DNA of 59,064 nucleotides from assembly GCA_019235245.1 (NCBI GenBank), contig JAFAKO010000099.1, forward strand, positions 1 through 59,064, in the 5' to 3' direction. This stretch comes from Gammaproteobacteria bacterium. Its GTDB lineage: Bacteria; Pseudomonadota; Gammaproteobacteria; Steroidobacterales; Steroidobacteraceae. Numbering within the stretch: position 1 is the first letter of the stretch; the number at the start of each line of letters is the position of its first letter. Made by a program: the position numbers and the translations under genes. Positions 1-59,064 of this stretch are shown in pieces. Below the pieces are notes generated by a model. The model was not told where the DNA came from. It saw nothing but the letters and a program-made list of their open reading frames with translations, and made no database searches.

Positions 1-3
1 CGG

Positions 4-972
4 ATGCAGGCACTGTGCTTCGACGCCTACGGGGCGGCGCGTTCCGTACTCACGCTGCGGGACATCGCCATCCCGGAGCCCGCATCCGGCGATGTGCTGG
101 TGCAGGTGCAGGCCTCCGCCATCAACCCGAGCGATGTGAAGGCGGTCGCCGGGGCTTTCCACTCTTCCCTGCCCCGTGTGCCGGGACGCGATTACGCGGG
201 AGTGGTCGTCGCGGGTAGCGACGCGTGGAAGGGCCGGGAAGTCTGGGGAAGCGGACCAGGATTCGGTGTCAGCCACGACGGCGCGCACGCGCAGTTCGTG
301 CTCGTGCCGATCGATGGGCTCTCGGTGAAGCCCGCAGGCCTCTCGATGGTGGCAGCCTCCACCGTCGGGGTGCCCTACCTCGCGGCGTGGTCATCGGTGG
401 TCGAGGCGGCCGCCATTCAGCCCGGGGAGACGCTGCTCGTCACCGGCGCTTCCGGCGCCGTCGGCCGCGCCGCCACCCAGATTGCTCACTGGAAGGGAGC
501 GCGGGTGATCGGAGCGGATATCAGGAAGAGCAGCTCGGATGCCGACCATTCGATCATCTCGACCGACAAGGATCTCACGGCACAGGTGAAGTCCCTCACC
601 AACGGCACCGGCGTCGATGCGGTCCTCGACTGCGTCGGCGGCCCCATGTTCGAGCCCGCGCTGAAGTCACTGCGTCGCGGCGGTCGGCAGATCGCCATCA
701 CCAGCATCGAGAAGCGCCGTGTCGAGTTCGACCTCATCGATTTTTACCATGAGTCGTTGCGGCTGATCGGAGTGGACACGATGAAGCTGACCGCGCGCGA
801 TATCGCGCGGATCATGGACCAGCTGCGCGAGGGGTTCGAACAGGGGCGCCTGCGGCCACCCGCCACCACGACCTGGCCGCTCACCAGCGCGCTCCAAGCC
901 TATGCCGCGGTCGAAAGCGGCGACTCCTCCACCAAGCACGTGCTCCTGCCTGCGCAGCCTGCGGCAGGCTGA
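4..972 (+). CDS. quinone oxidoreductase-like medium-chain dehydrogenase/reductase (MDR family)
   Basis: ATG at 4, 322 aa. MDR N-terminal signature VLVQVQASAINPSDVK and Rossmann motif VTGASGAVGRAA. Strong G/C bias at codon position 3. Confidence 0.85.
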   Translation: MQALCFDAYGAARSVLTLRDIAIPEPASGDVLVQVQASAINPSDVKAVAGAFHSSLPRVPGRDYAGVVVAGSDAWKGREVWGSGPGFGVSHDGAHAQFVLVPIDGLSVKPAGLSMVAASTVGVPYLAAWSSVVEAAAIQPGETLLVTGASGAVGRAATQIAHWKGARVIGADIRKSSSDADHSIISTDKDLTAQVKSLTNGTGVDAVLDCVGGPMFEPALKSLRRGGRQIAITSIEKRRVEFDLIDFYHESLRLIGVDTMKLTARDIARIMDQLREGFEQGRLRPPATTTWPLTSALQAYAAVESGDSSTKHVLLPAQPAAG

Positions 973-1315
973 GCTCAACAACAAACGCGTTCGTCAGGCC
1001 CGCGTGTCGTAGCGGTCGTGGTGCCGCAAGCACGCAATTGCTCGAGGCGCAAGCGGCAGTGCTCGCGCGGCTTTAAGGTAAATCACTGCAAACCAACACT
1101 TGTCATAAATTTCTTTCGCTTGTCGCTGTGATGCGACCACTTGCATGCGACACCGCAAGCGCATATTCATGAGCACGGTCCGGCACGTGTTGGATCTCTG
1201 TTGGTTGTTGTTTTAGCGAGACGCAGGGATGGCACGGGCCGAGGTCAGAGGGAACCGAAATCAGGCGAGGCCGCCATCGCCGGCTCAAAACGGCCCAGCA
1301 GAAGGATGTGACGTA

Positions 1316-3550
1316 ATGCGCCTTGCGGATACTCCGCTCCGTCGTGGTTCGAGACTCGCCCGCGTTGCGCTGTGTTGCGCACTTACCGCGGCGCTGGCGG
1401 CCTGCGACGGCGGCATCACCGAGAACAGTTCGGGGCCCTCCGGAAGCGCGGCCACCACGATGCCGGCGTCCCATGGCGCCACCTCCACTCCACCCAGCCT
1501 CTTCCTGAGCGCGAGCCCGAGCAGCGTCAGCAGCGGCGGCACGGCGCAGCTCACCTGGTCTTCGACGAATGCGAGCAGCTGCACGGCTTCCGGCGGCTGG
1601 TCGGGGAATGAGCCTGCGGGCGGCAACGCCAGCACCGGGTCGCTCGCCAGCACCACCACCTATACGCTCAGCTGTACCGGACCCGGTGGCATGGCGAGCC
1701 GCTCGGTGACGGTGAGCGTCAATGTCGTGACGCTCAATGGTTCCTCCTGCAGCGCCACGAGCGGCGGGCTGACCTTGCGCGCGTCCGCGGCTCGCAAATC
1801 GGGCGCCTCTCCGCTGCTGGCGTTCTTTGACGCCACCGGCAGCAGCAGCAGCGCCGTGGCGGGTAACGCTACGACCTTCCAGGACATTTCCTACAGCTGG
1901 ACCTTCGGAGACGCCGGCAGCTCCGGCACGGGCACCTGGACCTACGGCTCGAACGGCGGCCACAACCTGAAGAACGTGGCGACCGGTGGGGTGGCCGCGC
2001 ACCTCTACGTCACCGGCGGCGCCGACGTCACCTACCCGGTGACCGTGACGGCCTACGACGGCACCAACACGGCGAGCTGTCAGCTCCATGTCACGGCTTA
2101 CGACCCCGCCGGTGCCAATGGCTTTCCCGGAACTCAGACCACCTGCGTGTTCAACAACACCGCCGGCAGCGCCTGCCCGGTCGGGGCGGCGCTCTTTCGC
2201 ACGCAGAATATCGACGCCGCGCTGAGTTCGGCCTTCGGCTCGAATCGCCGCGTCCTGTTCAACTGCGGTGACACCTTCAGCGGCAGCTATTCGATCAGCT
2301 CGGGAGTGAGCCGCGCCTCGATCGGCGCCTACGGAGGCTGCGAAGGCACCAGCACCGGTCGGCCGGTGTTTCAGAACAGCAGCGGCAGCACCATTTCTCT
2401 CGGCGCGAACAATCCGACCGACATTCGCATCGCCGATATCGACTTCGAGGATGGCAGCGGCACCGCGCGGGCCGTCTCCACCGCCGGCGGTCTCGGCGAG
2501 ACGCAGATCACCCTCTACAACCTGAACTGCAACGGCATGCAGTCGTGCTACTACCTCGATCAGGCGAGCCAGAGCGGCCTGATCCAGAGCACCGCCACCG
2601 GCATGACGACGAGCGCCGGCACCTACTGGAACTACGCCGGCAACAACTGCCTGAACGGATCGGTCGCAGCCGGCTGCGGCGGGTCCGGCGGCTACTACGA
2701 CGTCAGCTACAACGCACTGCTCGGCAACAGCTTGGACGGGCAGGGAGCAACGAGCGGCGGCAGCCCCATCGACACGGTGCGCGTGGGCGCCTGCCGGATG
2801 TGCGTGATCGCCGACAACACCTTCCGCAACGCCAACAACCTGGGGGCGGTCCTCAACCTCCACTCCGGCAACACCGCCGCGGGCCAGGCGACCTGGATCG
2901 GGCAGTACACCGAGCTCGTGCAGGTCTCCGACAACCTCTTCACCGGCGCTGCCGGTGCGCAGCTGGTCGAGACCGCGCCGCAGAACCCGTCGAATGATGA
3001 GCGGCTGCGCAACGTCGTGGTCGAGCGCAGCCTGTTCCTCGCCGTATCCGGGGGCGCCGGCCGACAGATCCTGGTGTCCGCGGTGAATGAGACACTGCGC
3101 GACAACGTGTTCAACGTCAGCGCTGCGGACGCCACGCCGCCGCAGTACGCCGCGCAGGTCGCACAGCGCGGCATGGAGCCGGTGCCGCAGTACGTGGAGC
3201 TCTACAACAATAGCTGTTACGCGCTGCAGACGATGGGCAGCTGTATCGGGTTCGATGGCACGGGTTTCGCGGCGCCCGGAAACAACAGCTGGGCGAGCAA
3301 CACCCTCTTCTACGATAACGCCATGACGACCGCCGTGGTGGTCGACCACGGCAGCGGCAACACCGTCGGCACCAACAGTGCCGATTCGTCGCTCGATCCC
3401 CTGATGGCGGATGCGAGCGGTACTTTCGGCCTGATATCCGACTTCCAGCCGACCCAGAACTATGCCGGGGGCAGCGCGGTACCGGTGTGGTATGACGCAC
3501 TCGCTGTGGCCTGGAGCCCCACCTGGAGCCTCGGCGCGGTCGCGCCCTGA
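1316..3550 (+). CDS. exported lipoprotein with Ig-like, PKD-like and right-handed beta-helix-like regions
   Basis: Internal ATG 1316 gives a signal peptide plus lipobox (LTAALAAC). Ig-like module LTWSSTNASSCTASGGWSG..TYTLSCTG and PKD-like module ISYSWTFGD..VTAYDGTN, then a long Gly/Asn/Ser-rich periodic C-terminal region. Confidence 0.7.
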   Translation: MRLADTPLRRGSRLARVALCCALTAALAACDGGITENSSGPSGSAATTMPASHGATSTPPSLFLSASPSSVSSGGTAQLTWSSTNASSCTASGGWSGNEPAGGNASTGSLASTTTYTLSCTGPGGMASRSVTVSVNVVTLNGSSCSATSGGLTLRASAARKSGASPLLAFFDATGSSSSAVAGNATTFQDISYSWTFGDAGSSGTGTWTYGSNGGHNLKNVATGGVAAHLYVTGGADVTYPVTVTAYDGTNTASCQLHVTAYDPAGANGFPGTQTTCVFNNTAGSACPVGAALFRTQNIDAALSSAFGSNRRVLFNCGDTFSGSYSISSGVSRASIGAYGGCEGTSTGRPVFQNSSGSTISLGANNPTDIRIADIDFEDGSGTARAVSTAGGLGETQITLYNLNCNGMQSCYYLDQASQSGLIQSTATGMTTSAGTYWNYAGNNCLNGSVAAGCGGSGGYYDVSYNALLGNSLDGQGATSGGSPIDTVRVGACRMCVIADNTFRNANNLGAVLNLHSGNTAAGQATWIGQYTELVQVSDNLFTGAAGAQLVETAPQNPSNDERLRNVVVERSLFLAVSGGAGRQILVSAVNETLRDNVFNVSAADATPPQYAAQVAQRGMEPVPQYVELYNNSCYALQTMGSCIGFDGTGFAAPGNNSWASNTLFYDNAMTTAVVVDHGSGNTVGTNSADSSLDPLMADASGTFGLISDFQPTQNYAGGSAVPVWYDALAVAWSPTWSLGAVAP

Positions 3551-3580
3551 GGTGCGCCTGCGGCGCGGCGCATGCCGCGG

Positions 3581-5290
3581 CTAGCGGGCCGCGTACACCC
3601 GACGACCATCGAGATAGGTCGCGAGCACGCGTGTGCGGTGCAGATCGAACGGGTCGAGCGCGAAGATATCGCGGTCGAGAATCACGAAATCGGCCCGCTT
3701 GCCGCGCTCGAGACTTCCGGTGGTGCGCTCCTGCCGCAGCGCGAATGCCGCGTTGATGGTGTAGGCCTCGACGATGGCCTCGAGCGCAATGCTTTGCTCG
3801 GGTAGCAGCGGCTCCTGCCCCCGCGAGGCGCAGCGCGTGACGGCGTGCTCCATGGCCTCGAACGCATCGAAGCTGCTCACATTCCAGTCGCTGCCGCCGG
3901 CAATCGTGGCCCCCGCATCGAGCAGCGAGCGCGCCGGATACAGATACTGCGCGCGCTCGGGTCCGATGTAAGGGAGCGTCGCCGCGACGATATAGGGATC
4001 CCGCTGCGCCCACAGCAGCTGGAAATTGGCGATGACGTTGAGCTCCTTGAAGCGCCGGTCGTCCTGGGGATCGACGAGCTCCAGGTGAGCGATCTGATGA
4101 CGGTTGTCGCGAGCACCATTGACCTGCTTCGCATAGGCGAAGGCATCGAGCGAGGAGCGGACGGCGCGGTCGCCGATCGCGTGCACGTGCACCGTGAAAC
4201 CCGCGGCGTCCGCCGCGGCCACGACCTCGTTGAGGTGCGGCTGCTGGTAGTACGTCGGCCCGCTGGTTCCGCTCGGTTTGCCAGATCGGTCGAGGTAGGG
4301 CGCAAGCAGTGCCGCGTTGAATGACGGGTACTCCATGTCGCCGTCGGCGAAGATCTTGACCGAATCCGCCCGCAGATAGTCGGGATCGATGCTCCAGCGT
4401 TTGCGGAACTCGATCGCCTCGCCGATCAGTACCTCGGCGGGTCGGTCCGTGCCCGTGAGGCCGAAGGCGCCGCGCACCCGCATGTTAAGCCGGTGCTCGT
4501 CGTAGAGCTTCTTGTAGAGCTGCATGTAATGCTCATCGACATCGGCATCCTGGACCGAGGTGATGCCGACTGCGCGCATGGCCGCGAACGCCTTATCGAG
4601 GCGCGCGACCTCGAGCGCCAGTGGGACTGTCGGCCTTGCCGCCAGCACGAGATCGAGCGCTGCATCGCGCAGCGTGCCGGTGGGCTTGCCGTCCGCGTCA
4701 CGCTCGATGCGACCCCCGGTAGGGTCGCGGGTCGTCGCATCGATACGTGCGGCTTCGAGCGCCGCGGAATTCGCGAACACGGTATGTCCGGATGCGTCCT
4801 CGAGCAGCAGCGGCCGGTGCGACAGCATCTGATCGAGCTGCTGCCGGGAGAGCTCGAGGTTGGATACGTTGACACCGACCACCTCGAACCACGGCGGATG
4901 ATCCGCCGGCTCCTGCGCCAGGCAGCGCGCCACCTCCCGCTTCACGGCCTCGGGGCCGAGCAGGCGGTCGTGGAGACTGCATTTGCCCAGATCCTGGGCG
5001 CCCTCTGCCGGGTGGGTGTGCGCATCGATGATGCCCGGCAGCACGACCCGGCCGCGCAGATCCACCACCTGCGTCTGCGGGCCTGCCAGCGCGCTCACCT
5101 CGGCATCGCTGCCGATGGCGATGAGAGTGTTGCCACGAGCGGCCAGCGCCTGCACGACGCTGCGGCCGGGATCCATGGTGTGTATGCGCCCATGCAGCAG
5201 GATGAGATCGGCGGCCTCCGGGCCGGCAGCGGCGGCCACGGCAGGGTGCGCGCAAAGCAACCACACCGCTCCTGAGCATAACCATCGCAT
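3581..5290 (-). CDS. exported amidohydrolase-family metal-dependent hydrolase (Amidohydro_3 / YtcJ-like)
   Basis: Start placed at ATG 5290 (MRWLCSGAVWLLCAHPAVAAA signal peptide). Metal-ligand motifs IIDAHTHP, HVHAIGDRA and AGGSDW. Confidence 0.85.
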   Translation of the reverse strand: MRWLCSGAVWLLCAHPAVAAAAGPEAADLILLHGRIHTMDPGRSVVQALAARGNTLIAIGSDAEVSALAGPQTQVVDLRGRVVLPGIIDAHTHPAEGAQDLGKCSLHDRLLGPEAVKREVARCLAQEPADHPPWFEVVGVNVSNLELSRQQLDQMLSHRPLLLEDASGHTVFANSAALEAARIDATTRDPTGGRIERDADGKPTGTLRDAALDLVLAARPTVPLALEVARLDKAFAAMRAVGITSVQDADVDEHYMQLYKKLYDEHRLNMRVRGAFGLTGTDRPAEVLIGEAIEFRKRWSIDPDYLRADSVKIFADGDMEYPSFNAALLAPYLDRSGKPSGTSGPTYYQQPHLNEVVAAADAAGFTVHVHAIGDRAVRSSLDAFAYAKQVNGARDNRHQIAHLELVDPQDDRRFKELNVIANFQLLWAQRDPYIVAATLPYIGPERAQYLYPARSLLDAGATIAGGSDWNVSSFDAFEAMEHAVTRCASRGQEPLLPEQSIALEAIVEAYTINAAFALRQERTTGSLERGKRADFVILDRDIFALDPFDLHRTRVLATYLDGRRVYAAR

Positions 5291-5406
5291 GGATGACCGC
5301 AGCGTAACCCAGCCCCGCGGGCCGCGCCAAACCAGCTCCTGCGAGAAACCGCCGACAGCGGTTGGAGACATCGGCCGTCCGCAGCGCCCGGGTCGCTGCT
5401 CCAGAC

Positions 5407-5420
5407 TTGCGCATGCGCAA
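5407..5420. promoter_or_regulatory. perfect 14-bp palindrome TTGCGCATGCGCAA overlapping the candidate NRAMP start codon
   Basis: Self-complementary 14-mer centred on ATG 5413, in the divergent region between the amidohydrolase and the NRAMP gene. Confidence 0.3.
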
Positions 5421-6741
5421 CAGATTGCGGCACGACGCTCACGCGTCCCCCCAAGGCGACGGACCCACCGCAAAGGTGCGCCGGTGGTGGTCGAGCCTCG
5501 GGGCGGGACTGGTGACTGGCGCGGCGGACGACGATCCGAGCGGCATTGCCACCTACTCCCAGGCGGGCGCCCAGTTTGGCTACCAGCTCGCCTGGACGAT
5601 GCTCTTCACCTATCCCTTGATGGTGGTGATTCAGGACATCAGCGCCCGCATCGGCCGCGTCACCGGCCGCGGGATAGCCGGCAACATCCGCGCGCATTAC
5701 CCCGGGTGGGTCCTGCAGCCGATCGTGTGGCTGCTGTTTGCCGCCAACATCCTCAACCTCGGAGCGGACCTCGGCGCGATGGCCGAGGCGGTGCGGCTGC
5801 TCGTCCCGGCACTTTCGGGCTGGGTGTGGATCATTTTTTTCGGACTCGCGTGCACCCTCCTGCCGATCCTGCTCTCGCACCGGATCTATGTCGGGGTGCT
5901 GAAGTGGCTCACGCTGGCGCTGTTCGCATACTTCGGAGTCCTCGCCGTCGTGCACATCGATTGGGCAAGGGTGGCGCGCGGCGTCCTGATTCCGCACTGG
6001 TCGTTCGACGTGCAGTTCTGGCTCATGGTCATGGCCATTCTGGGCACCACCATCAGTCCGTACCTGTTTTTCTGGCAGGCGACTCAGGAGGTGGAAGACA
6101 CCAAGGCCCATGCGCAGCGGCAGCCGCTGAGGAGCAAGCCCAGCCAGGCAGCCTCGGCCCTGGCGCGCATTCGCCTGGACACGCTCATCGGGATGGCGCT
6201 CTCCAACCTCGTCGGCCTCGCCATTCTCATCGCCACCGCGGGCACGCTCGGGCAAGCGCGCATCGAGCACGTGCAGACCGCGGCCCAGGCGGCGGAGGCC
6301 CTGCGACCGCTGGCCGGCGATGCCGCATTCGCGCTGTTCGCCCTCGGCATCGTCGGCACGGGTCTGCTCTCGGTGCCGGTACTGGCGGGGTCGGCTGCCT
6401 ATGCACTCGGGGAGGCGTGCCGGTGGCCGGTCGGGTTTTCCCGCAGGCCGCTCCAGGCGAAGGCGTTTTACACCACGATCGCGCTCGCCATGCTGCTCGG
6501 GAGTCTCGTCAACTTCGCCGCCATCAACCCCATGCAGGCGCTGCTGTGGGCCGCGGTGCTCAACGGGGTGGTCGCCGTGCCGGTCATGGTCCTCATCGTG
6601 AAGATCGCAGCGAGCCGCCGCATCATGGATCGCTTCGTCGTCCCCGCCCCGTGGCTGGTGCTCGCCTGGGTCGCGACGGGAGTGATGGCGGTCGCGACGC
6701 TCGGGTGGCTGCTTTCGATGGTGGCGATGCGTACCGCCTGA
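5413..6741 (+). CDS. NRAMP-family divalent metal cation transporter
   Basis: TGAADDDPSGIATYSQAGAQFGY matches the NRAMP first conserved motif. Many hydrophobic segments. Start is ambiguous (TTG 5362 or ATG 5413). Confidence 0.85.
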   Translation: MRNRLRHDAHASPQGDGPTAKVRRWWSSLGAGLVTGAADDDPSGIATYSQAGAQFGYQLAWTMLFTYPLMVVIQDISARIGRVTGRGIAGNIRAHYPGWVLQPIVWLLFAANILNLGADLGAMAEAVRLLVPALSGWVWIIFFGLACTLLPILLSHRIYVGVLKWLTLALFAYFGVLAVVHIDWARVARGVLIPHWSFDVQFWLMVMAILGTTISPYLFFWQATQEVEDTKAHAQRQPLRSKPSQAASALARIRLDTLIGMALSNLVGLAILIATAGTLGQARIEHVQTAAQAAEALRPLAGDAAFALFALGIVGTGLLSVPVLAGSAAYALGEACRWPVGFSRRPLQAKAFYTTIALAMLLGSLVNFAAINPMQALLWAAVLNGVVAVPVMVLIVKIAASRRIMDRFVVPAPWLVLAWVATGVMAVATLGWLLSMVAMRTA

Positions 6742-6895
6742 GTCACCCCCGGGTGCGTGCCTTGGGGATCGCCGCCACAAGCCGCGTCGCTCTTGCCAGG
6801 CGACTTTGCTTCGGGACAAGATGCGCGCTCCGCAAAGAAAGATCACCCCGCGTGTGGCGGGCGAGACCGCACCCTTTCAGGGATGAAACGCGCGC

Positions 6896-7165
6896 ATGAG
6901 TACTGAGTTCTCGACCAGCGTCAAAGTGGACCCGGAGGCGCAGTCGCTGTGGCACGAGGTCGCCACCGCCTCCGACGAAGTCGCCGCCATTGTCGATCGG
7001 ATCCCCGGCCTCACGGTCACCGGTGTCGAGACGCGCAATGAGCTCGAGCGCGCGGCAGCGTTGTTGCAGGCGGTCGCTGCGATCCTGCGCCGCACGGAGC
7101 GGCGTGAGGGCGCGCGCTACGCAACCGTCAACCGCAGTATCCTGGGTCCCGATCCGATTGCCTGA
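6896..7165 (+). CDS. hypothetical small protein
   Basis: 89-aa ORF with ATG start and high G/C at codon position 3. I recognise no motif. Confidence 0.4.
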   Translation: MSTEFSTSVKVDPEAQSLWHEVATASDEVAAIVDRIPGLTVTGVETRNELERAAALLQAVAAILRRTERREGARYATVNRSILGPDPIA

Positions 7166-7196
7166 CGTCCGCGGCGCAGCGGTGCGATGCGGCCGT

Positions 7197-7421
7197 TCAG
7201 TGTGAGATTTCCAGTTCCGCGATCAGCTGATCGCGCTCTTCCTGCCAGCGTTCGGCGGCACGCGCGAGGATCGGGTGGTCGCGCGCTTCACGGATCCAGT
7301 CCTCCAGCTCGAGAACGCGCCTGAGCTTCTCGCAGTGGCTGATGGCGCTATCGACCATCAGGGAGTCGTTCATGGCACGCATCCCATTGCGTTCACCTGC
7401 TGCTTCCATCGAATGTTTCAC
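7197..7421 (-). CDS. hypothetical small protein
   Basis: 74-aa ORF convergent with 6896..7165. Helical, charged sequence (WIREARDHPILARAAERWQEERDQLIAELE). The true start may be an internal Met. Confidence 0.35.
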   Translation of the reverse strand: MKHSMEAAGERNGMRAMNDSLMVDSAISHCEKLRRVLELEDWIREARDHPILARAAERWQEERDQLIAELEISH

Positions 7422-7577
7422 CTGCAGTCCCCCTTGGCTCGCAGCAACACTTTATCCAACGCCCCCCTGCGCTACTTTGAGCCGGCTCACACCGAGGGGT
7501 AAGCAGCCGCCGCATCGAACCGTAGGACCAGGCTTACCGGACATGTAAGGGCTTCGATTCGAGCCGTGCGCGACAGC

Positions 7578-8132
7578 ATGACCATTTACGGCTGGCTGAT
7601 CTTTCCACTCTGGCTGGCTGCGGTCGTGTACTGGGTCATATCGGCGCTCCGGCCGAAGCAGGGGGCTAGCGACAGGTGGTTGTGGTGGCGCGAGATCACG
7701 CTGCGTCTCGCGTTCTTCGCGCTCCTCGTTCTCGCAATCGAGCTCGCGGCGCTCGCGCACGCCGTGCCGAGCGCCGAGCCGCTCGCCATCACGAGGAGCG
7801 GGTGGCTTGGACCTGCGGGATTGCTGTTGGCAGCGATGGGCATCGCTCTCGCCATCGGCGCGCGAGACTGGCTCACCCGGCCGGACCGGCCGGAGCTCCT
7901 CACGAGCGGGCCCTATGCGCTCGTACGTCATCCGCTCTACGGTGGCCTGCTGCTCGCGCTGCTGGGCTCGGCGATGGCGCAGAGCTCGCTCTGGCTTCTG
8001 CCGCTCCTTCTTTACGGTCCCGCCTTCATCCAGAGCGCGCGACGCGAGGAGCACCGCCTGCTGGAGCAGTTCCCGGAGCGTTACCGTGACTACATGCACC
8101 GAACCAAGATGCTGCTGCCTTTCCTGCTCTGA
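7578..8132 (+). CDS. isoprenylcysteine carboxyl methyltransferase (ICMT/PEMT-like) family membrane protein
   Basis: Multi-pass hydrophobic protein with LLTSGPYALVRHPLYGG and C-terminal REEHRLLEQFPERYRDY, typical of the ICMT/phospholipid methyltransferase family. ATG 7578 preferred over GTG 7566. Confidence 0.8.
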   Translation: MTIYGWLIFPLWLAAVVYWVISALRPKQGASDRWLWWREITLRLAFFALLVLAIELAALAHAVPSAEPLAITRSGWLGPAGLLLAAMGIALAIGARDWLTRPDRPELLTSGPYALVRHPLYGGLLLALLGSAMAQSSLWLLPLLLYGPAFIQSARREEHRLLEQFPERYRDYMHRTKMLLPFLL

Positions 8133-8242
8133 GGCCCCGTCCCCGATCGGATATGATTGCGCGGGCGCCGGCGCGACTAATGAAAGAGTGACCCGGCTCA
8201 GTCCCAGACTCCGCTTTCCCCAGGATCCAAGGAGCGGCCGAT

Positions 8243-8806
8243 ATGAGTGACAGCAAGACACCCTTCCTCAGCGACGTGAAGACACTCCGCGAGCGCGCGC
8301 GCCAGCAGCTCGGCCGCGGTGCGGTGACGGCCACATACGTCGGGGACGTGAACAAGACCATCGACCTGCTGCAGAACGTGCTCGCGACCGAGATCGTGTG
8401 CGTGCTGCGCTACACCATGCACTCGATCGCCGCCGCCGGCATCACCAGTGAGAGCGTCAAGGACGAGTTCGCCCAGCACGCCAAGGAGGAACAGGAGCAC
8501 ATGACGGCCGTGGCCGAGCGGATCAATCAGCTCGGGGGTCGGCCGAATTTCAACCCGGAAGGCCTCGCGAGCCGCTCCGCCAGCCAGTACGTCGAAGGCG
8601 AGAATCTCATCGACATGATCAAGGAAAACCTGATCGCCGAACGGATAGCCATCGATCACTACCGCGAGCTGGTTCGCTATTTCGCCGACAACGACCCGGC
8701 GACCCGCGTCATGCTCGAGCGCATCCTGGCCGTCGAAGAAGAGCATGCCAACGACATGCACGACCTGCTCGTCTCGCATGAGGGCAAGCCGATGCTGGAG
8801 CGTTGA
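8243..8806 (+). CDS. ferritin-like domain protein (bacterioferritin-related)
   Basis: AAGGAG RBS upstream of ATG 8243. Four-helix di-iron style ligand pairs (HAKEEQEH, AVEEEHANDMH). Confidence 0.8.
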   Translation: MSDSKTPFLSDVKTLRERARQQLGRGAVTATYVGDVNKTIDLLQNVLATEIVCVLRYTMHSIAAAGITSESVKDEFAQHAKEEQEHMTAVAERINQLGGRPNFNPEGLASRSASQYVEGENLIDMIKENLIAERIAIDHYRELVRYFADNDPATRVMLERILAVEEEHANDMHDLLVSHEGKPMLER

Positions 8807-8817
8807 ACGCTCGCTGA

Positions 8818-9522
8818 ATGAGGCCAGCAGCTCGCACAACCCTGACCGCCCTGTGCGCGGGGGCGGCGTGCTGGCCGGCGCTGAGCTCCGCACAGCCTCC
8901 GGGCGAGGCAACCACCCCAGCGACCAGCTATGTGCGGCGGCTGGAGGGTGCGCTTCTTCTCCAGACGCTCAATGCGGAGCTGCTGAGTCACGACAGCGCG
9001 AGCGTGACGCTCCAGCACTGGTGCGAGGCACATCATCTCGCCTCGTCGGCGCGCATCACGGCCGAGAGAGTGCACGAGGCTGACAAGCCGATCACGGACA
9101 TCCAGCGGCAACGGCTGCGCATCGGCGCTGCCGATGCGGTGCGCTATCGGCGCGTCCGGCTGCGCTGCGGCACGGTAACGCTGTCGGAAGCCGACAACTG
9201 GTACGTCCCGGCGCGCCTGACGCCGCAGATGAATCAGCTGCTGGAGAGCACCGATACGCCCTTCGGCATCGTCGTGCAGCCGCTGCACTTCCAGCGTCAC
9301 ACCATTGCCGCGGAGGTCTTGTGGCAGGCGCTGCCCGAGGGGTGGGAGATGACCCCGCCGGCGGCGGCGGATGCGGTGAGTGAGCCGTGCTTCCCGGCAC
9401 AGGTGCTGCAGCACCGTGCGCTGCTCACGCTGCCCGATGGCACACCATTCAGCGAGGTCGTCGAAACCTACACGAGCAGCGTGCTGAGCGTGCCGCGGCT
9501 GGCGCCCGCACACAGCTGTTGA
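8818..9522 (+). CDS. exported hypothetical protein, possibly chorismate-lyase/UTRA-like fold
   Basis: Starts 12 nt after the ferritin-like gene. Signal peptide (ALCAGAACWPALSSAQ). The RYRRVRLRCG..LSEADNWYVP..TPFG pattern resembles the UbiC/DUF98 family. Family assignment is from memory and unverified. Confidence 0.5.
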   Translation: MRPAARTTLTALCAGAACWPALSSAQPPGEATTPATSYVRRLEGALLLQTLNAELLSHDSASVTLQHWCEAHHLASSARITAERVHEADKPITDIQRQRLRIGAADAVRYRRVRLRCGTVTLSEADNWYVPARLTPQMNQLLESTDTPFGIVVQPLHFQRHTIAAEVLWQALPEGWEMTPPAAADAVSEPCFPAQVLQHRALLTLPDGTPFSEVVETYTSSVLSVPRLAPAHSC

Positions 9523-9602
9523 CGGCCTGCGCCGCCGTCCGGCTTGCAATCGCCGCGCGCGCGGCTGCATGCTGCGCGATCAACAACAACACGGCGCGCC
9601 CC

Positions 9603-11618
9603 ATGACAAGACTCCTGTGCCTCGCGCTCGCCCTGCTCTCGTGCGCCAGCTTCTCGCTGGCGGCTGACGCGCCACCGGCGATCGCCGCGGCCTTGCAGGC
9701 GCTCGAATCGGTTCATGCGCTCACGGAAGTCGCGCTCTCCCCGGACGGCCGGCAGCTGGTCTACGGCACCAGCCTCACCGGAAGCCGTGGCGGGAATGAG
9801 GTCGAGGTGTCGGCGCTCTTCCTCGCCGATGCGCACGACGGCTCGCACGTGGTACGCCTGACCGCCTGTCCCGGCACGGCATGCGATGAGCACAGTGTTG
9901 CCTGGTCACCCGACGGCACCCGGATCGCGTTCGTCACCACCGATGCCTCCGAGCAACCGCAGCTCGCGCTCGCGAATGCCAGCGGCGGCGCCGTGCATAC
10001 CCTCACTCGAGCGCACGGCCCGCTCGACACCCCGCGCTGGTCTCCCGATGGCAAGCGCCTCGGCTTCCTGTACGCAGTGGGAGCGCCCCGGACCCCCGGT
10101 CCGCTCCACCCGCTGGCGCGCGATGCGGGCGTGCTCACCGAGACGGTCTACGAGCAGCGCCTCGCGGTCATCGCCGCGGGCGGTGGCGAGCCGGCGCTGC
10201 TGGGGCCGGCCGATCTCAATATCTACGAGTACGACTGGTCGCCCGACGGGCGGCGCTTCGTCGTGAGTGCCGCGCACGGATCCGGCGATGACAACTGGTG
10301 GCTGGCCGAGCTGTACCTGCTCGACGCGCACAGCGGCACGCTCACCCCGCTCGTAAAACCGGCGCTGCAGATCGCCTCGCCGCGCTGGTCGGGAGATGGG
10401 CGTCGCATCGCCTATATCAGCGGCATCATGAGCGATGAGGGGATCACGGGCGGTGACGTATACGTCCTCCCCGTAAGCAGTGGCACCCCGGTGAACGTCA
10501 CGCCGGGCCTGAAGATTTCGGTGCAGACCATCACCTGGAACGGATCGAGCAAGGACCTGATCGCGACCGGGTTCGCCGCCGGCGAGGGGGTGCTGGCCAC
10601 CATCGACGTCGATGCGAAGTCGCAGCAGGAGCTCTGGCGCGCCCCGCAGATGATCTGGAGCAATACCCTGGCCGGCCTCACACCCGGCGATGCCGGGGTG
10701 GCGCTCTCGCGCGATGGCCGCTTCTCGGCCGTCATCCGCCAGTCTTACACCTCACCGCCCGAGGTCGAGACCGGGCCGCCCGGTCAATGGAAGCCGATCA
10801 CCCGCCTCAACCAGGCGGTGCGCCCGCTCACCGGTAAAGCCAGCAACATTCACTGGCGCAGCGATAACTTCGAGGTGCAGGGCATGCTGATCGCACCCCC
10901 CAGTGTCACACCCGGTGCGAAGTATCCGCTCGTCGTCAAGATCCATGGCGGCCCGGCACACGCCCATTACCCGCTCTTCCCCGCGAGCCCGGACTCCTAC
11001 GACGCCGTCCTCGCCAACCAGGGATACTTCGTCTTCAAGCCGAACCCCCGCGGCAGCTACGGTCAGGGCGAGGCGTTCGCGCAGGCCAACGTCAAGGACT
11101 TCGGTTACGGCGATCTGCGGGACGTGCTGAGCGGCATCGACGCCGTCGAGCGCAGCGCACCGGTCGATCCCGCGCGCGTCGGGATCTGCGGCTGGAGCTA
11201 CGGCGGCTACATGACCATGTGGGCGCTAACCCAGACCGATCGCTTCAAGGCGGCGGTCGCCGGCGCGGGACTCTCCGACTGGCTGAGCTACTACGGCACC
11301 AACAACATCGACACCTGGATGATTCCGTACTTCGGCGCCTCGGTGTACGACGATCCCAAGGTGTACGAGCGCAGCTCACCAATCACCTTCATCAGGAAGG
11401 TGCGCACGCCGACGCTGCTGGTCGCTGGCGACCGGGATGCCGAAGTGCCGATCACCCAGTCGTACGAGTACTGGAACGCCCTGCGGCGGTTCGGAGTGAA
11501 GACGGAGTTCGTCGTCTACCCCGATGAGGGTCACGACTTCTTCAAGCGCAGCGACCAGATCGACGTCATGGAGCGCATCGTCGGCTGGTTCAACGCCTAC
11601 CTCAAGCCCTCGGGTTAG
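9603..11618 (+). CDS. S9 family serine peptidase (prolyl oligopeptidase / acylaminoacyl-peptidase type), exported
   Basis: ATG 9603 gives the signal peptide MTRLLCLALALLSCASFSLA. N-terminal WSPDG-repeat beta-propeller. Catalytic GWSYGGYM nucleophile elbow, with downstream Asp and His (PDEGHDF). Confidence 0.9.
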   Translation: MTRLLCLALALLSCASFSLAADAPPAIAAALQALESVHALTEVALSPDGRQLVYGTSLTGSRGGNEVEVSALFLADAHDGSHVVRLTACPGTACDEHSVAWSPDGTRIAFVTTDASEQPQLALANASGGAVHTLTRAHGPLDTPRWSPDGKRLGFLYAVGAPRTPGPLHPLARDAGVLTETVYEQRLAVIAAGGGEPALLGPADLNIYEYDWSPDGRRFVVSAAHGSGDDNWWLAELYLLDAHSGTLTPLVKPALQIASPRWSGDGRRIAYISGIMSDEGITGGDVYVLPVSSGTPVNVTPGLKISVQTITWNGSSKDLIATGFAAGEGVLATIDVDAKSQQELWRAPQMIWSNTLAGLTPGDAGVALSRDGRFSAVIRQSYTSPPEVETGPPGQWKPITRLNQAVRPLTGKASNIHWRSDNFEVQGMLIAPPSVTPGAKYPLVVKIHGGPAHAHYPLFPASPDSYDAVLANQGYFVFKPNPRGSYGQGEAFAQANVKDFGYGDLRDVLSGIDAVERSAPVDPARVGICGWSYGGYMTMWALTQTDRFKAAVAGAGLSDWLSYYGTNNIDTWMIPYFGASVYDDPKVYERSSPITFIRKVRTPTLLVAGDRDAEVPITQSYEYWNALRRFGVKTEFVVYPDEGHDFFKRSDQIDVMERIVGWFNAYLKPSG

Positions 11619-11628
11619 CGCGCGCCGC

Positions 11629-12324
11629 TCACCAGGGAAACTCGCGCCCGTCGTAGTTGTAGAAGCGGCCGGAGTCCGCGCGCGTCAGCTTGCCGATCAG
11701 GCGGCGCATGGCGCTGACGCTCTGCTCGGGTGTGAGCTTCGCGTTGGAGCCGCCCATGTCGGTCTTCACCCAGCCGGGGTTCACCACGACACAGGTGATT
11801 CCCCGGGACTGGAGATCGATCGCGGCGGTACGCATGACCATGTTCACCGCAGCCTTCGAGGTTCGATAGAGCAGGTAGCCGCCGGAGGTGTTGTCGGCGA
11901 GCGAGCCCATGCCGCTCGTGATCGTCAGCATGATCCGGCGCTCGCTCCGCGCCACCTGCTCGAGAAACGCCTCGCACATGCGCGCCGGGCCGAGGAGGTT
12001 CGTCTCGAGGACCTCCATCCAGTCGTCGTAGTCCAGTGAGCCGATGCCCTGGCCGGTGCCGCCGAAAATCCCGGCGCCGTTTATGAGAACGTCGATGCGG
12101 TGACCCTTGAGCGCGGCGGCTGCCCGCTTGACGCTCGCGGTATCGGCCACATCGATCTCGGTGACACGCAACGCACCTGGCGGGTGGGCGGCGAGATCCT
12201 TCAACGCCCGCGCCACACCCGGGTTGCGGCAGGCGGCGATCACCTCCCAACCCTCTGCGAGGTACTGGCGGGTGAATTCCAGTCCCAACCCGCGGTTTGC
12301 ACCGGTGACGAGTAGCGTCGGCAT
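11629..12324 (-). CDS. short-chain dehydrogenase/reductase (SDR)
   Basis: TGANRGLG cofactor motif and YRTSKAA catalytic YxxxK. Lies 27 nt downstream of the ADH gene on the same strand. Confidence 0.9.
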   Translation of the reverse strand: MPTLLVTGANRGLGLEFTRQYLAEGWEVIAACRNPGVARALKDLAAHPPGALRVTEIDVADTASVKRAAAALKGHRIDVLINGAGIFGGTGQGIGSLDYDDWMEVLETNLLGPARMCEAFLEQVARSERRIMLTITSGMGSLADNTSGGYLLYRTSKAAVNMVMRTAAIDLQSRGITCVVVNPGWVKTDMGGSNAKLTPEQSVSAMRRLIGKLTRADSGRFYNYDGREFPW

Positions 12325-12351
12325 GGTGATCCTTTCTCGCGCGCTGCGCGC

Positions 12352-13386
12352 TCAGGGCTTGATCATGACTTTGAGCGCCGTGCGCTCATCCATCGCGCGG
12401 TAACCTGCGGGGACTTCCTCCAGGGCGATCACGCGGTCGAACACTCTGCCGGGCTCGATGCGGCCTTCGAGGATGTCGGCGAGCAATTCCTCCATGTATG
12501 CCCGCACCGGCGCCGGGCCGCCGCTCACGGTGATGTTGCTGTAGAACATCGGTCCGCCGGCGGCGATCTCTTCGTAGTGCGGCACGCCGACGCGCCCGAT
12601 CGCGCCGCCCGCGCGCACCAGTTGCAGCGCCGTCGTCATCGCCTCCTCCGAGCCGACGCATTCGAGGACCGAGTGCGCGCCGTAGCCGCGCGTGAGCTTA
12701 CGCACCTGCTCGAGAGCATCCCCGCCGCGCTCCGTCACGATGTCGGTCGCGCCGAACTCCCTGGCGAGTGCGATGCGGTCCGGGTGGCGGCCGAGGACGA
12801 TGATCTGTTCCGCGCCCAGGCGTTTCGCGGCGATCACCCCGCACAAGCCGACGGCGCCGTCGCCGATCACCGCCACCGCGGCGCCATCGTGCACCCTGGC
12901 GCAGACCGCGGCGTGGTGGCCGGTGCCCATCACGTCCGAGAGGCTGAGCAGCGATGGCAGCAGACTGTCATCTCCCGCGGTTCCCGGCGCAAACAACGTC
13001 CCGTCCGCCTGCGGAACGCGTAACGCCTCGGCTTGCGCGCCCCCTGCCTCGCCGATGCCAAAGAACCCGCCATGAATACAGGAGGTCTGCAGTCCCGCCT
13101 CGCAGAAGGTGCACGTGCCGTCGGAGTACGCAAAGGGCATGATCACGAGGTCGCCGCGCTTCACGCTGCGCACCTGCGCGCCAACCGCCTGCACAATCCC
13201 GATCGCCTCATGCCCCATCGGGCGGCCGGTCGGCGCGGCCGGCAGCTCCTTGTAGGGCCACAGGTCGCTGCCGCAGATGCAGGCGCGGCTGACGGTCATT
13301 AGGGCATCGGTGGGCTCGGCCAGTTGCGGATCGCGGACGTTCTCGACGCGGACGTCGCCCGCGCCGTACATGAGGGTTGCGCGCAT
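12352..13386 (-). CDS. zinc-dependent alcohol dehydrogenase family protein
   Basis: Start at ATG 13386 (MRATLMYGAGDVRVE). Zn-ligand motifs CICGSDLW and GHEAIG. Rossmann motif VIGDGAVG. Confidence 0.9.
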   Translation of the reverse strand: MRATLMYGAGDVRVENVRDPQLAEPTDALMTVSRACICGSDLWPYKELPAAPTGRPMGHEAIGIVQAVGAQVRSVKRGDLVIMPFAYSDGTCTFCEAGLQTSCIHGGFFGIGEAGGAQAEALRVPQADGTLFAPGTAGDDSLLPSLLSLSDVMGTGHHAAVCARVHDGAAVAVIGDGAVGLCGVIAAKRLGAEQIIVLGRHPDRIALAREFGATDIVTERGGDALEQVRKLTRGYGAHSVLECVGSEEAMTTALQLVRAGGAIGRVGVPHYEEIAAGGPMFYSNITVSGGPAPVRAYMEELLADILEGRIEPGRVFDRVIALEEVPAGYRAMDERTALKVMIKP

Positions 13387-13587
13387 GGAAGCTACCTCGC
13401 GCCTGCTGTATGCCGAAGCGGCTGCGGCGCAATCATAAATGCCATTGCGCTTCGTCGCCTCCTCCCTGTTGTACGGCTCACGCCAGCGTTGCGCAGGAAC
13501 CGACCTACGGGTCAACCACCACATCACCGGTGCCGCCTGCTCGGTGTCGGAAGGGATCATTGTGTCTCGCAACAATGGAGGTGTGAG

Positions 13588-13896
13588 ATGGCCAATGAGT
13601 CTTCGCAACGTGGCGGCTCGGGCAACTTCGCCAACGACCCCGCTCGGGCGAGCGAGGCGGGCCGCAAGGGTGGCCAGCAGTCCGGCGGTAACTTCGCCAA
13701 CGACCCGCAGCGGGCGAGCGAGGCGGGCCGCAAGGGCGGTCAGCAGTCCGGTGGCAACTTCGCCAACGACCCGCAGCGTGCCAGCGAAGCCGGCCGCAAG
13801 GGCGGTCAGCAGTCCGGTGGCAATTTCGCCAACGACCCGCAGCGCGCCAGCGAAGCCGGCCGCAAGGGTGGAGCATCCCGGGGCGGCAATCGCTGA
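13588..13896 (+). CDS. KGG-repeat general stress protein (YciG-like)
   Basis: GGAGGTG RBS 5 nt upstream of ATG 13588. Four tandem 20-aa units GNFANDPxRASEAGRKGGQQSG. Confidence 0.85.
   Translation: MANESSQRGGSGNFANDPARASEAGRKGGQQSGGNFANDPQRASEAGRKGGQQSGGNFANDPQRASEAGRKGGQQSGGNFANDPQRASEAGRKGGASRGGNR
13621..13860 (+). repeat. four tandem 60-bp repeats inside the KGG-repeat gene
   Basis: Near-identical 60-bp units, differing mainly at synonymous positions. Confidence 0.9.
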
Positions 13897-13912
13897 GTCG
13901 TGACCCCTGTGA

Positions 13913-13941
13913 GCCGGCAGTCAGCGACTGGGGCTGCCGGC
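13913..13941. terminator. hairpin between convergent genes (candidate bidirectional terminator)
   Basis: GCCGGCAG (13913-13920) pairs with CTGCCGGC (13934-13941) around a 13-nt loop. It overlaps the permease stop codon. There is no clear U-tract. Confidence 0.4.
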
Positions 13942-15327
13942 GCGCGGGGCCGCGTACACGGTGGCGGCCGGGCGCCGGAAGACCAGGTAAGCGAGCAGCG
14001 CCACCGACATCGAGATCACACTGGTCCAGAACTCCGCCCGGTGCGAGGGCGTCACCGCCATGGCGATCAGCACCGCGAGCACGCCGGCGACCGCGAGGTA
14101 GCTCAGCCAGGGAAACATCCACATCGGCAGCGCCGGTACTGAGCCCGCCGCATCGCGGGCCTTGCGGGTGCGGATCTGCGAGACCGCGATCGCCAGGTAG
14201 ATCACGGCGATGATGGCGCCGGAGGAATTCACCAGGAAGGCGAACACCACGCTCGGCGACAGGATCGCCGCGATCACGCCCGCGAATCCGACCACGCTTG
14301 CAAGCAGCACCGCGCGGGCCGGTACGTGCCGTTTGTTGGTCCGCACCAGCCAACGCGGCGCATCGCCGCGGCTGGCGAGCACGAACAGCACGCGCGAGGC
14401 GATATAGAAGGATGAATTGAGGCACGACAGCACGGCGGTCAGGATCACCGCCGCCATGAAGGTGCTGGCGTATGGGAAGTGAATGTGGTCGAGAGCGAGT
14501 GTGAAGGGCGACTGCCCCGCCACCACCTCCGTCCAGGGCACGACGCAGGTGATCACGAAGATCGAGCCGACGTAGAAGATGACGATGCGGCTGATGATGC
14601 TCGAGGTCATGCGCGCGACCGCGCGTGCCGGCTCGGGCGATTCCGCAGCCGCGATCGTGACCACCTCCGCCCCCATCATCGACCAGATGACGGTGGTCAC
14701 CGCCGCCAGCACCGCGAACCAGCCGCGCGGTGCGAAGCCCCCGTACGCCGTGAGGGTCGAGAAGGTCGGCCCGGCCGGGGAGCGATAGCCGCAGGCATAG
14801 GCACCGACCGCGATGATGAACGTGATGATCGCCACCACCTTGATGGAGGAGAACCAGAACTCGAACTCGCCGTAGGCGCGGGCTGACATGAGGTTCACCG
14901 CCGTCATGAGCAGCATCAGCGCGGTGCCGATCTGCCAGGCGGGCCACGGCAGCCAGCGCTGGATGATGCCGGCGCCGGCGATCGCCTCGACCGGGATGAC
15001 GATCACCCAGAAGTACCAGTAGAGCCAGCCGATCGAGAACCCGGCCCAGTTACCGAGCGCGGCGCGCGTGAATTCCGTGAACGAGCGGACCTCCGGCATC
15101 TCCACGGCCATCTCGCCCAGCATGCGCATCACCAGCAGGATCAGCAACCCGGTGAGCACATAGCTCACGATGATCGCCGGCCCCGCCGCGGCGATGGCCA
15201 CACTGCTGCCGACGAACAGGCCCGCGCCGATGATGCCGCCGATGGTGATCATCGCCACGTGGCGCGGCCGCAGCGAGCGGCTGAGTGCGGGCTGATCCGC
15301 CGGCAGGGCGGCCGTGAGGTCATTCAT
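13921..15327 (-). CDS. amino acid permease (APC superfamily)
   Basis: Start at ATG 15327 (MNDLTAAL). RHVAMITIGGIIGAGLFVGSS signature and about 12 hydrophobic segments. Confidence 0.9.
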   Translation of the reverse strand: MNDLTAALPADQPALSRSLRPRHVAMITIGGIIGAGLFVGSSVAIAAAGPAIIVSYVLTGLLILLVMRMLGEMAVEMPEVRSFTEFTRAALGNWAGFSIGWLYWYFWVIVIPVEAIAGAGIIQRWLPWPAWQIGTALMLLMTAVNLMSARAYGEFEFWFSSIKVVAIITFIIAVGAYACGYRSPAGPTFSTLTAYGGFAPRGWFAVLAAVTTVIWSMMGAEVVTIAAAESPEPARAVARMTSSIISRIVIFYVGSIFVITCVVPWTEVVAGQSPFTLALDHIHFPYASTFMAAVILTAVLSCLNSSFYIASRVLFVLASRGDAPRWLVRTNKRHVPARAVLLASVVGFAGVIAAILSPSVVFAFLVNSSGAIIAVIYLAIAVSQIRTRKARDAAGSVPALPMWMFPWLSYLAVAGVLAVLIAMAVTPSHRAEFWTSVISMSVALLAYLVFRRPAATVYAAPRAGSPSR

Positions 15328-15362
15328 CGCACATCGAGTATACGGGCGATGGCGCGGCGCCG

Positions 15363-16013
15363 CTAACCGCCGAGCAGCCCCGCCGAGACATTCACGGCGA
15401 ACCCGAGGATCGACACGTTGAAGAGGAAGGAGATCAGCGTCTGCGCCGTGACCACGCGGCGGATGGCCAGGTGGCGTGTGTACACGTCCGATGTCTGGCA
15501 GGCGGCGGCGATGGTGAACGAGAAGTAGATGAAGTCTCCGAACACCGGCTGCGGCGTCTGCGGAAACTGCAGCGGCGGATCCTCCAGCGCGCGGTAGAAC
15601 ATGCTCGCGTAGTGGAGCGTGAACATGGTCGCAACGAGTATCCACGAGTCGACCACGGTCGCGGTCGCGAGCGACACGTGCAGCACTCGCTCGGTGCTCG
15701 TCGCGTGTTTGACGGTTGCCAGGAACGCCAGGATCGCGGCGAGACTTGCGACTGCCGCGATGGTCACGATGAGCAGGATGACCGGCGCCGAGGGATCATC
15801 GTCCTGGTAGCGGGCATGGATGCGCCGGGCGTCGAGACCGAGCATCCAGCTGTACACGAGGATGAGGAACAGCAGCACCCCGACGTTCCAGGCGGTCAGG
15901 AGCCGTGCCAGCAACGACCATTGCGCCGGGGCCGCGAGGAACATCACGACGCCGGCGATCGTCCCCAGCCAGAGCCTGGTGTGACGGACGGTGGCGTTAC
16001 GAAGGTGCCCCAA
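15363..16013 (-). CDS. DUF1345-family membrane protein
   Basis: The C-terminal 193 aa form a multi-pass membrane protein (FGDFIYFSFTIAAACQTSDV). The first TM begins before the first Met, so I prefer TTG 16013. The alternative ATG is at 15944. The 646-aa track ORF is an artefactual extension. Confidence 0.65.
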   Translation of the reverse strand: MGHLRNATVRHTRLWLGTIAGVVMFLAAPAQWSLLARLLTAWNVGVLLFLILVYSWMLGLDARRIHARYQDDDPSAPVILLIVTIAAVASLAAILAFLATVKHATSTERVLHVSLATATVVDSWILVATMFTLHYASMFYRALEDPPLQFPQTPQPVFGDFIYFSFTIAAACQTSDVYTRHLAIRRVVTAQTLISFLFNVSILGFAVNVSAGLLGG

Positions 16014-16151
16014 CGCATTTTTCCTGCCCGGGCGACGCCGGGAAGTGTAGCGGGTCGGCAGCCGGTGCGAACCCCGCGGCCGGCGAGGTTGCGGGGATCG
16101 CTCGCTGGTGAGTATGGTGGCCCTCCTTCCCCAGGCCAGGGAGACCGTGCC

Positions 16152-16988
16152 GTGTCCTCCACCAAGCGAACCCCGCTCGCACTGCTGCTGTTGTTGACCA
16201 TCGTCGCCGCTGCCGATGTCTGGGCTGCGGACGCCACCTCCGACGGGCTCGCTGCCGCGATCGCGAGCAACGCGCGCACCCCGAAATTCATCGCGCGCGA
16301 CAAGTACCGCCATCCGCTCGAGACCCTGCACTTCTTCGGGCTGCGGCCGGACCAGACGGTGGTGGAGATCTGGCCCGGCGGCGGATGGTACATGGAGATC
16401 CTCGCGCCGTATCTGCGCGATCACGGGCACTACTACGCCGCCATCGAGCCGCCGGAGCTGAGCAGCGACTCGAAGGAAGCCACGGAGTTGGCGGGCGTCA
16501 TCCGCAAGCGCATCGCGGACGACCCGACTCATTTCGGCAAGGTGACGGTCACGGAGTTGCACGCGCCGCAGCGCACCGAGATCTGCCCCGCGGGCACCGC
16601 GGACCTCGTGCTGACCTTCCGCAACGTGCACAACTGGATCGAGGAGGGCAACCAGCAGCAGCAGTTCGATGCCTTCTTCAAGGCGCTCAAGCCCGGCGGC
16701 GTCCTCGGGGTCGTCGAACACCGGGCAAAGCCCGGCGTCAGCCTCGCCGAGATGAACAAGTCCGGCTACGTCGATGAGGCCTACGTGAAGAAGCTCGCGA
16801 CCACGGCCGGCTTCAAGTTCGCCGGGGCGTCCCCGGTGAACGACAATCCGCGCGACACCAAGGACTATCCCAAGGGCGTGTGGACGCTGCCCCCGACGCT
16901 CACACTCGGTGACCAGGACCGGGAGAAGTACCTGGCGATCGGCGAGTCCGACCGCATGACGCTGAAATTCGTGAAGCCCGCAGGCTGA
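16152..16988 (+). CDS. class I SAM-dependent methyltransferase with N-terminal signal peptide
   Basis: GTG 16152 is preceded by GGGAGA. Signal peptide (LALLLLLTIVAAADVWA). VVEIWPGGGWY SAM-binding motif and LKPGGVLGVVEH motif. Confidence 0.8.
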   Translation: MSSTKRTPLALLLLLTIVAAADVWAADATSDGLAAAIASNARTPKFIARDKYRHPLETLHFFGLRPDQTVVEIWPGGGWYMEILAPYLRDHGHYYAAIEPPELSSDSKEATELAGVIRKRIADDPTHFGKVTVTELHAPQRTEICPAGTADLVLTFRNVHNWIEEGNQQQQFDAFFKALKPGGVLGVVEHRAKPGVSLAEMNKSGYVDEAYVKKLATTAGFKFAGASPVNDNPRDTKDYPKGVWTLPPTLTLGDQDREKYLAIGESDRMTLKFVKPAG

Positions 16989-16996
16989 CGGCCCGC

Positions 16997-17980
16997 TCAA
17001 CCCCAGAGCGCGCGCTCGGGCGGGTGCATGCGTGCCCCCTCGTAGCGGATCGGCGGGGAGTGATCGAGGCGCTGCAGCAGCGGTCCGTCGAGATCGACGT
17101 GGCGGCAGCGCTGCGCGATGAGAAAGGCCGGCGCCATGGCCAGCGAGCTGCCACACATGTTGCCGACCATGAGGCCGAGACCGCGGCGGTGCGCCTCGGC
17201 GGACATGGCGAGCGCCTCGGTGAGGCCACCGCACTTGTCGAGCTTGATGTTGATGTACTGGTAGCGGCCGACCAGCGCTGCGAGCGAATCGCGATCCGTG
17301 CACGACTCATCGGCAGCGAGCGGTACGCCGGTCACGAGCCCGTCGAGGGAAGCATCCTCGCCGCGCGCGACCGGCTGCTCGATGAGCCCGACGCCGAGCC
17401 GCTGCAGCTGCGGCAGGAGTCGCTCCAGCTGGGCGCGTGACCACGCCTGGTTGGCATCGACCAGAAGCTGCGCCGTCGGTCGTTCCTCGCGCACGATGCG
17501 CACCACGTCCACGTGCCGCTCGGCATCGAGTTTGAGCTTGAGTATCGGATAGGGTGCGGCCTCACGCGCCCGCCGGCGGGTATCGGCTTCGCTGCCAAGT
17601 CCAATGGTGAAGTCGGTGGTGACGGGATGCAGTGCGCCGAGGCCCGCGGTGGCAGCGGCCGGCACCGAGCTCTCCTTGGCTCGCAGGTCCCAGAGAGCGC
17701 AGTCGAGCGCATTGCGCGCCCCGCCCGCCGGCAGCAGCCGCAGGAGATCCTCACCGCGGATGTCATCGCGCAGCTGGCTCTCGATGCTCTCGAGCTGGGC
17801 CGCCATGCCTGCCGGCGTCTCGCCGTCGTAGTCGACGCCGGCCGCTTCCGCGCGGCCGCGGGCACCGTTCTTTCCGGTGAGCTCGAGGAAGAGCACGGGG
17901 AGCCTATCGATGCAATCGCGTGCCGTCGCAAAGGGCTCGCGCAGCTCCCAGCTGTCGAGACGCGTGCTGACAGCAATCAT
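16997..17980 (-). CDS. dgcA: enolase-superfamily dipeptide epimerase / N-acetyl-D-Glu racemase (DgcA-like)
   Basis: Enolase-superfamily landmarks KLKLD, DANQAW, LIEQP, ADES and KLDKCGG. Its ATG overlaps the stop of the DUF1611 gene (ATGA at 17977-17980). Confidence 0.8.
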   Translation of the reverse strand: MIAVSTRLDSWELREPFATARDCIDRLPVLFLELTGKNGARGRAEAAGVDYDGETPAGMAAQLESIESQLRDDIRGEDLLRLLPAGGARNALDCALWDLRAKESSVPAAATAGLGALHPVTTDFTIGLGSEADTRRRAREAAPYPILKLKLDAERHVDVVRIVREERPTAQLLVDANQAWSRAQLERLLPQLQRLGVGLIEQPVARGEDASLDGLVTGVPLAADESCTDRDSLAALVGRYQYINIKLDKCGGLTEALAMSAEAHRRGLGLMVGNMCGSSLAMAPAFLIAQRCRHVDLDGPLLQRLDHSPPIRYEGARMHPPERALWG

Positions 17981-18984
17981 ACCTTGGCGAGTGCCTCGGC
18001 GAGCGGCGCTACCCCGCCACGCAGCGGATCGCAGACCGGCAGCGCGAGCTCGCGGGCAAGCTTGCCGCGATAGGCGTCCCACTCCGCCTCGCTCAGCTCG
18101 GAGGAGTTGATGCTGATGCCCACGCAGCGGATCGCGCGGTTGGTGAGACGGCCCGCCTGCAGGTAGCCCTCGATGACCACATCGAGCGGTGGGATCGGGT
18201 AGTCGGGATACTCTTCGATGGTGCGCCGCGCGGGATCGTGACACAACACGATGGCGTCCGGCTGCGAGCCGTGCAGCAAGCCGAGCGTGACCGCCGCGTA
18301 CGCCGGATGGTAGAGCGAGCCCTGCCCTTCGATCACATCCCAGTGGTCGGCGCGATTGTCCGGGGAGAGCGCCTCGGCTGCCCCGGCGAGGAAATCCGCC
18401 ACCAGCGCATCCACGGCGATGCCACTCCCTGCGATGAGGATGCCCGTCTGGCCGGTGGCCCGGAAGGTCGCCGCGAGGCCGCGCGCCTCGAGGGCGCGCG
18501 TCAGGGCGAGTGCGGTGTACTTCTTGCCGAGCGCGCAGTCGGTGCCGACCGTGAGCACGCGCTTGCCGCTGCGCTTGCGGCCGCTCGCGACCGCGAAGTC
18601 CCGCACCGGGTGGCGCACGTCGACGAGCCGCACCCCGCGCCGCTCCGCCGCCGCGCGCAGCCTTGGTGAGCTGCCGAGCCGGGTATGCAGGCCGCTCACC
18701 GCGTCGAGGCCGGCCTCGAGCGCCGCCTGCAGGTCATCCTGCCAATGCTCCGGGAGCTGTCCGCCGGTCGGTGCGACCCCGATGACGATCGACCCTGCAC
18801 CCCGGGCCGCGGCCTGCGCGGGCGAGAGCCGCGGGAGCCCGAGCGTTACCCGACCGTTGGGGTGCGACCACTCACCGAGCACATCGTCAGGGCACCAGTC
18901 GCGCAATCCGAACGCGGTCTTGCAGTCGGACTTGAGTACCGCATCCCCGAGGTACAGCAGATAAGGCTTGCGAAGCACGTGCAT
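17977..18984 (-). CDS. dgcN: DUF1611-family protein (DgcN-like N-acetyltransferase)
   Basis: 335 aa. The N-terminus KPYLLYLGD and the overall pattern match the DUF1611 family as I remember it. Classic pairing with an enolase-superfamily epimerase. Confidence 0.75.
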   Translation of the reverse strand: MHVLRKPYLLYLGDAVLKSDCKTAFGLRDWCPDDVLGEWSHPNGRVTLGLPRLSPAQAAARGAGSIVIGVAPTGGQLPEHWQDDLQAALEAGLDAVSGLHTRLGSSPRLRAAAERRGVRLVDVRHPVRDFAVASGRKRSGKRVLTVGTDCALGKKYTALALTRALEARGLAATFRATGQTGILIAGSGIAVDALVADFLAGAAEALSPDNRADHWDVIEGQGSLYHPAYAAVTLGLLHGSQPDAIVLCHDPARRTIEEYPDYPIPPLDVVIEGYLQAGRLTNRAIRCVGISINSSELSEAEWDAYRGKLARELALPVCDPLRGGVAPLAEALAKV

Positions 18985-19060
18985 GGCTGCAGAACCCGAA
19001 ATCGCACCCGCTCCCGATCATGCCACAAACACCCGCGCCCCCCCGCGCGCCGCTCACTCC

Positions 19061-20161
19061 TCAGGGGCGCGCCAGGTGCCGGTCGAAGAAACGCACCACG
19101 ACGCGGTACACCTCCTGCGACTCCGGCAGGTCCGGATCGAAGAAGAACGCGTGCCACATCCCATCCCACACATGCAGCTCCGCCTCGACCCCGGCACGGG
19201 TCAGGGCCGCCTGGGTGGCGAACAGCGAGCTCACCATCCCGTCGCGGGACCCGGCGATGAGCAGCGTCGGCGGAAAGGCGGCCAGCAGCGCCGGCGAGTT
19301 GATGGGCATCACCAGCGGGTCCGATGCCGATGCGTCGCTGAAATACGGCGATTCCAGTGAGGGGGCCTCGGTCGGGGCTGGCGGCCGCTCACCGGCCAGC
19401 AGCGGGGCCACATAGCGCGAGTCCCCGGTGGGCGGCGCGGCAGAGCCGCAGAACGTGCCGATCGCCCCGGGCAACGGCAGCTGCAGCTTCCGCAACCACG
19501 CGATCGATTCGGCGGCGAGGTAGCCGCCGGCCGAGCAGCCGTAGATGCCGATATCGGCCGACCGGTGCGTCTTGAGGAGCTCGCGGTACACGGCGGCCAC
19601 ATCCTCGCTCGCTGCAGGGAACTTGAACTCCGGCGCCATCCGGTAGGCCACGGTAATCACCGTGATCCGGCCGAGACCCGCAATCGGGATCGACTCGGTG
19701 AGTGCCCCGTTGTCCTCACCCCACAGGAAGCCACCGCCATGGAGGTTGATGAGGACGCGCTTGCGGTTCTCGGGCGCCACACCGGCGGTCGGGGTGATCA
19801 CCCGCACGTTCACGCCACCCAGCACCTTGCGCTCGATGCTGACGGGATAGAGCTGCTGCGCCCGCGCGACGTACGGGGCGTTCTTGTGGTCATCGAACTC
19901 GCGCACCAGGCGGATGTCGGCGCCCGGCGCGGGGCCGGGGTCCGGATGCGCGAATATCTCGATGAATCGCCGGCGCGACTTCTCACTCATGAAGTGCGAT
20001 GGCGGCACCGCGCTCGCAGGCACGTAGGCCACTCCCTCCGCGTCCACCTTCGGAGCGCTGGCGGCGCTCTCCGCCGCGCCCACGGGCGTGAGGAACACCC
20101 ACGTGAGGAGCATCACGAGTGTCCGGCACAGCCGGTGCTTCGGCGAGCAGACCTGCGACAT
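19061..20161 (-). CDS. exported alpha/beta hydrolase (hormone-sensitive-lipase-type esterase)
   Basis: Start at ATG 20161 gives a signal peptide. HGGGF oxyanion motif and GCSAGG nucleophile elbow. Confidence 0.85.
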   Translation of the reverse strand: MSQVCSPKHRLCRTLVMLLTWVFLTPVGAAESAASAPKVDAEGVAYVPASAVPPSHFMSEKSRRRFIEIFAHPDPGPAPGADIRLVREFDDHKNAPYVARAQQLYPVSIERKVLGGVNVRVITPTAGVAPENRKRVLINLHGGGFLWGEDNGALTESIPIAGLGRITVITVAYRMAPEFKFPAASEDVAAVYRELLKTHRSADIGIYGCSAGGYLAAESIAWLRKLQLPLPGAIGTFCGSAAPPTGDSRYVAPLLAGERPPAPTEAPSLESPYFSDASASDPLVMPINSPALLAAFPPTLLIAGSRDGMVSSLFATQAALTRAGVEAELHVWDGMWHAFFFDPDLPESQEVYRVVVRFFDRHLARP

Positions 20162-20241
20162 GGCAAACCTCACTGTTCGGTGTGTTGGCATAGGGCGAAC
20201 ATGCGCTAATCTCTGTGCCCGCCACAACCCGGCCGTGCAGC

Positions 20242-21219
20242 ATGGCGACCTCCCCCGAACCCGTCCGCTCCATCTCGCTCGCAGAGATCGAGCGGGCTCG
20301 ATCGACCATCGCGGGTACCGTGCTGCGCACCCCGCTGGTGCGCTTCGATGCGGGCGCCGGCGTACCTGAGATCCGGCTCAAGCTCGAGAACCTCCAGCCG
20401 ACCAACTCCTACAAGCTGCGCGGCGCCGCCAACGCCATCGCCCTGCTGCCCGAGGCAGCGCGCCAACGCGGCGTCTGGACCATCAGTGCCGGCAACGCCG
20501 GACAAGGCGTCGCTTATGCCGCGCGGCAGGCCGGGGTGTCATGCTCGGTAGTGGCGATAGAGACGGCGCCGGCAGCGAAGATCGCGCGCATGAAGGCGCT
20601 CGGCGCACGGCTGGTCACCGTTCCCTACGCGGTGGCGTGGGCCGCGCTCGACGCACGTGCCTTCCCCGGCATGGAAGGCACGTTCATCCATCCGTTCGAT
20701 GATCATCACTTCATCACCGGGCACGCCACGATGGGACTGGAGATACTGGAAGATGCTCCGGATACCGCCGTGGTCATCGCCGCCATTGGCGGCGGCGGCC
20801 TCATCACAGGCGTCGCGAGCGCTATCAAGGCGCTCAATCCGCGGATCAAGGTCTTTGGTGCGGAGCCCGAGACCGCCGCCCCGGTCGCACGCTCCTTCGC
20901 CCAGGGATCGCCGCAGGCATTTCCCGAGTGGACGGCGTCCTTCGTCGATGGCGCGGGCGGCAAGAGCGTGTTTCCCCGCATGTGGGAGCGGATGCGTCCG
21001 GTCGTCGATGGTTCGATCGTCGTGAGCCTGGAAGAGACCAAGCGCGCAGTGCGCATGCTCGCGGAACGATCGCGCGTCGTCGCGGAGGGCGCAGGCGCCC
21101 TGGCGCTCGCCGCGGCCCTCACCGGCAAAGCCGGCGCCGGTCCCATCGTTGCCATCGTCTCCGGCGGCAACATCGATCTCGAGAAGTTCTGCGAGATTCT
21201 CGCAGCGGCCAGGAGCTGA
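20242..21219 (+). CDS. PLP-dependent serine/threonine dehydratase family protein
   Basis: PLP-lysine motif NSYKLRGA and glycine loop IGGGGL. ATG 20242 preferred. Confidence 0.85.
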   Translation: MATSPEPVRSISLAEIERARSTIAGTVLRTPLVRFDAGAGVPEIRLKLENLQPTNSYKLRGAANAIALLPEAARQRGVWTISAGNAGQGVAYAARQAGVSCSVVAIETAPAAKIARMKALGARLVTVPYAVAWAALDARAFPGMEGTFIHPFDDHHFITGHATMGLEILEDAPDTAVVIAAIGGGGLITGVASAIKALNPRIKVFGAEPETAAPVARSFAQGSPQAFPEWTASFVDGAGGKSVFPRMWERMRPVVDGSIVVSLEETKRAVRMLAERSRVVAEGAGALALAAALTGKAGAGPIVAIVSGGNIDLEKFCEILAAARS

Positions 21220-21236
21220 AGGCCGCCGCGAGCGGC

Positions 21237-22463
21237 TCACGCGCTCGGCGGCGTGCCTGCCAGGTAGCGCACGAGATGATCGACCAGGTCGCGTGCGTCG
21301 TCCTCGGCGCCGATGATGAAGGTCGATTTGCGCCGGCGTAGCACCGGTAGTCCGATCGCGTACATCCCGGGCGCTGCGGTGATCACACCGCCGTCGTGGC
21401 GCAGCTCGCCCTTGCGATCGAGCACCGGAACCTCGAGCCAGCGATAGTCGGGACGAAAACCGGTAGCCCACACGATCGAGCGGACCTCCCCGCTGCGCAG
21501 GTCGAGCGACAGCCGCGGCGCTGCCGGCGCCTGCGTAGGCTCGAACGGCTCCGCAGCGTGCCCGACATCGAGCGCGGCGGTGCGCGCCCATTCATCGAAG
21601 GTGGCGAGGAGGCGCTGCATCTTCAGGTCCGCGAGCGCGAACTGGTTGCGCAGCCCGCCGGAGAAGAGCGCCGCGCCATCGCGGATCGCAGCCACGCGGC
21701 CCACGATCTCGACGCCTGCCGCGCGCAGCACATTGAGATCGAGTGTCGCGTGCTCCGGGGTCCCGACGAGCTGCGGCGAGGGAAGTCCGCGCGCACGCTC
21801 GAGCTCATCGATCTCATCGTAACGCTGACTCCAGACCCCCGAGTGCTCCATCCACCACAGCACGTCCCGTCCGCGGTAGTTGCGCGGCAGCCGCACGTGC
21901 TCCCCGACCGCGAGGATCACGCTGCGCCCCGAGCGGCGGATCTCATCGGCGAGCTGCACGCCGGTGGCCGAGGCACCGATCACGAGCACCCCGCCCTCGG
22001 GCAAGCGGCCGGGATTGCCGTAGTCGAAGGGCGTCACGGATACGATGCGCTCCGGCACCGCCTGCCGCAGCTGCGGGACCCGCGGTACGTTGGCGGCGCC
22101 GCTCGCGATCACGACGCAGCGGCAGCGCAGCTCGCCGCGGTCGGTCGCGAGGTGGTAGCCGCCATCGATGCGCCGCAGCGCGGTGAGGTTGGTATGCGTG
22201 CGCACGGGCGCCGCGGCCGCCGCCGCGAACGCCGCGATGTGCCCGATGAGCTCCGGCATGCTCATGAAGCCATCGGGGTCCGCGCCCGTATACGGGTGGC
22301 CGGGGAGCCGGCTCTGCCAGTTCGGTGTCAGCAGGTGCAGCGAGTCCCAGCGCTCATGGCGCCAGGAGTTGGCCACCTCGCCGCGCTCGACCACCGCGTG
22401 ATCGATCGAGTGCTCGGTGAGCACGCTGCTGATCGCGAGCCCGGCGTGACCGGCGCCGATCAC
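21237..22463 (-). CDS. FAD/NAD(P)-binding flavin monooxygenase-like oxidoreductase
   Basis: Two dinucleotide-binding motifs (VIGAGHAGLA at the N-terminus, VIGASATGVQLA in the middle). The GTG start leaves a very short N-terminus, so the start is uncertain. Confidence 0.8.
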   Translation of the reverse strand: MIGAGHAGLAISSVLTEHSIDHAVVERGEVANSWRHERWDSLHLLTPNWQSRLPGHPYTGADPDGFMSMPELIGHIAAFAAAAAAPVRTHTNLTALRRIDGGYHLATDRGELRCRCVVIASGAANVPRVPQLRQAVPERIVSVTPFDYGNPGRLPEGGVLVIGASATGVQLADEIRRSGRSVILAVGEHVRLPRNYRGRDVLWWMEHSGVWSQRYDEIDELERARGLPSPQLVGTPEHATLDLNVLRAAGVEIVGRVAAIRDGAALFSGGLRNQFALADLKMQRLLATFDEWARTAALDVGHAAEPFEPTQAPAAPRLSLDLRSGEVRSIVWATGFRPDYRWLEVPVLDRKGELRHDGGVITAAPGMYAIGLPVLRRRKSTFIIGAEDDARDLVDHLVRYLAGTPPSA

Positions 22464-22515
22464 GACGGCCGTCAGGTGTTCGATGGCGAGCCCCGTGTCG
22501 GGCCGTGCAGTCCCG

Positions 22516-23067
22516 CTACACCACTTCGACGGTGACGTTGCAGGGGTTGGTCACGATGTCGTAGACGGCCGAGCGCTTCTGCGATTGCGCGACCAGTGCC
22601 TCGATGTCCTTCTTGGACGCGTCCGCATCGATGTGGAACGTCACCTTGATGTCGTCGTAGCCGTTGCGCACATCGCCATCGATGCCGAGTATCCCGTAGA
22701 GGTTCATCTTGCCCTCGAGCTTCGCCTCGACCGAGCGCAGCTGGATGCCGCGGTTCTGCGCGACGGTGGCGACACCGGCGGTCAGGCAGCTCGCGAGGCC
22801 GACCAGCACCAGCTCGACCGGGGTCGCGCCGTGATCCTCGGAGGCGAAGATCTCCGGGTGATCGGTCTCGAAGGAGAACTGCGTCTTGTGCCGCTGCTCA
22901 TCCCCGAGGCCGTGGAATCCCTGGACGGTGGAGGTGGCGTGCGTACCGTTCTGCCATTTGCAGGAGGCGCGCCAGGTGAATTTGGCGGCATCGGGCGCGT
23001 TCTTCAGCGCTTCCCGCGCGGCCAGCAGTGCGTCGATGTTCACGCCGTTATTTACGCTCTGAGCCAT
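22516..23067 (-). CDS. OsmC-family peroxiredoxin-like protein
   Basis: AGGAGA RBS. OsmC-type pattern ATPVELVLVGLASC..; 183 aa. Confidence 0.85.
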   Translation of the reverse strand: MAQSVNNGVNIDALLAAREALKNAPDAAKFTWRASCKWQNGTHATSTVQGFHGLGDEQRHKTQFSFETDHPEIFASEDHGATPVELVLVGLASCLTAGVATVAQNRGIQLRSVEAKLEGKMNLYGILGIDGDVRNGYDDIKVTFHIDADASKKDIEALVAQSQKRSAVYDIVTNPCNVTVEVV

Positions 23068-23196
23068 CGGCTGTCTCCTAGGATGAGGTGGAAGGTCTTG
23101 TAGATTGCCTTCGTCGCGCTAACCCGCCGAGCGTACCGCTCGCCCCACCAGGGAACAAGCCGCCGGCGCGTTCCTGCAGCAATTTCCTGGCCATAA

Positions 23197-25067
<1,871 letters not shown>

Positions 25068-25226
25068 TCGGGCGGTTGCTGCCAGCTGCCGCTCGGCGGC
25101 CCGGCCGGCCGGCAGCACAGCACCCCGAGCTGGCCGTTCGAGAGCTTTCGAGAGCCCGAACACATCGCGTATCAAGGGTCCCGCGGTCGCCGGTAAAATG
25201 CGCTCGACGAACGAGGAAGGAGCAGC

Positions 25227-25514
25227 ATGGCGGCATACATCATCGCCAACGTTCAGGTGACCGATCCCGCGGTCTACGAGGAATATCGCCGCCAGGTCCC
25301 CGCCATCATCGCGGCCTACGGTGGCCGCTTCCTGGCACGCGGCGGTCAGGTGGAGGACCTGGAAAGCGGTGCCAATCCGCAGCGGGTCGTCGTGCTCGAG
25401 TTTCCCGACATGGCGCGGCTCAAAGCCTTCTACCACTCGCCCGAGTACCAGCCGCTGATTGCGCTGCGCCAGCGCGCGTCCCGCGCGACGTTGTTCGCCG
25501 TCGGCGGCGTTTGA
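25227..25514 (+). CDS. DUF1330 domain protein
   Basis: 95 aa with a GGAAGGAG RBS. AYIIANVQVTD..YEEYR..GGRFLARGG matches DUF1330 as I remember it. Confidence 0.8.
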   Translation: MAAYIIANVQVTDPAVYEEYRRQVPAIIAAYGGRFLARGGQVEDLESGANPQRVVVLEFPDMARLKAFYHSPEYQPLIALRQRASRATLFAVGGV

Positions 25515-25562
25515 TCAGGAGTGTCGCCCGGCTGCCCTTGCTCAGCGGTCTTTGGTCGCACG

Positions 25563-26477
25563 CTAGGCTTGCTCATATACCTTGAGTCGGACGAGTACGG
25601 TCGCGAGGAGCGGGGTGGGCACGCCTCTCGCCGCCGCCCGCCTTACCAGATCGCCGACGATCTGGTCAGCCTCGATGCGGGCACCGGATTTCATGTCGCG
25701 GTACATCGAGGAGGTGAGACTCGAGCTGCGGTCCGTGAGCAACGCCAGCACCTGAGACTTGAACGGGTCGGCGAGTGGGCGCCACTCGGCGCCGACCGTG
25801 GCGGCGACCTCATCGAAGAGCCGACGCACGAAGTCCTCGCCTCCGGGTGCGCGCGCGACGCGGCCAATGTCACCATCCATCAGACAGGTGATGGCTCCGA
25901 GGCTCGCGAGCATCGCCCACTTCTCCCACATCTCCCGCTCGATCTCGGTCGATAAGCGCGCATCGAACCCGGCACCGCGCATGAACTGATCGAGCGCCAC
26001 GATGCGCTCGGAGCGCGCACCGTCCCATTCGCCGTAGGACAGGTCGTGAAAACTCGCCTGGTCCACGATCCGTCCCTGCTCATCGAGGCTCGTGGCGATG
26101 CGCGCCACCCCGCCCAGAACGCGCGGCGCGCCGAAACGGGATCGCAGTGCGTCCATGTGCTGCATGCCGTTCAGCACCGGGAAAATCATGGTGCGCTCCG
26201 TCACGCAGGGAGCGAAGTCGGCGATCGCGGCATCGAGCTGATACGCCTTGACCGCCAGCAGGATCACATCGAAATCACCCGCTCCGCGGCCCTGGCTGCT
26301 CAGGATGAGCTTCACCGGGATGGTGGTTTCACGACCGTGGCTGAGGATGGTGAGTCCACGCGTGAGCTGCGTGGCGCGGTGCGGGCGCACGAGAAAGCTG
26401 ACGTCCCGGCCCGCTGCGGCCAGCCGGGCGCCGAAGTAGCCGCCGACGCTGCCCGCTCCCACGATCAGGCCTCTCAT
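25563..26477 (-). CDS. panE: 2-dehydropantoate 2-reductase
   Basis: N-terminal GAGSVGGYFGARLA Rossmann motif. 304 aa, ApbA/PanE-like layout. Confidence 0.85.
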   Translation of the reverse strand: MRGLIVGAGSVGGYFGARLAAAGRDVSFLVRPHRATQLTRGLTILSHGRETTIPVKLILSSQGRGAGDFDVILLAVKAYQLDAAIADFAPCVTERTMIFPVLNGMQHMDALRSRFGAPRVLGGVARIATSLDEQGRIVDQASFHDLSYGEWDGARSERIVALDQFMRGAGFDARLSTEIEREMWEKWAMLASLGAITCLMDGDIGRVARAPGGEDFVRRLFDEVAATVGAEWRPLADPFKSQVLALLTDRSSSLTSSMYRDMKSGARIEADQIVGDLVRRAAARGVPTPLLATVLVRLKVYEQA

Positions 26478-26564
26478 ATCCGCTCCCCCCTATCCGGGCT
26501 GGATGTCGATTGTGGTTGTGTGGCAGTCGGGTGTCACTACACCCGGTGGGAGAGCCGTATGACC

Positions 26565-26716
26565 TCGTGCGCATGATCCCTGCGCATACCGCATGCGCAC
26601 CTCTCATGCGCATGACCCATGCGCACGACCCATGCGCACGACCCATGCGCATGCCTCATGCGCATTCCCCATGCGCATTCCCCATGCGCATCACCCCTCC
26701 GCACCCTTTCGGCACA
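26565..26716. repeat. tandem array of a 13-bp unit, consensus CATGCGCAYNNCC (10 in-register copies plus 2 decayed)
   Basis: TGCGCA occurs at 26568, 26581, 26594, 26607, 26620, 26633, 26646, 26659, 26672 and 26685, an exact 13-bp spacing. Located in the intergenic region between divergent genes. Confidence 0.95.
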
Positions 26717-26799
26717 TTCACCCCCCATTCACCTCGCGTATTGCATGGTTTACGTGTGCCGGGCAGAGTTCGATCTCGTTCCTCAGGAGGCGAAGCGCA

Positions 26800-27945
26800 A
26801 TGCTCAAGACAGCTGCTGCCACGTTGCTGATCGTGGCGTCGGTCACGTTCGGTGCCCTGTCCTTTCCGACCCCTGCGAGCGCGCAGATCGGCATCGGCTT
26901 CTCGATTACCTTCGCCCCGCCGCCTCTTCCGGTGTACGAGCAGCCGCCCATCCCGGCGCCGGGCTACATCTTCATACCGGGGTACTGGTATTACGGTCCG
27001 TACGGCTACTACTGGGTCCCGGGCACCTGGGTCGAGCCGCCTGAGGTGGGCCTGCTGTGGACGCCGGGCTACTGGGGCTGGTCGGACGGGTTCTTCGTCT
27101 GGAACGCGGGGTATTGGGCGCCGGAGGTCGGCTTCTACGGAGGGGTCGTCTACGGCTTCGGATACCCGGGACATGGGTACGAAGGCGGTGAATGGCGCGA
27201 GAACCGCTTCTGGTACAACCGCGAAGTCAACAACGTCACCAACGTGCACATCGAGAACGTCTATTCCAGAACGGTCGTCAACAACGTCACGGTGACCAAC
27301 ATCAGCTACGTGGGCGGCCCCGGCGGGCTGTCAGCGCAGCCGACGGCGCAGGAGCAGCGGGTGGCCCACCAGCACCACGTCGCAGCCACTCCCGCTCAAT
27401 TGCAGCATCGGGAGACCGCGGCCTCGCGACCGGAGCTCGTCGCCTCCATGAATCACGGCAAGCCCCCGATCGCCGCGACTTCGAAGCCCAACAATTTCCA
27501 GTCGCACGCGGTCGCCGCCACCCGGGCCGGCGGCCCGGTGATGGTGCATGCGACCGACCTGCCCAAGCCCGAGGCGCCGAGAGCCGAGACTCCACCGCAT
27601 GCAACGAACACTGCCGCGCCCAGACCCGCCGCGCCCCCGCCGGAAGCGGAATCCCAGCGGCAGCAGGCGGAGCTGCAGACGCGGCACAACCAGGAGCGTG
27701 AATCGCTCGCGCAGATGCAGGAGCGCGATCACGCCTACATGTCGCAGCAGAACGCCAATCAACGGCAGATGGCGACCATGGAGCACCAGCACCGTCAGCA
27801 GACTCAGTTCCTGGAGCAGCGTCAGGCGAACGAGATGCAGAACCTGCGCGCACCGCAGCCCCCCCATGCGGCGCCGCCGCCCCATGCCGCACCGCCGCAC
27901 GCGGCCCCGCCCGCTGCACCGCGAAACGAGCCGAACCGACACTAG
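26800..27945 (+). CDS. exported YXWGXW-repeat protein with Gln/His-rich coiled-coil-like and Pro/Ala-rich C-terminus
   Basis: AGGAGG RBS 9 nt upstream of ATG 26800. Signal peptide ..SFPTPASAQ. Repeated PGYWYYGPYGYYWVPGTW / PGYWGWSDGFFVWNAGYW. C-terminal PPHAAPPPHAAPPHAAPP. Confidence 0.8.
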   Translation: MLKTAAATLLIVASVTFGALSFPTPASAQIGIGFSITFAPPPLPVYEQPPIPAPGYIFIPGYWYYGPYGYYWVPGTWVEPPEVGLLWTPGYWGWSDGFFVWNAGYWAPEVGFYGGVVYGFGYPGHGYEGGEWRENRFWYNREVNNVTNVHIENVYSRTVVNNVTVTNISYVGGPGGLSAQPTAQEQRVAHQHHVAATPAQLQHRETAASRPELVASMNHGKPPIAATSKPNNFQSHAVAATRAGGPVMVHATDLPKPEAPRAETPPHATNTAAPRPAAPPPEAESQRQQAELQTRHNQERESLAQMQERDHAYMSQQNANQRQMATMEHQHRQQTQFLEQRQANEMQNLRAPQPPHAAPPPHAAPPHAAPPAAPRNEPNRH

Positions 27946-27961
27946 CCACGGTCCTCTTGCG

Positions 27962-28771
27962 GTGACCGCCAAGGTCGATCAGCCGAGCGAGGCGGGCGAG
28001 TACGACCCTGGCATGCAGACGCTGCTGCAGCTCCTGTGGGGAGAGGGTTTCCTGTCCCCCGGGGGCGCAGCCGAGGTCGCCTGCCTGCTGGAAGGCAGCA
28101 GCATCGACGGCTGCAGAGTGCTCGACATCGGCTGCGGTCTCGGCGCGGTCGATGAGCTGCTGGTCACGCGGCATGGCGCCCGCTCGGTGCTCGGCGTCGA
28201 TGTCGATCCGGACCTGCTTGCCACCATGGACCGGCGAATCGAGCGCGCGGGACATGCCGCCCGGATCGCGACGCGTTGCGTCGAGCCCGGCCCCCTGCCG
28301 CTCGAGGCGGACAGCTTCGACGTTGTCTTCTCCAAGGACGCGATCGTGCAGATCCCGGACAAGCCCGCGGTGTTCGCGGATGCGCTACGCGTGCTGCGCC
28401 CCGGTGGCAGCCTGATCGTGAGCGACTGGTTGCGCGGCGGCAGCGGCGCCTATTCCGCCGAGATGCTCGAATTCTTCCGCCTCGAGGGAATAGCCTACAA
28501 CATGGCGACCATGGCAGAGACCATCGAGACGCTCGCCGGCACCGGCTTCGTCGAGATCGAGGTACGCGACCGCAACGAGTGGTACCGCGAGCTGGCGCGC
28601 CGCGAGCTCGCATCGCTCGAGGGAGCGCTGCGGCCGCTCGTCACCGAGCGCATCGGCGCGGAGCGAGCCGGGCACTTCATCAGCAACTGGCGGCAGATGG
28701 TGCGTGTGCTCGAGCGGGGGGAGCTGCGGCCCGGCCATCTGAAGGCGCGCAAGCCCGCGCGTCCGCCCTGA
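27962..28771 (+). CDS. class I SAM-dependent methyltransferase (phosphoethanolamine N-methyltransferase-like)
   Basis: VLDIGCGLGA motif I and LRPGGSLIVSDW. GEGFLSPGG lies just after the start, so GTG 27962 (16 nt after the upstream stop) is preferred over ATG 28013. Confidence 0.85.
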   Translation: MTAKVDQPSEAGEYDPGMQTLLQLLWGEGFLSPGGAAEVACLLEGSSIDGCRVLDIGCGLGAVDELLVTRHGARSVLGVDVDPDLLATMDRRIERAGHAARIATRCVEPGPLPLEADSFDVVFSKDAIVQIPDKPAVFADALRVLRPGGSLIVSDWLRGGSGAYSAEMLEFFRLEGIAYNMATMAETIETLAGTGFVEIEVRDRNEWYRELARRELASLEGALRPLVTERIGAERAGHFISNWRQMVRVLERGELRPGHLKARKPARPP

Positions 28772-29027
28772 GCCAGGCGAGGTCCGCCCGCAGGCGCGTG
28801 ATCTCGGCTTCCAGTGAGGCGAATGATCTCTGCGCAGCCGTTCCGCCCGGATGAGCCACGGCTGCGTGCAGAAGGCCCATGGCCCGCGACTCGAGCGCGG
28901 TGATCTGCTCGCGCAGCCTGCGACTCGCCTCCCCGTACTGCGCCGCCACCCCCGTGGTGAGCTGCCAGTCCACCGCGTGGGCCTGATTGCCGAGCGATAC
29001 GCCATCGGGCGCGAAGTTCACATCCAT
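28680..29027 (-). CDS. hypothetical helical protein
   Basis: ATG 29027. The first ~85 codons have high G/C at position 3 and heptad-like sequence (RRLREQITALESRAMGLL). The last ~30 codons run antisense into the methyltransferase 3' end and lose the bias. Confidence 0.3.
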   Translation of the reverse strand: MDVNFAPDGVSLGNQAHAVDWQLTTGVAAQYGEASRRLREQITALESRAMGLLHAAVAHPGGTAAQRSFASLEAEITRLRADLAWLRADARACAPSDGRAAAPPARAHAPSAASC

Positions 29028-29134
29028 GGTGGGTGCTCCGTCGGTAAGGTGCGGGGAGGGTAGGCCTCGTGCGGTCACCGCGTCAGTCGCGGGGCGGTGA
29101 CAAACGGGTCCGCGCTCGCCCGGCCGGGCCCCGG

Positions 29135-30061
29135 TCAGGCGAAGTTGACCGCGTTCGTGTTCGCGCCGCTCAGAACGATCCCGACCCGCTCGCCCTCGCG
29201 CGGCTCATAGCGCCGCGCAAGGAGCGCCGCGAACGCGGTAGCCGCTCCCGGCTCGGTGACGATGCGGAGCGAGTCCCATACTCGCTGCTGCGCGGCGCGG
29301 ATCGCCTCGTCACTCACCAGGATGGTCTGCGCGGCGTAGCGCTGTGCCAGCGGAAACATCAGCTCGCCGACTTTCTTCGGCGCGAGGGAGTCCGCGGCAA
29401 TACCGCCCGCCTTGGCTTCGACGGGCCGGCCGGCCGCGAGCGCCCGCGTGAGAGTCGGCGCCGTCTCGGGCTCCACCGCGATGAGGCGCAGGCGGTCCTG
29501 GTACCACGCCGCCAGTCCGCCAAAGAGTCCGCCGCCGCCCACCGGCACGAGCAGCGTGTCGAGACGCGCCTGCTCCTCGAGCTCGAGCCCGAGTGTGCCC
29601 TGGCCGAGGAGCGTCTCCGCCTGATCAAAGGCATGTACCGGCAGTGCACCGGAGCTCGCGGCCCACGCCTCGCTCGCAGCCAGGGCGTCCGCGTACCGAT
29701 CGCCCGAGACCGTGAGCTCGGCGCCGCTGTCGCGGATTCTTGCGATCTTGGCGGGTGAGGCGACCGTCGGCACGAAGATGCGGGCGCGCTTGCCGAGGCA
29801 CTGCGCTGCATAGGCGACCGCCACTCCATGGTTGCCTCCGGAGGCGGCGACCACCCCGGCTGCGGGCACCGGCCGCAGCAGCAGGTTGGCGAAGGCGCCG
29901 CGCGTCTTGAAGGAGCCGGCACGCTGCAGCAGCTCCAGCTTGAGGATCGCCTGGAAGCGGCCGAGCGCGAAGTCCGTGGCGTCGGTCTCGATGACCGGAG
30001 TGCGGCGCAGGTATCGACCGATCACACCGTGGGTGCGAACGATGCCCTCGCGGCTGATCAT
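29135..30061 (-). CDS. PLP-dependent threonine/serine dehydratase
   Basis: PLP-lysine motif GSFKTRGA and glycine loop VGGGGL. ATG overlaps the ridA stop (ATGA at 30058-30061). Confidence 0.85.
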   Translation of the reverse strand: MISREGIVRTHGVIGRYLRRTPVIETDATDFALGRFQAILKLELLQRAGSFKTRGAFANLLLRPVPAAGVVAASGGNHGVAVAYAAQCLGKRARIFVPTVASPAKIARIRDSGAELTVSGDRYADALAASEAWAASSGALPVHAFDQAETLLGQGTLGLELEEQARLDTLLVPVGGGGLFGGLAAWYQDRLRLIAVEPETAPTLTRALAAGRPVEAKAGGIAADSLAPKKVGELMFPLAQRYAAQTILVSDEAIRAAQQRVWDSLRIVTEPGAATAFAALLARRYEPREGERVGIVLSGANTNAVNFA

Positions 30062-30435
30062 TGGGCGATGAGATCGATCTCGACCGCCGCTCCGAGTGGC
30101 AGTGCGGCAACGGCCACCGTGGTGCGCGCCGGATAGGGCGCGGTGAAGTGCCGGGCGTACACCGCGTTCATCTGCGCGAAGTGCTTCATGTCGGTGAGAT
30201 AGACGTTCACCCGCGCGACATCCGCCAGGGTCTTGCCGGCGGCCGCGAGCACCGTACGCAGATTCTCGAGCACCTGCTCGGTCTGCGCGCTGACATCGCC
30301 CTCGATGAGCCGGCCGGTCGCGGGGCTGAGCGCCACCTGGCCGCTCACGAACAGGAACCCGCCCATGCGCACGGCGGCCGAAAACGGACCGACTGGCGGT
30401 GGCAGGCGATCGCTGCTGATGGCTTCTCTCGGCAT
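30058..30435 (-). CDS. ridA: RidA family reactive enamine/imine deaminase (YjgF/YER057c/UK114)
   Basis: 125 aa. PVGPFSAAV..GFLFVSGQ.. and C-terminal PARTTVAVAALPLGAAVEID are typical RidA signatures. Confidence 0.9.
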   Translation of the reverse strand: MPREAISSDRLPPPVGPFSAAVRMGGFLFVSGQVALSPATGRLIEGDVSAQTEQVLENLRTVLAAAGKTLADVARVNVYLTDMKHFAQMNAVYARHFTAPYPARTTVAVAALPLGAAVEIDLIAQ

Positions 30436-30486
30436 GGGCTGCCCTTCCCTGTCGATGCGCTGGCGCGCAGTGGTATTATCCCGGAC

Positions 30487-30530
30487 ACTTAGGCAATCGC
30501 CTAAATGCTACTTAGCCAAATGCCTAAATG
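30487..30530. promoter_or_regulatory. two tandem 21-bp operator-like units, each containing a TTAGSC-N4-GCCTAA inverted repeat
   Basis: ACTTAGGCAATCGCCTAAATG (30487-30507) and ACTTAGCCAAATGCCTAAATG (30510-30530), 18/21 identical. The first contains the perfect palindrome TTAGGC-AATC-GCCTAA. TATTAT sits at 30474-30479 just upstream. The second unit ends in the ArsR-family ATG. Confidence 0.55.
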
Positions 30531-30839
30531 TCAACCGTGAGTGCCGATCGCATGCTGCGCGCGCTCGCCAACGAGCGGCGCCTGCAGATTCTCGAATGGC
30601 TGCGCTCCCCGACCGAGCATTTTCCTGCGCAGGTGGATGGGGACCTGATCGAGGATGGGGTGTGCGGCGTCCTCATCGCACAGAAGCTCGGCGTGAGTCA
30701 TCCCACAGTGAGCGAGCATCTGAAAATCCTGGCCGCTGCCGGCCTCATCCGCGGCAAGCGCATCAAGCAATGGACCTTCTACCGGCGCGATGAGCGACGC
30801 ATCGGCGAGCTGAAGCGCCGCCTACTCGCGAAAATCTGA
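30528..30839 (+). CDS. ArsR/SmtB-family winged-helix transcriptional regulator
   Basis: LANERRLQILEWL ... LGVSHPTVSEHLKILAAAGLI HTH pattern; 103 aa. Confidence 0.85.
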   Translation: MSTVSADRMLRALANERRLQILEWLRSPTEHFPAQVDGDLIEDGVCGVLIAQKLGVSHPTVSEHLKILAAAGLIRGKRIKQWTFYRRDERRIGELKRRLLAKI

Positions 30840-30850
30840 CGGGATGCACC

Positions 30851-31303
30851 ATGAAGATACGTGACCTGGCACTTGCGGATTACGCGCAATGGCTGCCGCT
30901 CTGGAACGGCTATAACGCCTTCTACGGTCGCAGCGGCCCGACGGCCTTGCCCGAGGAGGTGACCCAGATGACCTGGAAGCGCTTCTTCGATGCGAGCGAG
31001 CCCATGTACGCCCTCGTCGCGGAGCTCGAGGGCACGCTGATCGGGCTCACCCACTACCTCTTCCACCGCAGCACGACGCTCCTCGGGCCGATCTGTTACC
31101 TGCAGGATCTGTACACGACCGCCGAGCGGCGGCGCACCGGAGTCGGACGCGCGCTCATCGAGGCGGTCTACAGGCGCGCGCACGAAGGCGGCTCCGCGCG
31201 GGTGTACTGGCAGACGCACGAGACCAACCTCACCGCCCAGCGGCTGTACGAGCAGGTCGCAGAGCGCTCAGGCTTCATCGTCTACCGCAGGAATCTCCCC
31301 TGA
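30851..31303 (+). CDS. GNAT-family N-acetyltransferase
   Basis: Starts 11 nt after the ArsR-family gene. Acetyl-CoA motif A RRRTGVGRALIE; 150 aa. Confidence 0.85.
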   Translation: MKIRDLALADYAQWLPLWNGYNAFYGRSGPTALPEEVTQMTWKRFFDASEPMYALVAELEGTLIGLTHYLFHRSTTLLGPICYLQDLYTTAERRRTGVGRALIEAVYRRAHEGGSARVYWQTHETNLTAQRLYEQVAERSGFIVYRRNLP

Positions 31304-31326
31304 ATTGAGTCAAATTGCGGCCGCGC

Positions 31327-31355
31327 TTGCTTTTCCTGCCTACCCTATGTAGAGT
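31327..31355 (+). promoter_or_regulatory. candidate sigma70-type promoter of the PadR-family gene
   Basis: TTGCTT (31327-31332), a 17-nt spacer, then TAGAGT (31350-31355). The predicted +1 falls at or next to the A of ATG 31363. Confidence 0.35.
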
Positions 31356-31362
31356 TACGATT

Positions 31363-31668
31363 ATGGGTAAAATGGATCGCGACGTACGCATGTCGCTCCA
31401 GACTCTCCGGGTCCTGGATGCGTTTCTCGCGAGCCCGGCGGAGGAGCTCGCCGGCGCCGATGTACACAAGCGCAGCGGCCTCGCCTCCGGGACTCTCTAC
31501 CCCATTCTCCTGCGTCTCGAGTCCGCGGGCTGGTTCGTGAGCCGCTGGGAGCGCATCGACCCCTCCAGCGCCGGGCGCCCGCGGCGCCGGCTCTATCGCC
31601 TCACCTCGAGTGGTCTCGCGCGCGCGAGCGAAGTCTTTGCCAGCTTCGGCAGAGGTGTCCCCGCATGA
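31363..31668 (+). CDS. PadR-family transcriptional regulator
   Basis: GTLYPILLRLESAGWFVSRWE winged-helix signature. ATG 31363 or 31375. Confidence 0.85.
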   Translation: MGKMDRDVRMSLQTLRVLDAFLASPAEELAGADVHKRSGLASGTLYPILLRLESAGWFVSRWERIDPSSAGRPRRRLYRLTSSGLARASEVFASFGRGVPA

Positions 31669-32564
31669 ATGGCCACGACATACTCACAGCACTGCCTGCA
31701 GCGCCCGATCGTCTTGCCCGCCGCCTCATCCGACACGCCGCGCGCAGCACGCCGCCGGCCTTGGCGCAACGGCTGGAGGAAGAGTGGCTCGCGGACCTCG
31801 CAGCCCGGAGCGCCGCGCTGTCGCAACTGCGGCTGGCACTCGGATGCTGGTGGGCGGCGAGCGTCATCACCCATGAATTCGGTGCGGTGAGCCTCGCCGT
31901 CGCCCCAGGCTCCGGCGGCACCGTCTCGAGCTGGACCCGGAGTACTCGCGGACTCTCGCGCCGCACCGCCGCGCTGATCCTCATTTCGTGCCTGCACCTG
32001 ACCTTGGTTTATTTCCTGGCAGTGGGGCTCACGCAACACGGTGCGGAAGTGGCACCCCCGCCCTTCCAGGTCGAAGGATTCCAGACGGACCCACAGCGGC
32101 ATGAGCCGCCACCGCTCCCGCCCCCCACCCTGCGACACCTCGAGAAATTCGATCCCGTGCCCCCTGTGGTCATCGTGGACGACCCACGCGACACGGGCGT
32201 CACCGGGGATGTACGGGTCGACCCGTCATCCCACGAGGAGAAAGTCGCGCCTCCGCAGGTCGATCGGGTGATTGGCGGCCCGGGGAAAGGCTTCCCCGAC
32301 ACGACGGACTATTATCCCGACGCCTCGAGACGGCTCGGCGAGACCGGAGTGGCGGCGGTGCAGGTCTGTGTGGACGAGCGCGGCCGCCTGGCCTCTGACC
32401 CGGCGCTCGCGGAATCCTCCGGCATCCGTCGTCTCGATGCGGCCGCACTCACACTCGCCAAGGCAGGCTCGGGACACTATCGGGCCAGCACGGAGAATGG
32501 CCGCCCGGTGAGCTCCTGCTTCCCGTTCCGGATCCGCTTCAGAATGATCGGCGACGCGCGCTGA
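31665..32564 (+). CDS. PadR-associated membrane protein with Pro-rich linker and TonB-like C-terminal domain
   Basis: ATG overlaps the PadR stop (ATGA). N-terminal helical cytoplasmic segment, TM (AALILISCLHLTLVYFLAVGL), EPPPLPPPT linker, and C-terminal GVAAVQVCVDERGRL..SSGIRRLDAAAL..RIRF resembling TonB_C. Confidence 0.7.
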   Translation: MNGHDILTALPAAPDRLARRLIRHAARSTPPALAQRLEEEWLADLAARSAALSQLRLALGCWWAASVITHEFGAVSLAVAPGSGGTVSSWTRSTRGLSRRTAALILISCLHLTLVYFLAVGLTQHGAEVAPPPFQVEGFQTDPQRHEPPPLPPPTLRHLEKFDPVPPVVIVDDPRDTGVTGDVRVDPSSHEEKVAPPQVDRVIGGPGKGFPDTTDYYPDASRRLGETGVAAVQVCVDERGRLASDPALAESSGIRRLDAAALTLAKAGSGHYRASTENGRPVSSCFPFRIRFRMIGDAR

Positions 32565-33882
32565 CCGCAGAAGTCGTTGCGATCTCCTCGAGCACCTCGC
32601 GCTCGACCGCCGGGCTGCGCTCACCGTCCGCCGTTGCAACGATCTCCCGCGGGATGAGTCGCAGCACCCCGAACATCAGAGCCGAGGTGCCGGTCGCAGC
32701 GACCACGCAGTAGGTGAAGCCGTGGGCCGCGCTGCTCGCGTACAGCTGCGTACCGACGAAGTCGCCGCCGCGGTAGGCGAGCTCATACATCCCCGCGACC
32801 AGCATCATCAAAGCGCCCTGCAGCCCCGGCGGACACGAGCGCATGGAAAGATCCCAGAACGCCGTGAACGCGAAGCCGTTGGCAAGACCGATCGGTACCG
32901 CGAACCACAGTGCGCTGGCATTCGAATGGATGAAGAGCAGCGGAATCGCTGCCGGCAACCACAGCAGCGTCGCTCCCCACAGCAGGGTCCTGAGCGGAAA
33001 GCGCGTGCAGAGCCAGGCGTACACGGCCGCCGCCGGGATGTAGCCCGCCTGCTGGATACCCAGAAAATCCCCATACACCCAGTCGGGCGCGTGCAGGTCG
33101 TTCGCCAGATAGAACTGCAATGGCGTGTTGAATCCCGGGCTGAATTGACTCAGGCACACGAGCAGCACCGCCGGGTACGCGGCGCGGTGCGTCACCAGGC
33201 GCTTGAGGTCGCCGAGTAGCCCCGCGCCCTGCGCCACGGGCAAATCGTAGGCATGGCCGAAGAGCGCGCGCGGCTTCCACAATCCGTATACGGCGATCGC
33301 GGCGCTCAGCACCGCGACCAGGCGGAAGGTGAAAGCGGGCGTGAGCAGCGCGAGGAGTCCCGCGGCGAACGCTCCCAGCACGTACGGCGCCGAGGACACC
33401 GCGTTCCACAGGGCGCTCAGGCGTCCCGACATGAGCTGCTCCTGGCTGATGAGCGCCAGCAGGCCGCGCGCCGCGGCCGCGACGAACCCGAAGGAGAGCA
33501 TGACGGCGAGCATGCTGAAGAGCAGTCCCCAGTAGCTGAGGGTCAGCGTGCTCATCAGCAGGAACAGCACCGCCGTGATCGCGCCGAAGATCATGAAGAA
33601 GCCGCGATCGCGCAGGCCGAAGGGGTTCCACAGGTCGCGCGCCAGGCCGAAGAAGAACGCCAGGTAGACCGGCACCGCGGTCAGCAGGCGGAAATTCGCG
33701 ATCTGCTCCGGCGTCGCCCGTACCTGGTTCTTGAGCATGAAGGAGGTGCCGATGTCGAGCAGAAAGCCGTTCGGCAGCACGAAAAAAACCAGCAGCGTGA
33801 GCGGTGTGAAATAGAGGAACGCCGTGCCCGCTCGTGAGGGCGGCGCAGCCGGTGCAGTCAGGTCGGCGCGTGCCCGGTGCAT
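32539..33882 (-). CDS. MFS transporter, folate-biopterin transporter (BT1)-like
   Basis: Start at ATG 33882. About 12 hydrophobic segments. The BT1-like assignment is from general resemblance only. The 3' end overlaps the convergent TonB-like gene by 26 nt. Confidence 0.75.
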   Translation of the reverse strand: MHRARADLTAPAAPPSRAGTAFLYFTPLTLLVFFVLPNGFLLDIGTSFMLKNQVRATPEQIANFRLLTAVPVYLAFFFGLARDLWNPFGLRDRGFFMIFGAITAVLFLLMSTLTLSYWGLLFSMLAVMLSFGFVAAAARGLLALISQEQLMSGRLSALWNAVSSAPYVLGAFAAGLLALLTPAFTFRLVAVLSAAIAVYGLWKPRALFGHAYDLPVAQGAGLLGDLKRLVTHRAAYPAVLLVCLSQFSPGFNTPLQFYLANDLHAPDWVYGDFLGIQQAGYIPAAAVYAWLCTRFPLRTLLWGATLLWLPAAIPLLFIHSNASALWFAVPIGLANGFAFTAFWDLSMRSCPPGLQGALMMLVAGMYELAYRGGDFVGTQLYASSAAHGFTYCVVAATGTSALMFGVLRLIPREIVATADGERSPAVEREVLEEIATTSAVSARRRSF

Positions 33883-34028
33883 GACGCAGCGGACACTATC
33901 ATGGTGGCGCGATGCGGTCGCGTTGACGCCTGCGACGCCCGGCCGCGCCGTATTGGCCGAGGTACCGCCCCGTGGCGTAACGTTGCGTGGCGCACGTGCC
34001 GTGCGTTCAGAACACACGCAGGCCCCCA

Positions 34029-35633
34029 ATGAGCACACCCAAAGAGCTCGCACACGACTGGGTGAATGAGCACCGCCAGACGCTCTCCGCCTGGCACCGC
34101 ACGATCTGGGAGTTCGCCGAGCCCGCGTGGCGCGAGTACCGCTCGGCCGGGTGGTTCGTCGAGCGTCTGCAGCGTGCCGGCTTCAGCGTCGAGGCCGGGA
34201 GCGGCGGCATGCCGACCGCCTTCGCGGCGCAATGGTCGAACGGTCCCGGTGCGACCGTCGCCGGCTACGCCGAGTACGACGCCGTCCCGGGCAATTGCCA
34301 GGCCGCCGCCACCTCGCGCGGCCCGCGGCCGGGCCTATCCGAGTTCGCGCCCGGTCACACCGATCCGCACTCGGCGCTCGGCATCGGCGCACTCGCCGGC
34401 ATCCTCGCGGCGCAGCACGCGATGCAGAGGTCCGGCGTGACCGGCACGTTGCGCTTCTTCGGGGAGCCCGCCGAGAAAGTGCAGGGCTCGAAGCTCGTCC
34501 ACGGCCTCAGGGGCTACTACGACGGCATCGATGCGATGGTGAGCTTTCATCCGTTCTACATGCTGCCGCTGTGCAACACCACGCGCTGGGACACGCACTG
34601 CGGCGCGTATTGCAGCCGCATCTACTCCTTTATGTGCGATGAGCCCGAGACCTGGAGCGCGGCCGCACACGACAGCCCGATCGCGGCTGCACACTCGGCG
34701 GCGCGCGCGCCGGGAGCGAACGTCGCGCTCTTCACGATGTACTCGCTCACCAAGTCGACGATGGAGTCGATGCTCGCTCACAGCGGCGGCTGGTCGCTGA
34801 ATGAAGCGATCCTCACCGCGGGACAGGCCACCGCCGACAATCTTCCGGCGCAGCTCGCACAGATCACCTACGCCTGGCGGGCACCGGAGGTGCGCATGGC
34901 GAATGCCGTGCTCGAGGTGCTCGACCGCAACGCCGAGCACGCCGCGGCGGTCGCGCACTGCCGGCTCGTCAAGCGCTGGGTGTCACGTACCCGGCCCGGC
35001 GTCGCGAACCATGTGCTTGCGCGACTCGCCTATGACAATCTCGTTGCGGTCGGCGCACCGCATTACGATGCGGCGGCGGTGGCCCTGGCGCAGGAGATTC
35101 AACGCAACCTGGGTCTCACCCCGATGGGGTGCCCGTTCCTTCCCGCCTGCGAGCAACTGGTCGATCCGCAGGTCGCCGAGGCCACGCTGCGCGAGCAGAT
35201 GCCCGCCTGGCAGACACACTGGACCTCGGACGACTACGTCGAGATGAGCTGGTACGCGCCCACCGTGAGGCTCTACATCGCACGCCCGATGCTCGCCGTG
35301 CCCGCCGGCTATGCCGGTTATCCGGCGTGGGTGTCGAACGCGCTCGGTGGCCTCGCCCCCTGCATCGATCCGACGATCCTGGTGGCCGGCAAGACCATCG
35401 CCGGCACGCTGCTCGACCTGCTCACCCGTCCCGAGACTCTCGCTGCCGCGCGCGCCGAATTCGCGCGGCGTACCGCCGGCGAGCGCTTCATCGCGCCGCT
35501 CCTGCCGCGGGACTTTGCTCCACCGATCGACTACCGCTGGCCGGAATACATCAGCACTGCGCGCGGGCCGGACTGGTGGATCCCGGCTGCGCACGAGCTC
35601 GAGAGCGGGCGGTCCTCGGTCCAGGGGGCGTGA
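34029..35633 (+). CDS. M20-family amidohydrolase, aminobenzoyl-glutamate utilization protein B (AbgB)-like
   Basis: ATG 34029. The N-terminus (W..H...L...H..IWEFAE....EY.S) and AGYAEYDAVPG pattern resemble AbgB-type M20 hydrolases. Confidence 0.75.
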   Translation: MSTPKELAHDWVNEHRQTLSAWHRTIWEFAEPAWREYRSAGWFVERLQRAGFSVEAGSGGMPTAFAAQWSNGPGATVAGYAEYDAVPGNCQAAATSRGPRPGLSEFAPGHTDPHSALGIGALAGILAAQHAMQRSGVTGTLRFFGEPAEKVQGSKLVHGLRGYYDGIDAMVSFHPFYMLPLCNTTRWDTHCGAYCSRIYSFMCDEPETWSAAAHDSPIAAAHSAARAPGANVALFTMYSLTKSTMESMLAHSGGWSLNEAILTAGQATADNLPAQLAQITYAWRAPEVRMANAVLEVLDRNAEHAAAVAHCRLVKRWVSRTRPGVANHVLARLAYDNLVAVGAPHYDAAAVALAQEIQRNLGLTPMGCPFLPACEQLVDPQVAEATLREQMPAWQTHWTSDDYVEMSWYAPTVRLYIARPMLAVPAGYAGYPAWVSNALGGLAPCIDPTILVAGKTIAGTLLDLLTRPETLAAARAEFARRTAGERFIAPLLPRDFAPPIDYRWPEYISTARGPDWWIPAAHELESGRSSVQGA

Positions 35634-36172
35634 TGCCCGAGTCAGAGCATCCGACCGTTTACACCATCGGCCATTCGACCCGTCCGATTGGAGAGTTCAC
35701 GGCGTTGCTCGCCGAGGCGGGAATCGAGCTGCTGGTCGATGTCCGGGCGATTCCGCGCTCGCGCACCAACCCGCAGTTCAATCGCGAAACATTGCCCGCA
35801 TCGCTCGAGGGTATCGGGGTCGGCTACGAGCATCTGGCCGCGCTCGGTGGCCGGCGCTCCCGCCAGGGCGCAGCGCCCTCCCCCAACACGTTCTGGCGCA
35901 ACGACTCATTTCGCAACTATGCGGATTACGCCGCGACGGAGCCCTTCAAGTCGGGGCTCAGCGCGCTCGAGGGCGAGGCCGGGCGGCGGCGTTGCGCCAT
36001 CATGTGCTCGGAAACGCTCTGGTGGCGCTGCCACCGTCGCATCATCAGCGATTACCTCATCGCCGATGGTTTTCCGGTGCTGCACATCATGGGCCCGCAC
36101 AAAACCGAGCCCGCGGTCTTGACCCCCAATGCGCAGCGGCTGGTCGATGGCACGCTGGTCTATCGGGAGTAG
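35633..36172 (+). CDS. DUF488 domain protein
   Basis: ATG shares one nt with the upstream stop (TGATG). VYTIGHSTR....F..LL...GI..LVDVR..P.S and CSE..WWRCHRR match DUF488. Confidence 0.8.
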   Translation: MPESEHPTVYTIGHSTRPIGEFTALLAEAGIELLVDVRAIPRSRTNPQFNRETLPASLEGIGVGYEHLAALGGRRSRQGAAPSPNTFWRNDSFRNYADYAATEPFKSGLSALEGEAGRRRCAIMCSETLWWRCHRRIISDYLIADGFPVLHIMGPHKTEPAVLTPNAQRLVDGTLVYRE

Positions 36173-36181
36173 TGACCGAGG

Positions 36182-36784
36182 CTATCGCGGCGCGGGAAGA
36201 GATATGGTGTCCGCGGAGCGGGCTCTGAGGACCGGCGGACTTCCCCCGACGCTGAACACCACGGTGGTCCTGCGCGACGGGCAGCACAAGGGATCCGCCG
36301 CAGCATAACGAAGGTACTCCGCCTTCAGCTGCCGCTCGCTCTCGATCGTGACACGGGTCAGCGCGCCGTCCGTGCGGCTGTCCATGAGGGCTGGCGACAG
36401 CGTCCCGGCAAACACGCCGCGCTCGAACACGAAGTACTGGTACTGCCGCGGACGGCACATGCCGTCGTAGTCCGCCGTGGCGCCGATGGCGCGGATATGC
36501 CCGGACTCGACCGCTTGACCGATGAGATCCCAGCCGTGGGCATGCAGCTCACGGTCCTCATCCGACTCAACCGGCCGCGCGCTCTGACGGCAACGGGGAT
36601 CGGCGTTTTTCTGCCCCTGCGGAACGGACGGCAGTGCGGCTCCCGCAGCGTTCCACCCCTCGAACGATGGTGAATCGAGCCAGGACCCGGGCACGGGCGC
36701 CGGTGCAAGCGCAAGTGCCGCCGCAGCTGCGAGGACTGCGATCGCTGACATCGCGATGAGACGCATGACCAGAGCATATCGCAT
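36182..36784 (-). CDS. exported hypothetical protein
   Basis: ATG 36784 gives the signal peptide MRYALVMRLIAMSAIAVLAAAAALALA. Conserved-looking Cys pairs. I recognise no family with confidence. Confidence 0.55.
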   Translation of the reverse strand: MRYALVMRLIAMSAIAVLAAAAALALAPAPVPGSWLDSPSFEGWNAAGAALPSVPQGQKNADPRCRQSARPVESDEDRELHAHGWDLIGQAVESGHIRAIGATADYDGMCRPRQYQYFVFERGVFAGTLSPALMDSRTDGALTRVTIESERQLKAEYLRYAAADPLCCPSRRTTVVFSVGGSPPVLRARSADTISLPAPR

Positions 36785-36857
36785 CACTGTGGCGGCGCCC
36801 TGAGCGCCGCCGTGTGCGATGGTCCGCAGCATTCATCGGTGCCATGATGCGGTCGCG

Positions 36858-38231
36858 ATGACCCGTTACGACGCCATCATCATCGGCACGGGGCAGGCCG
36901 GACCCTCCCTCGCCGCGCGCCTCGCGGAGAGCGGCCAGCAGGTCGCGGTCATCGAGCGCGGCCGCTTCGGCGGCACGTGTGTCAACAACGGCTGCACGCC
37001 GACGAAGACGCTGATCGCGAGCGCCTATGCCGCCCAGCTTGCGCGTCGCGCGAAGGAGTACGGCGTCGACAGCGGCCCGGTGCGCGTCGACATGGCGCGG
37101 GTCAAGGCGCGCAAGGATGCCCTGGTCGAGAGCGGCACCCGTTCGGTGGAGAAATGGCTGACCACCTTACCGCGTGTCACCCTCTACCGCGGCCATGCGC
37201 GCTTCGTCGGTCCGCGAGCCGTGTCGGTCGGCGCGGAAACGCTCGAGGCCGAGCGGATCTTCATCGACGTCGGTGGCAGGCCTCGCGTGCCGGACCTGCC
37301 CGGCATCCGCGAGGTGCCCTATCTCACCAGCGAAAGCATGATGGACGTCGATTTTCTACCCGGGCACCTGTTCGTCGTCGGCGGCAGCTACGTCGGGCTC
37401 GAGTTCGGACAGATGTACCGTCGCTTCGGCGCCCGCGTCACCGTCATCGAGATGGCTCCGCGGCTGGTCGTCCACGAGGACCCGGATGTCTGCGATGCGA
37501 TTCGGGACATCTTGTCCGAGGAGGAGATCGATATCCGCCTGAACGCGCGCTGCCTGGCGCTCGAGCGGGCCAGCGACGGCATACTGCTGCGCCTCGATTG
37601 CGCCGAGGGCGCCCCGAGTGTGCTGGGAACACACGTACTGCTCGCCGTCGGGCGTGTACCGAACACCGACGACCTCGGCCTGCGCGCAGCGGGCATCGAG
37701 ACCGATGAGAAAGGCTACATCAAGGTCGATGAGACCCTCGCGACGAGCGCGCCGCACGTCTACGCGCTCGGCGACTGCAACGGTCGCGGGGCTTTCACGC
37801 ACACGGCCTACAACGACTACGAGATCGTCGCCGATAATTTGCTGAGCGGTGCCCATCGCAAGGTCACCGACAGGATACCGATCTATGGCCTGTTCACGGA
37901 TCCACCGCTCGGGCGGCTCGGCAAGTCCGAGACCGAGGCTCGCGAGGAAGGCTACGAGATCCTGATCGGCCGCATGCCGATGACCGATGTGTCCCGGGCC
38001 CGGGAGAAAGGGGAGACCAAGGGCTTCATGAAGGTCCTGGTCGATGCGCACACCCGGGAGATCCTCGGTGCAGCGATTCTCGGCGTCGGCGGCGATGAGG
38101 CGGTGCACTCGCTCGTCGATGCGATGTATGGGCATCTGCCCTATACGGTGGTGCAGCACGGCGTCCGGATCCACCCGACGGTGAGCGAGCTCATCCCGAC
38201 GATGCTCGGTGAGCTGACCCCGCTCAAGTAG
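36858..38231 (+). CDS. class I pyridine nucleotide-disulfide oxidoreductase (dihydrolipoyl dehydrogenase / mercuric reductase-like family)
   Basis: YDAIIIGTGQAG FAD motif, redox-active GGTCVNNGCTPTK, second Rossmann motif VVGGSYVGLEF, dimerisation-domain HPTVSE. There is no C-terminal Cys pair, so it is not a bona fide MerA. Confidence 0.85.
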   Translation: MTRYDAIIIGTGQAGPSLAARLAESGQQVAVIERGRFGGTCVNNGCTPTKTLIASAYAAQLARRAKEYGVDSGPVRVDMARVKARKDALVESGTRSVEKWLTTLPRVTLYRGHARFVGPRAVSVGAETLEAERIFIDVGGRPRVPDLPGIREVPYLTSESMMDVDFLPGHLFVVGGSYVGLEFGQMYRRFGARVTVIEMAPRLVVHEDPDVCDAIRDILSEEEIDIRLNARCLALERASDGILLRLDCAEGAPSVLGTHVLLAVGRVPNTDDLGLRAAGIETDEKGYIKVDETLATSAPHVYALGDCNGRGAFTHTAYNDYEIVADNLLSGAHRKVTDRIPIYGLFTDPPLGRLGKSETEAREEGYEILIGRMPMTDVSRAREKGETKGFMKVLVDAHTREILGAAILGVGGDEAVHSLVDAMYGHLPYTVVQHGVRIHPTVSELIPTMLGELTPLK

Positions 38232-38287
38232 CGGCGCCACGTCGGCGGTGGGGCGCGCCGGCGAGCCGCGTGGCGCGCGTTGGCCCC

Positions 38288-38605
38288 TCAGCCGCTCGGC
38301 GCTTCCTTGCGGGTCTCGGCCTGGCTCGCTGCCTCGGGCTTACTCGCTTCGGCCGAATCGTTGCGCGCGGCGTGCTCGAGCAGCGCCTGTGCGAACAATG
38401 CTTCCACCGGTTGACCTGTGCGTGCCTGAATCCAGCGGAAAGCCGACTCGAGTGAGGCCGCGCTCCAGAGCGTGCGGCCCTCGGCCGATGTCACGTCCCA
38501 GGGCGCAAACGTCATATTGCCCGGCCGATAGCGAATGATCCGGGTGATCCCCTCGATACTCACGCGCCATACGTTCGGTTGAATCTCTTCAACACTGTAG
38601 TCCAT
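38288..38605 (-). CDS. hypothetical protein
   Basis: ATG 38605, 105 aa (MDYSVEEIQPNVWRV..). The upstream part of the 191-aa track ORF runs through a tandem repeat and is rejected. Confidence 0.45.
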   Translation of the reverse strand: MDYSVEEIQPNVWRVSIEGITRIIRYRPGNMTFAPWDVTSAEGRTLWSAASLESAFRWIQARTGQPVEALFAQALLEHAARNDSAEASKPEAASQAETRKEAPSG

Positions 38606-38747
38606 GACTCGCTTCCCCAAAGAAACATCCCTGCAATAAACCCGATACTTGTTCTTCTTCGATGTGTACAGAATAGACCAAGCGAGGGGCGCGCACCTCT
38701 TCCGCGTGACAGAGCCCGTGCATTGAACATATTCGGACGAGGAGATC

Positions 38748-38840
38748 GCACCGCGGCACCATCGCCCCACCATCGCCGCACTTTCGGCACACCTTCGGCG
38801 CACCATTGCCGCACCATTGCCGCACCATTGCGCACCCGTT
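38748..38840. repeat. tandem array with ~11-bp period, unit CACCATYGCCG (3 near-perfect plus about 5 degenerate copies)
   Basis: GCACCATTGCC at 38800, 38811 and 38822, and GCACCC at 38832. Degenerate units run from 38756 (CACCATCGCCC, CACCATCGCCG, CACTTTCGGCA, CACCTTCGGCG). Divergent intergenic region. Confidence 0.85.
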
Positions 38841-38979
38841 CCCTGCGCAGACCGTGAGCGCACGCACGCGGCTCATGCAAAAGCACCGGTCGTGGTCAAG
38901 GCGCTAATGCAAGATCCCCAGGGCCTGAATGAGGCTTTGTCCGACTGCACCGCGCACGAATTCCCGCTGAGATGGCTCC

Positions 38980-40512
38980 ATGAAGGCTCGCCCGCACCTC
39001 CTGCTCTTGCTGGCTCTCGCCACCATTGCCGGCTGCAGCGGCAGCGGCCACAGCAGCGCTCCCATGTCCAGCCCCTCCGGCACCACCGCGCAGCGCGGTG
39101 CGCTCATCGACAATCCGCCCACCAAGGTGGCGACCTACGCTCCGAGCGATTTGCTGCAGCTGCTCAGTGGGAGTGACGTCGGCAAGGTTTTCCTGCAGAT
39201 CGCCTATACGCCCAAATGCACCATCACCGTCTACCACCTCACGTATGACACCTCGGACCCGAAAGGCAATATCACCCCCGCCTCCGGCGCCCTGATGGTG
39301 CCGAGCAGCACTAGCGACAGCTCCTGCACCGGTGGCCGCCCGATCGTGGTCTACGCGCACGGGACCACCACGAACAAGGCGTTCAATCTCGCTGATCTCT
39401 CCGTCGCGGACAGTGGCGAAGCGGTGATCCTCGCGGTGGTGTTCGCCGCCGAGGGCTACATCGTCGTGGCGCCGAACTACCTGGGGTACGACAACTCGAC
39501 GCTCAGTTACCACCCGTACCTCATTGCGGCACAGCAGTCGAAGGAGATGATCGACGCCGTGACGGCGGCGCGGGCCGCGCTGCCCACCGCCGACGCGCCG
39601 AGCTCGACCGATGGCGGCAAGCTCTTCGTCACCGGTTACTCCGAGGGGGGTTATGTCGCCATGGCGACCCACAGCGCCATGCAGGCAAGTGGCATGACCG
39701 TCACCGCCTCGGCGCCGATGTCCGGCCCTTACGCGCTGAGCGCCTTCGGCGATGCCATTTTCGAAGGCGAAGTGAGCGCGAGTGCGACCGAGAACGTGGC
39801 GCTCCTCGCCCCGGCTTACCAGAACGTCTACGGCAACATCTGGTCGAACCCCGCCGATATCTTCGCGAGCCCCTATGACACGACGGTCCCGACGCTGCTG
39901 CCGAATACTGCGGGCCTCGGCACGCTGCGGTCCGAGGGGAAGTTTCCGTCGGTGCTGTTCAGCAGCACTCCCCCTGCTCCGAACTATGCGATCTACACCC
40001 CCGCCACTACACCCGCGAACCTGGCGAGCATTTTTGCCTCGGGTTTCGGCACGGACTACCTCATCACCAACAGCTACCGCGCGGCGTATCTCGAGGACGC
40101 ATTGATGCATCCCGATGGCGGCTTCCCGACGCTCACCGATGGGCTGCCGCCCGCCTCCCCGGGCAACGGACTGCGTGTCGATCTCAAGACCAACGATCTG
40201 CGCAACTGGTCGCCGACGGCCCCCACGCTGCTGTGCGGCGGCAACTCCGATCCGACGGTGTTCTTCTTCAACACCACCCTCATGCAGAACTACTGGACCG
40301 CGCATGCGCCTGCGACCGCGCCGGTGATTCTCGATATCGATTCCGCCCCCGGGAGCAACGATCCCTACGCCACCCTCAAGACGGAATTCAGCGTCGCCAA
40401 GGGCATCATCGCGGCGCAGGGTGGCGAGGCAGAGGTGCTCGCCGCCTACCATGGAACGCTGGTACCGCCCTTCTGCCTGAGCGCAGTCAAGTCGTTCTTC
40501 GACGCCCACTGA
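38980..40512 (+). CDS. lipoprotein alpha/beta hydrolase (secreted lipase/esterase-like)
   Basis: Signal peptide plus lipobox (LALATIAGC). GYSEGGY nucleophile elbow; 510 aa. Confidence 0.75.
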   Translation: MKARPHLLLLLALATIAGCSGSGHSSAPMSSPSGTTAQRGALIDNPPTKVATYAPSDLLQLLSGSDVGKVFLQIAYTPKCTITVYHLTYDTSDPKGNITPASGALMVPSSTSDSSCTGGRPIVVYAHGTTTNKAFNLADLSVADSGEAVILAVVFAAEGYIVVAPNYLGYDNSTLSYHPYLIAAQQSKEMIDAVTAARAALPTADAPSSTDGGKLFVTGYSEGGYVAMATHSAMQASGMTVTASAPMSGPYALSAFGDAIFEGEVSASATENVALLAPAYQNVYGNIWSNPADIFASPYDTTVPTLLPNTAGLGTLRSEGKFPSVLFSSTPPAPNYAIYTPATTPANLASIFASGFGTDYLITNSYRAAYLEDALMHPDGGFPTLTDGLPPASPGNGLRVDLKTNDLRNWSPTAPTLLCGGNSDPTVFFFNTTLMQNYWTAHAPATAPVILDIDSAPGSNDPYATLKTEFSVAKGIIAAQGGEAEVLAAYHGTLVPPFCLSAVKSFFDAH

Positions 40513-40619
40513 GCCCGGCGCCTGCGCATCCCGCGGCTGGCCGCCGGTGCGCGCTGTTGCGCGCCGGACGGTAGTCCCCTAGCGTGCGCGGCAGCGCGTC
40601 CGACAGCGAAGGCACCCGC

Positions 40620-41522
40620 ATGCAACGCGATGAGGTCCTCGACCGTCTCGAGAAGTACGTGAAGCCCTTCCGCATCACGAGCGGCAAGGGGTTTCGGCTC
40701 AAGCATTTCGATCCCGGCGACACTGGCGGGTTGCGCCTGGACAAGAGCGAGGCCGTCGAGCTCCTCGACCGCGGCACCGAATGGCTGGCGCGCGAGCAGG
40801 AGCTGCTCTATGCGCAGGACCGCTGGTCGCTGCTGCTCATATTCCAGGCGATGGACGCAGCGGGGAAAGACAGCACCATCAAGCACGTGATGTCGGGCAT
40901 CAATCCGCAGGGCTGCCAGGTGTTCTCCTTCAAGCAGCCCTCGGCGGAAGACCTCGATCACGACTTCCTGTGGCGGCACGTCAAGTGCCTCCCCGAGCGC
41001 GGACAGATCGGCATCTTCAATCGCTCCTACTACGAGGAGGTGCTGGTGGTGCGCGTGCACCGGGACACGCTCGAGGAGGAGAAGCTGCCGCCGCAATGCG
41101 TGAGCAAGCAGATCTGGGCGGAGCGGCTCGCGGACATGGCGCACTTCGAGCAGTACCTGGCGCGCCAGGGCACCATGGTCCTCAAGTTCTTTCTGCACGT
41201 CTCGCGCGCCGAGCAGAAGAAGCGCTTTCTCGAGCGCCTCGACAAACCGGAGAAACACTGGAAGTTTGCGGTGTCGGACGTGCGCGAGCGCGCCTTCTGG
41301 CGCCACTACATGCACGCCTACGAGGAGGCCATCCGCGCCACCGCGTCCAAACAGGCGCCCTGGTTCGTCGTGCCGGCCGATAACAAGTGGTTTACCCGCC
41401 TGGTGGTCGCGGCCGCGGTGGTGCAGGCGCTCGAGGGACTCGATCTCTCCTACCCACGCATCACCGCGGCGAAACAAAAGGAGCTGAACGCCGCCCGTGC
41501 GATGCTGGCGAAGGAGCGTTGA
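40620..41522 (+). CDS. ppk2: polyphosphate kinase 2 family protein
   Basis: LLLIFQAMDAAGKDSTIKHV (Walker A-like) and FNRSYYEEVLVVRVH are typical PPK2 motifs. ATG 40620 preferred. Confidence 0.9.
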   Translation: MQRDEVLDRLEKYVKPFRITSGKGFRLKHFDPGDTGGLRLDKSEAVELLDRGTEWLAREQELLYAQDRWSLLLIFQAMDAAGKDSTIKHVMSGINPQGCQVFSFKQPSAEDLDHDFLWRHVKCLPERGQIGIFNRSYYEEVLVVRVHRDTLEEEKLPPQCVSKQIWAERLADMAHFEQYLARQGTMVLKFFLHVSRAEQKKRFLERLDKPEKHWKFAVSDVRERAFWRHYMHAYEEAIRATASKQAPWFVVPADNKWFTRLVVAAAVVQALEGLDLSYPRITAAKQKELNAARAMLAKER

Positions 41523-41679
41523 GCGTTTGAGCGCAGGCGGCGGCTACCCGCTCCCACGGCGGCGCCGCAGCGCGTCATCGAGGTTGGAAATGCGAAGCCC
41601 TTCTCCGATTGGGAAACTGCCACGACATTAATGTTAAGTTGTGCTTGGCAAATGGGGCGAATTGCGAAAACTGGCCCGC

Positions 41680-41865
41680 ATGTCCCATGCATTGCCCAAC
41701 GATCTGCCGCAGACACTGGTCGACCGGCTCCGCGCCGAGGGTGTCGCCACGCTCGAAGCCTGGGTGGCCCTCGGACGCCGTCGCCGTCAGATCTTCGGTG
41801 TGACCCGCGCGGCGGTCGAGCTCCTCGACTCGCTGGCGAAAGCGGCACTGAGAGCGAAGTCCTAA
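41680..41865 (+). CDS. hypothetical small protein, possibly helix-hairpin-helix DNA-binding
   Basis: ATG 41680, 61 aa. GVATLEAWVAL....QIFGVTRAAVELL resembles an HhH pattern. Lies just after an AT-richer stretch. Confidence 0.35.
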   Translation: MSHALPNDLPQTLVDRLRAEGVATLEAWVALGRRRRQIFGVTRAAVELLDSLAKAALRAKS

Positions 41866-41987
41866 CCGTCCGGGTGCGCGTGCGGCGCAGCGTCGCTTCG
41901 AGCCTCACGGCATCGCTCCGCCACCTCCGCGGGTCGCGGCACCTCGCGGCGCTCTCCTGCGATGTCGCGCGCACGCTCGCTGCCGTC

Positions 41988-42998
41988 ATGATAAAAATGA
42001 CTGGCGTCAGGGTCCGATCCGATCATCAGGGGATTAGCTTGTTGGAATCACAGCACCGCACCTGCCTCGCAGGCAGGGCTAGCCGCAGCGCCGTCACACG
42101 CGCTACGGCTCACTGCCTGGCGGGTATCGTCCTCTCTCTGACCACCGTCGCCGCGCTCGCCGGCACGCTCACGATCGTGGACTCCGAGGCCCGCTACCCC
42201 GAGGGACCCCTGTGGCGCGACGGCAAGCTCCTGTACGTCGAATACGCGACCGGCAACATCAAGTCCTGGGACGGCACGCGCGTCACGGTGTACTGGCACC
42301 AGGAGGGCTGCGGCCCGAGCGCCCTCATCCCCTTCAACGGCAGGCTGCTCGTGGCCTGCTACGACACGAACTCGCTGGTGGAGCTCGGCGAGGGCGGCAA
42401 GGAAGTGCGCACCGTGCGCGCCGATAGTGGCGGCAAGCCCTTCATCGGCCCCAATGATTTCACTGCTGACGGCCACGGGGGAATCTACTTCACCGCTTCC
42501 GGCGTCTACGACCTCAAAGCGCCTATCACCGGGACCGTGCTGCACATGAGTGCGGACGGCAGGAGCATCACGGAAGTCGCCAACACCATCCATTACTCGA
42601 ACGGACTGGTAGTCGCGAAGGACCAGCAGCACCTGCTGGTCGCCGAGATGCTCGCGGGCCGCATTCTGAGCTTCCCGATCGGCGCGGACGGCACGCTCGG
42701 CGCGCGCACGGTCTGGGCGCGTCTGCAGGATCTGGCCGCGCCGACAGCGAACGAGGATGGCTACAACGGACCGGACGGCCTGAAGCTCGGTCCCGACGGC
42801 AATTACTACATCGCCCAGAATGGCTCGGGTCGCGTGCTGGTAGTGAACGAAGACCGCAAGCTCGTGCGCACCATCGACGTGCCGACCCCGTATCTCACCA
42901 ACATGGCCTTTGGCACCCACGGGGTCGTGTTCCTGACCGGCGCCTTCGAGCAGTGGAAGCCACCCTATCCGGGCGTCGTCTATCGCTGGACGCCCTGA
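41988..42998 (+). CDS. SMP-30/gluconolactonase/LRE-family protein, exported
   Basis: YPEGPLW..., GPNDFTADGHGGIYFT, YSNGL and PDGLKLGPDGNYY beta-propeller motifs. Start uncertain (ATG 41988/41997 or a downstream TTG). Confidence 0.8.
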   Translation: MIKMTGVRVRSDHQGISLLESQHRTCLAGRASRSAVTRATAHCLAGIVLSLTTVAALAGTLTIVDSEARYPEGPLWRDGKLLYVEYATGNIKSWDGTRVTVYWHQEGCGPSALIPFNGRLLVACYDTNSLVELGEGGKEVRTVRADSGGKPFIGPNDFTADGHGGIYFTASGVYDLKAPITGTVLHMSADGRSITEVANTIHYSNGLVVAKDQQHLLVAEMLAGRILSFPIGADGTLGARTVWARLQDLAAPTANEDGYNGPDGLKLGPDGNYYIAQNGSGRVLVVNEDRKLVRTIDVPTPYLTNMAFGTHGVVFLTGAFEQWKPPYPGVVYRWTP

Positions 42999-43025
42999 GG
43001 GCTGCGCGCCTTCCTCACGCCACTC

Positions 43026-44225
43026 TCAATGGCAGGCGTTTTTCGCGCCCTTGAGGAAGGGCGCGAGCGGCAGCCGCTCGACGGTGACTTCCTTGCCGGT
43101 CAGGACATTACGGCTGCGGGTGGTGCTCGCCATGAAGAGCGAATTGTAGATCGCCTCCTCGGTGGCTTCGGCGACCGCATGAAAGAGCGGCGAGATGGCA
43201 TCGTTCGAGAGCTCGGCGAACTGGGCAACGCCGGCGCGCTTCGCTGCCGATCGCACCACATCGGCCGCAGTCGAGAAGGCAATGACGTAGTCGCCTGAGC
43301 CGTTGGAGAAGCTCGAGCCCGTGCGGGCGATGCCGGACACCGCGCGCCGGGCGAGCCGCGCGAGATTCCGGTCCGAAAGCGGCGCGTCGGTGGCCACCAC
43401 CACCATGATCGAGCCATCGGCCCGCCGGTCGCCGAGCTTGTCCTGCAGGTAGTACTGGTGCAGCTCCTCGCCGATCCTGCGGCCAGCGACGCTCAACACG
43501 CCACCGTAGTTCGTCTGCACCAGCACCCCCACGGTCCAGCCGCCCGCGAGCGCCGGCACCCGGCGCGAGCTGGTGCCGATGCCGCCTTTCCAGCCGAAGG
43601 CGACGGTGCCGGTGCCGGCACCGACCGCGCCCTCCTCGACCGCGCCCGCGTGTGCGGACCTGATGGCGTCCAGGATCTGTGCCGGGGTGAGCGCTCGCCC
43701 GCGGATGTCGTTGAGATAGCCATCATTAGTCTCACCGACCACCGCATTGACCGACATGACCTTCTCGTTGCCGGGTTGCGCGAGCGTCCAGTCGAGAATC
43801 GCCTCCATTCCACGAGCGACCGCGAGTGTGTTGGTGAGTACGATCGGGGATTCGATCTCGCCGAGCTCCGCCACCTGGCTCAGGCCCGCCGACTTGCCAT
43901 AGCCGTTGAACACGAACACCGCGGCCGGCACCTTGCTCTGATACAGGTTCCCGCCGTGCGCAAGAATCGCGGTGGCACCGGTACGCACGGTGTCGCCCGC
44001 GATGAGAGTCGTGTGCCCGACGAGCACGCCGGCGACATCGGTGATGGCATTGAGCGGGCCCGGGGTGAGTATCCCCGGCGCGATTCCCAACTGGCGCGCC
44101 CGCACGTGATCGGATTCGCGGATGCATTGCGCGCCGGCGGTGCCGGCGAGCCCGAAAGTGAGCGCGGCGACGACCGGCGCGAGAAGCCGCGAGCGGAGCG
44201 GACGGGGTAATTGGTTGCAATTCAT
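43026..44225 (-). CDS. P1/S58 (DmpA-type) aminopeptidase family protein, exported
   Basis: ATG 44225 (MNCNQL..) with a signal peptide. NAITDVAGVLVGHTT, GETNDG and GAGTGTVAFGWKGGIGTSS motifs are typical of the DmpA/S58 family. Confidence 0.85.
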   Translation of the reverse strand: MNCNQLPRPLRSRLLAPVVAALTFGLAGTAGAQCIRESDHVRARQLGIAPGILTPGPLNAITDVAGVLVGHTTLIAGDTVRTGATAILAHGGNLYQSKVPAAVFVFNGYGKSAGLSQVAELGEIESPIVLTNTLAVARGMEAILDWTLAQPGNEKVMSVNAVVGETNDGYLNDIRGRALTPAQILDAIRSAHAGAVEEGAVGAGTGTVAFGWKGGIGTSSRRVPALAGGWTVGVLVQTNYGGVLSVAGRRIGEELHQYYLQDKLGDRRADGSIMVVVATDAPLSDRNLARLARRAVSGIARTGSSFSNGSGDYVIAFSTAADVVRSAAKRAGVAQFAELSNDAISPLFHAVAEATEEAIYNSLFMASTTRSRNVLTGKEVTVERLPLAPFLKGAKNACH

Positions 44226-44282
44226 GGATGCGCATCTCCTTACACATGCCCGGTAGCGGCGGGTTAAGATCGCGGTCCTAGG

Positions 44283-46607
44283 ATGGAGGAACCGAGCTCT
44301 GCACCGCCAGCCGAGTCGCCCGCGGCGGCCTTGCGGGCGCCGCCGGACGCGGCTGTGGGTCTGAACGCGCCGTTGCGTCTGCTCGGCCACGCCGTCGTGC
44401 AGCATCCGTGGCGGATTCTCGCGGTGTGGCTGATTGCGGTGCTCCTCGGCGCATGGGGAGCGCACCGGCTGCCACAGGTGACGCTCGGCGTCGAAGGCGG
44501 CGCACCCGGCAGTCCCTCCAAGCGCGCGACCGACGCGCTGCGCGATGACTTCAACAACCCCTTCATCGATCCGCTGGTGGTCGCCGTGAGCGCACCGCAT
44601 CTGCAGGTCGACGCCGCGCCGTACCTCGACTGGGTCAAGGAGACGGGCCGCGTACTAGCGGCGCTGCCCGGGATGCGCGACGTCCGCAGCTTTGCGGATG
44701 ACAAGGACACGCGGCTGCGCTCGCCCGATGGCCACGTGACCACCCTCCTGCTCGGGCTGCGCGCCACCAGCCACGCCGATCGGCAGCAGGCCGTAGTCGC
44801 AGTGCGCGCGAGTCTCACCCCGCGCCGCGCCGCACTGCTGGCGCTCGACTCCGCGGCGCAGGTGGCGGTGACCGGCAATGCCGCCGCCGACTTCGATGTG
44901 AACACCTGGAGTGCGCGCGGCGGAGATCGCGCTGAGAAACAGGCGCTGCCACTCACACTCGCGATCCTGCTGGTCGCCTTCGGCACGCTGGTCGCCGCAG
45001 GGCTGCCGTTCCTCACCGGCATCGCGACCACCACCGTCTCGCTCGGCAGCGCCTTCCTGCTGGCGGAGGTGATGCCGGTCTCGAACCTCCTCGGCAACGT
45101 CGTCACCATGATCGGGCTCGCGATCGGTATCGACTACTCGCTCCTCATGGTGACCTACTACCGTGAGCACGCCGAGTCGGCACCGGTTGCCGAGAGCGTC
45201 GTGGCAGCGGTCGCCCGCGGCGGGCGCACCATCGCCTGGTCCGGGGTGACCGTGATCATCGGACTCCTCGGCCTCCTGCTGAGCCCGCTCCTCGAGACCC
45301 GCACCGTCGGCATCGGTGGCGCGCTCGTCGTCTGTGTCTCGGTGCTCGCCGCGCTCACACTGCTGCCGGCAGCACTGACGCTGCTCGGGAGCCGCCTCGA
45401 GTGGCTGCCGGTCATTCCGCGGCACCGCGGCCGGCCGCGTCTGCTCGCCTTCTGGCGGCGGCTCGGCAGCTGGATCGTGCGCCATCCGTACATCACGCTG
45501 CTGCTGGCCGGTGGTGTGGTGCTCGCGCTGGCATCGCCACTGCTGCGGATCCGGACGAGCTTCGCCAACCAGCGCTGGTTCCTCCCGCCCGGCATGGAAT
45601 CGCGCCTGGGCGCGGACCTGGTCACGGCGGTGCGCGGCGACAACGCGGCGAACGCGATTTATCTCCTGGTACGGAGCGAGGACGGGCGGCCGGTCCTCGA
45701 TCCGGCGCATCTGCAGTCACTCTTCGACTACTCGGCATCGCTCGAGCGTGATGCGCGGGTCGGTGCCGTGAGCTCGCCGGTCAACCTGCAGGCCGGACTC
45801 GAGCCTGACGACTACCGCACGCTCTATGCGGACCCCGAGCAGGCGCTGAAGGACTACCCGGAGATCGGCCAGCTGTTCGTCAGCCGCGATCGGCGTGCAG
45901 CGCTCTTCGAGGTCACGCCCGCCGACCGCGCGAGTGCCGCGGACGTCCTGCATCTCTCGCGCGAGCTGCAGACTCGCGCGCCTGCCGGTGCGTTCAGCGT
46001 GCTGGTGACCGGCGCCGCGGCCGGCTACGACGACTTCAACAACGAGATGCTGCATAGCCTGCCGCGTATCTTCGCCTTCGTCGTCGGCGCAACACTGCTG
46101 ATGCTGTTCACCGCTTTCCGCTCCTTCCTGCTGCCGGTGAAGGCCGTGCTCATGAACCTGCTGGCCGTGGCCGCGGGTATGGGGGCGGTGGTGGCGATAT
46201 TTCAGCTCGGGTGGCTGAACGGTCTCATCGGGCTCGAGCACCCGGTCGCCTCCATACCGCTGGAGATACCGCTGATGGTGTTCTGCATGAGCTTCGGGCT
46301 GTCGATGGACTACGAGCTGTTCCTGCTGTTTCGCATCCAGCAGGAGTTCTACCGCGACGCAGACAACAATCGCGCCACGGTCGAGGGTCTCGCCAGCGTC
46401 GCACCCGTGATCACCGGCGCCGGGCTTATCATGGTGGTGGTGTTCGGGGCGTTCGTCGGCGCGGCGCTGCCGGTGCTCAAGATGATCGGCGTCGGCCTGT
46501 GCGTCGCCGTGCTGGTGGATGCGACCGTGGTGCGGGCACTGATCGTGCCCGCCGTGATGGCGCTCGCCGGCCGCTGGAACTGGTACCCGGGAAGGCGGCC
46601 GGTGTAG
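44283..46607 (+). CDS. MMPL-family (RND superfamily) membrane transporter
   Basis: 774 aa. Two blocks of hydrophobic segments are separated by soluble loops. GIDYSLLMV and GLSMDYELFLLFRIQQE motifs are typical of the MMPL family. Confidence 0.85.
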   Translation: MEEPSSAPPAESPAAALRAPPDAAVGLNAPLRLLGHAVVQHPWRILAVWLIAVLLGAWGAHRLPQVTLGVEGGAPGSPSKRATDALRDDFNNPFIDPLVVAVSAPHLQVDAAPYLDWVKETGRVLAALPGMRDVRSFADDKDTRLRSPDGHVTTLLLGLRATSHADRQQAVVAVRASLTPRRAALLALDSAAQVAVTGNAAADFDVNTWSARGGDRAEKQALPLTLAILLVAFGTLVAAGLPFLTGIATTTVSLGSAFLLAEVMPVSNLLGNVVTMIGLAIGIDYSLLMVTYYREHAESAPVAESVVAAVARGGRTIAWSGVTVIIGLLGLLLSPLLETRTVGIGGALVVCVSVLAALTLLPAALTLLGSRLEWLPVIPRHRGRPRLLAFWRRLGSWIVRHPYITLLLAGGVVLALASPLLRIRTSFANQRWFLPPGMESRLGADLVTAVRGDNAANAIYLLVRSEDGRPVLDPAHLQSLFDYSASLERDARVGAVSSPVNLQAGLEPDDYRTLYADPEQALKDYPEIGQLFVSRDRRAALFEVTPADRASAADVLHLSRELQTRAPAGAFSVLVTGAAAGYDDFNNEMLHSLPRIFAFVVGATLLMLFTAFRSFLLPVKAVLMNLLAVAAGMGAVVAIFQLGWLNGLIGLEHPVASIPLEIPLMVFCMSFGLSMDYELFLLFRIQQEFYRDADNNRATVEGLASVAPVITGAGLIMVVVFGAFVGAALPVLKMIGVGLCVAVLVDATVVRALIVPAVMALAGRWNWYPGRRPV

Positions 46608-46621
46608 CGGCGGAGGATTCG

Positions 46622-47425
46622 ATGGCAGCGGTGCGCGCGGCGGCGGTGGCTGGAATGTTCTACCCGCAGTCCCCGGCGGAGCTCGGCGCCCAGGTTCGTG
46701 CCTGCCTCGGGTCTGTGGCGCCGCCGACCGAGAACGCGGCGCGCGCCAAGGCACTCATCGTGCCACATGCGGGGTACGTGTATTCGGGCCCGATTGCCGC
46801 CAGCGGCTACCGTCGCCTGGCCGAATGGCAGGCAGACGTTCAGCGCGTGGTGTTGCTCGGTCCCTCGCACCGCGTGCCGCTCGCCGGGCTCGCGGCTCCC
46901 AGCGTCGACGCATTCGCCACCCCGCTCGGTGAGGTCGAGCTGGACCGCGGCGCGCTGGCGCGCGCGCTGGCCCTGCCGCAGGTCACCGAGAGCGACGCCG
47001 CCCATGCACGCGAGCACTCGCTCGAGGTACAGCTGCCCTTTCTGCAGGCGCTGCTGCCGAGCTTCCGTCTCGTCCCCTTCGCCGTAGGCGATGCGACCCC
47101 CGCGCAGGTGGCGGAAGTGATCGAGCTGCTGTGGGATGGACCCGAGACTCTCATCGTCATAAGTTCGGACCTCTCCCACTACCACCGCTACGAGGAGGCG
47201 CGCACGATCGACCGGTCGAGCGCCAAGAGCGTGCTGGCACTATCACCCACCCTAGGCTACGAGCAGGCCTGCGGAGCGGTGCCGATCAACGGGCTTCTCA
47301 CCGTCGCGCGGCATCACCGGATGAAGGTCGAGATGCTCGATCTGCGCAGCTCCGGCGATACCGCCGGCGATCGGCTGCGCGTAGTCGGCTACGGCTCCTT
47401 CGCATTCAGCGAGGCACCCGCGTGA
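46622..47425 (+). CDS. amrB: AmmeMemoRadiSam system protein B (MEMO1-like)
   Basis: GGAGGA RBS; ATG 46622 lies 14 nt after the MMPL stop. AVAGMFYP, IVPHAGYVYSG, EHSLEVQLPFLQ and SSDLSHY motifs are characteristic of the Memo family. Confidence 0.85.
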   Translation: MAAVRAAAVAGMFYPQSPAELGAQVRACLGSVAPPTENAARAKALIVPHAGYVYSGPIAASGYRRLAEWQADVQRVVLLGPSHRVPLAGLAAPSVDAFATPLGEVELDRGALARALALPQVTESDAAHAREHSLEVQLPFLQALLPSFRLVPFAVGDATPAQVAEVIELLWDGPETLIVISSDLSHYHRYEEARTIDRSSAKSVLALSPTLGYEQACGAVPINGLLTVARHHRMKVEMLDLRSSGDTAGDRLRVVGYGSFAFSEAPA

Positions 47426-47997
47426 TCGACCTCGACCTCGGGCGCGCGGTGCTCACTCTCGCCCGCTCGGCCATCGCCGAGCAGCTGGGCATCGGACGGC
47501 TCGAGGCCATGAGCCATGCGACACTCGAGCAGCCTTCCTCGACGTTCGTGACCTTGCGGCAGGCCGGTCAGCTGCGCGGCTGTGTCGGCTCGTTGCACCG
47601 TCTGCGGACGCTGCGCGATGACGTGCGCGCCAATGCCGTCGCGGCGGCCTTCCGCGACCCGCGCTTTGGCCCGCTCGAGGCGAGCGAGCTGCCGCAGACC
47701 TCGGTCGAGGTGTCACTGCTCTCGGTGAACGAGCCGATCGAGGCAGCCTCCGAGGATGAGCTGATCAGCCGTCTGCGCCCGGGGCTCGATGGGGTGACGC
47801 TCGAGTACGGCGGCCACCGCGCCACGCTTCTCCCGCAGGTGTGGCACCAGCTGCCCGAGGCGCGCGACTTTCTCGCCGCCTTGAAGATCAAGGCCGGGCT
47901 TGCGGAGGATTTCTGGAGCAGCGGCGTGAGGGTGAGCCGCTACGGAGTCGTGACCTGGAAGGAGCCCGACCCCTTGAAGCCCGAATCCAGCCACTGA
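47422..47997 (+). CDS. amrA: AmmeMemoRadiSam system protein A (AMMECR1 domain)
   Basis: GTG overlaps the amrB stop (GTGA). LRGCVGS core motif and DPRF are typical of AMMECR1. Confidence 0.85.
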   Translation: MIDLDLGRAVLTLARSAIAEQLGIGRLEAMSHATLEQPSSTFVTLRQAGQLRGCVGSLHRLRTLRDDVRANAVAAAFRDPRFGPLEASELPQTSVEVSLLSVNEPIEAASEDELISRLRPGLDGVTLEYGGHRATLLPQVWHQLPEARDFLAALKIKAGLAEDFWSSGVRVSRYGVVTWKEPDPLKPESSH

Positions 47998-48000
47998 CCG

Positions 48001-49113
48001 CTAGCGCTCGGTGAGCCGCACGGCGACGCGACGCGCGCCCCACTTGCCCGGAGCTCCCGCAAACCTGCCGGAAATCTGCGTGCCGCACCGATCGCAGGCG
48101 CCCGAATTGGTGAGTTTCCAGCTGAGCAGCTGATACCAGTCGCGCTCGATGACACACGCGCCGCAGCCCGGGCAATGAGTGCTGCCGCCCGCGACGTCGT
48201 GCACGTTACCCGTGTAGACGAAATGCAGGCCGTTGGCGAGCGCGATGCGCCGTGCGCCTGTGAGCGTCGCCGGCGGCGTCCGCGGCCTGTCGAGCATCTT
48301 CCAGTCCGGGTGGAACGCGGTGAAATGCAACGGCACGTCCGGCCCGAGCTTTGCCGCGATCCATTGGGTCATCCGGTCGATCTCGGGATCGCTGTCGTTC
48401 TCTCCCGGGATGAGGAGCGTCGTGATCTCGAACCATACGCGCGTCTCGTGCCTGAGGTACTCGAGCGTCTCGAGCACCGGCGCGAGCTCGCCCCCGCAGA
48501 CCTTATAGTAGAAGCGCTCGGTGAAGGCCTTCAGATCGACGTTCGCGGCATCCATGTGCCGGTAGAACTCGCGGCGCGGCGCCTCGCACATGTAGCCGGC
48601 CGTCACCGCGACGCTGCGGACTCCCGCGGCGCGGCAGGCCTCTGCGGTATCGATCGCGTACTCCATGAAAACGACCGGGTCGTTGTAGGTGAAGGCGATA
48701 CTGGCACAGCCCAGCCGGCGCGCCGCCGCAGCGAGTGCCTCGGGGCTGGCGCTGTCGGCGAGCGTGTCCATTTCGCGCGACTTGGACATGTCCCAGTTCT
48801 GACAGAACTTGCAGGCGAGATTGCAGCCGGCGGTGCCGAAGGACAGCACACTGGTGCCCGGCAGAAAATGATTGAGCGGTTTCTTCTCGATCGGATCGAC
48901 ACAGAAGCCGCTCGAGCGGCCGTAGCTGAAGAGCTTGATCGCGCCGTCTGCGGCGCCCCGCACGAAGCAGAGCCCGCGCTGGCCGTCGCGCAGCTTGCAG
49001 GCCCGCGGGCACACATCGCACTGCACCCGCCCGTCTTCGAGCGTGTGCCAGTAGCGGGTCTCCATGACGGAGGGATCTGCGACGCTGCGCACGGACGTCG
49101 CCGGCGTGTCCAT
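48001..49113 (-). CDS. amrS: AmmeMemoRadiSam system radical SAM enzyme
   Basis: N-terminal Cys cluster CDVCPRAC and radical SAM CNLACKFCQNW (CxxxCxxC). ATG 49113 preferred over GTG 49128. Its stop lies 3 nt from the amrA stop on the opposite strand. Confidence 0.9.
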   Translation of the reverse strand: MDTPATSVRSVADPSVMETRYWHTLEDGRVQCDVCPRACKLRDGQRGLCFVRGAADGAIKLFSYGRSSGFCVDPIEKKPLNHFLPGTSVLSFGTAGCNLACKFCQNWDMSKSREMDTLADSASPEALAAAARRLGCASIAFTYNDPVVFMEYAIDTAEACRAAGVRSVAVTAGYMCEAPRREFYRHMDAANVDLKAFTERFYYKVCGGELAPVLETLEYLRHETRVWFEITTLLIPGENDSDPEIDRMTQWIAAKLGPDVPLHFTAFHPDWKMLDRPRTPPATLTGARRIALANGLHFVYTGNVHDVAGGSTHCPGCGACVIERDWYQLLSWKLTNSGACDRCGTQISGRFAGAPGKWGARRVAVRLTER

Positions 49114-49187
49114 GGCGCGATTATGCACCCGCCGCCAGGCGAGCGTTCATGGCACACTCGCGCACCTTACGAGGAGTTAACTCCAGC

Positions 49188-49652
49188 ATGCCCCTCGTTA
49201 GTGCCGGACTGCTTCTCTATCGTCGCCGCGGGTCGGTTGTGGAGGTGTTTCTCGTGCACCCGGGTGGGCCGTTGTGGGCGAGGAAGGACGATGGCGCCTG
49301 GTCGGTGCCGAAGGGCCTCGTGAATGCCGGGGAGGAGGAGCTCGCCTGCGCGCGGCGCGAATTCCGGGAAGAGACCGGCTTCGAGGCGCCGCCTCAGGGC
49401 ACCGAGCTCGACCTTGGGATCCACCGCCAGCCGAGCGGCAAGCGGCTCCACGTGTGGGCGATGGAAGGCGACTGCGACGCCAGCCGGCTGAGCAGCAACC
49501 TCTTCGAGATGGAGTGGCCACCGAGATCCGGGCGCACCGCGCGCTTTCCCGAAGTCGACCGCGGCGAGTGGTTCGATCGCGCGCAGGCGCTCACCAAGGT
49601 CGCTGCCGGGCAGCGACCGGTCATCGAGCGGCTCTACGAGGAGCTGGGCTGA
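49188..49652 (+). CDS. NUDIX hydrolase
   Basis: GAGGAG RBS. Nudix box GLVNAGEEELACARREFREETGF. Confidence 0.85.
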   Translation: MPLVSAGLLLYRRRGSVVEVFLVHPGGPLWARKDDGAWSVPKGLVNAGEEELACARREFREETGFEAPPQGTELDLGIHRQPSGKRLHVWAMEGDCDASRLSSNLFEMEWPPRSGRTARFPEVDRGEWFDRAQALTKVAAGQRPVIERLYEELG

Positions 49653-49678
49653 GGGTGTGCGCAGAGTTCGTTTGGCGA

Positions 49679-49702
49679 ATACTTAGCTGATTGACTAAGT
49701 AT
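49679..49702. terminator. AT-rich perfect inverted repeat between convergent NUDIX and trxC genes (hairpin or protein-binding palindrome)
   Basis: ATACTTAG (49679-49686), an 8-nt loop, then CTAAGTAT (49695-49702). It is unusually AT-rich for this DNA. Confidence 0.4.
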
Positions 49703-49736
49703 CGCGGTAACGTCTGATAATCGCCGCTCCCGGCGT

Positions 49737-50174
49737 CTACGCGGCGTGTTGGCGCACCCAGCGCACGATGTCGGTTTTGGAAAGCGCACCCGACTGACGT
49801 GCGACCTCCCGCCCTCCCCTGAACAACGCCAGGGTTGGAATGCTGCGGATCTGGAACTCGGTCGCGATGGCAGTCTCTACATCCGTGTTGACCTTCGCGA
49901 GACGCACGCTGGGCTCGAGCTCTGCGGCGGCCGCGTCGTACTGCGGGGCCATCATCTGGCAGGGACCGCACCATGGCGCCCAGAAATCCACCACGACGGG
50001 GACATCGCTGTGCCCCACCTGCCGGCGGAAGCTCGAGGTGCTGAGCTCGAGCGGATGGCCGGTAAAGAGCGCCTGGTGGCAGTGGCCGCACCGTGGCGTC
50101 TCGCCGAGCCGCGCGGCGGTCACGCGGTTGATCTTCTCGCAGTGAGGACAGACGACGTGCAATGCATCGCTCAT
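49737..50174 (-). CDS. trxC: thioredoxin 2 (zinc-finger N-terminal extension)
   Basis: N-terminal CPHC..CGHC zinc-binding pairs plus the WAPWCGPC active site. Confidence 0.9.
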   Translation of the reverse strand: MSDALHVVCPHCEKINRVTAARLGETPRCGHCHQALFTGHPLELSTSSFRRQVGHSDVPVVVDFWAPWCGPCQMMAPQYDAAAAELEPSVRLAKVNTDVETAIATEFQIRSIPTLALFRGGREVARQSGALSKTDIVRWVRQHAA

Positions 50175-50254
50175 GCACGCGGTATAGGGGGCCGATGGGG
50201 AATTTCAAGGCCCGGACGCGCTACCGCAGACGCCCTCCGCCTAACGGCGCTCGC

Positions 50255-50932
50255 CTAGACCCCTGCGCTCCGCGGCAGCTCCTCGGAGAGGCTGCGCAAA
50301 TCGGGCACGACGAGATCGGCCGACAGCTCCCAGGGATCGAACACCCGGCGCGGATCGCGCCGTAGCCACGCGGTCCTGATGCCGCAGGCCTTTGCACCAA
50401 TCACGTCGAAAGGATTGGCGGACACCAGCCAGGAACCCTCCGCGGCCCCGCCGCTGCAGTCCCGCAGAAGGCCATACACCGCGGGGTCGGGCTTGAAGCT
50501 CCTCACCCGCTCGGCGCTCAAAACTGTCCCGATGTGCTCGCCGATGCCGGCGTTCTGGAGCAGCGAGCGCACGGAACGCTCGGTGCCGTTGGTGAGCGCC
50601 ACGAGCCTCGCCCCCGAGCGCTGCAGTTGCCGCAGTCCCTCCGGCACGTCCTCAAACGCCGGCAGGCGCAGGTATGCCTCGAGCAGGGCACGCTCCGCTG
50701 CCTCGTCCATGCTGACGCCGAGGGAGCGTTGAACGTACGTCAGCGCCTGGCGTGTGCAGGTGTCGAAATCCTCGTAGCGGCGCATCAGCCCGCGCCGGAA
50801 GGTGTATTCGAGCTGCTTCGCGCGCCAGAGCTCCGCGGCAGACTGCGCGAGATCACCGAACATCCTGCGAAGCTCACCCGCGATCCCCGCGGTGTCGACG
50901 AGCGTGCCGTACACATCGAGCGCAATCACCAC
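50255..50932 (-). CDS. haloacid dehalogenase type II-like HAD hydrolase
   Basis: The GTG start lies 7 nt after the upstream stop. The nucleophile motif LDVYGTLVD is typical of type II HAD dehalogenases. Confidence 0.8.
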   Translation of the reverse strand: MVIALDVYGTLVDTAGIAGELRRMFGDLAQSAAELWRAKQLEYTFRRGLMRRYEDFDTCTRQALTYVQRSLGVSMDEAAERALLEAYLRLPAFEDVPEGLRQLQRSGARLVALTNGTERSVRSLLQNAGIGEHIGTVLSAERVRSFKPDPAVYGLLRDCSGGAAEGSWLVSANPFDVIGAKACGIRTAWLRRDPRRVFDPWELSADLVVPDLRSLSEELPRSAGV

Positions 50933-50939
50933 GGGCGCC

Positions 50940-51398
50940 TCACTGTGGAATCGCGAGCTGCCCCGACTTGGAGAAGGGGATCGGCGGCAGCCAGGCGATG
51001 TCCGGATTCACGCTGCCCGAGAGGCGATAGCTCGGCATATCGCCGCCGCGGAACAGACGCATGGCGAGGTTGGGTATGCTGGAGGCGAGATCGGTGGTGA
51101 CGATCAGGTCGAAGTCGCTCTCGCCGTGCGCCGGAACGTTGAAAGGCGCGCTGCTCTCGCCGCGACCCACCTCGACCCCCTCGATCTGCAGCGCGCAATT
51201 GACCGACTTGATCGGCAATGCGCGGTCGTTCGGGTTCTGCACGTGCAGACCGACCTTGAAGCGTTGCTCCATGACCTGGGCATCGACGAGCTCGACGGAG
51301 GTCGGCGTGATGTCGGGTGCCTGCAGGCGCGTGACCGCACAGGCGCCGAGCAGCATGACGGGTACGACCCACGCCAGGTGTCGCAGCGGCCGCCGCAT
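50940..51398 (-). CDS. LEA type 2 (water stress/hypersensitive response domain) lipoprotein
   Basis: ATG 51398 shares 1 nt with the pirin stop. Lipobox VMLLGAC. The beta-rich LEA_2-like body is assigned from memory. Confidence 0.65.
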   Translation of the reverse strand: MRRPLRHLAWVVPVMLLGACAVTRLQAPDITPTSVELVDAQVMEQRFKVGLHVQNPNDRALPIKSVNCALQIEGVEVGRGESSAPFNVPAHGESDFDLIVTTDLASSIPNLAMRLFRGGDMPSYRLSGSVNPDIAWLPPIPFSKSGQLAIPQ

Positions 51399-52285
51399 CA
51401 GGACATGGCCCCGGCGCTCGGATGCGTTCCCTCGGGAAGCGGAATGAACTCGGCGGCGTCGCTGTCCGGAAGCTTCATCCGGCCCGCGCGCCAGTCGGCC
51501 TTCGCCTGCTCGATGCGTCCCTTGGAGGAGGATACGAAGTTCCACTCGATGTAGCGTTCACCGACCGGCTCACCGCCGAGCAGCATGAGGACGCTCGGGG
51601 TGCGCGCCTCCACCACTGCCGGCGCACCTGGCCCGAACACCATCATGTGACCCGCCGCGACCGCCTGCCCCTCCGCGCTTACGGCGCCGGATACCAGATA
51701 CGCGCCTCGCTCGGGGTATTCGCGCGGCAGCGCCACACGTGCTCCGGCCGCGAGCGCGACGTGCACATAGAAAAGCGGCGAGAGTGTCTTCACCGCCGCG
51801 CGCTGGCCGAAGGCCTCGCCCGCCAGCACCCGCAGCCACGCACCGCCCTCTTGCTGCACCGGCTGGTCCGCTTCAGGGTGGTGGGCGAACACCGGCTCGG
51901 TCTCCTCCTGCGCATCGGGCAGCGCCACCCAGGACTGTATTCCATGCATCGGTCCGCCCTCGCGCCGCGCACGCTCGAAGCGCTCCGAATGGGTGATGCC
52001 GCGCCCGGCGGTCATCCAGTTCACTTCACCGGGGCGAATGGGCTGCTGCGAGCCGAGCGAGTCACGATGCATGATCTCGCCCGCGAACAGGTAGGTCACC
52101 GTCGCGAGCCCGATGTGCGGGTGGGGCCTGACGTCCGCATCGCGCGGCAGGCCCGCCGCGAGGTTCACCGGGCCCATGTGGTCGAAGAATATGAACGGCC
52201 CCACCATGTGACGCAGCGGGCTCGGCAGGACGCGGCCGACCTCGAAACGTCCGAGGTTGCGTCGCCGCTGATCGATCAATAGCAT
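51398..52285 (-). CDS. pirin family protein
   Basis: Cupin metal motif PHPHIGLATVTYLF..G and GITHSE; 295 aa. Confidence 0.9.
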   Translation of the reverse strand: MLLIDQRRRNLGRFEVGRVLPSPLRHMVGPFIFFDHMGPVNLAAGLPRDADVRPHPHIGLATVTYLFAGEIMHRDSLGSQQPIRPGEVNWMTAGRGITHSERFERARREGGPMHGIQSWVALPDAQEETEPVFAHHPEADQPVQQEGGAWLRVLAGEAFGQRAAVKTLSPLFYVHVALAAGARVALPREYPERGAYLVSGAVSAEGQAVAAGHMMVFGPGAPAVVEARTPSVLMLLGGEPVGERYIEWNFVSSSKGRIEQAKADWRAGRMKLPDSDAAEFIPLPEGTHPSAGAMS

Positions 52286-52297
52286 GCCCGGACTGCC

Positions 52298-52774
52298 CTA
52301 ACTCGACGCCCGATCCGGCTGACCCTCCGGCGCACCGCGCTGGAGAACGTCCGGCAGCGGCTGTCCCTCGTCCGTGAAGGACAGGGACACCGAGTTCAGG
52401 CAGTGCCGCTCGCCGGTCGGTGGCGGCCCATCGGGAAACACGTGGCCCAGGTGGCTGCCGCAGCGCGCACACACTTCCTCGACCCGGATCATTCCGTAGC
52501 TCGTGTCGCGCAGCCGGCGGATGTGCGTCTCGTCGTAGGGCTTGAAGAAGCTCGGCCAACCAGTACCCGAATCGAATTTCGCGCTCGAGCGAAACAGCGG
52601 CAGACCACAGAAGCGGCAGGTGTAGATGCCTTCGCGGTGATTATCGAGAAATACCCCGCAGAACGCCGCCTCGGTGCCGTGCTCGAGGAGCACACGGCGC
52701 TCGTCCGGGGTCAGCCCCGCGGTGATCTTCGCCCGCTGCGCATCGCTCGGCGGTCGCAGGTCGAACTTGCTCAT
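52298..52774 (-). CDS. msrB: peptide-methionine (R)-S-oxide reductase
   Basis: Zn Cys pairs (CRFC, CARC) and the GWPSF and RCGSHLGHVF..P.....RHC active-site region. Confidence 0.9.
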   Translation of the reverse strand: MSKFDLRPPSDAQRAKITAGLTPDERRVLLEHGTEAAFCGVFLDNHREGIYTCRFCGLPLFRSSAKFDSGTGWPSFFKPYDETHIRRLRDTSYGMIRVEEVCARCGSHLGHVFPDGPPPTGERHCLNSVSLSFTDEGQPLPDVLQRGAPEGQPDRASS

Positions 52775-52896
52775 CACACTCCTCGCTGCTCGCAGATCCC
52801 GAGGCCGGAGGTGTGATTGTAGAGCGGATTGCCCGCAGGCGGGTGACTTCGCCTCGGTCTGCGCTGCCGCAATCGTCGTGGGCGTGCGGCGCGGCG

Positions 52897-53646
52897 CTAT
52901 TGCATGTGCTGACCGCCGTTGATGGCGATATTCGCTCCGGTGACGAAGGCCGCTTCCTCGCTGGCGAGATAAGCAACCAGGCCTGCGACCTCTTCGGGCT
53001 TCCCCAGCCGGCCCACGGGGATCTGCGGAATGATCTTGCCGTCGAGCACCTCGCGCGGGATCGCCATCACCATCCTGGTGCCGATGTAGCCCGGAGAGAT
53101 GGTGTTGACCGTGACCCCCTTGCGGGCGACTTCGAGCGCGAGTGACTTGCTGAAGCCATGCATGCCGGCTTTGGCAGCGGCGTAATTGGTCTGGCCGAAG
53201 GCGCCCTTCTGGCCGTTGACCGAGGAGATGTTGATGATGCGCCCCCAGCCGCGATCGACCATGCCGTCACAGACCTGCTTGGTCATGTTGAAGCACGAGT
53301 CGAGATCGGTGTGCATCACCGCGTCCCAGCTGGCGCGATCCATCTTACGGAAGGTCATGTCGCGGGTGATGCCGGCATTGTTGACGAGCACCTCGACCGG
53401 CCCGACCTCGTCCGTGATCCTTTTGACGCAGGCGACGCAGCTCTGCCACTGCCCCACATCGCAAGGGTAGGCGTGAAAGTCGCAGCCGCGCTCGCGCATC
53501 CTCCGCAGCCACTGCTCCGCGCGCGTGTTACTTGGCGAGCAGGTAGTGACCACCACGTAACCGAGCGCAGCGAGCTTCACGCAGATCGCCTCACCGAGCC
53601 CACCCATACCGCCTGTCACCAGTGCCACGCGCCGACCCGCAGCCAT
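52897..53646 (-). CDS. phaB: acetoacetyl-CoA reductase (SDR)
   Basis: ATG 53646. TGGMGGLG, NNAGIT, catalytic YAAAKAG, C-terminal NGGQHM. Confidence 0.85.
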   Translation of the reverse strand: MAAGRRVALVTGGMGGLGEAICVKLAALGYVVVTTCSPSNTRAEQWLRRMRERGCDFHAYPCDVGQWQSCVACVKRITDEVGPVEVLVNNAGITRDMTFRKMDRASWDAVMHTDLDSCFNMTKQVCDGMVDRGWGRIINISSVNGQKGAFGQTNYAAAKAGMHGFSKSLALEVARKGVTVNTISPGYIGTRMVMAIPREVLDGKIIPQIPVGRLGKPEEVAGLVAYLASEEAAFVTGANIAINGGQHMQ

Positions 53647-53769
53647 CTCGCTAGCTCCTTGCATGCAACTGACAGGAGCATGATGCGTGCTTTGCCGGCA
53701 CCGCTGTATCCGCAACTGCGGCCGTTCGATCGTGGAATCTACCTAGGCCTTTTCGATTAGAGTGTGGTC

Positions 53770-55632
53770 ATGCCACCTGCAGCCGGAGCACCGCCGGGCC
53801 CGCAAACCGAAGCGGCCTCCGGCACGCCCCGGCCGGTCCTCATCTACGACGGCGACTGTGCCTTCTGCGCGTACTGGGCGCGCTACTGGCAGCAGCTCAC
53901 CGGCGACCGTGTGAGCTACCGCGTCTACCAGGAAGCGGCGGCCGAGTATCCCGAGATACCGCTGAGCGACTTTCAGCGCGCCGTGCAATACCTCGCGCCC
54001 GGGCGGCGGCGAGCGAGCGCGGCCGAGGCGAGCTTCCTGACGCTGAGCCATGCGCCGGGCAAGGCGCAATGGCTGTGGCTTTATCGAAGGCTGCCGGGAT
54101 TCGCCTGGGTCGCCGAGCGCGCCTACGCCTTCATCGCCGCGCACCGCACGGCTTCCTTTCGCATCAGCCGATTGCTGTGGGGCGCGCAGTACGCGCCCCC
54201 GCGGTACGAACTCGTCTCGTTCCTCTTCCTGCGCGGCTTCGGCCTCATCTACCTCGCCGCCTTCCTTTCCTTCGCCGTGCAGGCGCAGGGCCTGATCGGC
54301 AGCCACGGCATTCAGCCGCTCACCGAGCTCACCGACGCCGCCGCTGCCAACCTCGGCCGCGGGCGTTTCTGGCAGATGCCGATGGTGTTCTGGTGGAGCA
54401 GCAGCGACCAGGCGCTGCGTCTCGTGTGCTGGGGCGGTGTAGCGGGTTCGCTGCTGCTCGCCTGCAACGTCCTGCCACGACTCGTATTGCCGCTGCTCTA
54501 CCTCCTCTATCTGTCGCTGCTCTATGCCGGGCAGACGTTCATGACCTATCAGTGGGACACATTTCTCCTCGAGACCGGCTTCCTCGCGATCGTGCTCAGC
54601 CTGGCGACCCTTCCGGGCATCTGGCTGCTGCGCTGGCTGCTGTTTCGCTTCATGTTCATGTCCGGGGTCGTGAAGCTCCTGAGCGGAGATCCCAACTGGT
54701 GGAATCTGTCCGCGCTCTCCTACCACTTCCTCACCCAGCCGTTACCGACGCCGCTCGCCTGGTACGCCGCGCGGCTGCCCGCCGGCACGCTCACCTTCGC
54801 CACCGGAGCGGTCTTTGTAGTCGAGCTCGTGCTGCCCTTCCTGATCTTCTCGCCGCGCCGGCCGCGGTTCGTGGCCGGCGTCGGCATCCTGCTCCTGGAG
54901 GCGTGCATCCTGATCACGGGCAACTACAACTGGTTCAACCTCCAGACCATGCTGCTGTGCCTGCCGCTTTTCGATGATGCGGCCCTGCGCAGAGTGCTGC
55001 CGCCGCGGCTGCTCGCTCATGTGCCGCCAGGCACTGCGCAGCCGCGCCGCAGCCGCACCCAACGGCTCCTCATCGGTGGCGTCGTGTCGCTGCTGGTGCT
55101 CTGCAGCTGCACCGAGATGGATATGCGCTTCGGCGGGCGCCCGCCGGCGCTCGCGCAATCGATCGATCGCTTCTTCGAGCCGTTCCACATCGTCAGCAGT
55201 TATGGGCTTTTCGCGATCATGACCACCAAGCGCGACGAGATCGTGATCGAAGGCTCCGCCGATGGCATCGAGTGGCGCGAATATGAGTTCCGCTACAAAC
55301 CCGGAGACCTCGCGCGAGCGCCGCCCTGGAACATCCCGCACCAGCCGCGTCTCGACTGGCAGATGTGGTTCGCGGCGCTCGATGATCCGCGCACCTTGCC
55401 GTGGTTCTGGCGCTTCCTCCAGCGCCTGCTCGAGAACGAGCCCACGGTCACCGCGCTGTTGCTTAAAAATCCCTTCCCCGAGCGGCCGCCCCGGTACCTG
55501 CGCGCGGGCTTCTTCGAATACGACTTCAGCGATGACGCGGCAAAAGCGCGCGGGCGCTGGTGGCAGCGGCGCTGGCTCGGCCTTTATTTCCCGATAGTCA
55601 GCCTGAAAGATCACGATAAGCAATCGCAATAG
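53770..55632 (+). CDS. fusion of a DCC1-like thiol-disulfide oxidoreductase (DUF393) with a lipase maturation factor (LMF) family membrane domain
   Basis: N-terminal VLIYDGDCAFCAYWARYW (DCC motif) followed by a multi-pass membrane region and a C-terminal soluble part (WNIPHQPRLDWQMWFAAL), as in the LMF family. Confidence 0.75.
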   Translation: MPPAAGAPPGPQTEAASGTPRPVLIYDGDCAFCAYWARYWQQLTGDRVSYRVYQEAAAEYPEIPLSDFQRAVQYLAPGRRRASAAEASFLTLSHAPGKAQWLWLYRRLPGFAWVAERAYAFIAAHRTASFRISRLLWGAQYAPPRYELVSFLFLRGFGLIYLAAFLSFAVQAQGLIGSHGIQPLTELTDAAAANLGRGRFWQMPMVFWWSSSDQALRLVCWGGVAGSLLLACNVLPRLVLPLLYLLYLSLLYAGQTFMTYQWDTFLLETGFLAIVLSLATLPGIWLLRWLLFRFMFMSGVVKLLSGDPNWWNLSALSYHFLTQPLPTPLAWYAARLPAGTLTFATGAVFVVELVLPFLIFSPRRPRFVAGVGILLLEACILITGNYNWFNLQTMLLCLPLFDDAALRRVLPPRLLAHVPPGTAQPRRSRTQRLLIGGVVSLLVLCSCTEMDMRFGGRPPALAQSIDRFFEPFHIVSSYGLFAIMTTKRDEIVIEGSADGIEWREYEFRYKPGDLARAPPWNIPHQPRLDWQMWFAALDDPRTLPWFWRFLQRLLENEPTVTALLLKNPFPERPPRYLRAGFFEYDFSDDAAKARGRWWQRRWLGLYFPIVSLKDHDKQSQ

Positions 55633-55746
55633 TCCGCCGGGAACTTTCGTTATCACCCCTTGAATGGCCGCCCCTGCGGCGACTGCGTACGCCGCAGTCT
55701 GCGGTAGTCGTATAATTGGGATTGGGTTGGCAACAGGAGATCCGCC

Positions 55747-56016
55747 TTGGCAGACATGGACCACACCAGCCACGGAATGCCGCAACGCGATGCCGTCGCG
55801 ATCGCAGCGCTGGCAGAAGAGACCCAGACTGATGCGACTCTCGTGCAGTGCCTCTTCGAGGAGGAACTGGAGACTCTCGAGGCGCAGTCGAGCGTCAAGA
55901 GCTTCATCGGCCTCATCGCCGCACGACGCGTCAGGGACCGCCTGAAGGCCGCGCCCAACGCACCTGCCCGTACCCAGTCGACCCCGCGCGCCGCCCGCCG
56001 CACTCCCGCTGCCTGA
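55747..56016 (+). CDS. hypothetical protein, DUF3562-like
   Basis: AGGAGA RBS 6 nt upstream of TTG 55747 (alternative ATG 55756). AIAALAEETQTD..LV...FEEEL..L......K.F..LIAARRVRD resembles DUF3562 from memory. Confidence 0.45.
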   Translation: MADMDHTSHGMPQRDAVAIAALAEETQTDATLVQCLFEEELETLEAQSSVKSFIGLIAARRVRDRLKAAPNAPARTQSTPRAARRTPAA

Positions 56017-56214
56017 TTCGCCGCGCTTTTCGCCACCGCAGTCACCTGAACTCACCTGAATCCTCCGCCGCCCCCGCCGGGGGGTTCGGCGCCCTACTGA
56101 GCCGGTTATTGAGTTAGCCGCACGACTCACTCACCATTACCCCACGGGGTCGCAAAACAACCTCAATGGCGATCTTGACGGGGCGCGGCGTGCGGCCGCT
56201 GCGAGGATGGGTGC

Positions 56215-57564
56215 ATGAGCTTTACCCTGCGTTTAGTGGCCTGCGGCGTGGCACTCGCCGTCGTGATCTGTGGCTGTCAGACCATCGAGCGCGTGGATCC
56301 ACGCAAGCGGGCGGCTGAGGAGCGCACCCAGCAGCTGCAGCGGGTGCAGCTCGAGGTGATGCGATTCGCCGACGAGTACGTTGGGCGCTCGCGCGAGGTG
56401 GTGTACCAATTCCAGAGTGGATTGACGAGCCCGGAGGAGCGCCTCGCCGCGCAGAACTGGATCGTCCAGCAGGCGAGCTCCGCCTACACGATCGCGAGCG
56501 GTGCAAATCCGGTGAGTAACGCGCTCGACATGGTGGTGCTCGCCTCGCTCAGCCGCATGGTGATCGATGACGAATGGGTGCACGGCGAGTACGGCGAGCG
56601 CGCCCGCGCCGTGCAGCAGACGCAGCAGGCACTGGAAAGCGAGGCCTGGCAGCTCGTCGATGGCATCCTGACGCCGGAGCAGAGGGGTAAGCTGCGCGAG
56701 CTCGTGATGCAATGGCGTGCGCAGCATCCCAAAGTCAAGGCGGTGGCCTACATCCATTTTCGCGACTTTGCCGAGTCCTTCGGCATCCCTGAGACCGCAG
56801 CTGCGGGAGGATCCTCGAGTCTGCTCTCGATCGTCGGCATCGATCCGCTCTCCAACCTGGATCCGGCAGTGAAGGAGATCGCGCAGACGCGACAGCTGGC
56901 CGAGCGTGCCATCTACTACATGCAGCGCACCCCGGACCTGCTCGACATGCAGGTGGGGCGTCTCACCTATCAGTTCGCGGTGATGCCAGAGAATCGCTCG
57001 CTGCTTGCGAGTGTCGACCGCGTGTCGCTGATCGGCAGCGCTTCGGATCGGCTCGTGGACGATCTGCCGCGGCTGCTAGAGCGCGAGCGCTCGGCGCTGG
57101 TCGCGCAACTCACCGCTGCCCTCAACAGCCAGAGCGCCACCCTCGGCACGCTCGCGGGGCAGCTGCGCACGGCGCTCCAGGCCGGCACCGATACCGCGAC
57201 GGCCGTGAATGGAGCGTTGCAGACCTTCGAGCGCATCAGTGGTCAGTTCGCGCCCAAGCCGGACTCTGGCCCACCGAAGCCGCCGGGGCCGCCGTTCGAC
57301 ATCCGTCACTACACCGAGATGCTCGCGCAGGCGGCTGCCACCGCCCGTGAGCTCGAGACGCTCGCGCAGCGCAGTGACGTCCTCGCACCCGCGCTGCGCT
57401 CGGCGACCCAGGATGCCGGCGCCCAGGTGCGCGGGATCATCGACCGGCTGTTCGTGCTGCTGGTCCTGCTGGTGCTGGTGATTGCGGCGGCGGCGTTGCT
57501 CGCGGCGCTCGCCTACCGGCGTCTCAGCGCTCGCTTCGAGCGGCCGGCTGCGCGGGCTTTGTAG
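56215..57564 (+). CDS. hypothetical lipoprotein with C-terminal transmembrane anchor
   Basis: Signal peptide plus lipobox (AVVICGC). Long helical Gln/Ala/Leu-rich body. C-terminal hydrophobic helix LFVLLVLLVLVIAAAALLAALA followed by basic residues. Confidence 0.55.
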   Translation: MSFTLRLVACGVALAVVICGCQTIERVDPRKRAAEERTQQLQRVQLEVMRFADEYVGRSREVVYQFQSGLTSPEERLAAQNWIVQQASSAYTIASGANPVSNALDMVVLASLSRMVIDDEWVHGEYGERARAVQQTQQALESEAWQLVDGILTPEQRGKLRELVMQWRAQHPKVKAVAYIHFRDFAESFGIPETAAAGGSSSLLSIVGIDPLSNLDPAVKEIAQTRQLAERAIYYMQRTPDLLDMQVGRLTYQFAVMPENRSLLASVDRVSLIGSASDRLVDDLPRLLERERSALVAQLTAALNSQSATLGTLAGQLRTALQAGTDTATAVNGALQTFERISGQFAPKPDSGPPKPPGPPFDIRHYTEMLAQAAATARELETLAQRSDVLAPALRSATQDAGAQVRGIIDRLFVLLVLLVLVIAAAALLAALAYRRLSARFERPAARAL

Positions 57565-57699
57565 CGAGCGGCGCGCGCACCGCGCGGATGCACGGTGGCG
57601 AGCAGGTAGAAGGGATCTCACCGCAACGGGGTTGGCGGTTGACTCACGCGGATGCTTTGGGAAGAATCCGCGCCCGGTCGTTCCGCCTCAAGGTACAAA

Positions 57700-58998
57700 A
57701 TGATGCCGTCCCTGCGCCCGCTCGCGTTGCTCCTGCCACTGTTCGCCCCGCTACCCGCGGCTCTTGCTGCCAGCACCGTCGTCACCGCAGCGCACATGAT
57801 CGATGTGCTGAACGGCAAGGTCATCGACCGGCCGCAGATCCTCATCACCGATGAGCGCATCGCCAGCGTCGGGCACCAGGGCGATCCGGTACCCGCCGAG
57901 GCCAAACGGCTCGACCTCGGAGCGCGCACGCTGCTGCCGGGCCTCATCGACATGCACGTGCACCTCACCTCGGACCCGCTCTACAGCGGCTACCGCAGGC
58001 TGCAGTTCACCGACGCGTTCTGGATGACGGTCGGGGTCGCCAACGCGCAGCGTACGCTTGCGAGCGGTTTCACCACGGTGCGCAACGTCGGCTCGAGCAA
58101 CTTCGACGACGTCGGCCTCAAGCAGGGCATCGAGAAGGGCTACATCGAGGGTCCGCGCATCGTCCCCGCCACCTACGCCATCGGCTCCACCGGCGGCCAC
58201 TGTGATGACACGCAGTTTCCTCCCTCGATCATCACGCCGAGCACGCAGATCGGTAACTCGCCGGATGAGTACCGGCGGCTCGTGCGCCGGATGCACAAGT
58301 ACGGCGCTGAGGTGATCAAGGTGTGCATGACCGGCGGTGTGCTCTCCAAGGGCGACAGCGTCGGCGCCCAGCAGCTGTCGCTGGAGGAGATCACGGCGAT
58401 CGTGGACGAGGCTCACCGGCTCGGCCTGCGGGTCGCCGTGCATGCGCACGGCACCGATGGCATCAACGACGCCCTGCGCGCCGGGGTCGATACCATCGAG
58501 CACGCGAGCCTCGCCGACTCCGCGAGCTTCCAGCTCGCGAAGAAGCGCGGCGCCTGGTTCGACATGGACATCTACAACGATGATTACATTCTGGCCGAGG
58601 GCGAGAAGAACGGCGTCTACCCGGAGAGCCTGGCCAAGGAGAAGATGATCGGCCGCAAGCAACGCGAGACGTTCCGTGCGGCGCACGCAGCCGGGGTAAA
58701 GATGCTGTTCGGTACCGATGCGGGCGTCTACCCCCACGGCGACAATGCGCGGCAGTTCGCCAAGATGGTCGAGTGGGGCATGACCCCGATGGAAGCCATC
58801 CAGGCGGCCACACGCAACGCCGCCGAGGCGCTCGATCGGACCGCGGATGTCGGCGCCATCGCGCCCGGTCGCTACGCGGATCTCATCGCCGTGGACGGCG
58901 ATCCGCTGAGCGACGTGCGGGCACTCGAGAAGGTCGCCGTCGTGATCAAGGGTGGTCGGCTGGTCAAGGGCAGCGCGGCCCCGACGAGCAACCCATAA
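57700..58998 (+). CDS. exported amidohydrolase-family protein (Xaa-Pro dipeptidase / imidazolonepropionase-like)
   Basis: ATG 57700 gives a signal peptide. PGLIDMHVHL metal motif, VAVHAHG, GTDAG. Confidence 0.85.
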   Translation: MMPSLRPLALLLPLFAPLPAALAASTVVTAAHMIDVLNGKVIDRPQILITDERIASVGHQGDPVPAEAKRLDLGARTLLPGLIDMHVHLTSDPLYSGYRRLQFTDAFWMTVGVANAQRTLASGFTTVRNVGSSNFDDVGLKQGIEKGYIEGPRIVPATYAIGSTGGHCDDTQFPPSIITPSTQIGNSPDEYRRLVRRMHKYGAEVIKVCMTGGVLSKGDSVGAQQLSLEEITAIVDEAHRLGLRVAVHAHGTDGINDALRAGVDTIEHASLADSASFQLAKKRGAWFDMDIYNDDYILAEGEKNGVYPESLAKEKMIGRKQRETFRAAHAAGVKMLFGTDAGVYPHGDNARQFAKMVEWGMTPMEAIQAATRNAAEALDRTADVGAIAPGRYADLIAVDGDPLSDVRALEKVAVVIKGGRLVKGSAAPTSNP

Positions 58999-59021
58999 AG
59001 ACTGGGCACGGCTCGCAAAAG

Positions 59022-59043
59022 GCCCGGACGTCGCCGTCCGGGC
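59022..59043 (+). terminator. stem-loop downstream of the amidohydrolase gene
   Basis: GCCCGGACG, loop TCGC, CGTCCGGGC: a perfect 9-bp stem followed by TCCTTG (weak U-tract). Confidence 0.5.
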
Positions 59044-59064
59044 TCCTTGCCGCGATTGCGCGAC

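Follow-up and report, generated by a model that had tools for sequence, protein, structure and literature searches.

Genomic setting of the array

The window analysed here is the whole 59,064-nucleotide stretch of a Steroidobacteraceae contig. The feature under study lies in a 322-bp intergenic region between panE, which encodes ketopantoate reductase, and a divergently transcribed gene for an exported WXXGXW-repeat protein; Pfam agrees with the initial annotation on both flanking genes (panE on the minus strand and an exported repeat gene from 26800 on the plus strand). The named homologues of PanE belong to Steroidobacteraceae or to unclassified Gammaproteobacteria metagenome-assembled genomes (MAGs). 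The features of the region, together with a second array elsewhere in the window, are as follows.

25563-26477, minus strand: panE (ketopantoate reductase), the divergent neighbour; Pfam ApbA and ApbA_C
26478-26565, no strand assigned: lineage-specific 88-bp segment from the panE start codon to the array; alignment and BLAST
26509-26537, minus strand: predicted sigma-70-like panE promoter (GTGACA, 17 bp, CACAAT); consensus scan only
26566-26695, no strand assigned: ten 13-bp units, head to tail, C-A-TGCGCA-Y-N-H-C-C, with the hexamer invariant in all ten
26696-26721, no strand assigned: ancestral flank CCTCCGCACCCTTTCGGCACATTCAC; its aligned counterpart is CGCCGCACCCGGCCGGCCC at locus L121, whose orthologous intergenic region has no array
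26741-26769, plus strand: conserved core promoter of the WXXGXW gene (-35 TTGCAT at 26741-26746, 17 bp, -10 CAGAGT at 26764-26769)
26786-26802, plus strand: Shine-Dalgarno AGGAGG and ATG of the gene for the WXXGXW-repeat exported protein (gene 26800-27945; Pfam)
38740-38862, no strand assigned: second, different intergenic array, about eight units of 11 bp, CGCCGCACCAT

The hexamer TGCGCA occurs at 26568, 26581, 26594, 26607, 26620, 26633, 26646, 26659, 26672 and 26685 (span 26568-26690), and both these positions and Tandem Repeats Finder (period 13, 10.5 copies, 26559-26696) bear out the exact 13-bp step that had been described for ten copies. Likewise, the sequence contains the eight CATGCGCA units, the five ATGCGCAT units and the differing linkers given in the initial annotation. 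The 19 deviations from the unit consensus all fall outside TGCGCA, where the linker deviations cluster at three positions of the unit, and none is found in the 60 hexamer positions (P ~8e-6 for 0/19 in the hexamer under uniform placement, a test picked after the data had been seen). Runs of at least three boxes at periods of 10-16 were absent from 30 first-order Markov resamples of the window, and nothing resembling the ten-box array is expected by chance. A search of the whole window against Rfam returned zero matches. Sigma-54 or other promoter motifs within the array were considered and dismissed on inspection by eye.

Relative to each of the two core promoters the array is upstream, and it overlaps neither. 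In the WXXGXW promoter, TTGCAT and CA(G/C)AGT are invariant or near-invariant across four orthologous loci, and the conserved -35 is 50 bp past the last perfect box, with the end of the array 45-50 bp before it. On the other side, the predicted panE -35 is 31 bp from the first box, and this promoter is not conserved among relatives. A coding repeat is rejected because the period is 13 and the start of the downstream gene is conserved; the promoter, Shine-Dalgarno sequence and start codon of the orthologous WXXGXW gene are all retained in loci without the array, which upholds the earlier judgement of a non-coding array. Synteny links the locus to chromosomal contigs of relatives, and the genes next to the array are metabolic or exported-protein genes, with rep and par genes absent. 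Plasmid iterons and partition-site repeats were rejected, as the neighbours include no rep, par or origin.

Recent gain in one lineage

Three assemblies of the same population carry ten units: the window, an independent assembly (L119; 99.7% identity over 5.2 kb, with one linker substitution) and a JGI soil contig (L151); these copy numbers, like all others given here, were taken from short-read assemblies, which are often broken at arrays. A fourth contig of the population (L120) ends within the array. In more distant relatives, the divergent panE/WXXGXW arrangement is kept at 85% PanE identity (L121, L122 and L123), with an intergenic region of 119 bp and no array, and the array is absent too at 83% (L124) and 81% (L131). 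The 119 bp of L121 align with the rightmost ~125 bp of the 322-bp intergenic region of the window, so that the gain in the window lineage comprises the 88-bp unique segment and the array. Because it is missing from the orthologous intergenic region at 81-85% PanE identity, the array is a recent gain.

The 88-bp segment has no counterpart in these relatives or at other array loci, and its BLAST matches are confined to the same locus in L119, L120 and L151. A mobile-element origin was rejected: both flanks match the same locus only, and shared termini were not seen among orphan arrays. The two 'decayed units' that had been reported after the tenth copy (TCCGCA at 26698, GGCAC at 26711) turn out to be ancestral flank, because they can be aligned to the array-less intergenic region of L121, where they match CCGCACCC...CGGC. 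This ancestral flank, including CCGCACCC, is possibly the seed of the array.

The second array of the window terminates in TGCGCA, TGCGCA and AGCGCA boxes at 38829, 38844 and 38857, and, compared with L121, it has been inserted at ttcgg|caccgg. Two relatives (L210 and L228) have five ATGCGCAT boxes at 13 bp in the intergenic region that matches that of the second array. The array at panE is the one TGCGCA 13-bp array in the 59-kb window.

Recurrence of 13-bp TGCGCA arrays

The pattern search recommended in the initial annotation, for other loci and copy-number polymorphism, did recover recurring 13-bp arrays, whose box number varies among distant lineages. When a single genome of each species was scanned for three copies of CATGCGCA at variable spacing, at least 118 loci were obtained. 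Most of the genome-scan matches listed have a period of 9, 12, 15 or 18 and come from many phyla, and periods that are multiples of three suggest coding repeats. Among the non-multiple-of-three periods in the matches listed, period 13 accounts for 15 loci and the others for 1-6 (2-6 loci each within 10-19, and one at period 20). The 15 period-13 loci among the matches listed are mostly from Steroidobacteraceae or gammaproteobacterial MAGs, and they show a conserved core with free linkers, like the window array. In metagenomes, a search for three ATGCGCAT boxes spaced 13 bp apart gave at least 120 loci, with arrays of 3 to 18 units among the matches listed. Both scans selected loci by the motif itself. 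They show that the (A)TGCGCA(T) box with a 13-bp step is an element that recurs.

Arrays were classed as orphan when ccdA was not adjacent and the contig extended for at least 450 bp to either side, and as ambiguous when they touch a contig end. Among the matches listed, 45 arrays lie beside ccdA, 54 are orphan and 44 are ambiguous, and about one-third sit directly on promoters of CcdA-family antitoxin genes. Arrays with seven or more boxes comprise 6 ccdA-linked and 16 orphan cases among the matches listed. In viral contigs, neither the motif nor three control palindromes had a match, which makes that search uninformative. In ~900 kb of sequence flanking related loci, no further independent TGCGCA array was present, and other short-period non-coding arrays were rare there. 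Because no second array occurs in these ~900 kb, TGCGCA arrays are low-copy elements and not a REP-like family. As a separate observation, array regions often break short-read assemblies, and contig ends are frequently located inside arrays.

The boxes at ccdAB promoters

The link to toxin-antitoxin genes comes from a class of 29 loci (of the at least 120 metagenome loci) in which there are three boxes, no more, and then CAAG or CAAT. When these loci are read in the direction of the gene beside them, cTTGATGCGCAT supplies a -35 element, TTGATG (cTTGATG); a spacer of 17 bp follows, a TAnnnT -10 element (e.g. TAGAAT) is formed by the linker together with the final T of box 2, and ATGCGC-ATG is the start of a small, often leaderless gene. 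The three boxes therefore overlie the -35, the -10 and the start codon of this gene, which encodes CcdA (PF07362, E ~1e-28) and is followed by a gene for CcdB (PF01845). The upstream neighbour gene varies within the three-box class. With a local CcdA HMM, matching ORFs were also found beside long arrays of 7, 9, 9, 13 and 18 boxes, and at a genome locus with six boxes (L023). Of the database members of the CcdA subclade that goes with the long arrays, just two are named, and both come from Steroidobacteraceae. The two divergent CcdA subclades share an N-terminal strand motif, (K/R)R-x-(V/T)-N-(L/V)-(S/T), and ccdA is the sole constant partner of the boxes across them.

Steroidobacteraceae ccdAB loci were also fetched by protein alone, with the DNA motif unused. 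All of these have TGCGCA boxes 13 bp apart upstream of ccdA, numbering 3-6: six boxes arranged as three pairs in L254 and L255, and three boxes in each of twenty contigs (L257-L266 and L267-L276), with identical CcdA within each set of ten. They occupy a common, conserved site on the chromosome, with a gene for an AraC/DJ-1 regulator, divergent from ccdAB, followed by a dimethylglycine-dehydrogenase-like gene; the boxes are located in the gap that separates ccdA from the regulator gene, and L023 occupies the same AraC/DJ-1 site. L254 shares an assembly (ERZ27256510) with L122, the array-less panE orthologue at 85% PanE identity. According to flank clustering, the native ccd operator has 3, 4, 6, 7, 9, 10, 13 or 18 boxes depending on the lineage. 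In sequence, this CcdA clade is only distantly similar to CcdA of the F plasmid (PDB phmmer E=0.12).

An iterated HMM search at E<=10 found no ccdA-like ORF in the 59-kb window and no ccdA or ccdB remnants beside the array. Because ccdA and ccdB are absent within 59 kb, the array is an orphan. It has the short palindromes and the spacing of a ccd-type operator, with ten boxes on a regular 13-bp lattice over 130 bp, and lacks the placement that autoregulation would entail, since its boxes are not at a ccdAB promoter.

Constraint, persistence and placement of orphan arrays

For the analysis of constraint, arrays were extended by whole-unit similarity in a position-neutral manner, and the three finding boxes were excluded from each array. 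In the 258 non-anchor units of the orphan arrays listed, the mismatch rate is 2.2% in TGCGCA and 26% in the linkers (Fisher 9e-50), and the flanking A and T mismatch in ~20-24%. The ccdA-linked arrays listed have a like profile, with 2.0% in TGCGCA and 40% in the linkers.

By flank clustering, orphan arrays persist at orthologous positions across genomes with 80-92% identity in the flanks. An array upstream of lexA is present in four genomes, one of them a named Steroidobacteraceae, with 6-10 boxes, and further persisting sites lie upstream of dapD, of a CDP-alcohol phosphatidyltransferase gene and of a small exported-protein gene. Box number differs among orthologous orphan arrays; contrasts between lineages at related loci are 4 versus 5, 6-10 and 3-18 units.

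Orphan arrays are not confined to promoters, because some follow stop codons or fill convergent gaps. Such arrays are located 7 bp past the uvrA stop codon, ~100 bp past the topA stop and in convergent gaps, with 10 and 34 bp to the stop codons on either side. The shared promoter region, in which the initial annotation had placed the element, thus does not hold as a defining trait for orphan arrays in general. Among the orphan arrays listed, divergent, tandem and convergent gaps occur in roughly random proportions; these counts rest on crude gene calls and are only indicative, because the gene caller missed genes, including the WXXGXW gene.

Comparison with known systems

The architecture of the window array resembles that of the F-plasmid ccd promoter/operator, a 113-bp region with eight imperfect 6-bp palindromes (GTATAC) located ~12 bp apart (PMC5389731). 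There, alternating CcdA2 and CcdB2 dimers form a spiral around the operator, with CcdB2 bridging CcdA2; the affinity of CcdA2 for a single site is low, the sequence specificity of F CcdA is low, and avidity grows with the number of sites (PMC5389731). The multiplicity of sites results in a digital switch that is set by the toxin:antitoxin ratio, and competing DNA moves the switch point (PMC5389731). Both the F-plasmid operator and the window array place many 6-bp palindromes on a 12-13-bp lattice over ~110-130 bp. They differ in the box (TGCGCA rather than GTATAC, and perfect rather than imperfect), in the number of boxes (ten rather than eight) and in the spacing (13 bp rather than ~12 bp); the main difference is that the window array is away from any ccdAB operon and overlaps no promoter.

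Head-to-tail repetition of short sites, as in the window array, is also typical of the heptads bound by the omega repressor of pSM19035 and of the ParR/ParG centromere repeats, on which ribbon-helix-helix dimers polymerise. Those arrays are upstream of par, copy-control or partition operons, and no such genes are beside the window array. Regulation of genes outside the own operon is known for the antitoxins MqsA, HipB and HigA, and datA titrates DnaA. These cases represent the same concept as that proposed below, i.e. off-operon binding or a multi-site sink for a regulator, but involve one or two palindromes, or proteins that do not belong to toxin-antitoxin systems.

The statement that no described element has this unit stands in part. 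Our literature search found no bacterial work on ATGCGCAT/ATGCGCA(T) operators, only eukaryotic NRF1 papers and primers, and none on orphan ccd operators, the expanded ten-box CcdA-type included, which is no proof of novelty in either case; the architecture itself is already known from the ccd operator.

Alternative explanations

Among the readings that assign no CcdA-CcdB docking to the window array, a functionless by-product has the most in its favour and is still rather unlikely. It would have arisen by slippage expansion or as a leftover of a ccd operator, with the core kept by mutational or gene-conversion bias at palindromes. The recent gain is compatible with this, as are promoters that work without the array in relatives at 81-85% PanE identity, an ancestral CCGCACCC that could be a seed, the unrelated 11-bp array 12 kb away that likewise comes from a local seed, the drift of copy number between lineages and the roughly random intergenic orientations of orphan arrays (on crude gene calls). 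However, the constraint on the hexamer (2% versus 26% in the 258 non-anchor orphan units listed) is also found in the window array, and orphan arrays persist at orthologous sites with intact cores across a flank divergence of 8-20%. Other short-period non-coding arrays are rare in the ~900 kb of flanking sequence, the young slippage arrays there are uniform across the whole unit, and beside the window array there is neither room for nor trace of ccdA or ccdB remnants. Far less probable, and close to being dismissed, is the contingency promoter spacer suggested in the initial annotation, which would switch panE or the WXXGXW operon in a phase-variable manner by the number of units. Like the promoter contingency repeats of host-adapted pathogens, the window array is a tandem repeat in a promoter region, here a divergent one, and copy number is lineage-variable at related loci; unlike them, the window array lies outside (upstream of) the conserved -35/-10 spacer, its units are non-identical, and it is stable in the population, with ten units in all three complete, short-read assemblies. 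Three boxes are retained in 20/20 contigs with identical CcdA (two sets of ten), and the variable linkers speak against rapid slippage turnover.

It is improbable that the array is iterated for another DNA-binding protein of the lineage, whose box the CcdA operators share or mimic. The window has no ccdAB, and the divergent AraC/DJ-1-type regulator at the native Steroidobacteraceae locus is a candidate in principle, yet the three-box class has no fixed upstream neighbour, its boxes fall on the promoter and start codon of ccdA itself, and only ccdA accompanies the boxes constantly in two subclades with a common N-terminal strand motif. Nor is much probability given, and marginally less than to another binder, to a hairpin or cruciform element of REP-like use, in which neighbouring palindromes in single-stranded DNA or RNA would form a 6-8-bp stem and a 5-7-nt loop (cores as stems, linkers as loops), with a role in termination, RNA stabilisation or roadblocking, or as a structure prone to recombination. 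Folding is indeed far beyond that of shuffled sequences (RNA -69.6 kcal/mol, z = -8.1; DNA -49.6 kcal/mol, z = -9.2), but such folding is automatic in any tandem palindrome. Related arrays past the uvrA and topA stops and in convergent gaps would suit such a structure, as would contigs that often end inside arrays; the window array, however, is upstream of both core promoters and may be untranscribed. Pairing alone would suffice for a hairpin, yet the hexamer is constant and the constraint peaks on the inner 6 bp rather than the 8-bp stem, and the boxes of ccdA genes cover the -35, -10 and start codon in the manner of an operator. REP units are 20-40-bp imperfect palindromes with hundreds of copies per genome. 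TGCGCA arrays resemble REP/BIME elements in being palindromic, intergenic, hairpin-capable and present at several loci, and differ in the 6-8-bp palindromic unit, the strict 13-bp tandem and the low density, with no further independent array in ~900 kb and no high dispersed copy number.

Proposed mechanism

Our preferred reading, which we hold at about even confidence and which draws on analogy with the F-plasmid system, is that the window array is an orphan, expanded ccd-type operator that would serve as a multivalent docking site in trans for CcdA-CcdB, as a decoy or as a regulator. Because its boxes match the sites in front of Steroidobacteraceae ccdA/ccdB, the array is probably a stand-alone CcdA/CcdB docking platform. 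The iterated operator for an oligomerising protein proposed in the initial annotation is retained to this extent: the same hexamer and lattice do occur at ccdA promoters, while the window itself has no ccdAB and binding is argued by analogy. We infer that CcdA-CcdB binds the window array, that the window genome carries a ccdAB locus elsewhere, and that the array has a physiological effect.

By analogy with the F plasmid, each box would be held by a CcdA antitoxin dimer through its N-terminal ribbon-helix-helix domain, and CcdB toxin dimers would bridge neighbouring CcdA dimers into a chain that spirals on the DNA. Because affinity comes from site number in the F-plasmid system, a ten-box array would be expected to outbind native operators with 3-6 boxes. 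Titration is the likeliest effect, because ten boxes exceed the native 3-6 and the array overlaps no core promoter. As a decoy, the array would sequester CcdA-CcdB made elsewhere in the chromosome and would thereby shift the toxin:antitoxin ratio at which ccdAB repression switches. As a secondary possibility, the panE and WXXGXW promoters may respond to the toxin:antitoxin ratio.

A broader proposal, which we advance as speculation and consider unlikely, is that the Steroidobacteraceae CcdA-CcdB repressor chain became a trans-acting system via selected orphan arrays at specific chromosomal sites. These sites would be upstream of lexA, next to uvrA, topA, dapD and pssA, and in the gap between panE and the exported-protein gene. 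The arrays could tune the toxin-antitoxin switch by titration, or could bring their neighbours under the control of the ratio of gyrase poison to antidote, the neighbours possibly including the gene for the SOS repressor. The gain and loss of boxes (3-18 at the native operator) could then represent an evolvable dial of avidity.

Significance

Type II toxin-antitoxin complexes are generally seen as regulating their own operon, and ccd is the textbook case of repression through many weak sites together. If the preferred reading of an orphan ccd-type operator is true, arrays that are conserved, lie off the operon and exceed the native operator in box number would be expected to compete with it for repressor, and toxin would then be released at a different ratio; for non-specific DNA, a like effect is predicted by the published ccd model. 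The reading opens the questions of whether operator copy number, in cis and in trans, sets the switch point of toxin-antitoxin systems and whether toxin-antitoxin complexes have regulons. It also provides a predicted recognition box, TGCGCA on a 13-bp lattice, for a large, uncharacterised environmental clade of CcdA. At another Steroidobacteraceae ccdAB locus (L056), ATGCGCAT boxes are found at 11-bp spacing.

TGCGCA boxes at ccdAB promoters

At the native operator of the Steroidobacteraceae, the gene encoding the CcdA antitoxin and that encoding the CcdB toxin lie between an AraC/DJ-1 gene and a DMGDH-like gene (order AraC/DJ-1, ccdAB, DMGDH-like), and the number of TGCGCA boxes at the operator differs by lineage, from 3 to 18 among the matches listed (loci counted: L136, L146, L150, L152, L172, L197, L201, L204, L222, L224, L252, L023 and L257-L276). 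Two sets of ten contigs with identical CcdA all carry 3 boxes at this operator (20/20). The Steroidobacteraceae ccd operator of loci L254 and L255 (2840-3000) holds six boxes arranged as three pairs, with 13 bp inside each pair. The pairs recur every 51 bp and, because this distance approximates four lattice steps, the recurrence suggests a higher-order repeat.

Genes for ccdA with exactly three ATGCGCAT boxes were found at no fewer than 29 metagenome loci (e.g. L173, L161 and L174). In this class, the -35 and -10 elements and the start codon all lie under the boxes, and box 1 encodes Met-Arg-Met; the box geometry implies a leaderless transcript that starts from the second ATG.

Contig ends often fall inside TGCGCA arrays in short-read assemblies (L120 and many of L134-L253), and 44 of the 143 arrays among the matches listed touch a contig end or lie within 450 bp of one. 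Therefore, array lengths in public assemblies may be truncated or collapsed.

Orphan arrays near lexA, uvrA and topA

Orphan arrays, in which TGCGCA boxes recur at 13 bp without a neighbouring ccdA, are present approximately 90-190 bp 5' of lexA at four loci (L070, L141, L164 and L187). These arrays comprise 6-10 boxes, sit upstream of the lexA promoter and its SOS boxes, and are kept in four genomes with a flank identity of 85-87% among the matches listed. Further orphan arrays adjoin uvrA and topA. For a toxin-antitoxin system whose toxin is a gyrase poison, the three genes make an intriguing setting for its operator, although in a small sample and as a pattern seen post hoc.

A second array in the window

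The window contains a second array:

Window 38740-38862, array 2, intergenic tandem repeat of about eight 11-bp units (CGCCGCACCAT)

Its terminal boxes are TGCGCA at 38829, TGCGCA at 38844 and AGCGCA at 38857, and it is flanked by a small minus-strand gene on one side and a lipase-like lipoprotein gene on the other. Compared with L121, a relative that lacks an array at the panE locus, array 2 is an insertion at ttcgg|caccgg. The same intergenic region in two other relatives (L210 and L228) holds five ATGCGCAT boxes at 13-bp spacing.

The right flank of array 1, the ten-box array beside panE, contains TTCGGCACATTCACC (window 26706-26720), a near match to TTCGGCAACATTCACC in L228 (about 770-790), which adjoins the site orthologous to array 2. 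Both window arrays also contain CTTTCGGCACA (window 38783-38793 in array 2). These similarities may reflect chance or a small common motif.

In-frame tandem repeats

Window 13621-13868 carries 3.8 copies of a tandem repeat of 66 bp (92% matches), and its in-frame translation gives 22-residue repeats (GNFANDPQRASEAGRKGGQQSG) that, judged from the residues, may resemble the KGG stress-protein repeat. Short in-frame tandem repeats also occur in the gene for the exported WXXGXW protein and in its orthologues in two relatives, where they fall in the segment for the C-terminal tail, which is rich in proline and alanine:

Window 27848-27922, plus strand, WXXGXW C-terminal in-frame repeats
L124 1334-1417, the same in an orthologue
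L131 7158-7236, the same in an orthologue

These repeats have a period of 15-18 bp in the window gene and of 21 bp in its orthologues; the tail length therefore varies by lineage.

Follow-up and report, generated by a model that had tools for sequence, protein, structure and literature searches.

A PadR-family repressor gene overlapping the gene of a TonB paralog with a cytoplasmic N-terminal domain: a candidate membrane-tethered repressor-capture switch in a soil gammaproteobacterium

The window analyzed here, a stretch of 59,064 nucleotides from a Steroidobacteraceae genome, contains two overlapping genes that encode a small PadR-family winged-helix repressor (positions 31363..31668; 101 aa) and a TonB paralog (31665..32564; 299 aa), both on the forward strand, as are all features described below. 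In the best explanation, to which we assign a probability of roughly 0.6, the pair constitutes a self-contained switch that regulates itself and captures its repressor at the membrane by means of Ton-system proteins, the second protein being a full TonB paralog. This paralog has gained a cytoplasmic three-helix domain of about 80 residues at its N-terminus (the N-domain), and the N-domain would bind the co-translated PadR protein on its DNA-binding surface. PadR docked in this way at the membrane could therefore not occupy DNA. Free PadR would repress the pair's own promoter at the CCCTATGTAGAC block that overlaps a −10-like hexamer, and with such autorepression the main output of the switch would be the amount of the TonB paralog itself. 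Depending on the state of the Ton machinery, more or less of the PadR would be bound. Since pure capture under 1:1 coupled synthesis would keep PadR permanently titrated, this scheme calls for some change triggered by a signal; the candidate signals are engagement of a loaded outer-membrane transporter by the TonB C-terminal domain and energization driven by ExbB/ExbD.

The PadR gene and its TonB partner form a conserved two-gene unit. A PadR homolog (69–89% identity) is located directly upstream of the partner in 77 of 80 related loci on genome contigs. Of the three loci lacking an upstream PadR gene, two (L011 and L056) are truncated by a contig end, and L070 encodes a canonical TonB that has no N-domain. 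The stop codon of the PadR gene and the start codon of the partner share the sequence ATGA at 31665..31668, read directly from the DNA and indicative of translational coupling. This overlap, already pointed out in the earlier note on this DNA, is retained in 70 of the 77 loci, while in the remaining seven the ATG of the partner lies 29–31 nt past the PadR stop; in one dyad whose membrane protein is of the FecR type (L113), the overlap reads GTGA. Other neighbors of the pair vary across the related loci, and a PADLOC search yielded no notable match to defense systems.

Membership of the first protein in the PadR family is indicated by a Pfam match (PF03551; 35.8 bits, cut-off 27; 35.5 bits when the whole genome was searched), by a recognition helix of the GTLYP type, and by an arginine-rich wing. 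A profile built from 66 orthologs matches the solved PadR structures 3hhh (E 1.6e-6), Rv3488 (5zhc; 8.9e-6), and LmrR (3f8b), with residues 38–90 aligned to the helix-3/wing region of these proteins. Within the orthologs, the helix SGTLYPIL.R.E and the wing GRPRRR.YR.T are invariant, and mean column identity is 81%, compared with 48% for the partner. The protein of 101 aa has no C-terminal ligand domain.

The region upstream of the PadR gene contains a near-invariant block, aCCCTATGTAGAGTTAC (CCCTATGTAGAC, CCCTATGTAGAG), at 31342..31358, with approximately 2 bits per position in the logo of 77 loci and a −10-like TAGAGT at 31350–31355. The −35-like hexamer TTGCTT (31327..31332; family consensus cTTGC.tt), near-invariant in the 77 aligned upstream regions, is positioned 17 nt upstream of TAGAGT, which in turn ends 7 nt before the PadR start codon; read as a −10 element at this distance, TAGAGT predicts a leaderless PadR mRNA. 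TTGCTT fits the E. coli −35 consensus at three of six positions, and a scan of positions 31200–32800 with the sigma-70 consensus called no promoter, so that the promoter assignment derives from conservation and spacing. The distance from CTATG to the start codon is constant (18 nt) in 76 of 77 loci. Each locus contains exactly one copy of the motif, which also precedes dyads of the FecR, ExbD, and four-transmembrane (4-TM) types described below.

We infer that the block combines a promoter core with a putative PadR autoregulatory site. It is asymmetric and shows no clear palindrome of the kind expected for the site of a PadR dimer, being at best a partial TGTA-N4-TACA with a variable right half. 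The promoter/operator reading is therefore a weak one, and the block could also serve solely as a promoter or a leaderless-start element. One exact copy of the 15-nt motif is present in the source genome (84% complete); with two mismatches allowed, this genome gives four matches compared to 15 for the reversed control. Hence no further targets are seen, and a shorter operator would escape such a search. The single copy of the motif in each locus and in the source genome makes autoregulation of the pair by PadR plausible. In Listeria, the PadR-family repressors LstR and LltR “mainly regulate their own operons,” whose products are membrane proteins, according to the abstract of Hauf et al. (2019; PMC6624303), and the pair studied here is predicted to behave likewise. 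These repressors differ in belonging to Gram-positive bacteria, in having other membrane partners (a RodA/FtsW homolog and Lmo0600/0601), and in operating without a Ton system.

All four parts that the earlier note had discerned in the partner protein are present, namely the helical N-terminal segment, the transmembrane (TM) helix, the Pro-rich linker, and a C-terminal domain of the TonB_C type, and the peptides quoted there (RLEEEWLADL..., EPPPLPPPT, and GVAAVQVCVDERGRL...RIRF) all occur in its translation. In an AlphaFold2 model based on an alignment of 65 rows, the N-domain (residues 1–78; 31665..31898), for which we predict PadR docking, leads into a tether of about 20 residues (79–98; 31899–31958), modeled as disordered at 81–94. 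The single TM helix (residues 99–125; 31959..32039) is of the TonB type, being preceded by SRRT and bearing His111, which is invariant in 65 sequences. The periplasmic spacer (residues 126–200; 32040..32264), including EPPPLPPPT, is disordered, with pLDDT of 48–67, no secondary structure, and a Pro-rich consensus in the alignments. The TonB C-terminal domain and the stop codon occupy 32265..32564.

The C-terminal domain passes the profile thresholds for the TonB_C assignment that the earlier note had made. The TonB_C family (PF03544) matches residues 216–293 (32310–32543) with 42.6 bits (cut-off 24.6), and TIGR01352 gives 34.0 bits (cut-off 27.1). The TonB_C fold is modeled at residues 201–292 with pLDDT of 96–98, and the best Foldseek matches are TonB C-terminal domains, several of them transporter-bound (9dc4_T, E 3.7e-5, TM-score 0.75; 6i97_D; 2grx_C). 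Two cysteines, C235 and C285, are invariant in this domain. The layout of the TM helix, an RR pair followed by a histidine, is similar to that of the E. coli TonB anchor, and from its position after the RR motif we take His111 to be the counterpart of His20. The importance of His20 in the E. coli protein is said to have been reported by Larsen in 2007.

A point of reference is the canonical TonB of locus L070 (214 aa), encoded in a tonB-exbB-exbD-exbD-TPR operon. It is 41% identical to the partner over residues 87–294 and 60% identical over the C-terminal domain, and it has in common with it the motifs GGPGKGFP.T.DYYP and AKAGSGHYRP together with both cysteines. The RR-flanked histidine anchor, the Pro-rich spacer, and the TonB_C fold are features of the partner and of canonical TonBs (E. 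coli, L070) alike; unlike the latter, the partner has an additional cytoplasmic region of about 95 residues, and its gene is paired with that of a repressor instead of those of ExbB/ExbD. By its parts, the C-terminal two-thirds of the partner is a complete TonB, with TonB function predicted. The description of this portion in the earlier note as a sensor or anchor domain of the TonB_C type accordingly understated it, given the invariant histidine, the spacer, and the motifs held in common with L070.

A lone ExbD paralog adjoins the dyad in 14 loci and in one more at a contig end. ExbB is absent within 4 kb of the dyad in all 80 loci, and neither ExbB nor ExbD was detected near the dyad within the window; seven ExbD-family matches are found elsewhere in the source genome. 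Contigs C267 and C236 of the same genome encode additional large TonB_C proteins; no M56 domain was found in these, and one of them carries TPR.

The completeness of the TonB part, and its closeness to the TonB of a canonical operon, also suit an alternative explanation, namely that the two genes are an ordinary regulator and its target. In that case PadR, like classical members of its family, would sense a small cytoplasmic ligand and repress the TonB paralog, and the N-terminal extension would not bind PadR but serve the Ton machine, e.g., through contact with the cytoplasmic domain of ExbB. Uncharacterized TonBs with N-terminal extensions do exist (excerpts of PMC10350073), and the conserved motif is seen solely at the promoter of the dyad. 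On the other hand, the lack of a C-terminal ligand domain in PadR speaks against this explanation, which we consider unlikely.

The N-domain comprises three helices, placed at residues 12–27, 31–46, and 51–78 by the 65-row model and at 14–27, 31–47, and 51–78 (pLDDT >90) by a further AlphaFold2 model. Apart from methionine, eight of its residues are invariant: R36, L37, E39, E40, W41, G60, C61, and A64. The hydrophobic stretch LALGCWWAASVI (residues 57–68) belongs to the third helix of this cytoplasmic domain and is no membrane helix; the protein has one TM helix only. No family in Pfam or NCBIfam matches the N-domain (residues 1–100, and 31 homologs); at E ≤ 10, Pfam returned solely a chance match to TilS (E 1.4) for residues 1–100. 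NCBIfam likewise gave neither a “permease prefix” nor any other match to the N-terminal part of the FecR-, FtsX-, ExbD-, and 4-TM-fused forms. A search of PDB sequences with the N-domain profile produced chance matches only (E ≥ 0.05) and no solved relative. Comparison of the N-domain model with 48,161 chains by VIA-align retrieved generic three-helix bundles with a best Z of 8.4, which is below the level meaningful for helical bundles, and the ESM Atlas gave no usable match. A phmmer search of residues 1–100 against 1.84 billion representatives yielded 262 matches at E ≤ 0.001, of which the 150 listed are all of 331 aa or less and appear to belong to the same family or to be fragments thereof; other architectures of the N-domain surfaced only through weaker profile matches in whole genomes. 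Judged by these searches, the N-domain is a three-helix domain outside the existing family classification.

Modeling of a complex of two PadR chains and one N-domain gave ipSAE values of 0.78, 0.79, and 0.77, against 0.01 for the best of three controls, with partner pLDDT of at least 72 and at least 91% of contacts common to the runs. For reference, 116 of 157 solved complexes attain the same mark, as do 2 of 215 mismatched pairs; these rates apply only approximately here, since our own alignments (66 rows) and a 2+1 stoichiometry were used. Conservation of both PadR and the N-domain might itself raise the score; a high score due to a memorized similar complex is unlikely, as the N-domain has no solved relative. 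The modeled interface includes PadR residues 30–32, 35, 41–44, 46–47, 50–51, 54, 63, and 72–76, spanning the recognition helix and the wing, and N-domain residues 33, 36–37, 39–44, 46–48, 56–57, 60–61, 63–64, 67–68, and 71–72, among which are all eight of the invariant non-methionine residues. The N-domain thus probably holds PadR by its DNA-binding face. In the predicted arrangement, the acidic invariant RLEEEW.AD helix and the GC.WA helix would contact the recognition helix (SGTLYP) and the basic wing (RPRRR) of PadR. The model agrees with the proposal of the earlier note that the cytoplasmic helical segment binds PadR. In the 4-TM sister family, RAEW replaces LEEEW in the N-domain, and the PadR wing is RPPRH instead of RPRRR (two PadR sequences only), a weak indication of co-variation between the N-domain and the wing.

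The predicted interface, with its score well above the controls and all invariant non-methionine residues of the N-domain included, argues against the ordinary regulator–target pair. It also bears on an arrangement with the opposite direction of information flow: PadR would be the sensor, and its binding to the N-domain would switch TonB, or the FecR, ExbD, or permease module fused to the N-domain in relatives, with the role on DNA limited to autoregulation. Such wiring would be in keeping with the presence of the motif at the pair's own promoter only and with the much stronger conservation of PadR (81% versus 48%). However, we know of no case in which a PadR protein serves as an allosteric subunit, and an interface modeled on the DNA-binding face is better explained by competition with DNA than by allostery. 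We therefore regard reverse wiring as very unlikely.

The system has a narrow and patchy distribution. It is confined to Steroidobacteraceae-like soil bacteria, mostly known from metagenome bins, and sampling of 201 genomes of the family revealed the N-domain in 19, representing 6 of 40 genera (only 25 candidates scored per genome). Such patchiness points to an accessory system. At that, the N-domain is not restricted to TonB. The N-domain profile identified fusions to FecR in three genomes (PF04773; 37.5–47 bits against a cut-off of 24) and a fusion to ExbD (PF02472; 74 bits). A word-based search with the FecR-type N-domain retrieved 17 proteins, 15 of them with FecR; the others are P0351, with FtsX and MacB_PCD domains, and P0341, a protein of 227 aa that has no Pfam domain and appears to be a truncated form of the FecR type. 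Finally, a sister family of 69 4-TM proteins, whose gene overlaps its own PadR gene, is related to the N-domain with an hhalign E of 4.9e-4 and 36% identity over 50 columns.

Wherever a PadR gene is present, it is the same type of PadR that precedes these fusions; the N-domain–ExbD fusion of locus L116 is the only one without it. Occurrence on TonB, FecR, ExbD, an FtsX/MacB permease, and 4-TM proteins marks the N-domain as a portable module, and its recurrence beside the same PadR type fits a PadR-docking function. As assigned by sequence, it is used mostly on Ton-system and cell-surface-signaling proteins. Homologs of the N-terminal segment next to PadR genes elsewhere, on which the earlier note had made its proposal depend, are hence found both in the 77 loci and in fusions to other membrane modules. 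The same fusions are difficult to reconcile with an extension that serves the Ton machine, as FecR, FtsX/MacB, and 4-TM proteins do not work like TonB with ExbB.

The FecR relatives, in which the N-domain stands in front of the FecR domain, speak for another way in which PadR might be released. FecR-type anti-sigma factors signal through regulated proteolysis. By analogy, a periplasmic signal might trigger site-1 and site-2 cuts of the TonB-like protein and departure of the N-domain–PadR complex from the membrane, with subsequent degradation of the N-domain and release of PadR, a variant of the best explanation that differs from it in the release step. The disordered tether between the N-domain and the TM helix is compatible with such a step. 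Still, no conserved protease gene was observed beside the dyad and no cleavage motif was found, and cutting a TonB would abolish its transport function; this release step thus seems quite unlikely. The FecR domain itself (PF04773) is absent from the partner protein in the window.

TonB is usually regarded as a pure energy coupler. The repressor-capture switch preferred here includes a TonB with a predicted transcription-factor docking domain, and the same domain occurs on FecR, ExbD, and a MacB-type permease. This suggests that certain soil Gammaproteobacteria couple gene control directly to the state of their outer-membrane uptake machinery, by a route that needs neither a sigma/anti-sigma pair nor a two-component system. 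A more specific version, which we put forward tentatively as possible, is that TonB acts as a transmembrane signal wire: contact of its C-terminal domain with a ligand-loaded outer-membrane transporter through the latter's TonB box, or ExbB/ExbD cycling, would be passed through the TM helix and would free or capture PadR. If so, this TonB, together with the FecR-, ExbD-, and permease-fused forms, would represent a PadR-based parallel to sigma/anti-sigma signaling. Proposals of one-step membrane switches have to date come mainly from comparative genomics, and the pair offers a compact object for testing, with a repressor of 101 aa, a domain of 80 aa, and sharply defined predicted contact residues.

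Among known systems, FecA-FecR-FecI is similar in that an inner-membrane protein with one TM helix binds a transcription factor through its cytoplasmic N-terminal part, as predicted for the partner. It also relies on the Ton system and on a transporter of the outer membrane, a dependence that the partner would share. The two differ in the regulator held, a sigma factor in the former and, by prediction, a PadR repressor in the latter, and in the periplasmic part, which is a FecR domain in the former and TonB itself in the latter. A direct link between them is provided by the relatives of the N-domain that sit on FecR-domain proteins.

The BlaI/BlaR1-type pairs, to which the earlier note had compared the dyad, likewise consist of a winged-helix repressor and a membrane protein. 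This analogy is functional at most: Pfam scans at E ≤ 1 detected neither an M56 (PF05569) nor a BlaI/MecI-family domain in either protein, and BlaI/BlaR1 operates by cleavage whereas the predicted mechanism of the present pair is repressor capture. The B. thetaiotaomicron proteins TonB1 and TonB10 are fusions of an M56 peptidase and TonB_C for which a signaling role has been suggested by the authors (excerpts of PMC10350073); as in the partner, a signaling-type N-terminal module is joined to TonB_C.

A similar design is that of the HAAS/PadR-like wHTH dyads (Ravi et al., 2024, mSystems; PMC11237479; Pfam HAAS, PF22564). In the excerpted text of this work, a standalone small PadR is encoded beside a membrane protein with an N-terminal cytoplasmic three-helix domain, which has been suggested to retain the regulator or alter its configuration and is fused to varied TM modules including FtsX/MacB_PCD. 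The N-domain has the same context, with PadR upstream in nearly all loci and varied TM modules, including FtsX/MacB_PCD (P0351), behind it. The earlier note had likened the pair to dyads of PadR and a membrane-anchored helical partner. In profile comparison, HAAS (PF22564), DUF1700, and DUF1048 give no match to the N-domain at E ≤ 10 (residues 1–100) and none in 31 homologs. An hhalign comparison with HAAS gives a probability of 0.78% for 66 N-domains and of 0.43% for the 4-TM sister family, both with respect to a small HAAS alignment of 19 domains from 14 genomes of Pseudomonadota only. The solved member of the HAAS superfamily, DUF1048 (PDB 2O3L; excerpt of PMC11237479), is absent among the best 50 VIA-align matches listed. 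Helix 3 of HAAS is kinked at a defining GxP according to the same excerpt, whereas the N-domain has the invariant G60-C61, no proline, and a straight helix at residues 51–78.

Our best reading is that the pair works like the HAAS–PadR dyads, by a likeness of design for which these comparisons show no homology. The N-domain would then be a second PadR-capture domain, apparently unrelated to HAAS, and the design could have more than one origin; it is on such a domain that the signal-wire version would rest. The word “TonB” is absent from the main text of PMC11237479, and our literature searches returned no description of a PadR–TonB pair, with the proviso that the supplementary tables of that paper could list such architectures. 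The source genome also contains a canonical pair of PadR and a HAAS-like multi-TM protein, located on contig C367.

In the window, a PadR-family gene (31363-31668, plus strand; 101 aa; Pfam PadR 35.8 against a cut-off of 27) and the gene of a 299-aa partner protein (31665-32564, plus strand), both read as open reading frames, overlap in the sequence ATGA, which combines the PadR stop codon with the partner start codon. The partner C-terminus (residues 216-293) scores 42.6 with the Pfam TonB_C profile (cut-off 24.6), and the protein matches TIGR01352 (34.0 vs. 27.1). With both profiles above their cut-offs and the overlap read directly, the gene pair described in the earlier note is real. In the AlphaFold2 model of the partner (65-row alignment, mean pLDDT 79.5), three cytoplasmic helices (residues 12-27, 31-46, and 51-78; pLDDT above 90), here called the N-domain, are followed by a disordered tether (81-94), a single TM helix (99-125), a Pro-rich disordered stretch (126-200), and a TonB_C fold (201-292; pLDDT 96-98). 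The semi-hydrophobic stretch LALGCWWAASVI is modelled as helix 3 of the N-domain and does not form a second TM helix; Arg and Glu are present at this stretch in homologs.

The PadR-partner pair is conserved and its surroundings are not. A word-based search yielded at least 801 proteins at E≤0.001; the 120 among the matches listed cover 86-100% of the query, are all named "TonB family protein", and originate from Steroidobacteraceae or Gammaproteobacteria. From 120 genome-contig stretches encoding a relative, 80 loci were kept. PadR (69-89% identical) is located directly upstream of the partner in 77 of them, the remaining three being two loci cut by contig ends (L011 and L056) and one in which the TonB gene itself is a different one (L070). 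Of the 77 PadR-bearing loci, 70 keep the ATGA overlap, and in seven the ATG lies 29-31 nt downstream. Mean column identity is 81% for PadR vs. 48% for the partner. When genes in the flanks were crudely called and clustered, no other gene proved conserved across the loci. Two partner genes, L075:3971-4519 (183 aa) and L054:3983-4936 (TonB_C match split), are apparently frameshifted or truncated, and could be pseudogenes or assembly errors of metagenome bins.

The genes flanking the dyad in the window look unrelated to it, with ArsR-type and GNAT genes upstream and a convergent MFS/BT1-family transporter gene downstream. The transporter ORF (32539-34053, minus strand) shares 26 nt (32539-32564) with the 3′ end of the partner gene, and no terminator-like hairpin was found between the two 3′ ends. 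A 548-aa ORF (33987-35633, plus strand), with no Pfam match at E≤1, runs at its 5′ end into the divergent MFS ORF when the latter is read at its longest.

The C-terminal two thirds of the partner are a real TonB and a candidate for energising transport. The best Foldseek matches of the model are TonB C-terminal domains (9dc4_T, 6i97_D, 2grx_C), several of them transporter-bound. All 65 sequences compared have His111 in the TM helix, and its spacing from the preceding RR motif is about that of His20 in E. coli TonB. TonB binds ExbB through its TM helix, according to a cryo-EM study (PMC12215075) that also cites Larsen 2007 on His20. Locus L070 is a canonical operon comprising tonB (214 aa, without the N-domain), exbB, exbD, exbD, and a TPR gene. 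The L070 TonB has in common with the dyad TonB family the unusual motifs GGPGKGFP.T.DYYP and AKAGSGHYRP and both Cys, and the same genome also holds a complete dyad (L025); on these sequence grounds, the dyad TonB looks like a duplicate of a housekeeping TonB that acquired a cytoplasmic domain. The two invariant Cys (C235 and C285; positions 32367-32369 and 32517-32519 of the window), likewise found in the canonical TonB, suggest a periplasmic disulfide particular to TonB proteins of this lineage. In 14 loci, and in one more at a contig end, the dyad is adjoined by a lone ExbD paralog of 137 aa that shows about 72% identity from locus to locus; two loci retain remnants. No ExbB was found within 4 kb of the dyad in any locus, and neither ExbB nor ExbD near the dyad in the window; this genome contains nine TonB_C matches (eight above the cut-off, about eight genes) and seven ExbD-family matches elsewhere. 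For the "TonB_C-type" partner of the earlier note, a more fitting description is a TonB paralog bearing a new, predicted PadR-docking head.

This head is unclassified. Residues 1-100 have no match in Pfam, NCBIfam, PDB, or the ESM Atlas, and a fold search returned only generic three-helix bundles (best Z 8.4). The pair is not a BlaI/BlaR1 system, to which the earlier note likened it, as it has neither an M56 domain nor BlaI. The likeness to dyads of PadR with the helical HAAS domain (PF22564), proposed by Ravi et al. (PMC11237479), holds in function, including an FtsX/MacB fusion common to both, but not in profile homology: of the two profile checks envisaged, the C-terminus passes TonB_C, whereas the N-domain has no HAAS match. 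Because it also has no GxP motif, the N-domain/PadR pair is called here a HAAS-like analogue, not a demonstrated homologue. A second, canonical PadR + HAAS-like pair is located on contig C367 of the same genome (L112:1857-2216 and about 2210-3148), with a 119-aa PadR (72.5 bits) and, after it, a multi-TM protein; the N-terminus of the latter matches Pfam HAAS at 25.8 bits, slightly short of the cut-off of 27. Hence, both kinds of partner head for PadR are in use in this genome. M56-TonB_C fusions, although uncharacterised, show that TonB proteins can bear signalling heads (PMC10350073). The logic also parallels FecR/FecI signalling, with a repressor in place of the sigma factor.

Fusions to TonB, 4-TM, FecR, ExbD, and FtsX/MacB_PCD make the N-domain, as judged from sequence, a portable head that occurs on no fewer than five membrane modules; TonB, ExbD, and FecR among them belong to the world of Ton and cell-surface signalling. 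Among 201 sampled genomes of the same GTDB family, 19 gave matches to its profile, in 6 of 40 genera, a lower bound, as only 25 first-look candidates were scored per genome; some genomes have 2-3 copies. A sister dyad, spotted via a second PadR match in L065 and L053, consists of a 104-aa PadR (45% identical) whose gene overlaps by 4 nt that of a 202-aa protein. In the latter, a related N-terminus (LVKHAA..P..EW....LGC.W) leads into about four TM helices, and TonB_C is absent. This 4-TM family has 69 members, each named "hypothetical", and its N-domain aligns with the TonB-type one at E 4.9e-4 (profile-profile probability 32%, 36% identity over 50 columns). The sister dyads (L053:4881-5821 and L065:5299-6218, both minus strand) are found no more than about 1 kb downstream of a TonB-type dyad, so that two putative PadR-capture units are clustered, and adjoin a gamma-glutamyl cyclotransferase-like gene.

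Fetching weaker matches of the N-domain profile in the sampled genomes yielded fusions to a FecR-type sensor in three genomes (PF04773, 37.5-47 bits), each with the same PadR ahead, a fusion to ExbD in one genome (PF02472, 74 bits) without a PadR gene, and a decayed remnant in one genome. In the ExbD case (L116:1252-1986, minus strand), the conserved putative promoter block leads straight into MGTKVRS..., to which the N-domain and an ExbD domain are fused; either a deletion or a variant lacking PadR could account for this. In L117:1516-1839 (minus strand), PadR precedes a 108-aa remnant in which half of the N-domain is joined to the C-terminal end of ExbD. When just the FecR-type N-domain served as the query, 17 proteins were obtained, 15 with a FecR domain; P0351 carries FtsX + MacB_PCD, and P0341 (227 aa, no Pfam domain) reads as a truncated FecR type.

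The complex of two PadR copies and one N-domain, predicted from 66-row alignments in matched order, reached ipSAE values of 0.78, 0.79, and 0.77 vs. 0.01 for the best control, with partner pLDDT of at least 72 and at least 91% of contacts common to the runs. Of 157 solved complexes, 116 reach the mark, as do 2 of 215 mismatched pairs; this calibration is rough here, since own alignments were used and the complex is not a simple pair. Modelled contacts involve PadR residues 30-32, 35, 41-44, 46-47, 50-51, 54, 63, and 72-76, and N-domain residues 33, 36-37, 39-44, 46-48, 56-57, 60-61, 63-64, 67-68, and 71-72, including all eight invariant non-Met residues of the N-domain (R36, L37, E39, E40, W41, G60, C61, A64). 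As PadR residues 38-90 align with the part of solved PadR proteins that holds the recognition helix and wing, the model places the EEEW.AD helix, which is acidic, against the basic RPRRR wing, and the GC.WA helix against the recognition helix. This is the face that would otherwise contact DNA, as established for winged-helix PadR proteins. In the 4-TM family, a reduced acidic run (RAEW) accompanies a less basic PadR wing (RPPRH), a suggestive but thin sign that the two may co-vary. The idea of a membrane-held PadR, put forward earlier, is backed by conservation, modularity, and this strong but purely computational complex prediction.

Upstream of PadR, 77 loci have cTTGC.tt, a 17-nt spacer, and TAGA(C/G)T; the block aCCCTATGTAGACTTaC is near-invariant, and the second hexamer is at a fixed distance of 7 nt from the ATG. 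This block also stands ahead of the FecR-, ExbD-, and 4-TM-type units. We read it as a probable promoter for a leaderless PadR mRNA, overlapped by a putative PadR autoregulatory site. Against the promoter, the hexamers match the E. coli consensus weakly, and a promoter scan called none at the control region; against the PadR site, the block lacks clean palindromic symmetry. Each locus has one occurrence of the motif, and so has this genome, where near matches to it are not in excess; the switch may therefore control mainly itself. Self-control has likewise been reported for Listeria LstR and LltR (PMC6624303). In a single locus (L081:3575-3625), the CTATGTAGA block upstream of PadR is tandemly duplicated, with the copies 22 nt apart; all other loci have one copy.

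Follow-up and report, generated by a model that had tools for sequence, protein, structure and literature searches.

The AmmeMemoRadiSam genes amrB, amrA and amrS, which lie directly behind an MMPL-family transporter gene in a Steroidobacteraceae contig, most likely (with a probability of about three in four) represent a self-contained triad that was acquired horizontally and inserted into the spacer between the genes for the transporter and a NUDIX hydrolase, the role of the transporter being older and independent of amr. MMPL and NUDIX would then be part of an older block of stress and redox genes, whose spacer the amr cassette entered later. An earlier note on this DNA had proposed that a hydrophobic molecule is made or modified by the amr system and then exported. 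The proposal is opposed by the comparative data: none of 80 amrS loci has an MMPL gene nearby, the MMPL orthologue lacks amr neighbours in every outgroup, and two loci inside the amr-bearing clade are devoid of amr genes although their backbone is otherwise identical.

Organization of the locus

The window, i.e. the whole 59,064-nt stretch of DNA that was analysed, has the three amr genes clustered within positions 46622-49113 (Table 1).

Table 1. Features of the MMPL-amr region of the window
Feature	Coordinates	Strand	Remarks
Peptidase S58 (DmpA-like)	43026..44225	-	PF03576 377.5 bits; divergent from MMPL; backbone gene
MMPL-family RND transporter	44283..46607	+	774 aa; PF03176 270 bits; backbone gene
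MMPL-amrB spacer, 14 nt	46608..46621	+	GGAGGA at 46612-46617; inserted segment starts here
amrB (Memo-like, system protein B)	46622..47425	+	TIGR04336 270.6 bits; PF01875 182 bits
amrA (AMMECR1-like, system protein A)	47422..47997	+	TIGR04335 183.2 bits; PF01871 144 bits
amrS (radical SAM enzyme)	48001..49113	-	TIGR04337 649.1 bits; convergent with amrA
Inserted segment, amrB-amrA-amrS with spacers, 2.58 kb	46608..49187	none	Defined by comparison with L088 and L100
NUDIX hydrolase	49188..49652	+	154 aa; PF00293 54.9 bits; backbone gene
Thioredoxin 2 (TrxC)	49737..50174	-	NF008229 147.9 bits; backbone gene

The MMPL gene ends with a TAG at 46605-46607 and is followed, after the 14-nt gap with its GGAGGA, by the ATG of amrB at 46622. 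The GTG start of amrA at 47422 overlaps the TGA of amrB by 4 nt (GTGA). The convergent amrA and amrS are separated by 3 nt. The gene order, the 14-nt gap and the overlap are as the earlier note had described them, as are the 774-residue length of the transporter, the radical SAM assignment of AmrS with its CNLACKFC and CDVCPRAC motifs, and the flanking divergent S58 aminopeptidase and NUDIX hydrolase. An alternative public gene call places the start of the transporter 24 codons later, giving 750 residues; the 774-residue form is plausible because its relatives match from residue 1. The NUDIX gene more likely starts at the ATG at 49188 than at 49149, as judged by homology to loci L088, L005 and L006. 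In L088 the hydrolase, which directly follows MMPL, has the N-terminus MPAISAGLLLYRR, and that of the window has MPLVSAGLLLYRR. The S58 peptidase is found at the corresponding place in L088 and numerous metagenome loci, and TrxC is syntenic in L005, L006 and L088. The MMPL-amrB-amrA junction is reproduced, with 99-100% protein identity, in the metagenome contig L134, which provides independent support for it.

Promoter and terminator consensus scans of positions 43900-49400 gave nothing useful and no terminator-like site. With the 14-nt gap, this makes co-transcription of MMPL, amrB and amrA plausible in this genome. With amrB brought to within 14 nt of the MMPL stop by the insertion, transcription from the MMPL promoter probably continues into amrBA here. 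The 170-nt spacer of L006 gave nothing useful in the consensus scans either, and its predicted RNA folding was no better than that of shuffled sequence.

The AmmeMemoRadiSam triad

The locus is an ordinary member of the already known AmmeMemoRadiSam system. Its three genes are adjacent, the catalytic motifs are intact, and each protein exceeds its curated NCBIfam cut-off by a wide margin (183.2 bits against 99 for AmrA and TIGR04335, 270.6 against 26 for AmrB and TIGR04336, 649.1 against 220 for AmrS and TIGR04337). It differs in its mosaic origin and in its gene order: an amrB-amrA pair convergent with amrS is seen only in the clade of the window, whereas the 80 other loci are divergent, with amrS beside amrB-amrA, or co-directional (B-A-S or S-B-A). 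Single-chain AmrS-AmrA-AmrB fusions also exist. Neither the PDB nor the literature searched yielded a characterised member of the system, whose name appears in the literature checked in annotation lists only.

The closest known proteins to AmrB are human MEMO1 (7KQ8, 3BCZ), its best solved relative, and the PCAD-Memo superfamily of class III extradiol dioxygenases; it aligns with MEMO1 over residues 4-190. Residues H49, H83, H132, D183, H186 and C217 are conserved among 62 homologues; the H/H/D/H metal-site positions of MEMO1 are kept, in addition to C217. AmrB is a bacterial operon form of the protein, and its 170.7 bits fall below the MEMO1-family equivalog cut-off of 295. Memo-family proteins are described in the MEMO1 literature as metal-dependent redox proteins (PMC11081632).

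AmrA aligns end to end with its solved relatives, the AMMECR1 homologues PH0010 (1VAJ), ST0229 (1WSC) and MM0484 (1ZQ7), and retains their RGCxG and DxRF motifs as RGCVG (G53, C54, G56) and DPRF (D79, R81, F82). These motifs were proposed as the AMMECR1 active site by Balaji and Aravind, who also pointed out an association with a radical SAM enzyme and a dioxygenase (PMC2034487). In contrast to AmrA, the three relatives are stand-alone archaeal structures; they have no assigned reaction, and a role in RNA base modification has been predicted.

AmrS carries the nearly invariant CX3CX2C motif CNLACKFC (C102, C106 and C109; 37 sequences). Two further four-cysteine motifs are conserved: an N-terminal one, consisting of CDVCPRAC (C37, C40, C44) and the invariant C54, and a C-terminal one (C319, C322, C345, C348), which was absent from the earlier note. 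The AlphaFold2 model has a pLDDT of 92. Its best structural match is the pyruvate formate-lyase (PFL) activating enzyme bound to its peptide substrate (3CB8; Foldseek E 7e-14, TM 0.79 normalised to the target), and PflA (3C8F, 3CB8) is also the best sequence match of the AmrS core (E 5e-6). As modelled, the radical SAM core is most like that of a protein-directed activase. Although the CX3CX2C site is common to both proteins, AmrS is only 16% identical to PflA and about 125 residues longer, adding the N-terminal CX2CX3C...C motif and the C-terminal four-cysteine ribbon. Assignment of AmrS as a glycyl-radical enzyme activase was rejected (51.5 bits against 231.75 for TIGR02493; 42.8 against 174.35 for TIGR02494), and the annotated neighbours of the triad include no glycyl-radical enzyme partner.

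The components of the triad have different affinities. The amrB-amrA pair resembles that of a betaproteobacterial amrB-amrA-amrS operon, AmrB and AmrA being 70% and 59% identical to those of L072 and 50% and 45% identical to those of the Steroidobacteraceae loci L008-L010. AmrS is of the Steroidobacteraceae type, with 75-78% identity to L008-L010 and 64% to L072. The triad therefore appears to be a mosaic, generated by horizontal transfer and later recombination. Loci L093 and L095 have amrBA 99% identical, yet differ in the type and orientation of amrS.

Genomic neighbourhood of amrS in other lineages

Neighbourhoods were compared for 80 amrS loci from diverse GTDB species of many phyla (1.3 Mb of flanks), which are those with the AmrS sequences closest to that of the window among at least 599 matches and not a random sample of amr systems; three are from other Steroidobacteraceae, and archaea are almost absent. 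The flanks were searched by tblastn and with an HMM that detected its positive control. Neither MMPL nor any other RND-type transporter gene was present within 10 kb in any of the 80 loci, so the enrichment of MMPL that the earlier note had suggested looking for was not observed. The large multi-TM proteins encoded near amr belong to other families (Na/H exchangers, permeases, MscS, MgtC-DUF4010); of 28 flagged multi-TM ORFs, ten of the largest were compared with Pfam, and none was of the RND type. The MgtC-DUF4010 protein was rejected as an analogous membrane partner, since a complete copy lies directly upstream of amrB in just two loci, L071 and L085; L082 has a partial N-terminal match.

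The triad is self-contained: unbiased clustering found no recurrent partner, every family beyond the triad occurring in at most 8 of the 80 loci, and the most frequent additional families are housekeeping ones (gmk, spoT, recG, rpoD, ridA). In other lineages amr occupies unrelated contexts. A search near the 80 loci for isoprenoid and hopanoid genes, and for homologues of the L001 hopanoid and phospholipid proteins, found none. A general coupling, in which AmmeMemoRadiSam systems of all kinds yield a hydrophobic product that needs an RND/MMPL exporter, is highly improbable, its only support being the adjacency in this one clade; it is already contradicted by the 80 loci, by the triple fusions, which carry no membrane domain, and by the housekeeping genes that dominate amr neighbourhoods.

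Probable insertion of the triad into an older gene block

The MMPL-amr linkage is common to about two dozen metagenome contigs, all from one subclade of uncultured soil Steroidobacteraceae with wider synteny. The earlier note had considered that the linkage might be unique to this genome and not enriched elsewhere: the former does not hold, whereas the latter agrees with the 80 loci compared. A neighbour-joining tree of MMPL proteins groups the amr-bearing loci in a single clade, and amr genes are missing from every outgroup (61-73% identity); over the wider range of 61-84% identity, orthologues occur both with and without them. Inside the amr-bearing clade, L088 and L100 have no amr genes, and MMPL runs straight into NUDIX with a 15-nt spacer where the window holds 2.58 kb. 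Otherwise they have the backbone of the window, S58-MMPL-NUDIX-TrxC...Pirin-MsrB-LMF1. Whether the two loci lost the segment or never gained it is a direction that depends on the one neighbour-joining tree.

The window, L005, L090 and L134 have an MMPL-amrB gap of 14 nt; in other members of the clade it measures 28, 56, 96-170 or 836-950 nt. The longest gaps, in about ten loci, hold an extra ORF, for which no Pfam match was found in L095 and L112. The orientation of amrS also varies within the clade. The pair neither recurs in independent lineages (0/80; one MMPL subclade) nor has a conserved tight spacing (14 to ~950 nt), as a functionally coupled unit would. Against a simple insertion counts the observation that MMPL and amrBA remain adjacent and always co-directional, though the MMPL proteins of the clade differ by up to ~25%. 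As the whole surrounding block is syntenic, adjacency of MMPL and amr alone adds no weight.

The transporter

The transporter matches PF03176 in two stretches (270.1 bits; gathering score 20.5) and has about 12 predicted TM segments, features shared with the MmpL/HpnN-type RND lipid exporters. Its distant orthologues, those of the outgroups, adjoin a CDP-alcohol-phosphatidyltransferase/Omp85 lipid cluster, at times with hopanoid genes. Unlike these exporters, the transporter of the window is detached from lipid biosynthesis genes: apart from MMPL itself, nothing in the 59-kb window is homologous to the hopanoid and phospholipid proteins of L001. It was rejected as an MmpL3 trehalose monomycolate exporter (NF052608; 191.5 bits against 1400) and as an HpnN hopanoid transporter (TIGR03480; 39.7 bits against 751.85), falling far below both equivalog cut-offs.

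Alternative interpretations

It is conceivable, though unlikely, that after insertion amrBA(S) was recruited in this clade to work with MMPL, for example by modifying an exported lipid, which might be a hopanoid or some other isoprenoid. The 14-nt coupling in four loci, the clade-wide co-directional placement of amrBA downstream of MMPL and the hopanoid and phospholipid-headgroup genes beside more distant MMPL orthologues would fit such a role, and in 2019 Burroughs and colleagues reportedly connected Memo contexts with the modification of aliphatic isoprenoids. However, the spacing varies from 14 to 950 nt with an unrelated ORF between the genes in about ten loci, L088 and L100 keep MMPL without amr, and neither the window nor the surroundings of the 80 amrS loci contain lipid or isoprenoid genes. 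The most specific form of this proposal, in which acquired amrBA was captured into the MMPL transcript of the subclade and the triad modifies an isoprenoid-type envelope lipid exported by MMPL, is very improbable.

Alternatively, the cassette might be kept in a stress and redox island merely for shared stress expression, with no biochemical link to MMPL. This agrees with the gene content of the backbone (PPK2, NUDIX, TrxC, LEA_2, Pirin and MsrB, plus OsmC and HSP20 in relatives) and with the redox character of Memo-family proteins. The occurrence of amr in unrelated contexts elsewhere speaks against it, and it is rather improbable. Insertion of a self-contained triad into the older block remains the preferred explanation.

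A possible mechanism

From folds, motifs and fusions we infer the following steps. AmrS, as a PFL-activase-like radical SAM enzyme, would cleave SAM on the [4Fe-4S] cluster of its CX3CX2C site and abstract a hydrogen atom from the substrate, which may be held in the cleft of AmrA beside the invariant cysteine of RGCxG. AmrB would act next, by means of its Memo-type His/His/Asp/His/Cys metal site. The three proteins may form a 1:1:1 unit whose substrate would be a common intracellular one and not a specialised exported metabolite.

Implications

Conservation of Memo and AMMECR1 extends from archaea to humans; both have links to disease, and we know of no reaction for either. Had the genomic link to a lipid exporter been genuine, it would have offered a concrete class of substrates, and if amrBA had indeed been captured and modified a lipid, this clade would provide the first practical opportunity to find a Memo/AMMECR1 substrate. 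According to the comparative data, the link arose locally, by an accident of insertion, and so gives no basis for lipidomics or for a lipid-related annotation of amr. Being limited to one small group, by insertion into an older block, the linkage says little about amr function. For the family itself, the mosaic loci indicate that amrS copies of different lineages are exchangeable beside the same amrBA pair.

Organization of the locus

The genes of the window were assigned with NCBIfam and Pfam models, and the products of the MMPL gene and of the three amr genes all score above the model cut-offs (table). The layout described in the earlier note is borne out by the open reading frame (ORF) map and the junction sequences. 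The MMPL stop codon and the amrB start are separated by a 14-nt gap containing a GGAGGA motif, the amrB stop and the amrA start overlap in GTGA, and amrA and amrS are convergent, with their stops 3 nt apart. The flanking genes are also as described there, an S58 peptidase gene divergent on the MMPL side and a NUDIX gene on the other; the NUDIX gene is followed by that of thioredoxin 2. Besides its ATG, amrS has a second open start, a GTG at 49128; homologues suggest that the ATG is used, giving a protein of 370 aa. Judged by its homologues, the NUDIX gene probably starts at the ATG at 49188 (154 aa). These revised starts leave a divergent intergenic region of 74 nt, the start candidates spanning 49149-49190 and 49113-49128.

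Features of the MMPL-amr locus in the window and in compared loci of relatives (L numbers)
Feature	Sequence	Position	Strand	Details
MMPL gene	window	44283-46607	+	stop TAG; PF03176, 270 bits (cut-off 20.5)
GGAGGA motif	window	46612-46617		
amrB	window	46622 (ATG) to 47425 (TGA)	+	TIGR04336, 270.6 bits (cut-off 26)
amrA	window	47422 (GTG) to 47997	+	TIGR04335, 183.2 bits (cut-off 99)
amrS	window	49113 (ATG) down to 48001	-	TIGR04337, 649.1 bits (cut-off 220)
amr triad	window	46622-49113		
Backbone around cassette	window	36819-55632		
CDP-alcohol phosphatidyltransferase/Omp85 pairing	L001	5284-19876		
CDP-alcohol phosphatidyltransferase/Omp85 pairing	L002	5373-12259		
AmrS with large intein	L006	13829-16315	-	
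Extra ORF between MMPL and amrB	L095	5163-5861	+	
Extra ORF between MMPL and amrB	L112	6119-6865	+	
MgtC and DUF4010 membrane protein	L071	1808-3838		
MgtC and DUF4010 membrane protein	L085	6679-8655		

MmpL3 and HpnN were considered as identities of the MMPL protein and rejected, its score being far under both equivalog cut-offs. The backbone, an older S58-MMPL-NUDIX-TrxC gene block around the amr cassette, holds many stress and redox genes: those of a pyridine-nucleotide disulfide oxidoreductase, PPK2, SMP-30/gluconolactonase, NUDIX, thioredoxin 2, a HAD dehalogenase, LEA_2, Pirin, MsrB, SDR and DCC1-LMF1. In relatives it has OsmC, HSP20, ChaB and Usp in addition.

Neighbors of amrS in other genomes

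The one-genome-per-species GTDB was searched with 37 aligned AmrS proteins of diverse origin, and the best 80 of at least 599 matches were taken, which are the loci nearest to the window's AmrS and not a census. Their flanks, up to 10 kb on each side, amount to 1.3 Mb and come from Gamma-, Beta- and Alphaproteobacteria, Thermoanaerobaculia, Nitrospirota, Gemmatimonadota, Planctomycetota, Actinomycetota, Chloroflexota and one archaeon. Comparison of these neighborhoods gave no MMPL enrichment: an MMPL gene accompanies amrS in none of the best 80 of at least 599 loci. Nothing was found by tblastn with the window's MMPL (E <= 1e-6), nor, even at E <= 10, with an HMM of 120 MMPL homologues, which as a positive control scored the MMPL proteins of the window and of L001 at more than 1300 bits each. 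Among the largest multi-TM ORFs of the flanks, ten were checked and none is RND-type; the ten comprise Na/H exchangers, permeases, MscS, OPT, SNF, MgtC-DUF4010 and similar proteins.

When the 5017 ORFs were clustered all against all, no family apart from the triad recurred in more than 8 of the 80 loci. The commonest extra families (5-8 loci each, representatives judged by eye) look like GGDEF-EAL, RidA, aldehyde dehydrogenase, RpoD, Gmk, SpoT and RecG, and reflect ordinary local synteny. The flanks of the 80 loci contain no hopanoid or isoprenoid genes. In the three other Steroidobacteraceae of this set (L008-L010), amrS and amrB-amrA are divergently arranged at another locus, which lacks MMPL. 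Two betaproteobacterial amrB-amrA-amrS operons (L071 and L085) have a gene for an MgtC-DUF4010 membrane protein immediately upstream of amrB, with a partial match in L082; this neighbor was not seen elsewhere.

The MMPL gene with and without amr

The closest relatives of the window's MMPL protein come from uncultured Steroidobacteraceae and soil metagenomes. L005 (84% MMPL identity) and L006/L007 (79%) share the MMPL-Memo-AMMECR1 layout with a convergent radical SAM gene, as well as the wider block, with SGL upstream and NUDIX, TrxC, LEA_2, Pirin and MsrB downstream. In L088, a Steroidobacteraceae MAG with an MMPL 76% identical, the block is present and the amr genes are absent, the order being S9-like, PPK2, SGL, S58, MMPL, NUDIX, TrxC, SDR, LEA_2, OsmC, Pirin, MsrB and LMF1. 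There, and likewise in L100, the MMPL stop is followed after 15 nt by the NUDIX ATG.

Forty-seven metagenome loci were added to the earlier ones, and the polarity of amr gain and loss was read from a neighbor-joining tree of near-full-length MMPL proteins. All amr-bearing loci fall into one clade, 73-84% identical to the window's MMPL, inside which L088 and L100 are nested, and amr is absent from every outgroup. In the window, L005/L090 and L134, the MMPL stop and the amrB start lie 14 nt apart, and in other members 28 nt, 56 nt or 96-170 nt; in about ten loci they are 836-950 nt apart, with an extra ORF of 232-248 aa in between. The amrS gene is mostly convergent and is co-directional in L093, L106, L110 and L118. 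Since both the gap (14 to 950 nt) and the orientation of amrS vary, the tight coupling in the window is one variant of a plastic junction. The extra ORF has no Pfam match; its protein product is conserved between L095 and L112.

Homologues of 71-72% identity lie in other contexts without amr, and homologues of 61-73% are divergent to a cluster encoding CDP-alcohol phosphatidyltransferase, HalD, LPG_synthase_TM, NTP_transf_3 and Omp85. The pairing with CDP-alcohol phosphatidyltransferase/Omp85 occurs in L001, L002, L105, L115, L116, L117, L131, L133 and L135; in L001, L105 and L116 (69-73%) it is also adjoined by the hopanoid genes HpnA-like, HpnG, SHC, SQS_PSY, polyprenyl synthase and HpnH. 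Together with these distant MMPL orthologues, the cluster, with or without its hopanoid genes, resembles an uncharacterised module for making and exporting envelope lipids. None of these lipid and hopanoid partner genes was found in the 59-kb window.

Judged from the sequence comparisons, MMPL and amr came to be adjacent in one lineage, by insertion of the cassette into a block that was already there. The adjacency is read as insertion and not as coupling because the MMPL gene is older than the cassette and is kept where the cassette is missing, and because amr in the 80 loci compared shows no affinity for MMPL/RND genes. The same results leave unsupported the earlier proposal that the amr system makes or modifies an exported hydrophobic molecule. 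MMPL, amrB and amrA are likely co-transcribed in the window's genome; co-transcription, if present, would be accounted for by the insertion geometry alone.

Origin of the cassette and the AmrS intein

By sequence identity, the triad in the window is a mosaic of betaproteobacterial-like AmrB and AmrA and a Steroidobacteraceae-like AmrS. AmrS is 75-78% identical to those of L008-L010 versus 64% to that of the betaproteobacterial L072, whereas the corresponding values are 50% versus 70% for AmrB and 44-47% versus 59% for AmrA. The L072 genes are co-directional in the order amrB-amrA-amrS. L093 and L095 have AmrB and AmrA 99% identical, but AmrS of L093 is co-directional and 79% identical to that of L072, whereas AmrS of L095 is convergent and of the Steroidobacteraceae type, which suggests exchange of amrS between systems. 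On the simplest account, a betaproteobacterial-type operon would have been inserted downstream of MMPL in the ancestor of the subclade, and amrS would later have been exchanged and inverted.

In many AmrS genes of the clade an intein interrupts the radical SAM CX3CX2C motif, always at the same site between F108 and C109. The +1 Cys at the intein junction serves as the third cluster ligand. A large intein of about 443 aa, with LAGLIDADG hits, is found in six loci (L006, L007, L092, L095, L121 and L129) and a mini intein of about 163 aa in three (L106, L110 and L118). The intein is absent from AmrS in the window, L005/L090, L112 and all 80 GTDB loci. Homing-driven gene conversion by the intein is a plausible cause of the amrS exchanges.

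Possible function of the triad

The triad in the window is a typical case of the AmmeMemoRadiSam system, which is already known. Neither the solved structures nor the literature found assign an activity to the triad proteins; RNA base modification was proposed by Balaji and Aravind (PMC2034487). Besides the radical SAM motif, AmrS has a four-Cys motif at its C terminus and, at its N terminus, a nearly invariant CX2CX3C...C. Its AF2 model (pLDDT 92.3) best matches the PFL-activating enzyme with bound peptide substrate (E 7e-14), the next solved radical SAM enzyme matching at 5e-8. AmrA retains RGCxG and DxRF, and AmrB retains the metal-site residues of Memo. To the views on the system, Burroughs et al. 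in 2019 reportedly added an isoprenoid context. AmrS-like domains also occur fused to DsbD_2, FMN_bind and Fer4_5 (protein P0182) and to beta-propeller repeats (P0254).

All three are joined in one chain, in the order AmrS-AmrA-AmrB, in six proteins of 900-1150 aa (P0123, P0124, P0127, P0128, P0135 and P0143). The three proteins may act jointly, at a fixed stoichiometry. AmrS would take a hydrogen atom from a substrate that sits in the cleft of AmrA and may be a bound macromolecule or AmrA itself, and AmrB would then carry out a metal-dependent follow-up step. The neighborhoods hold no transporter, regulator or precursor gene, which argues that this substrate may be a common intracellular one.
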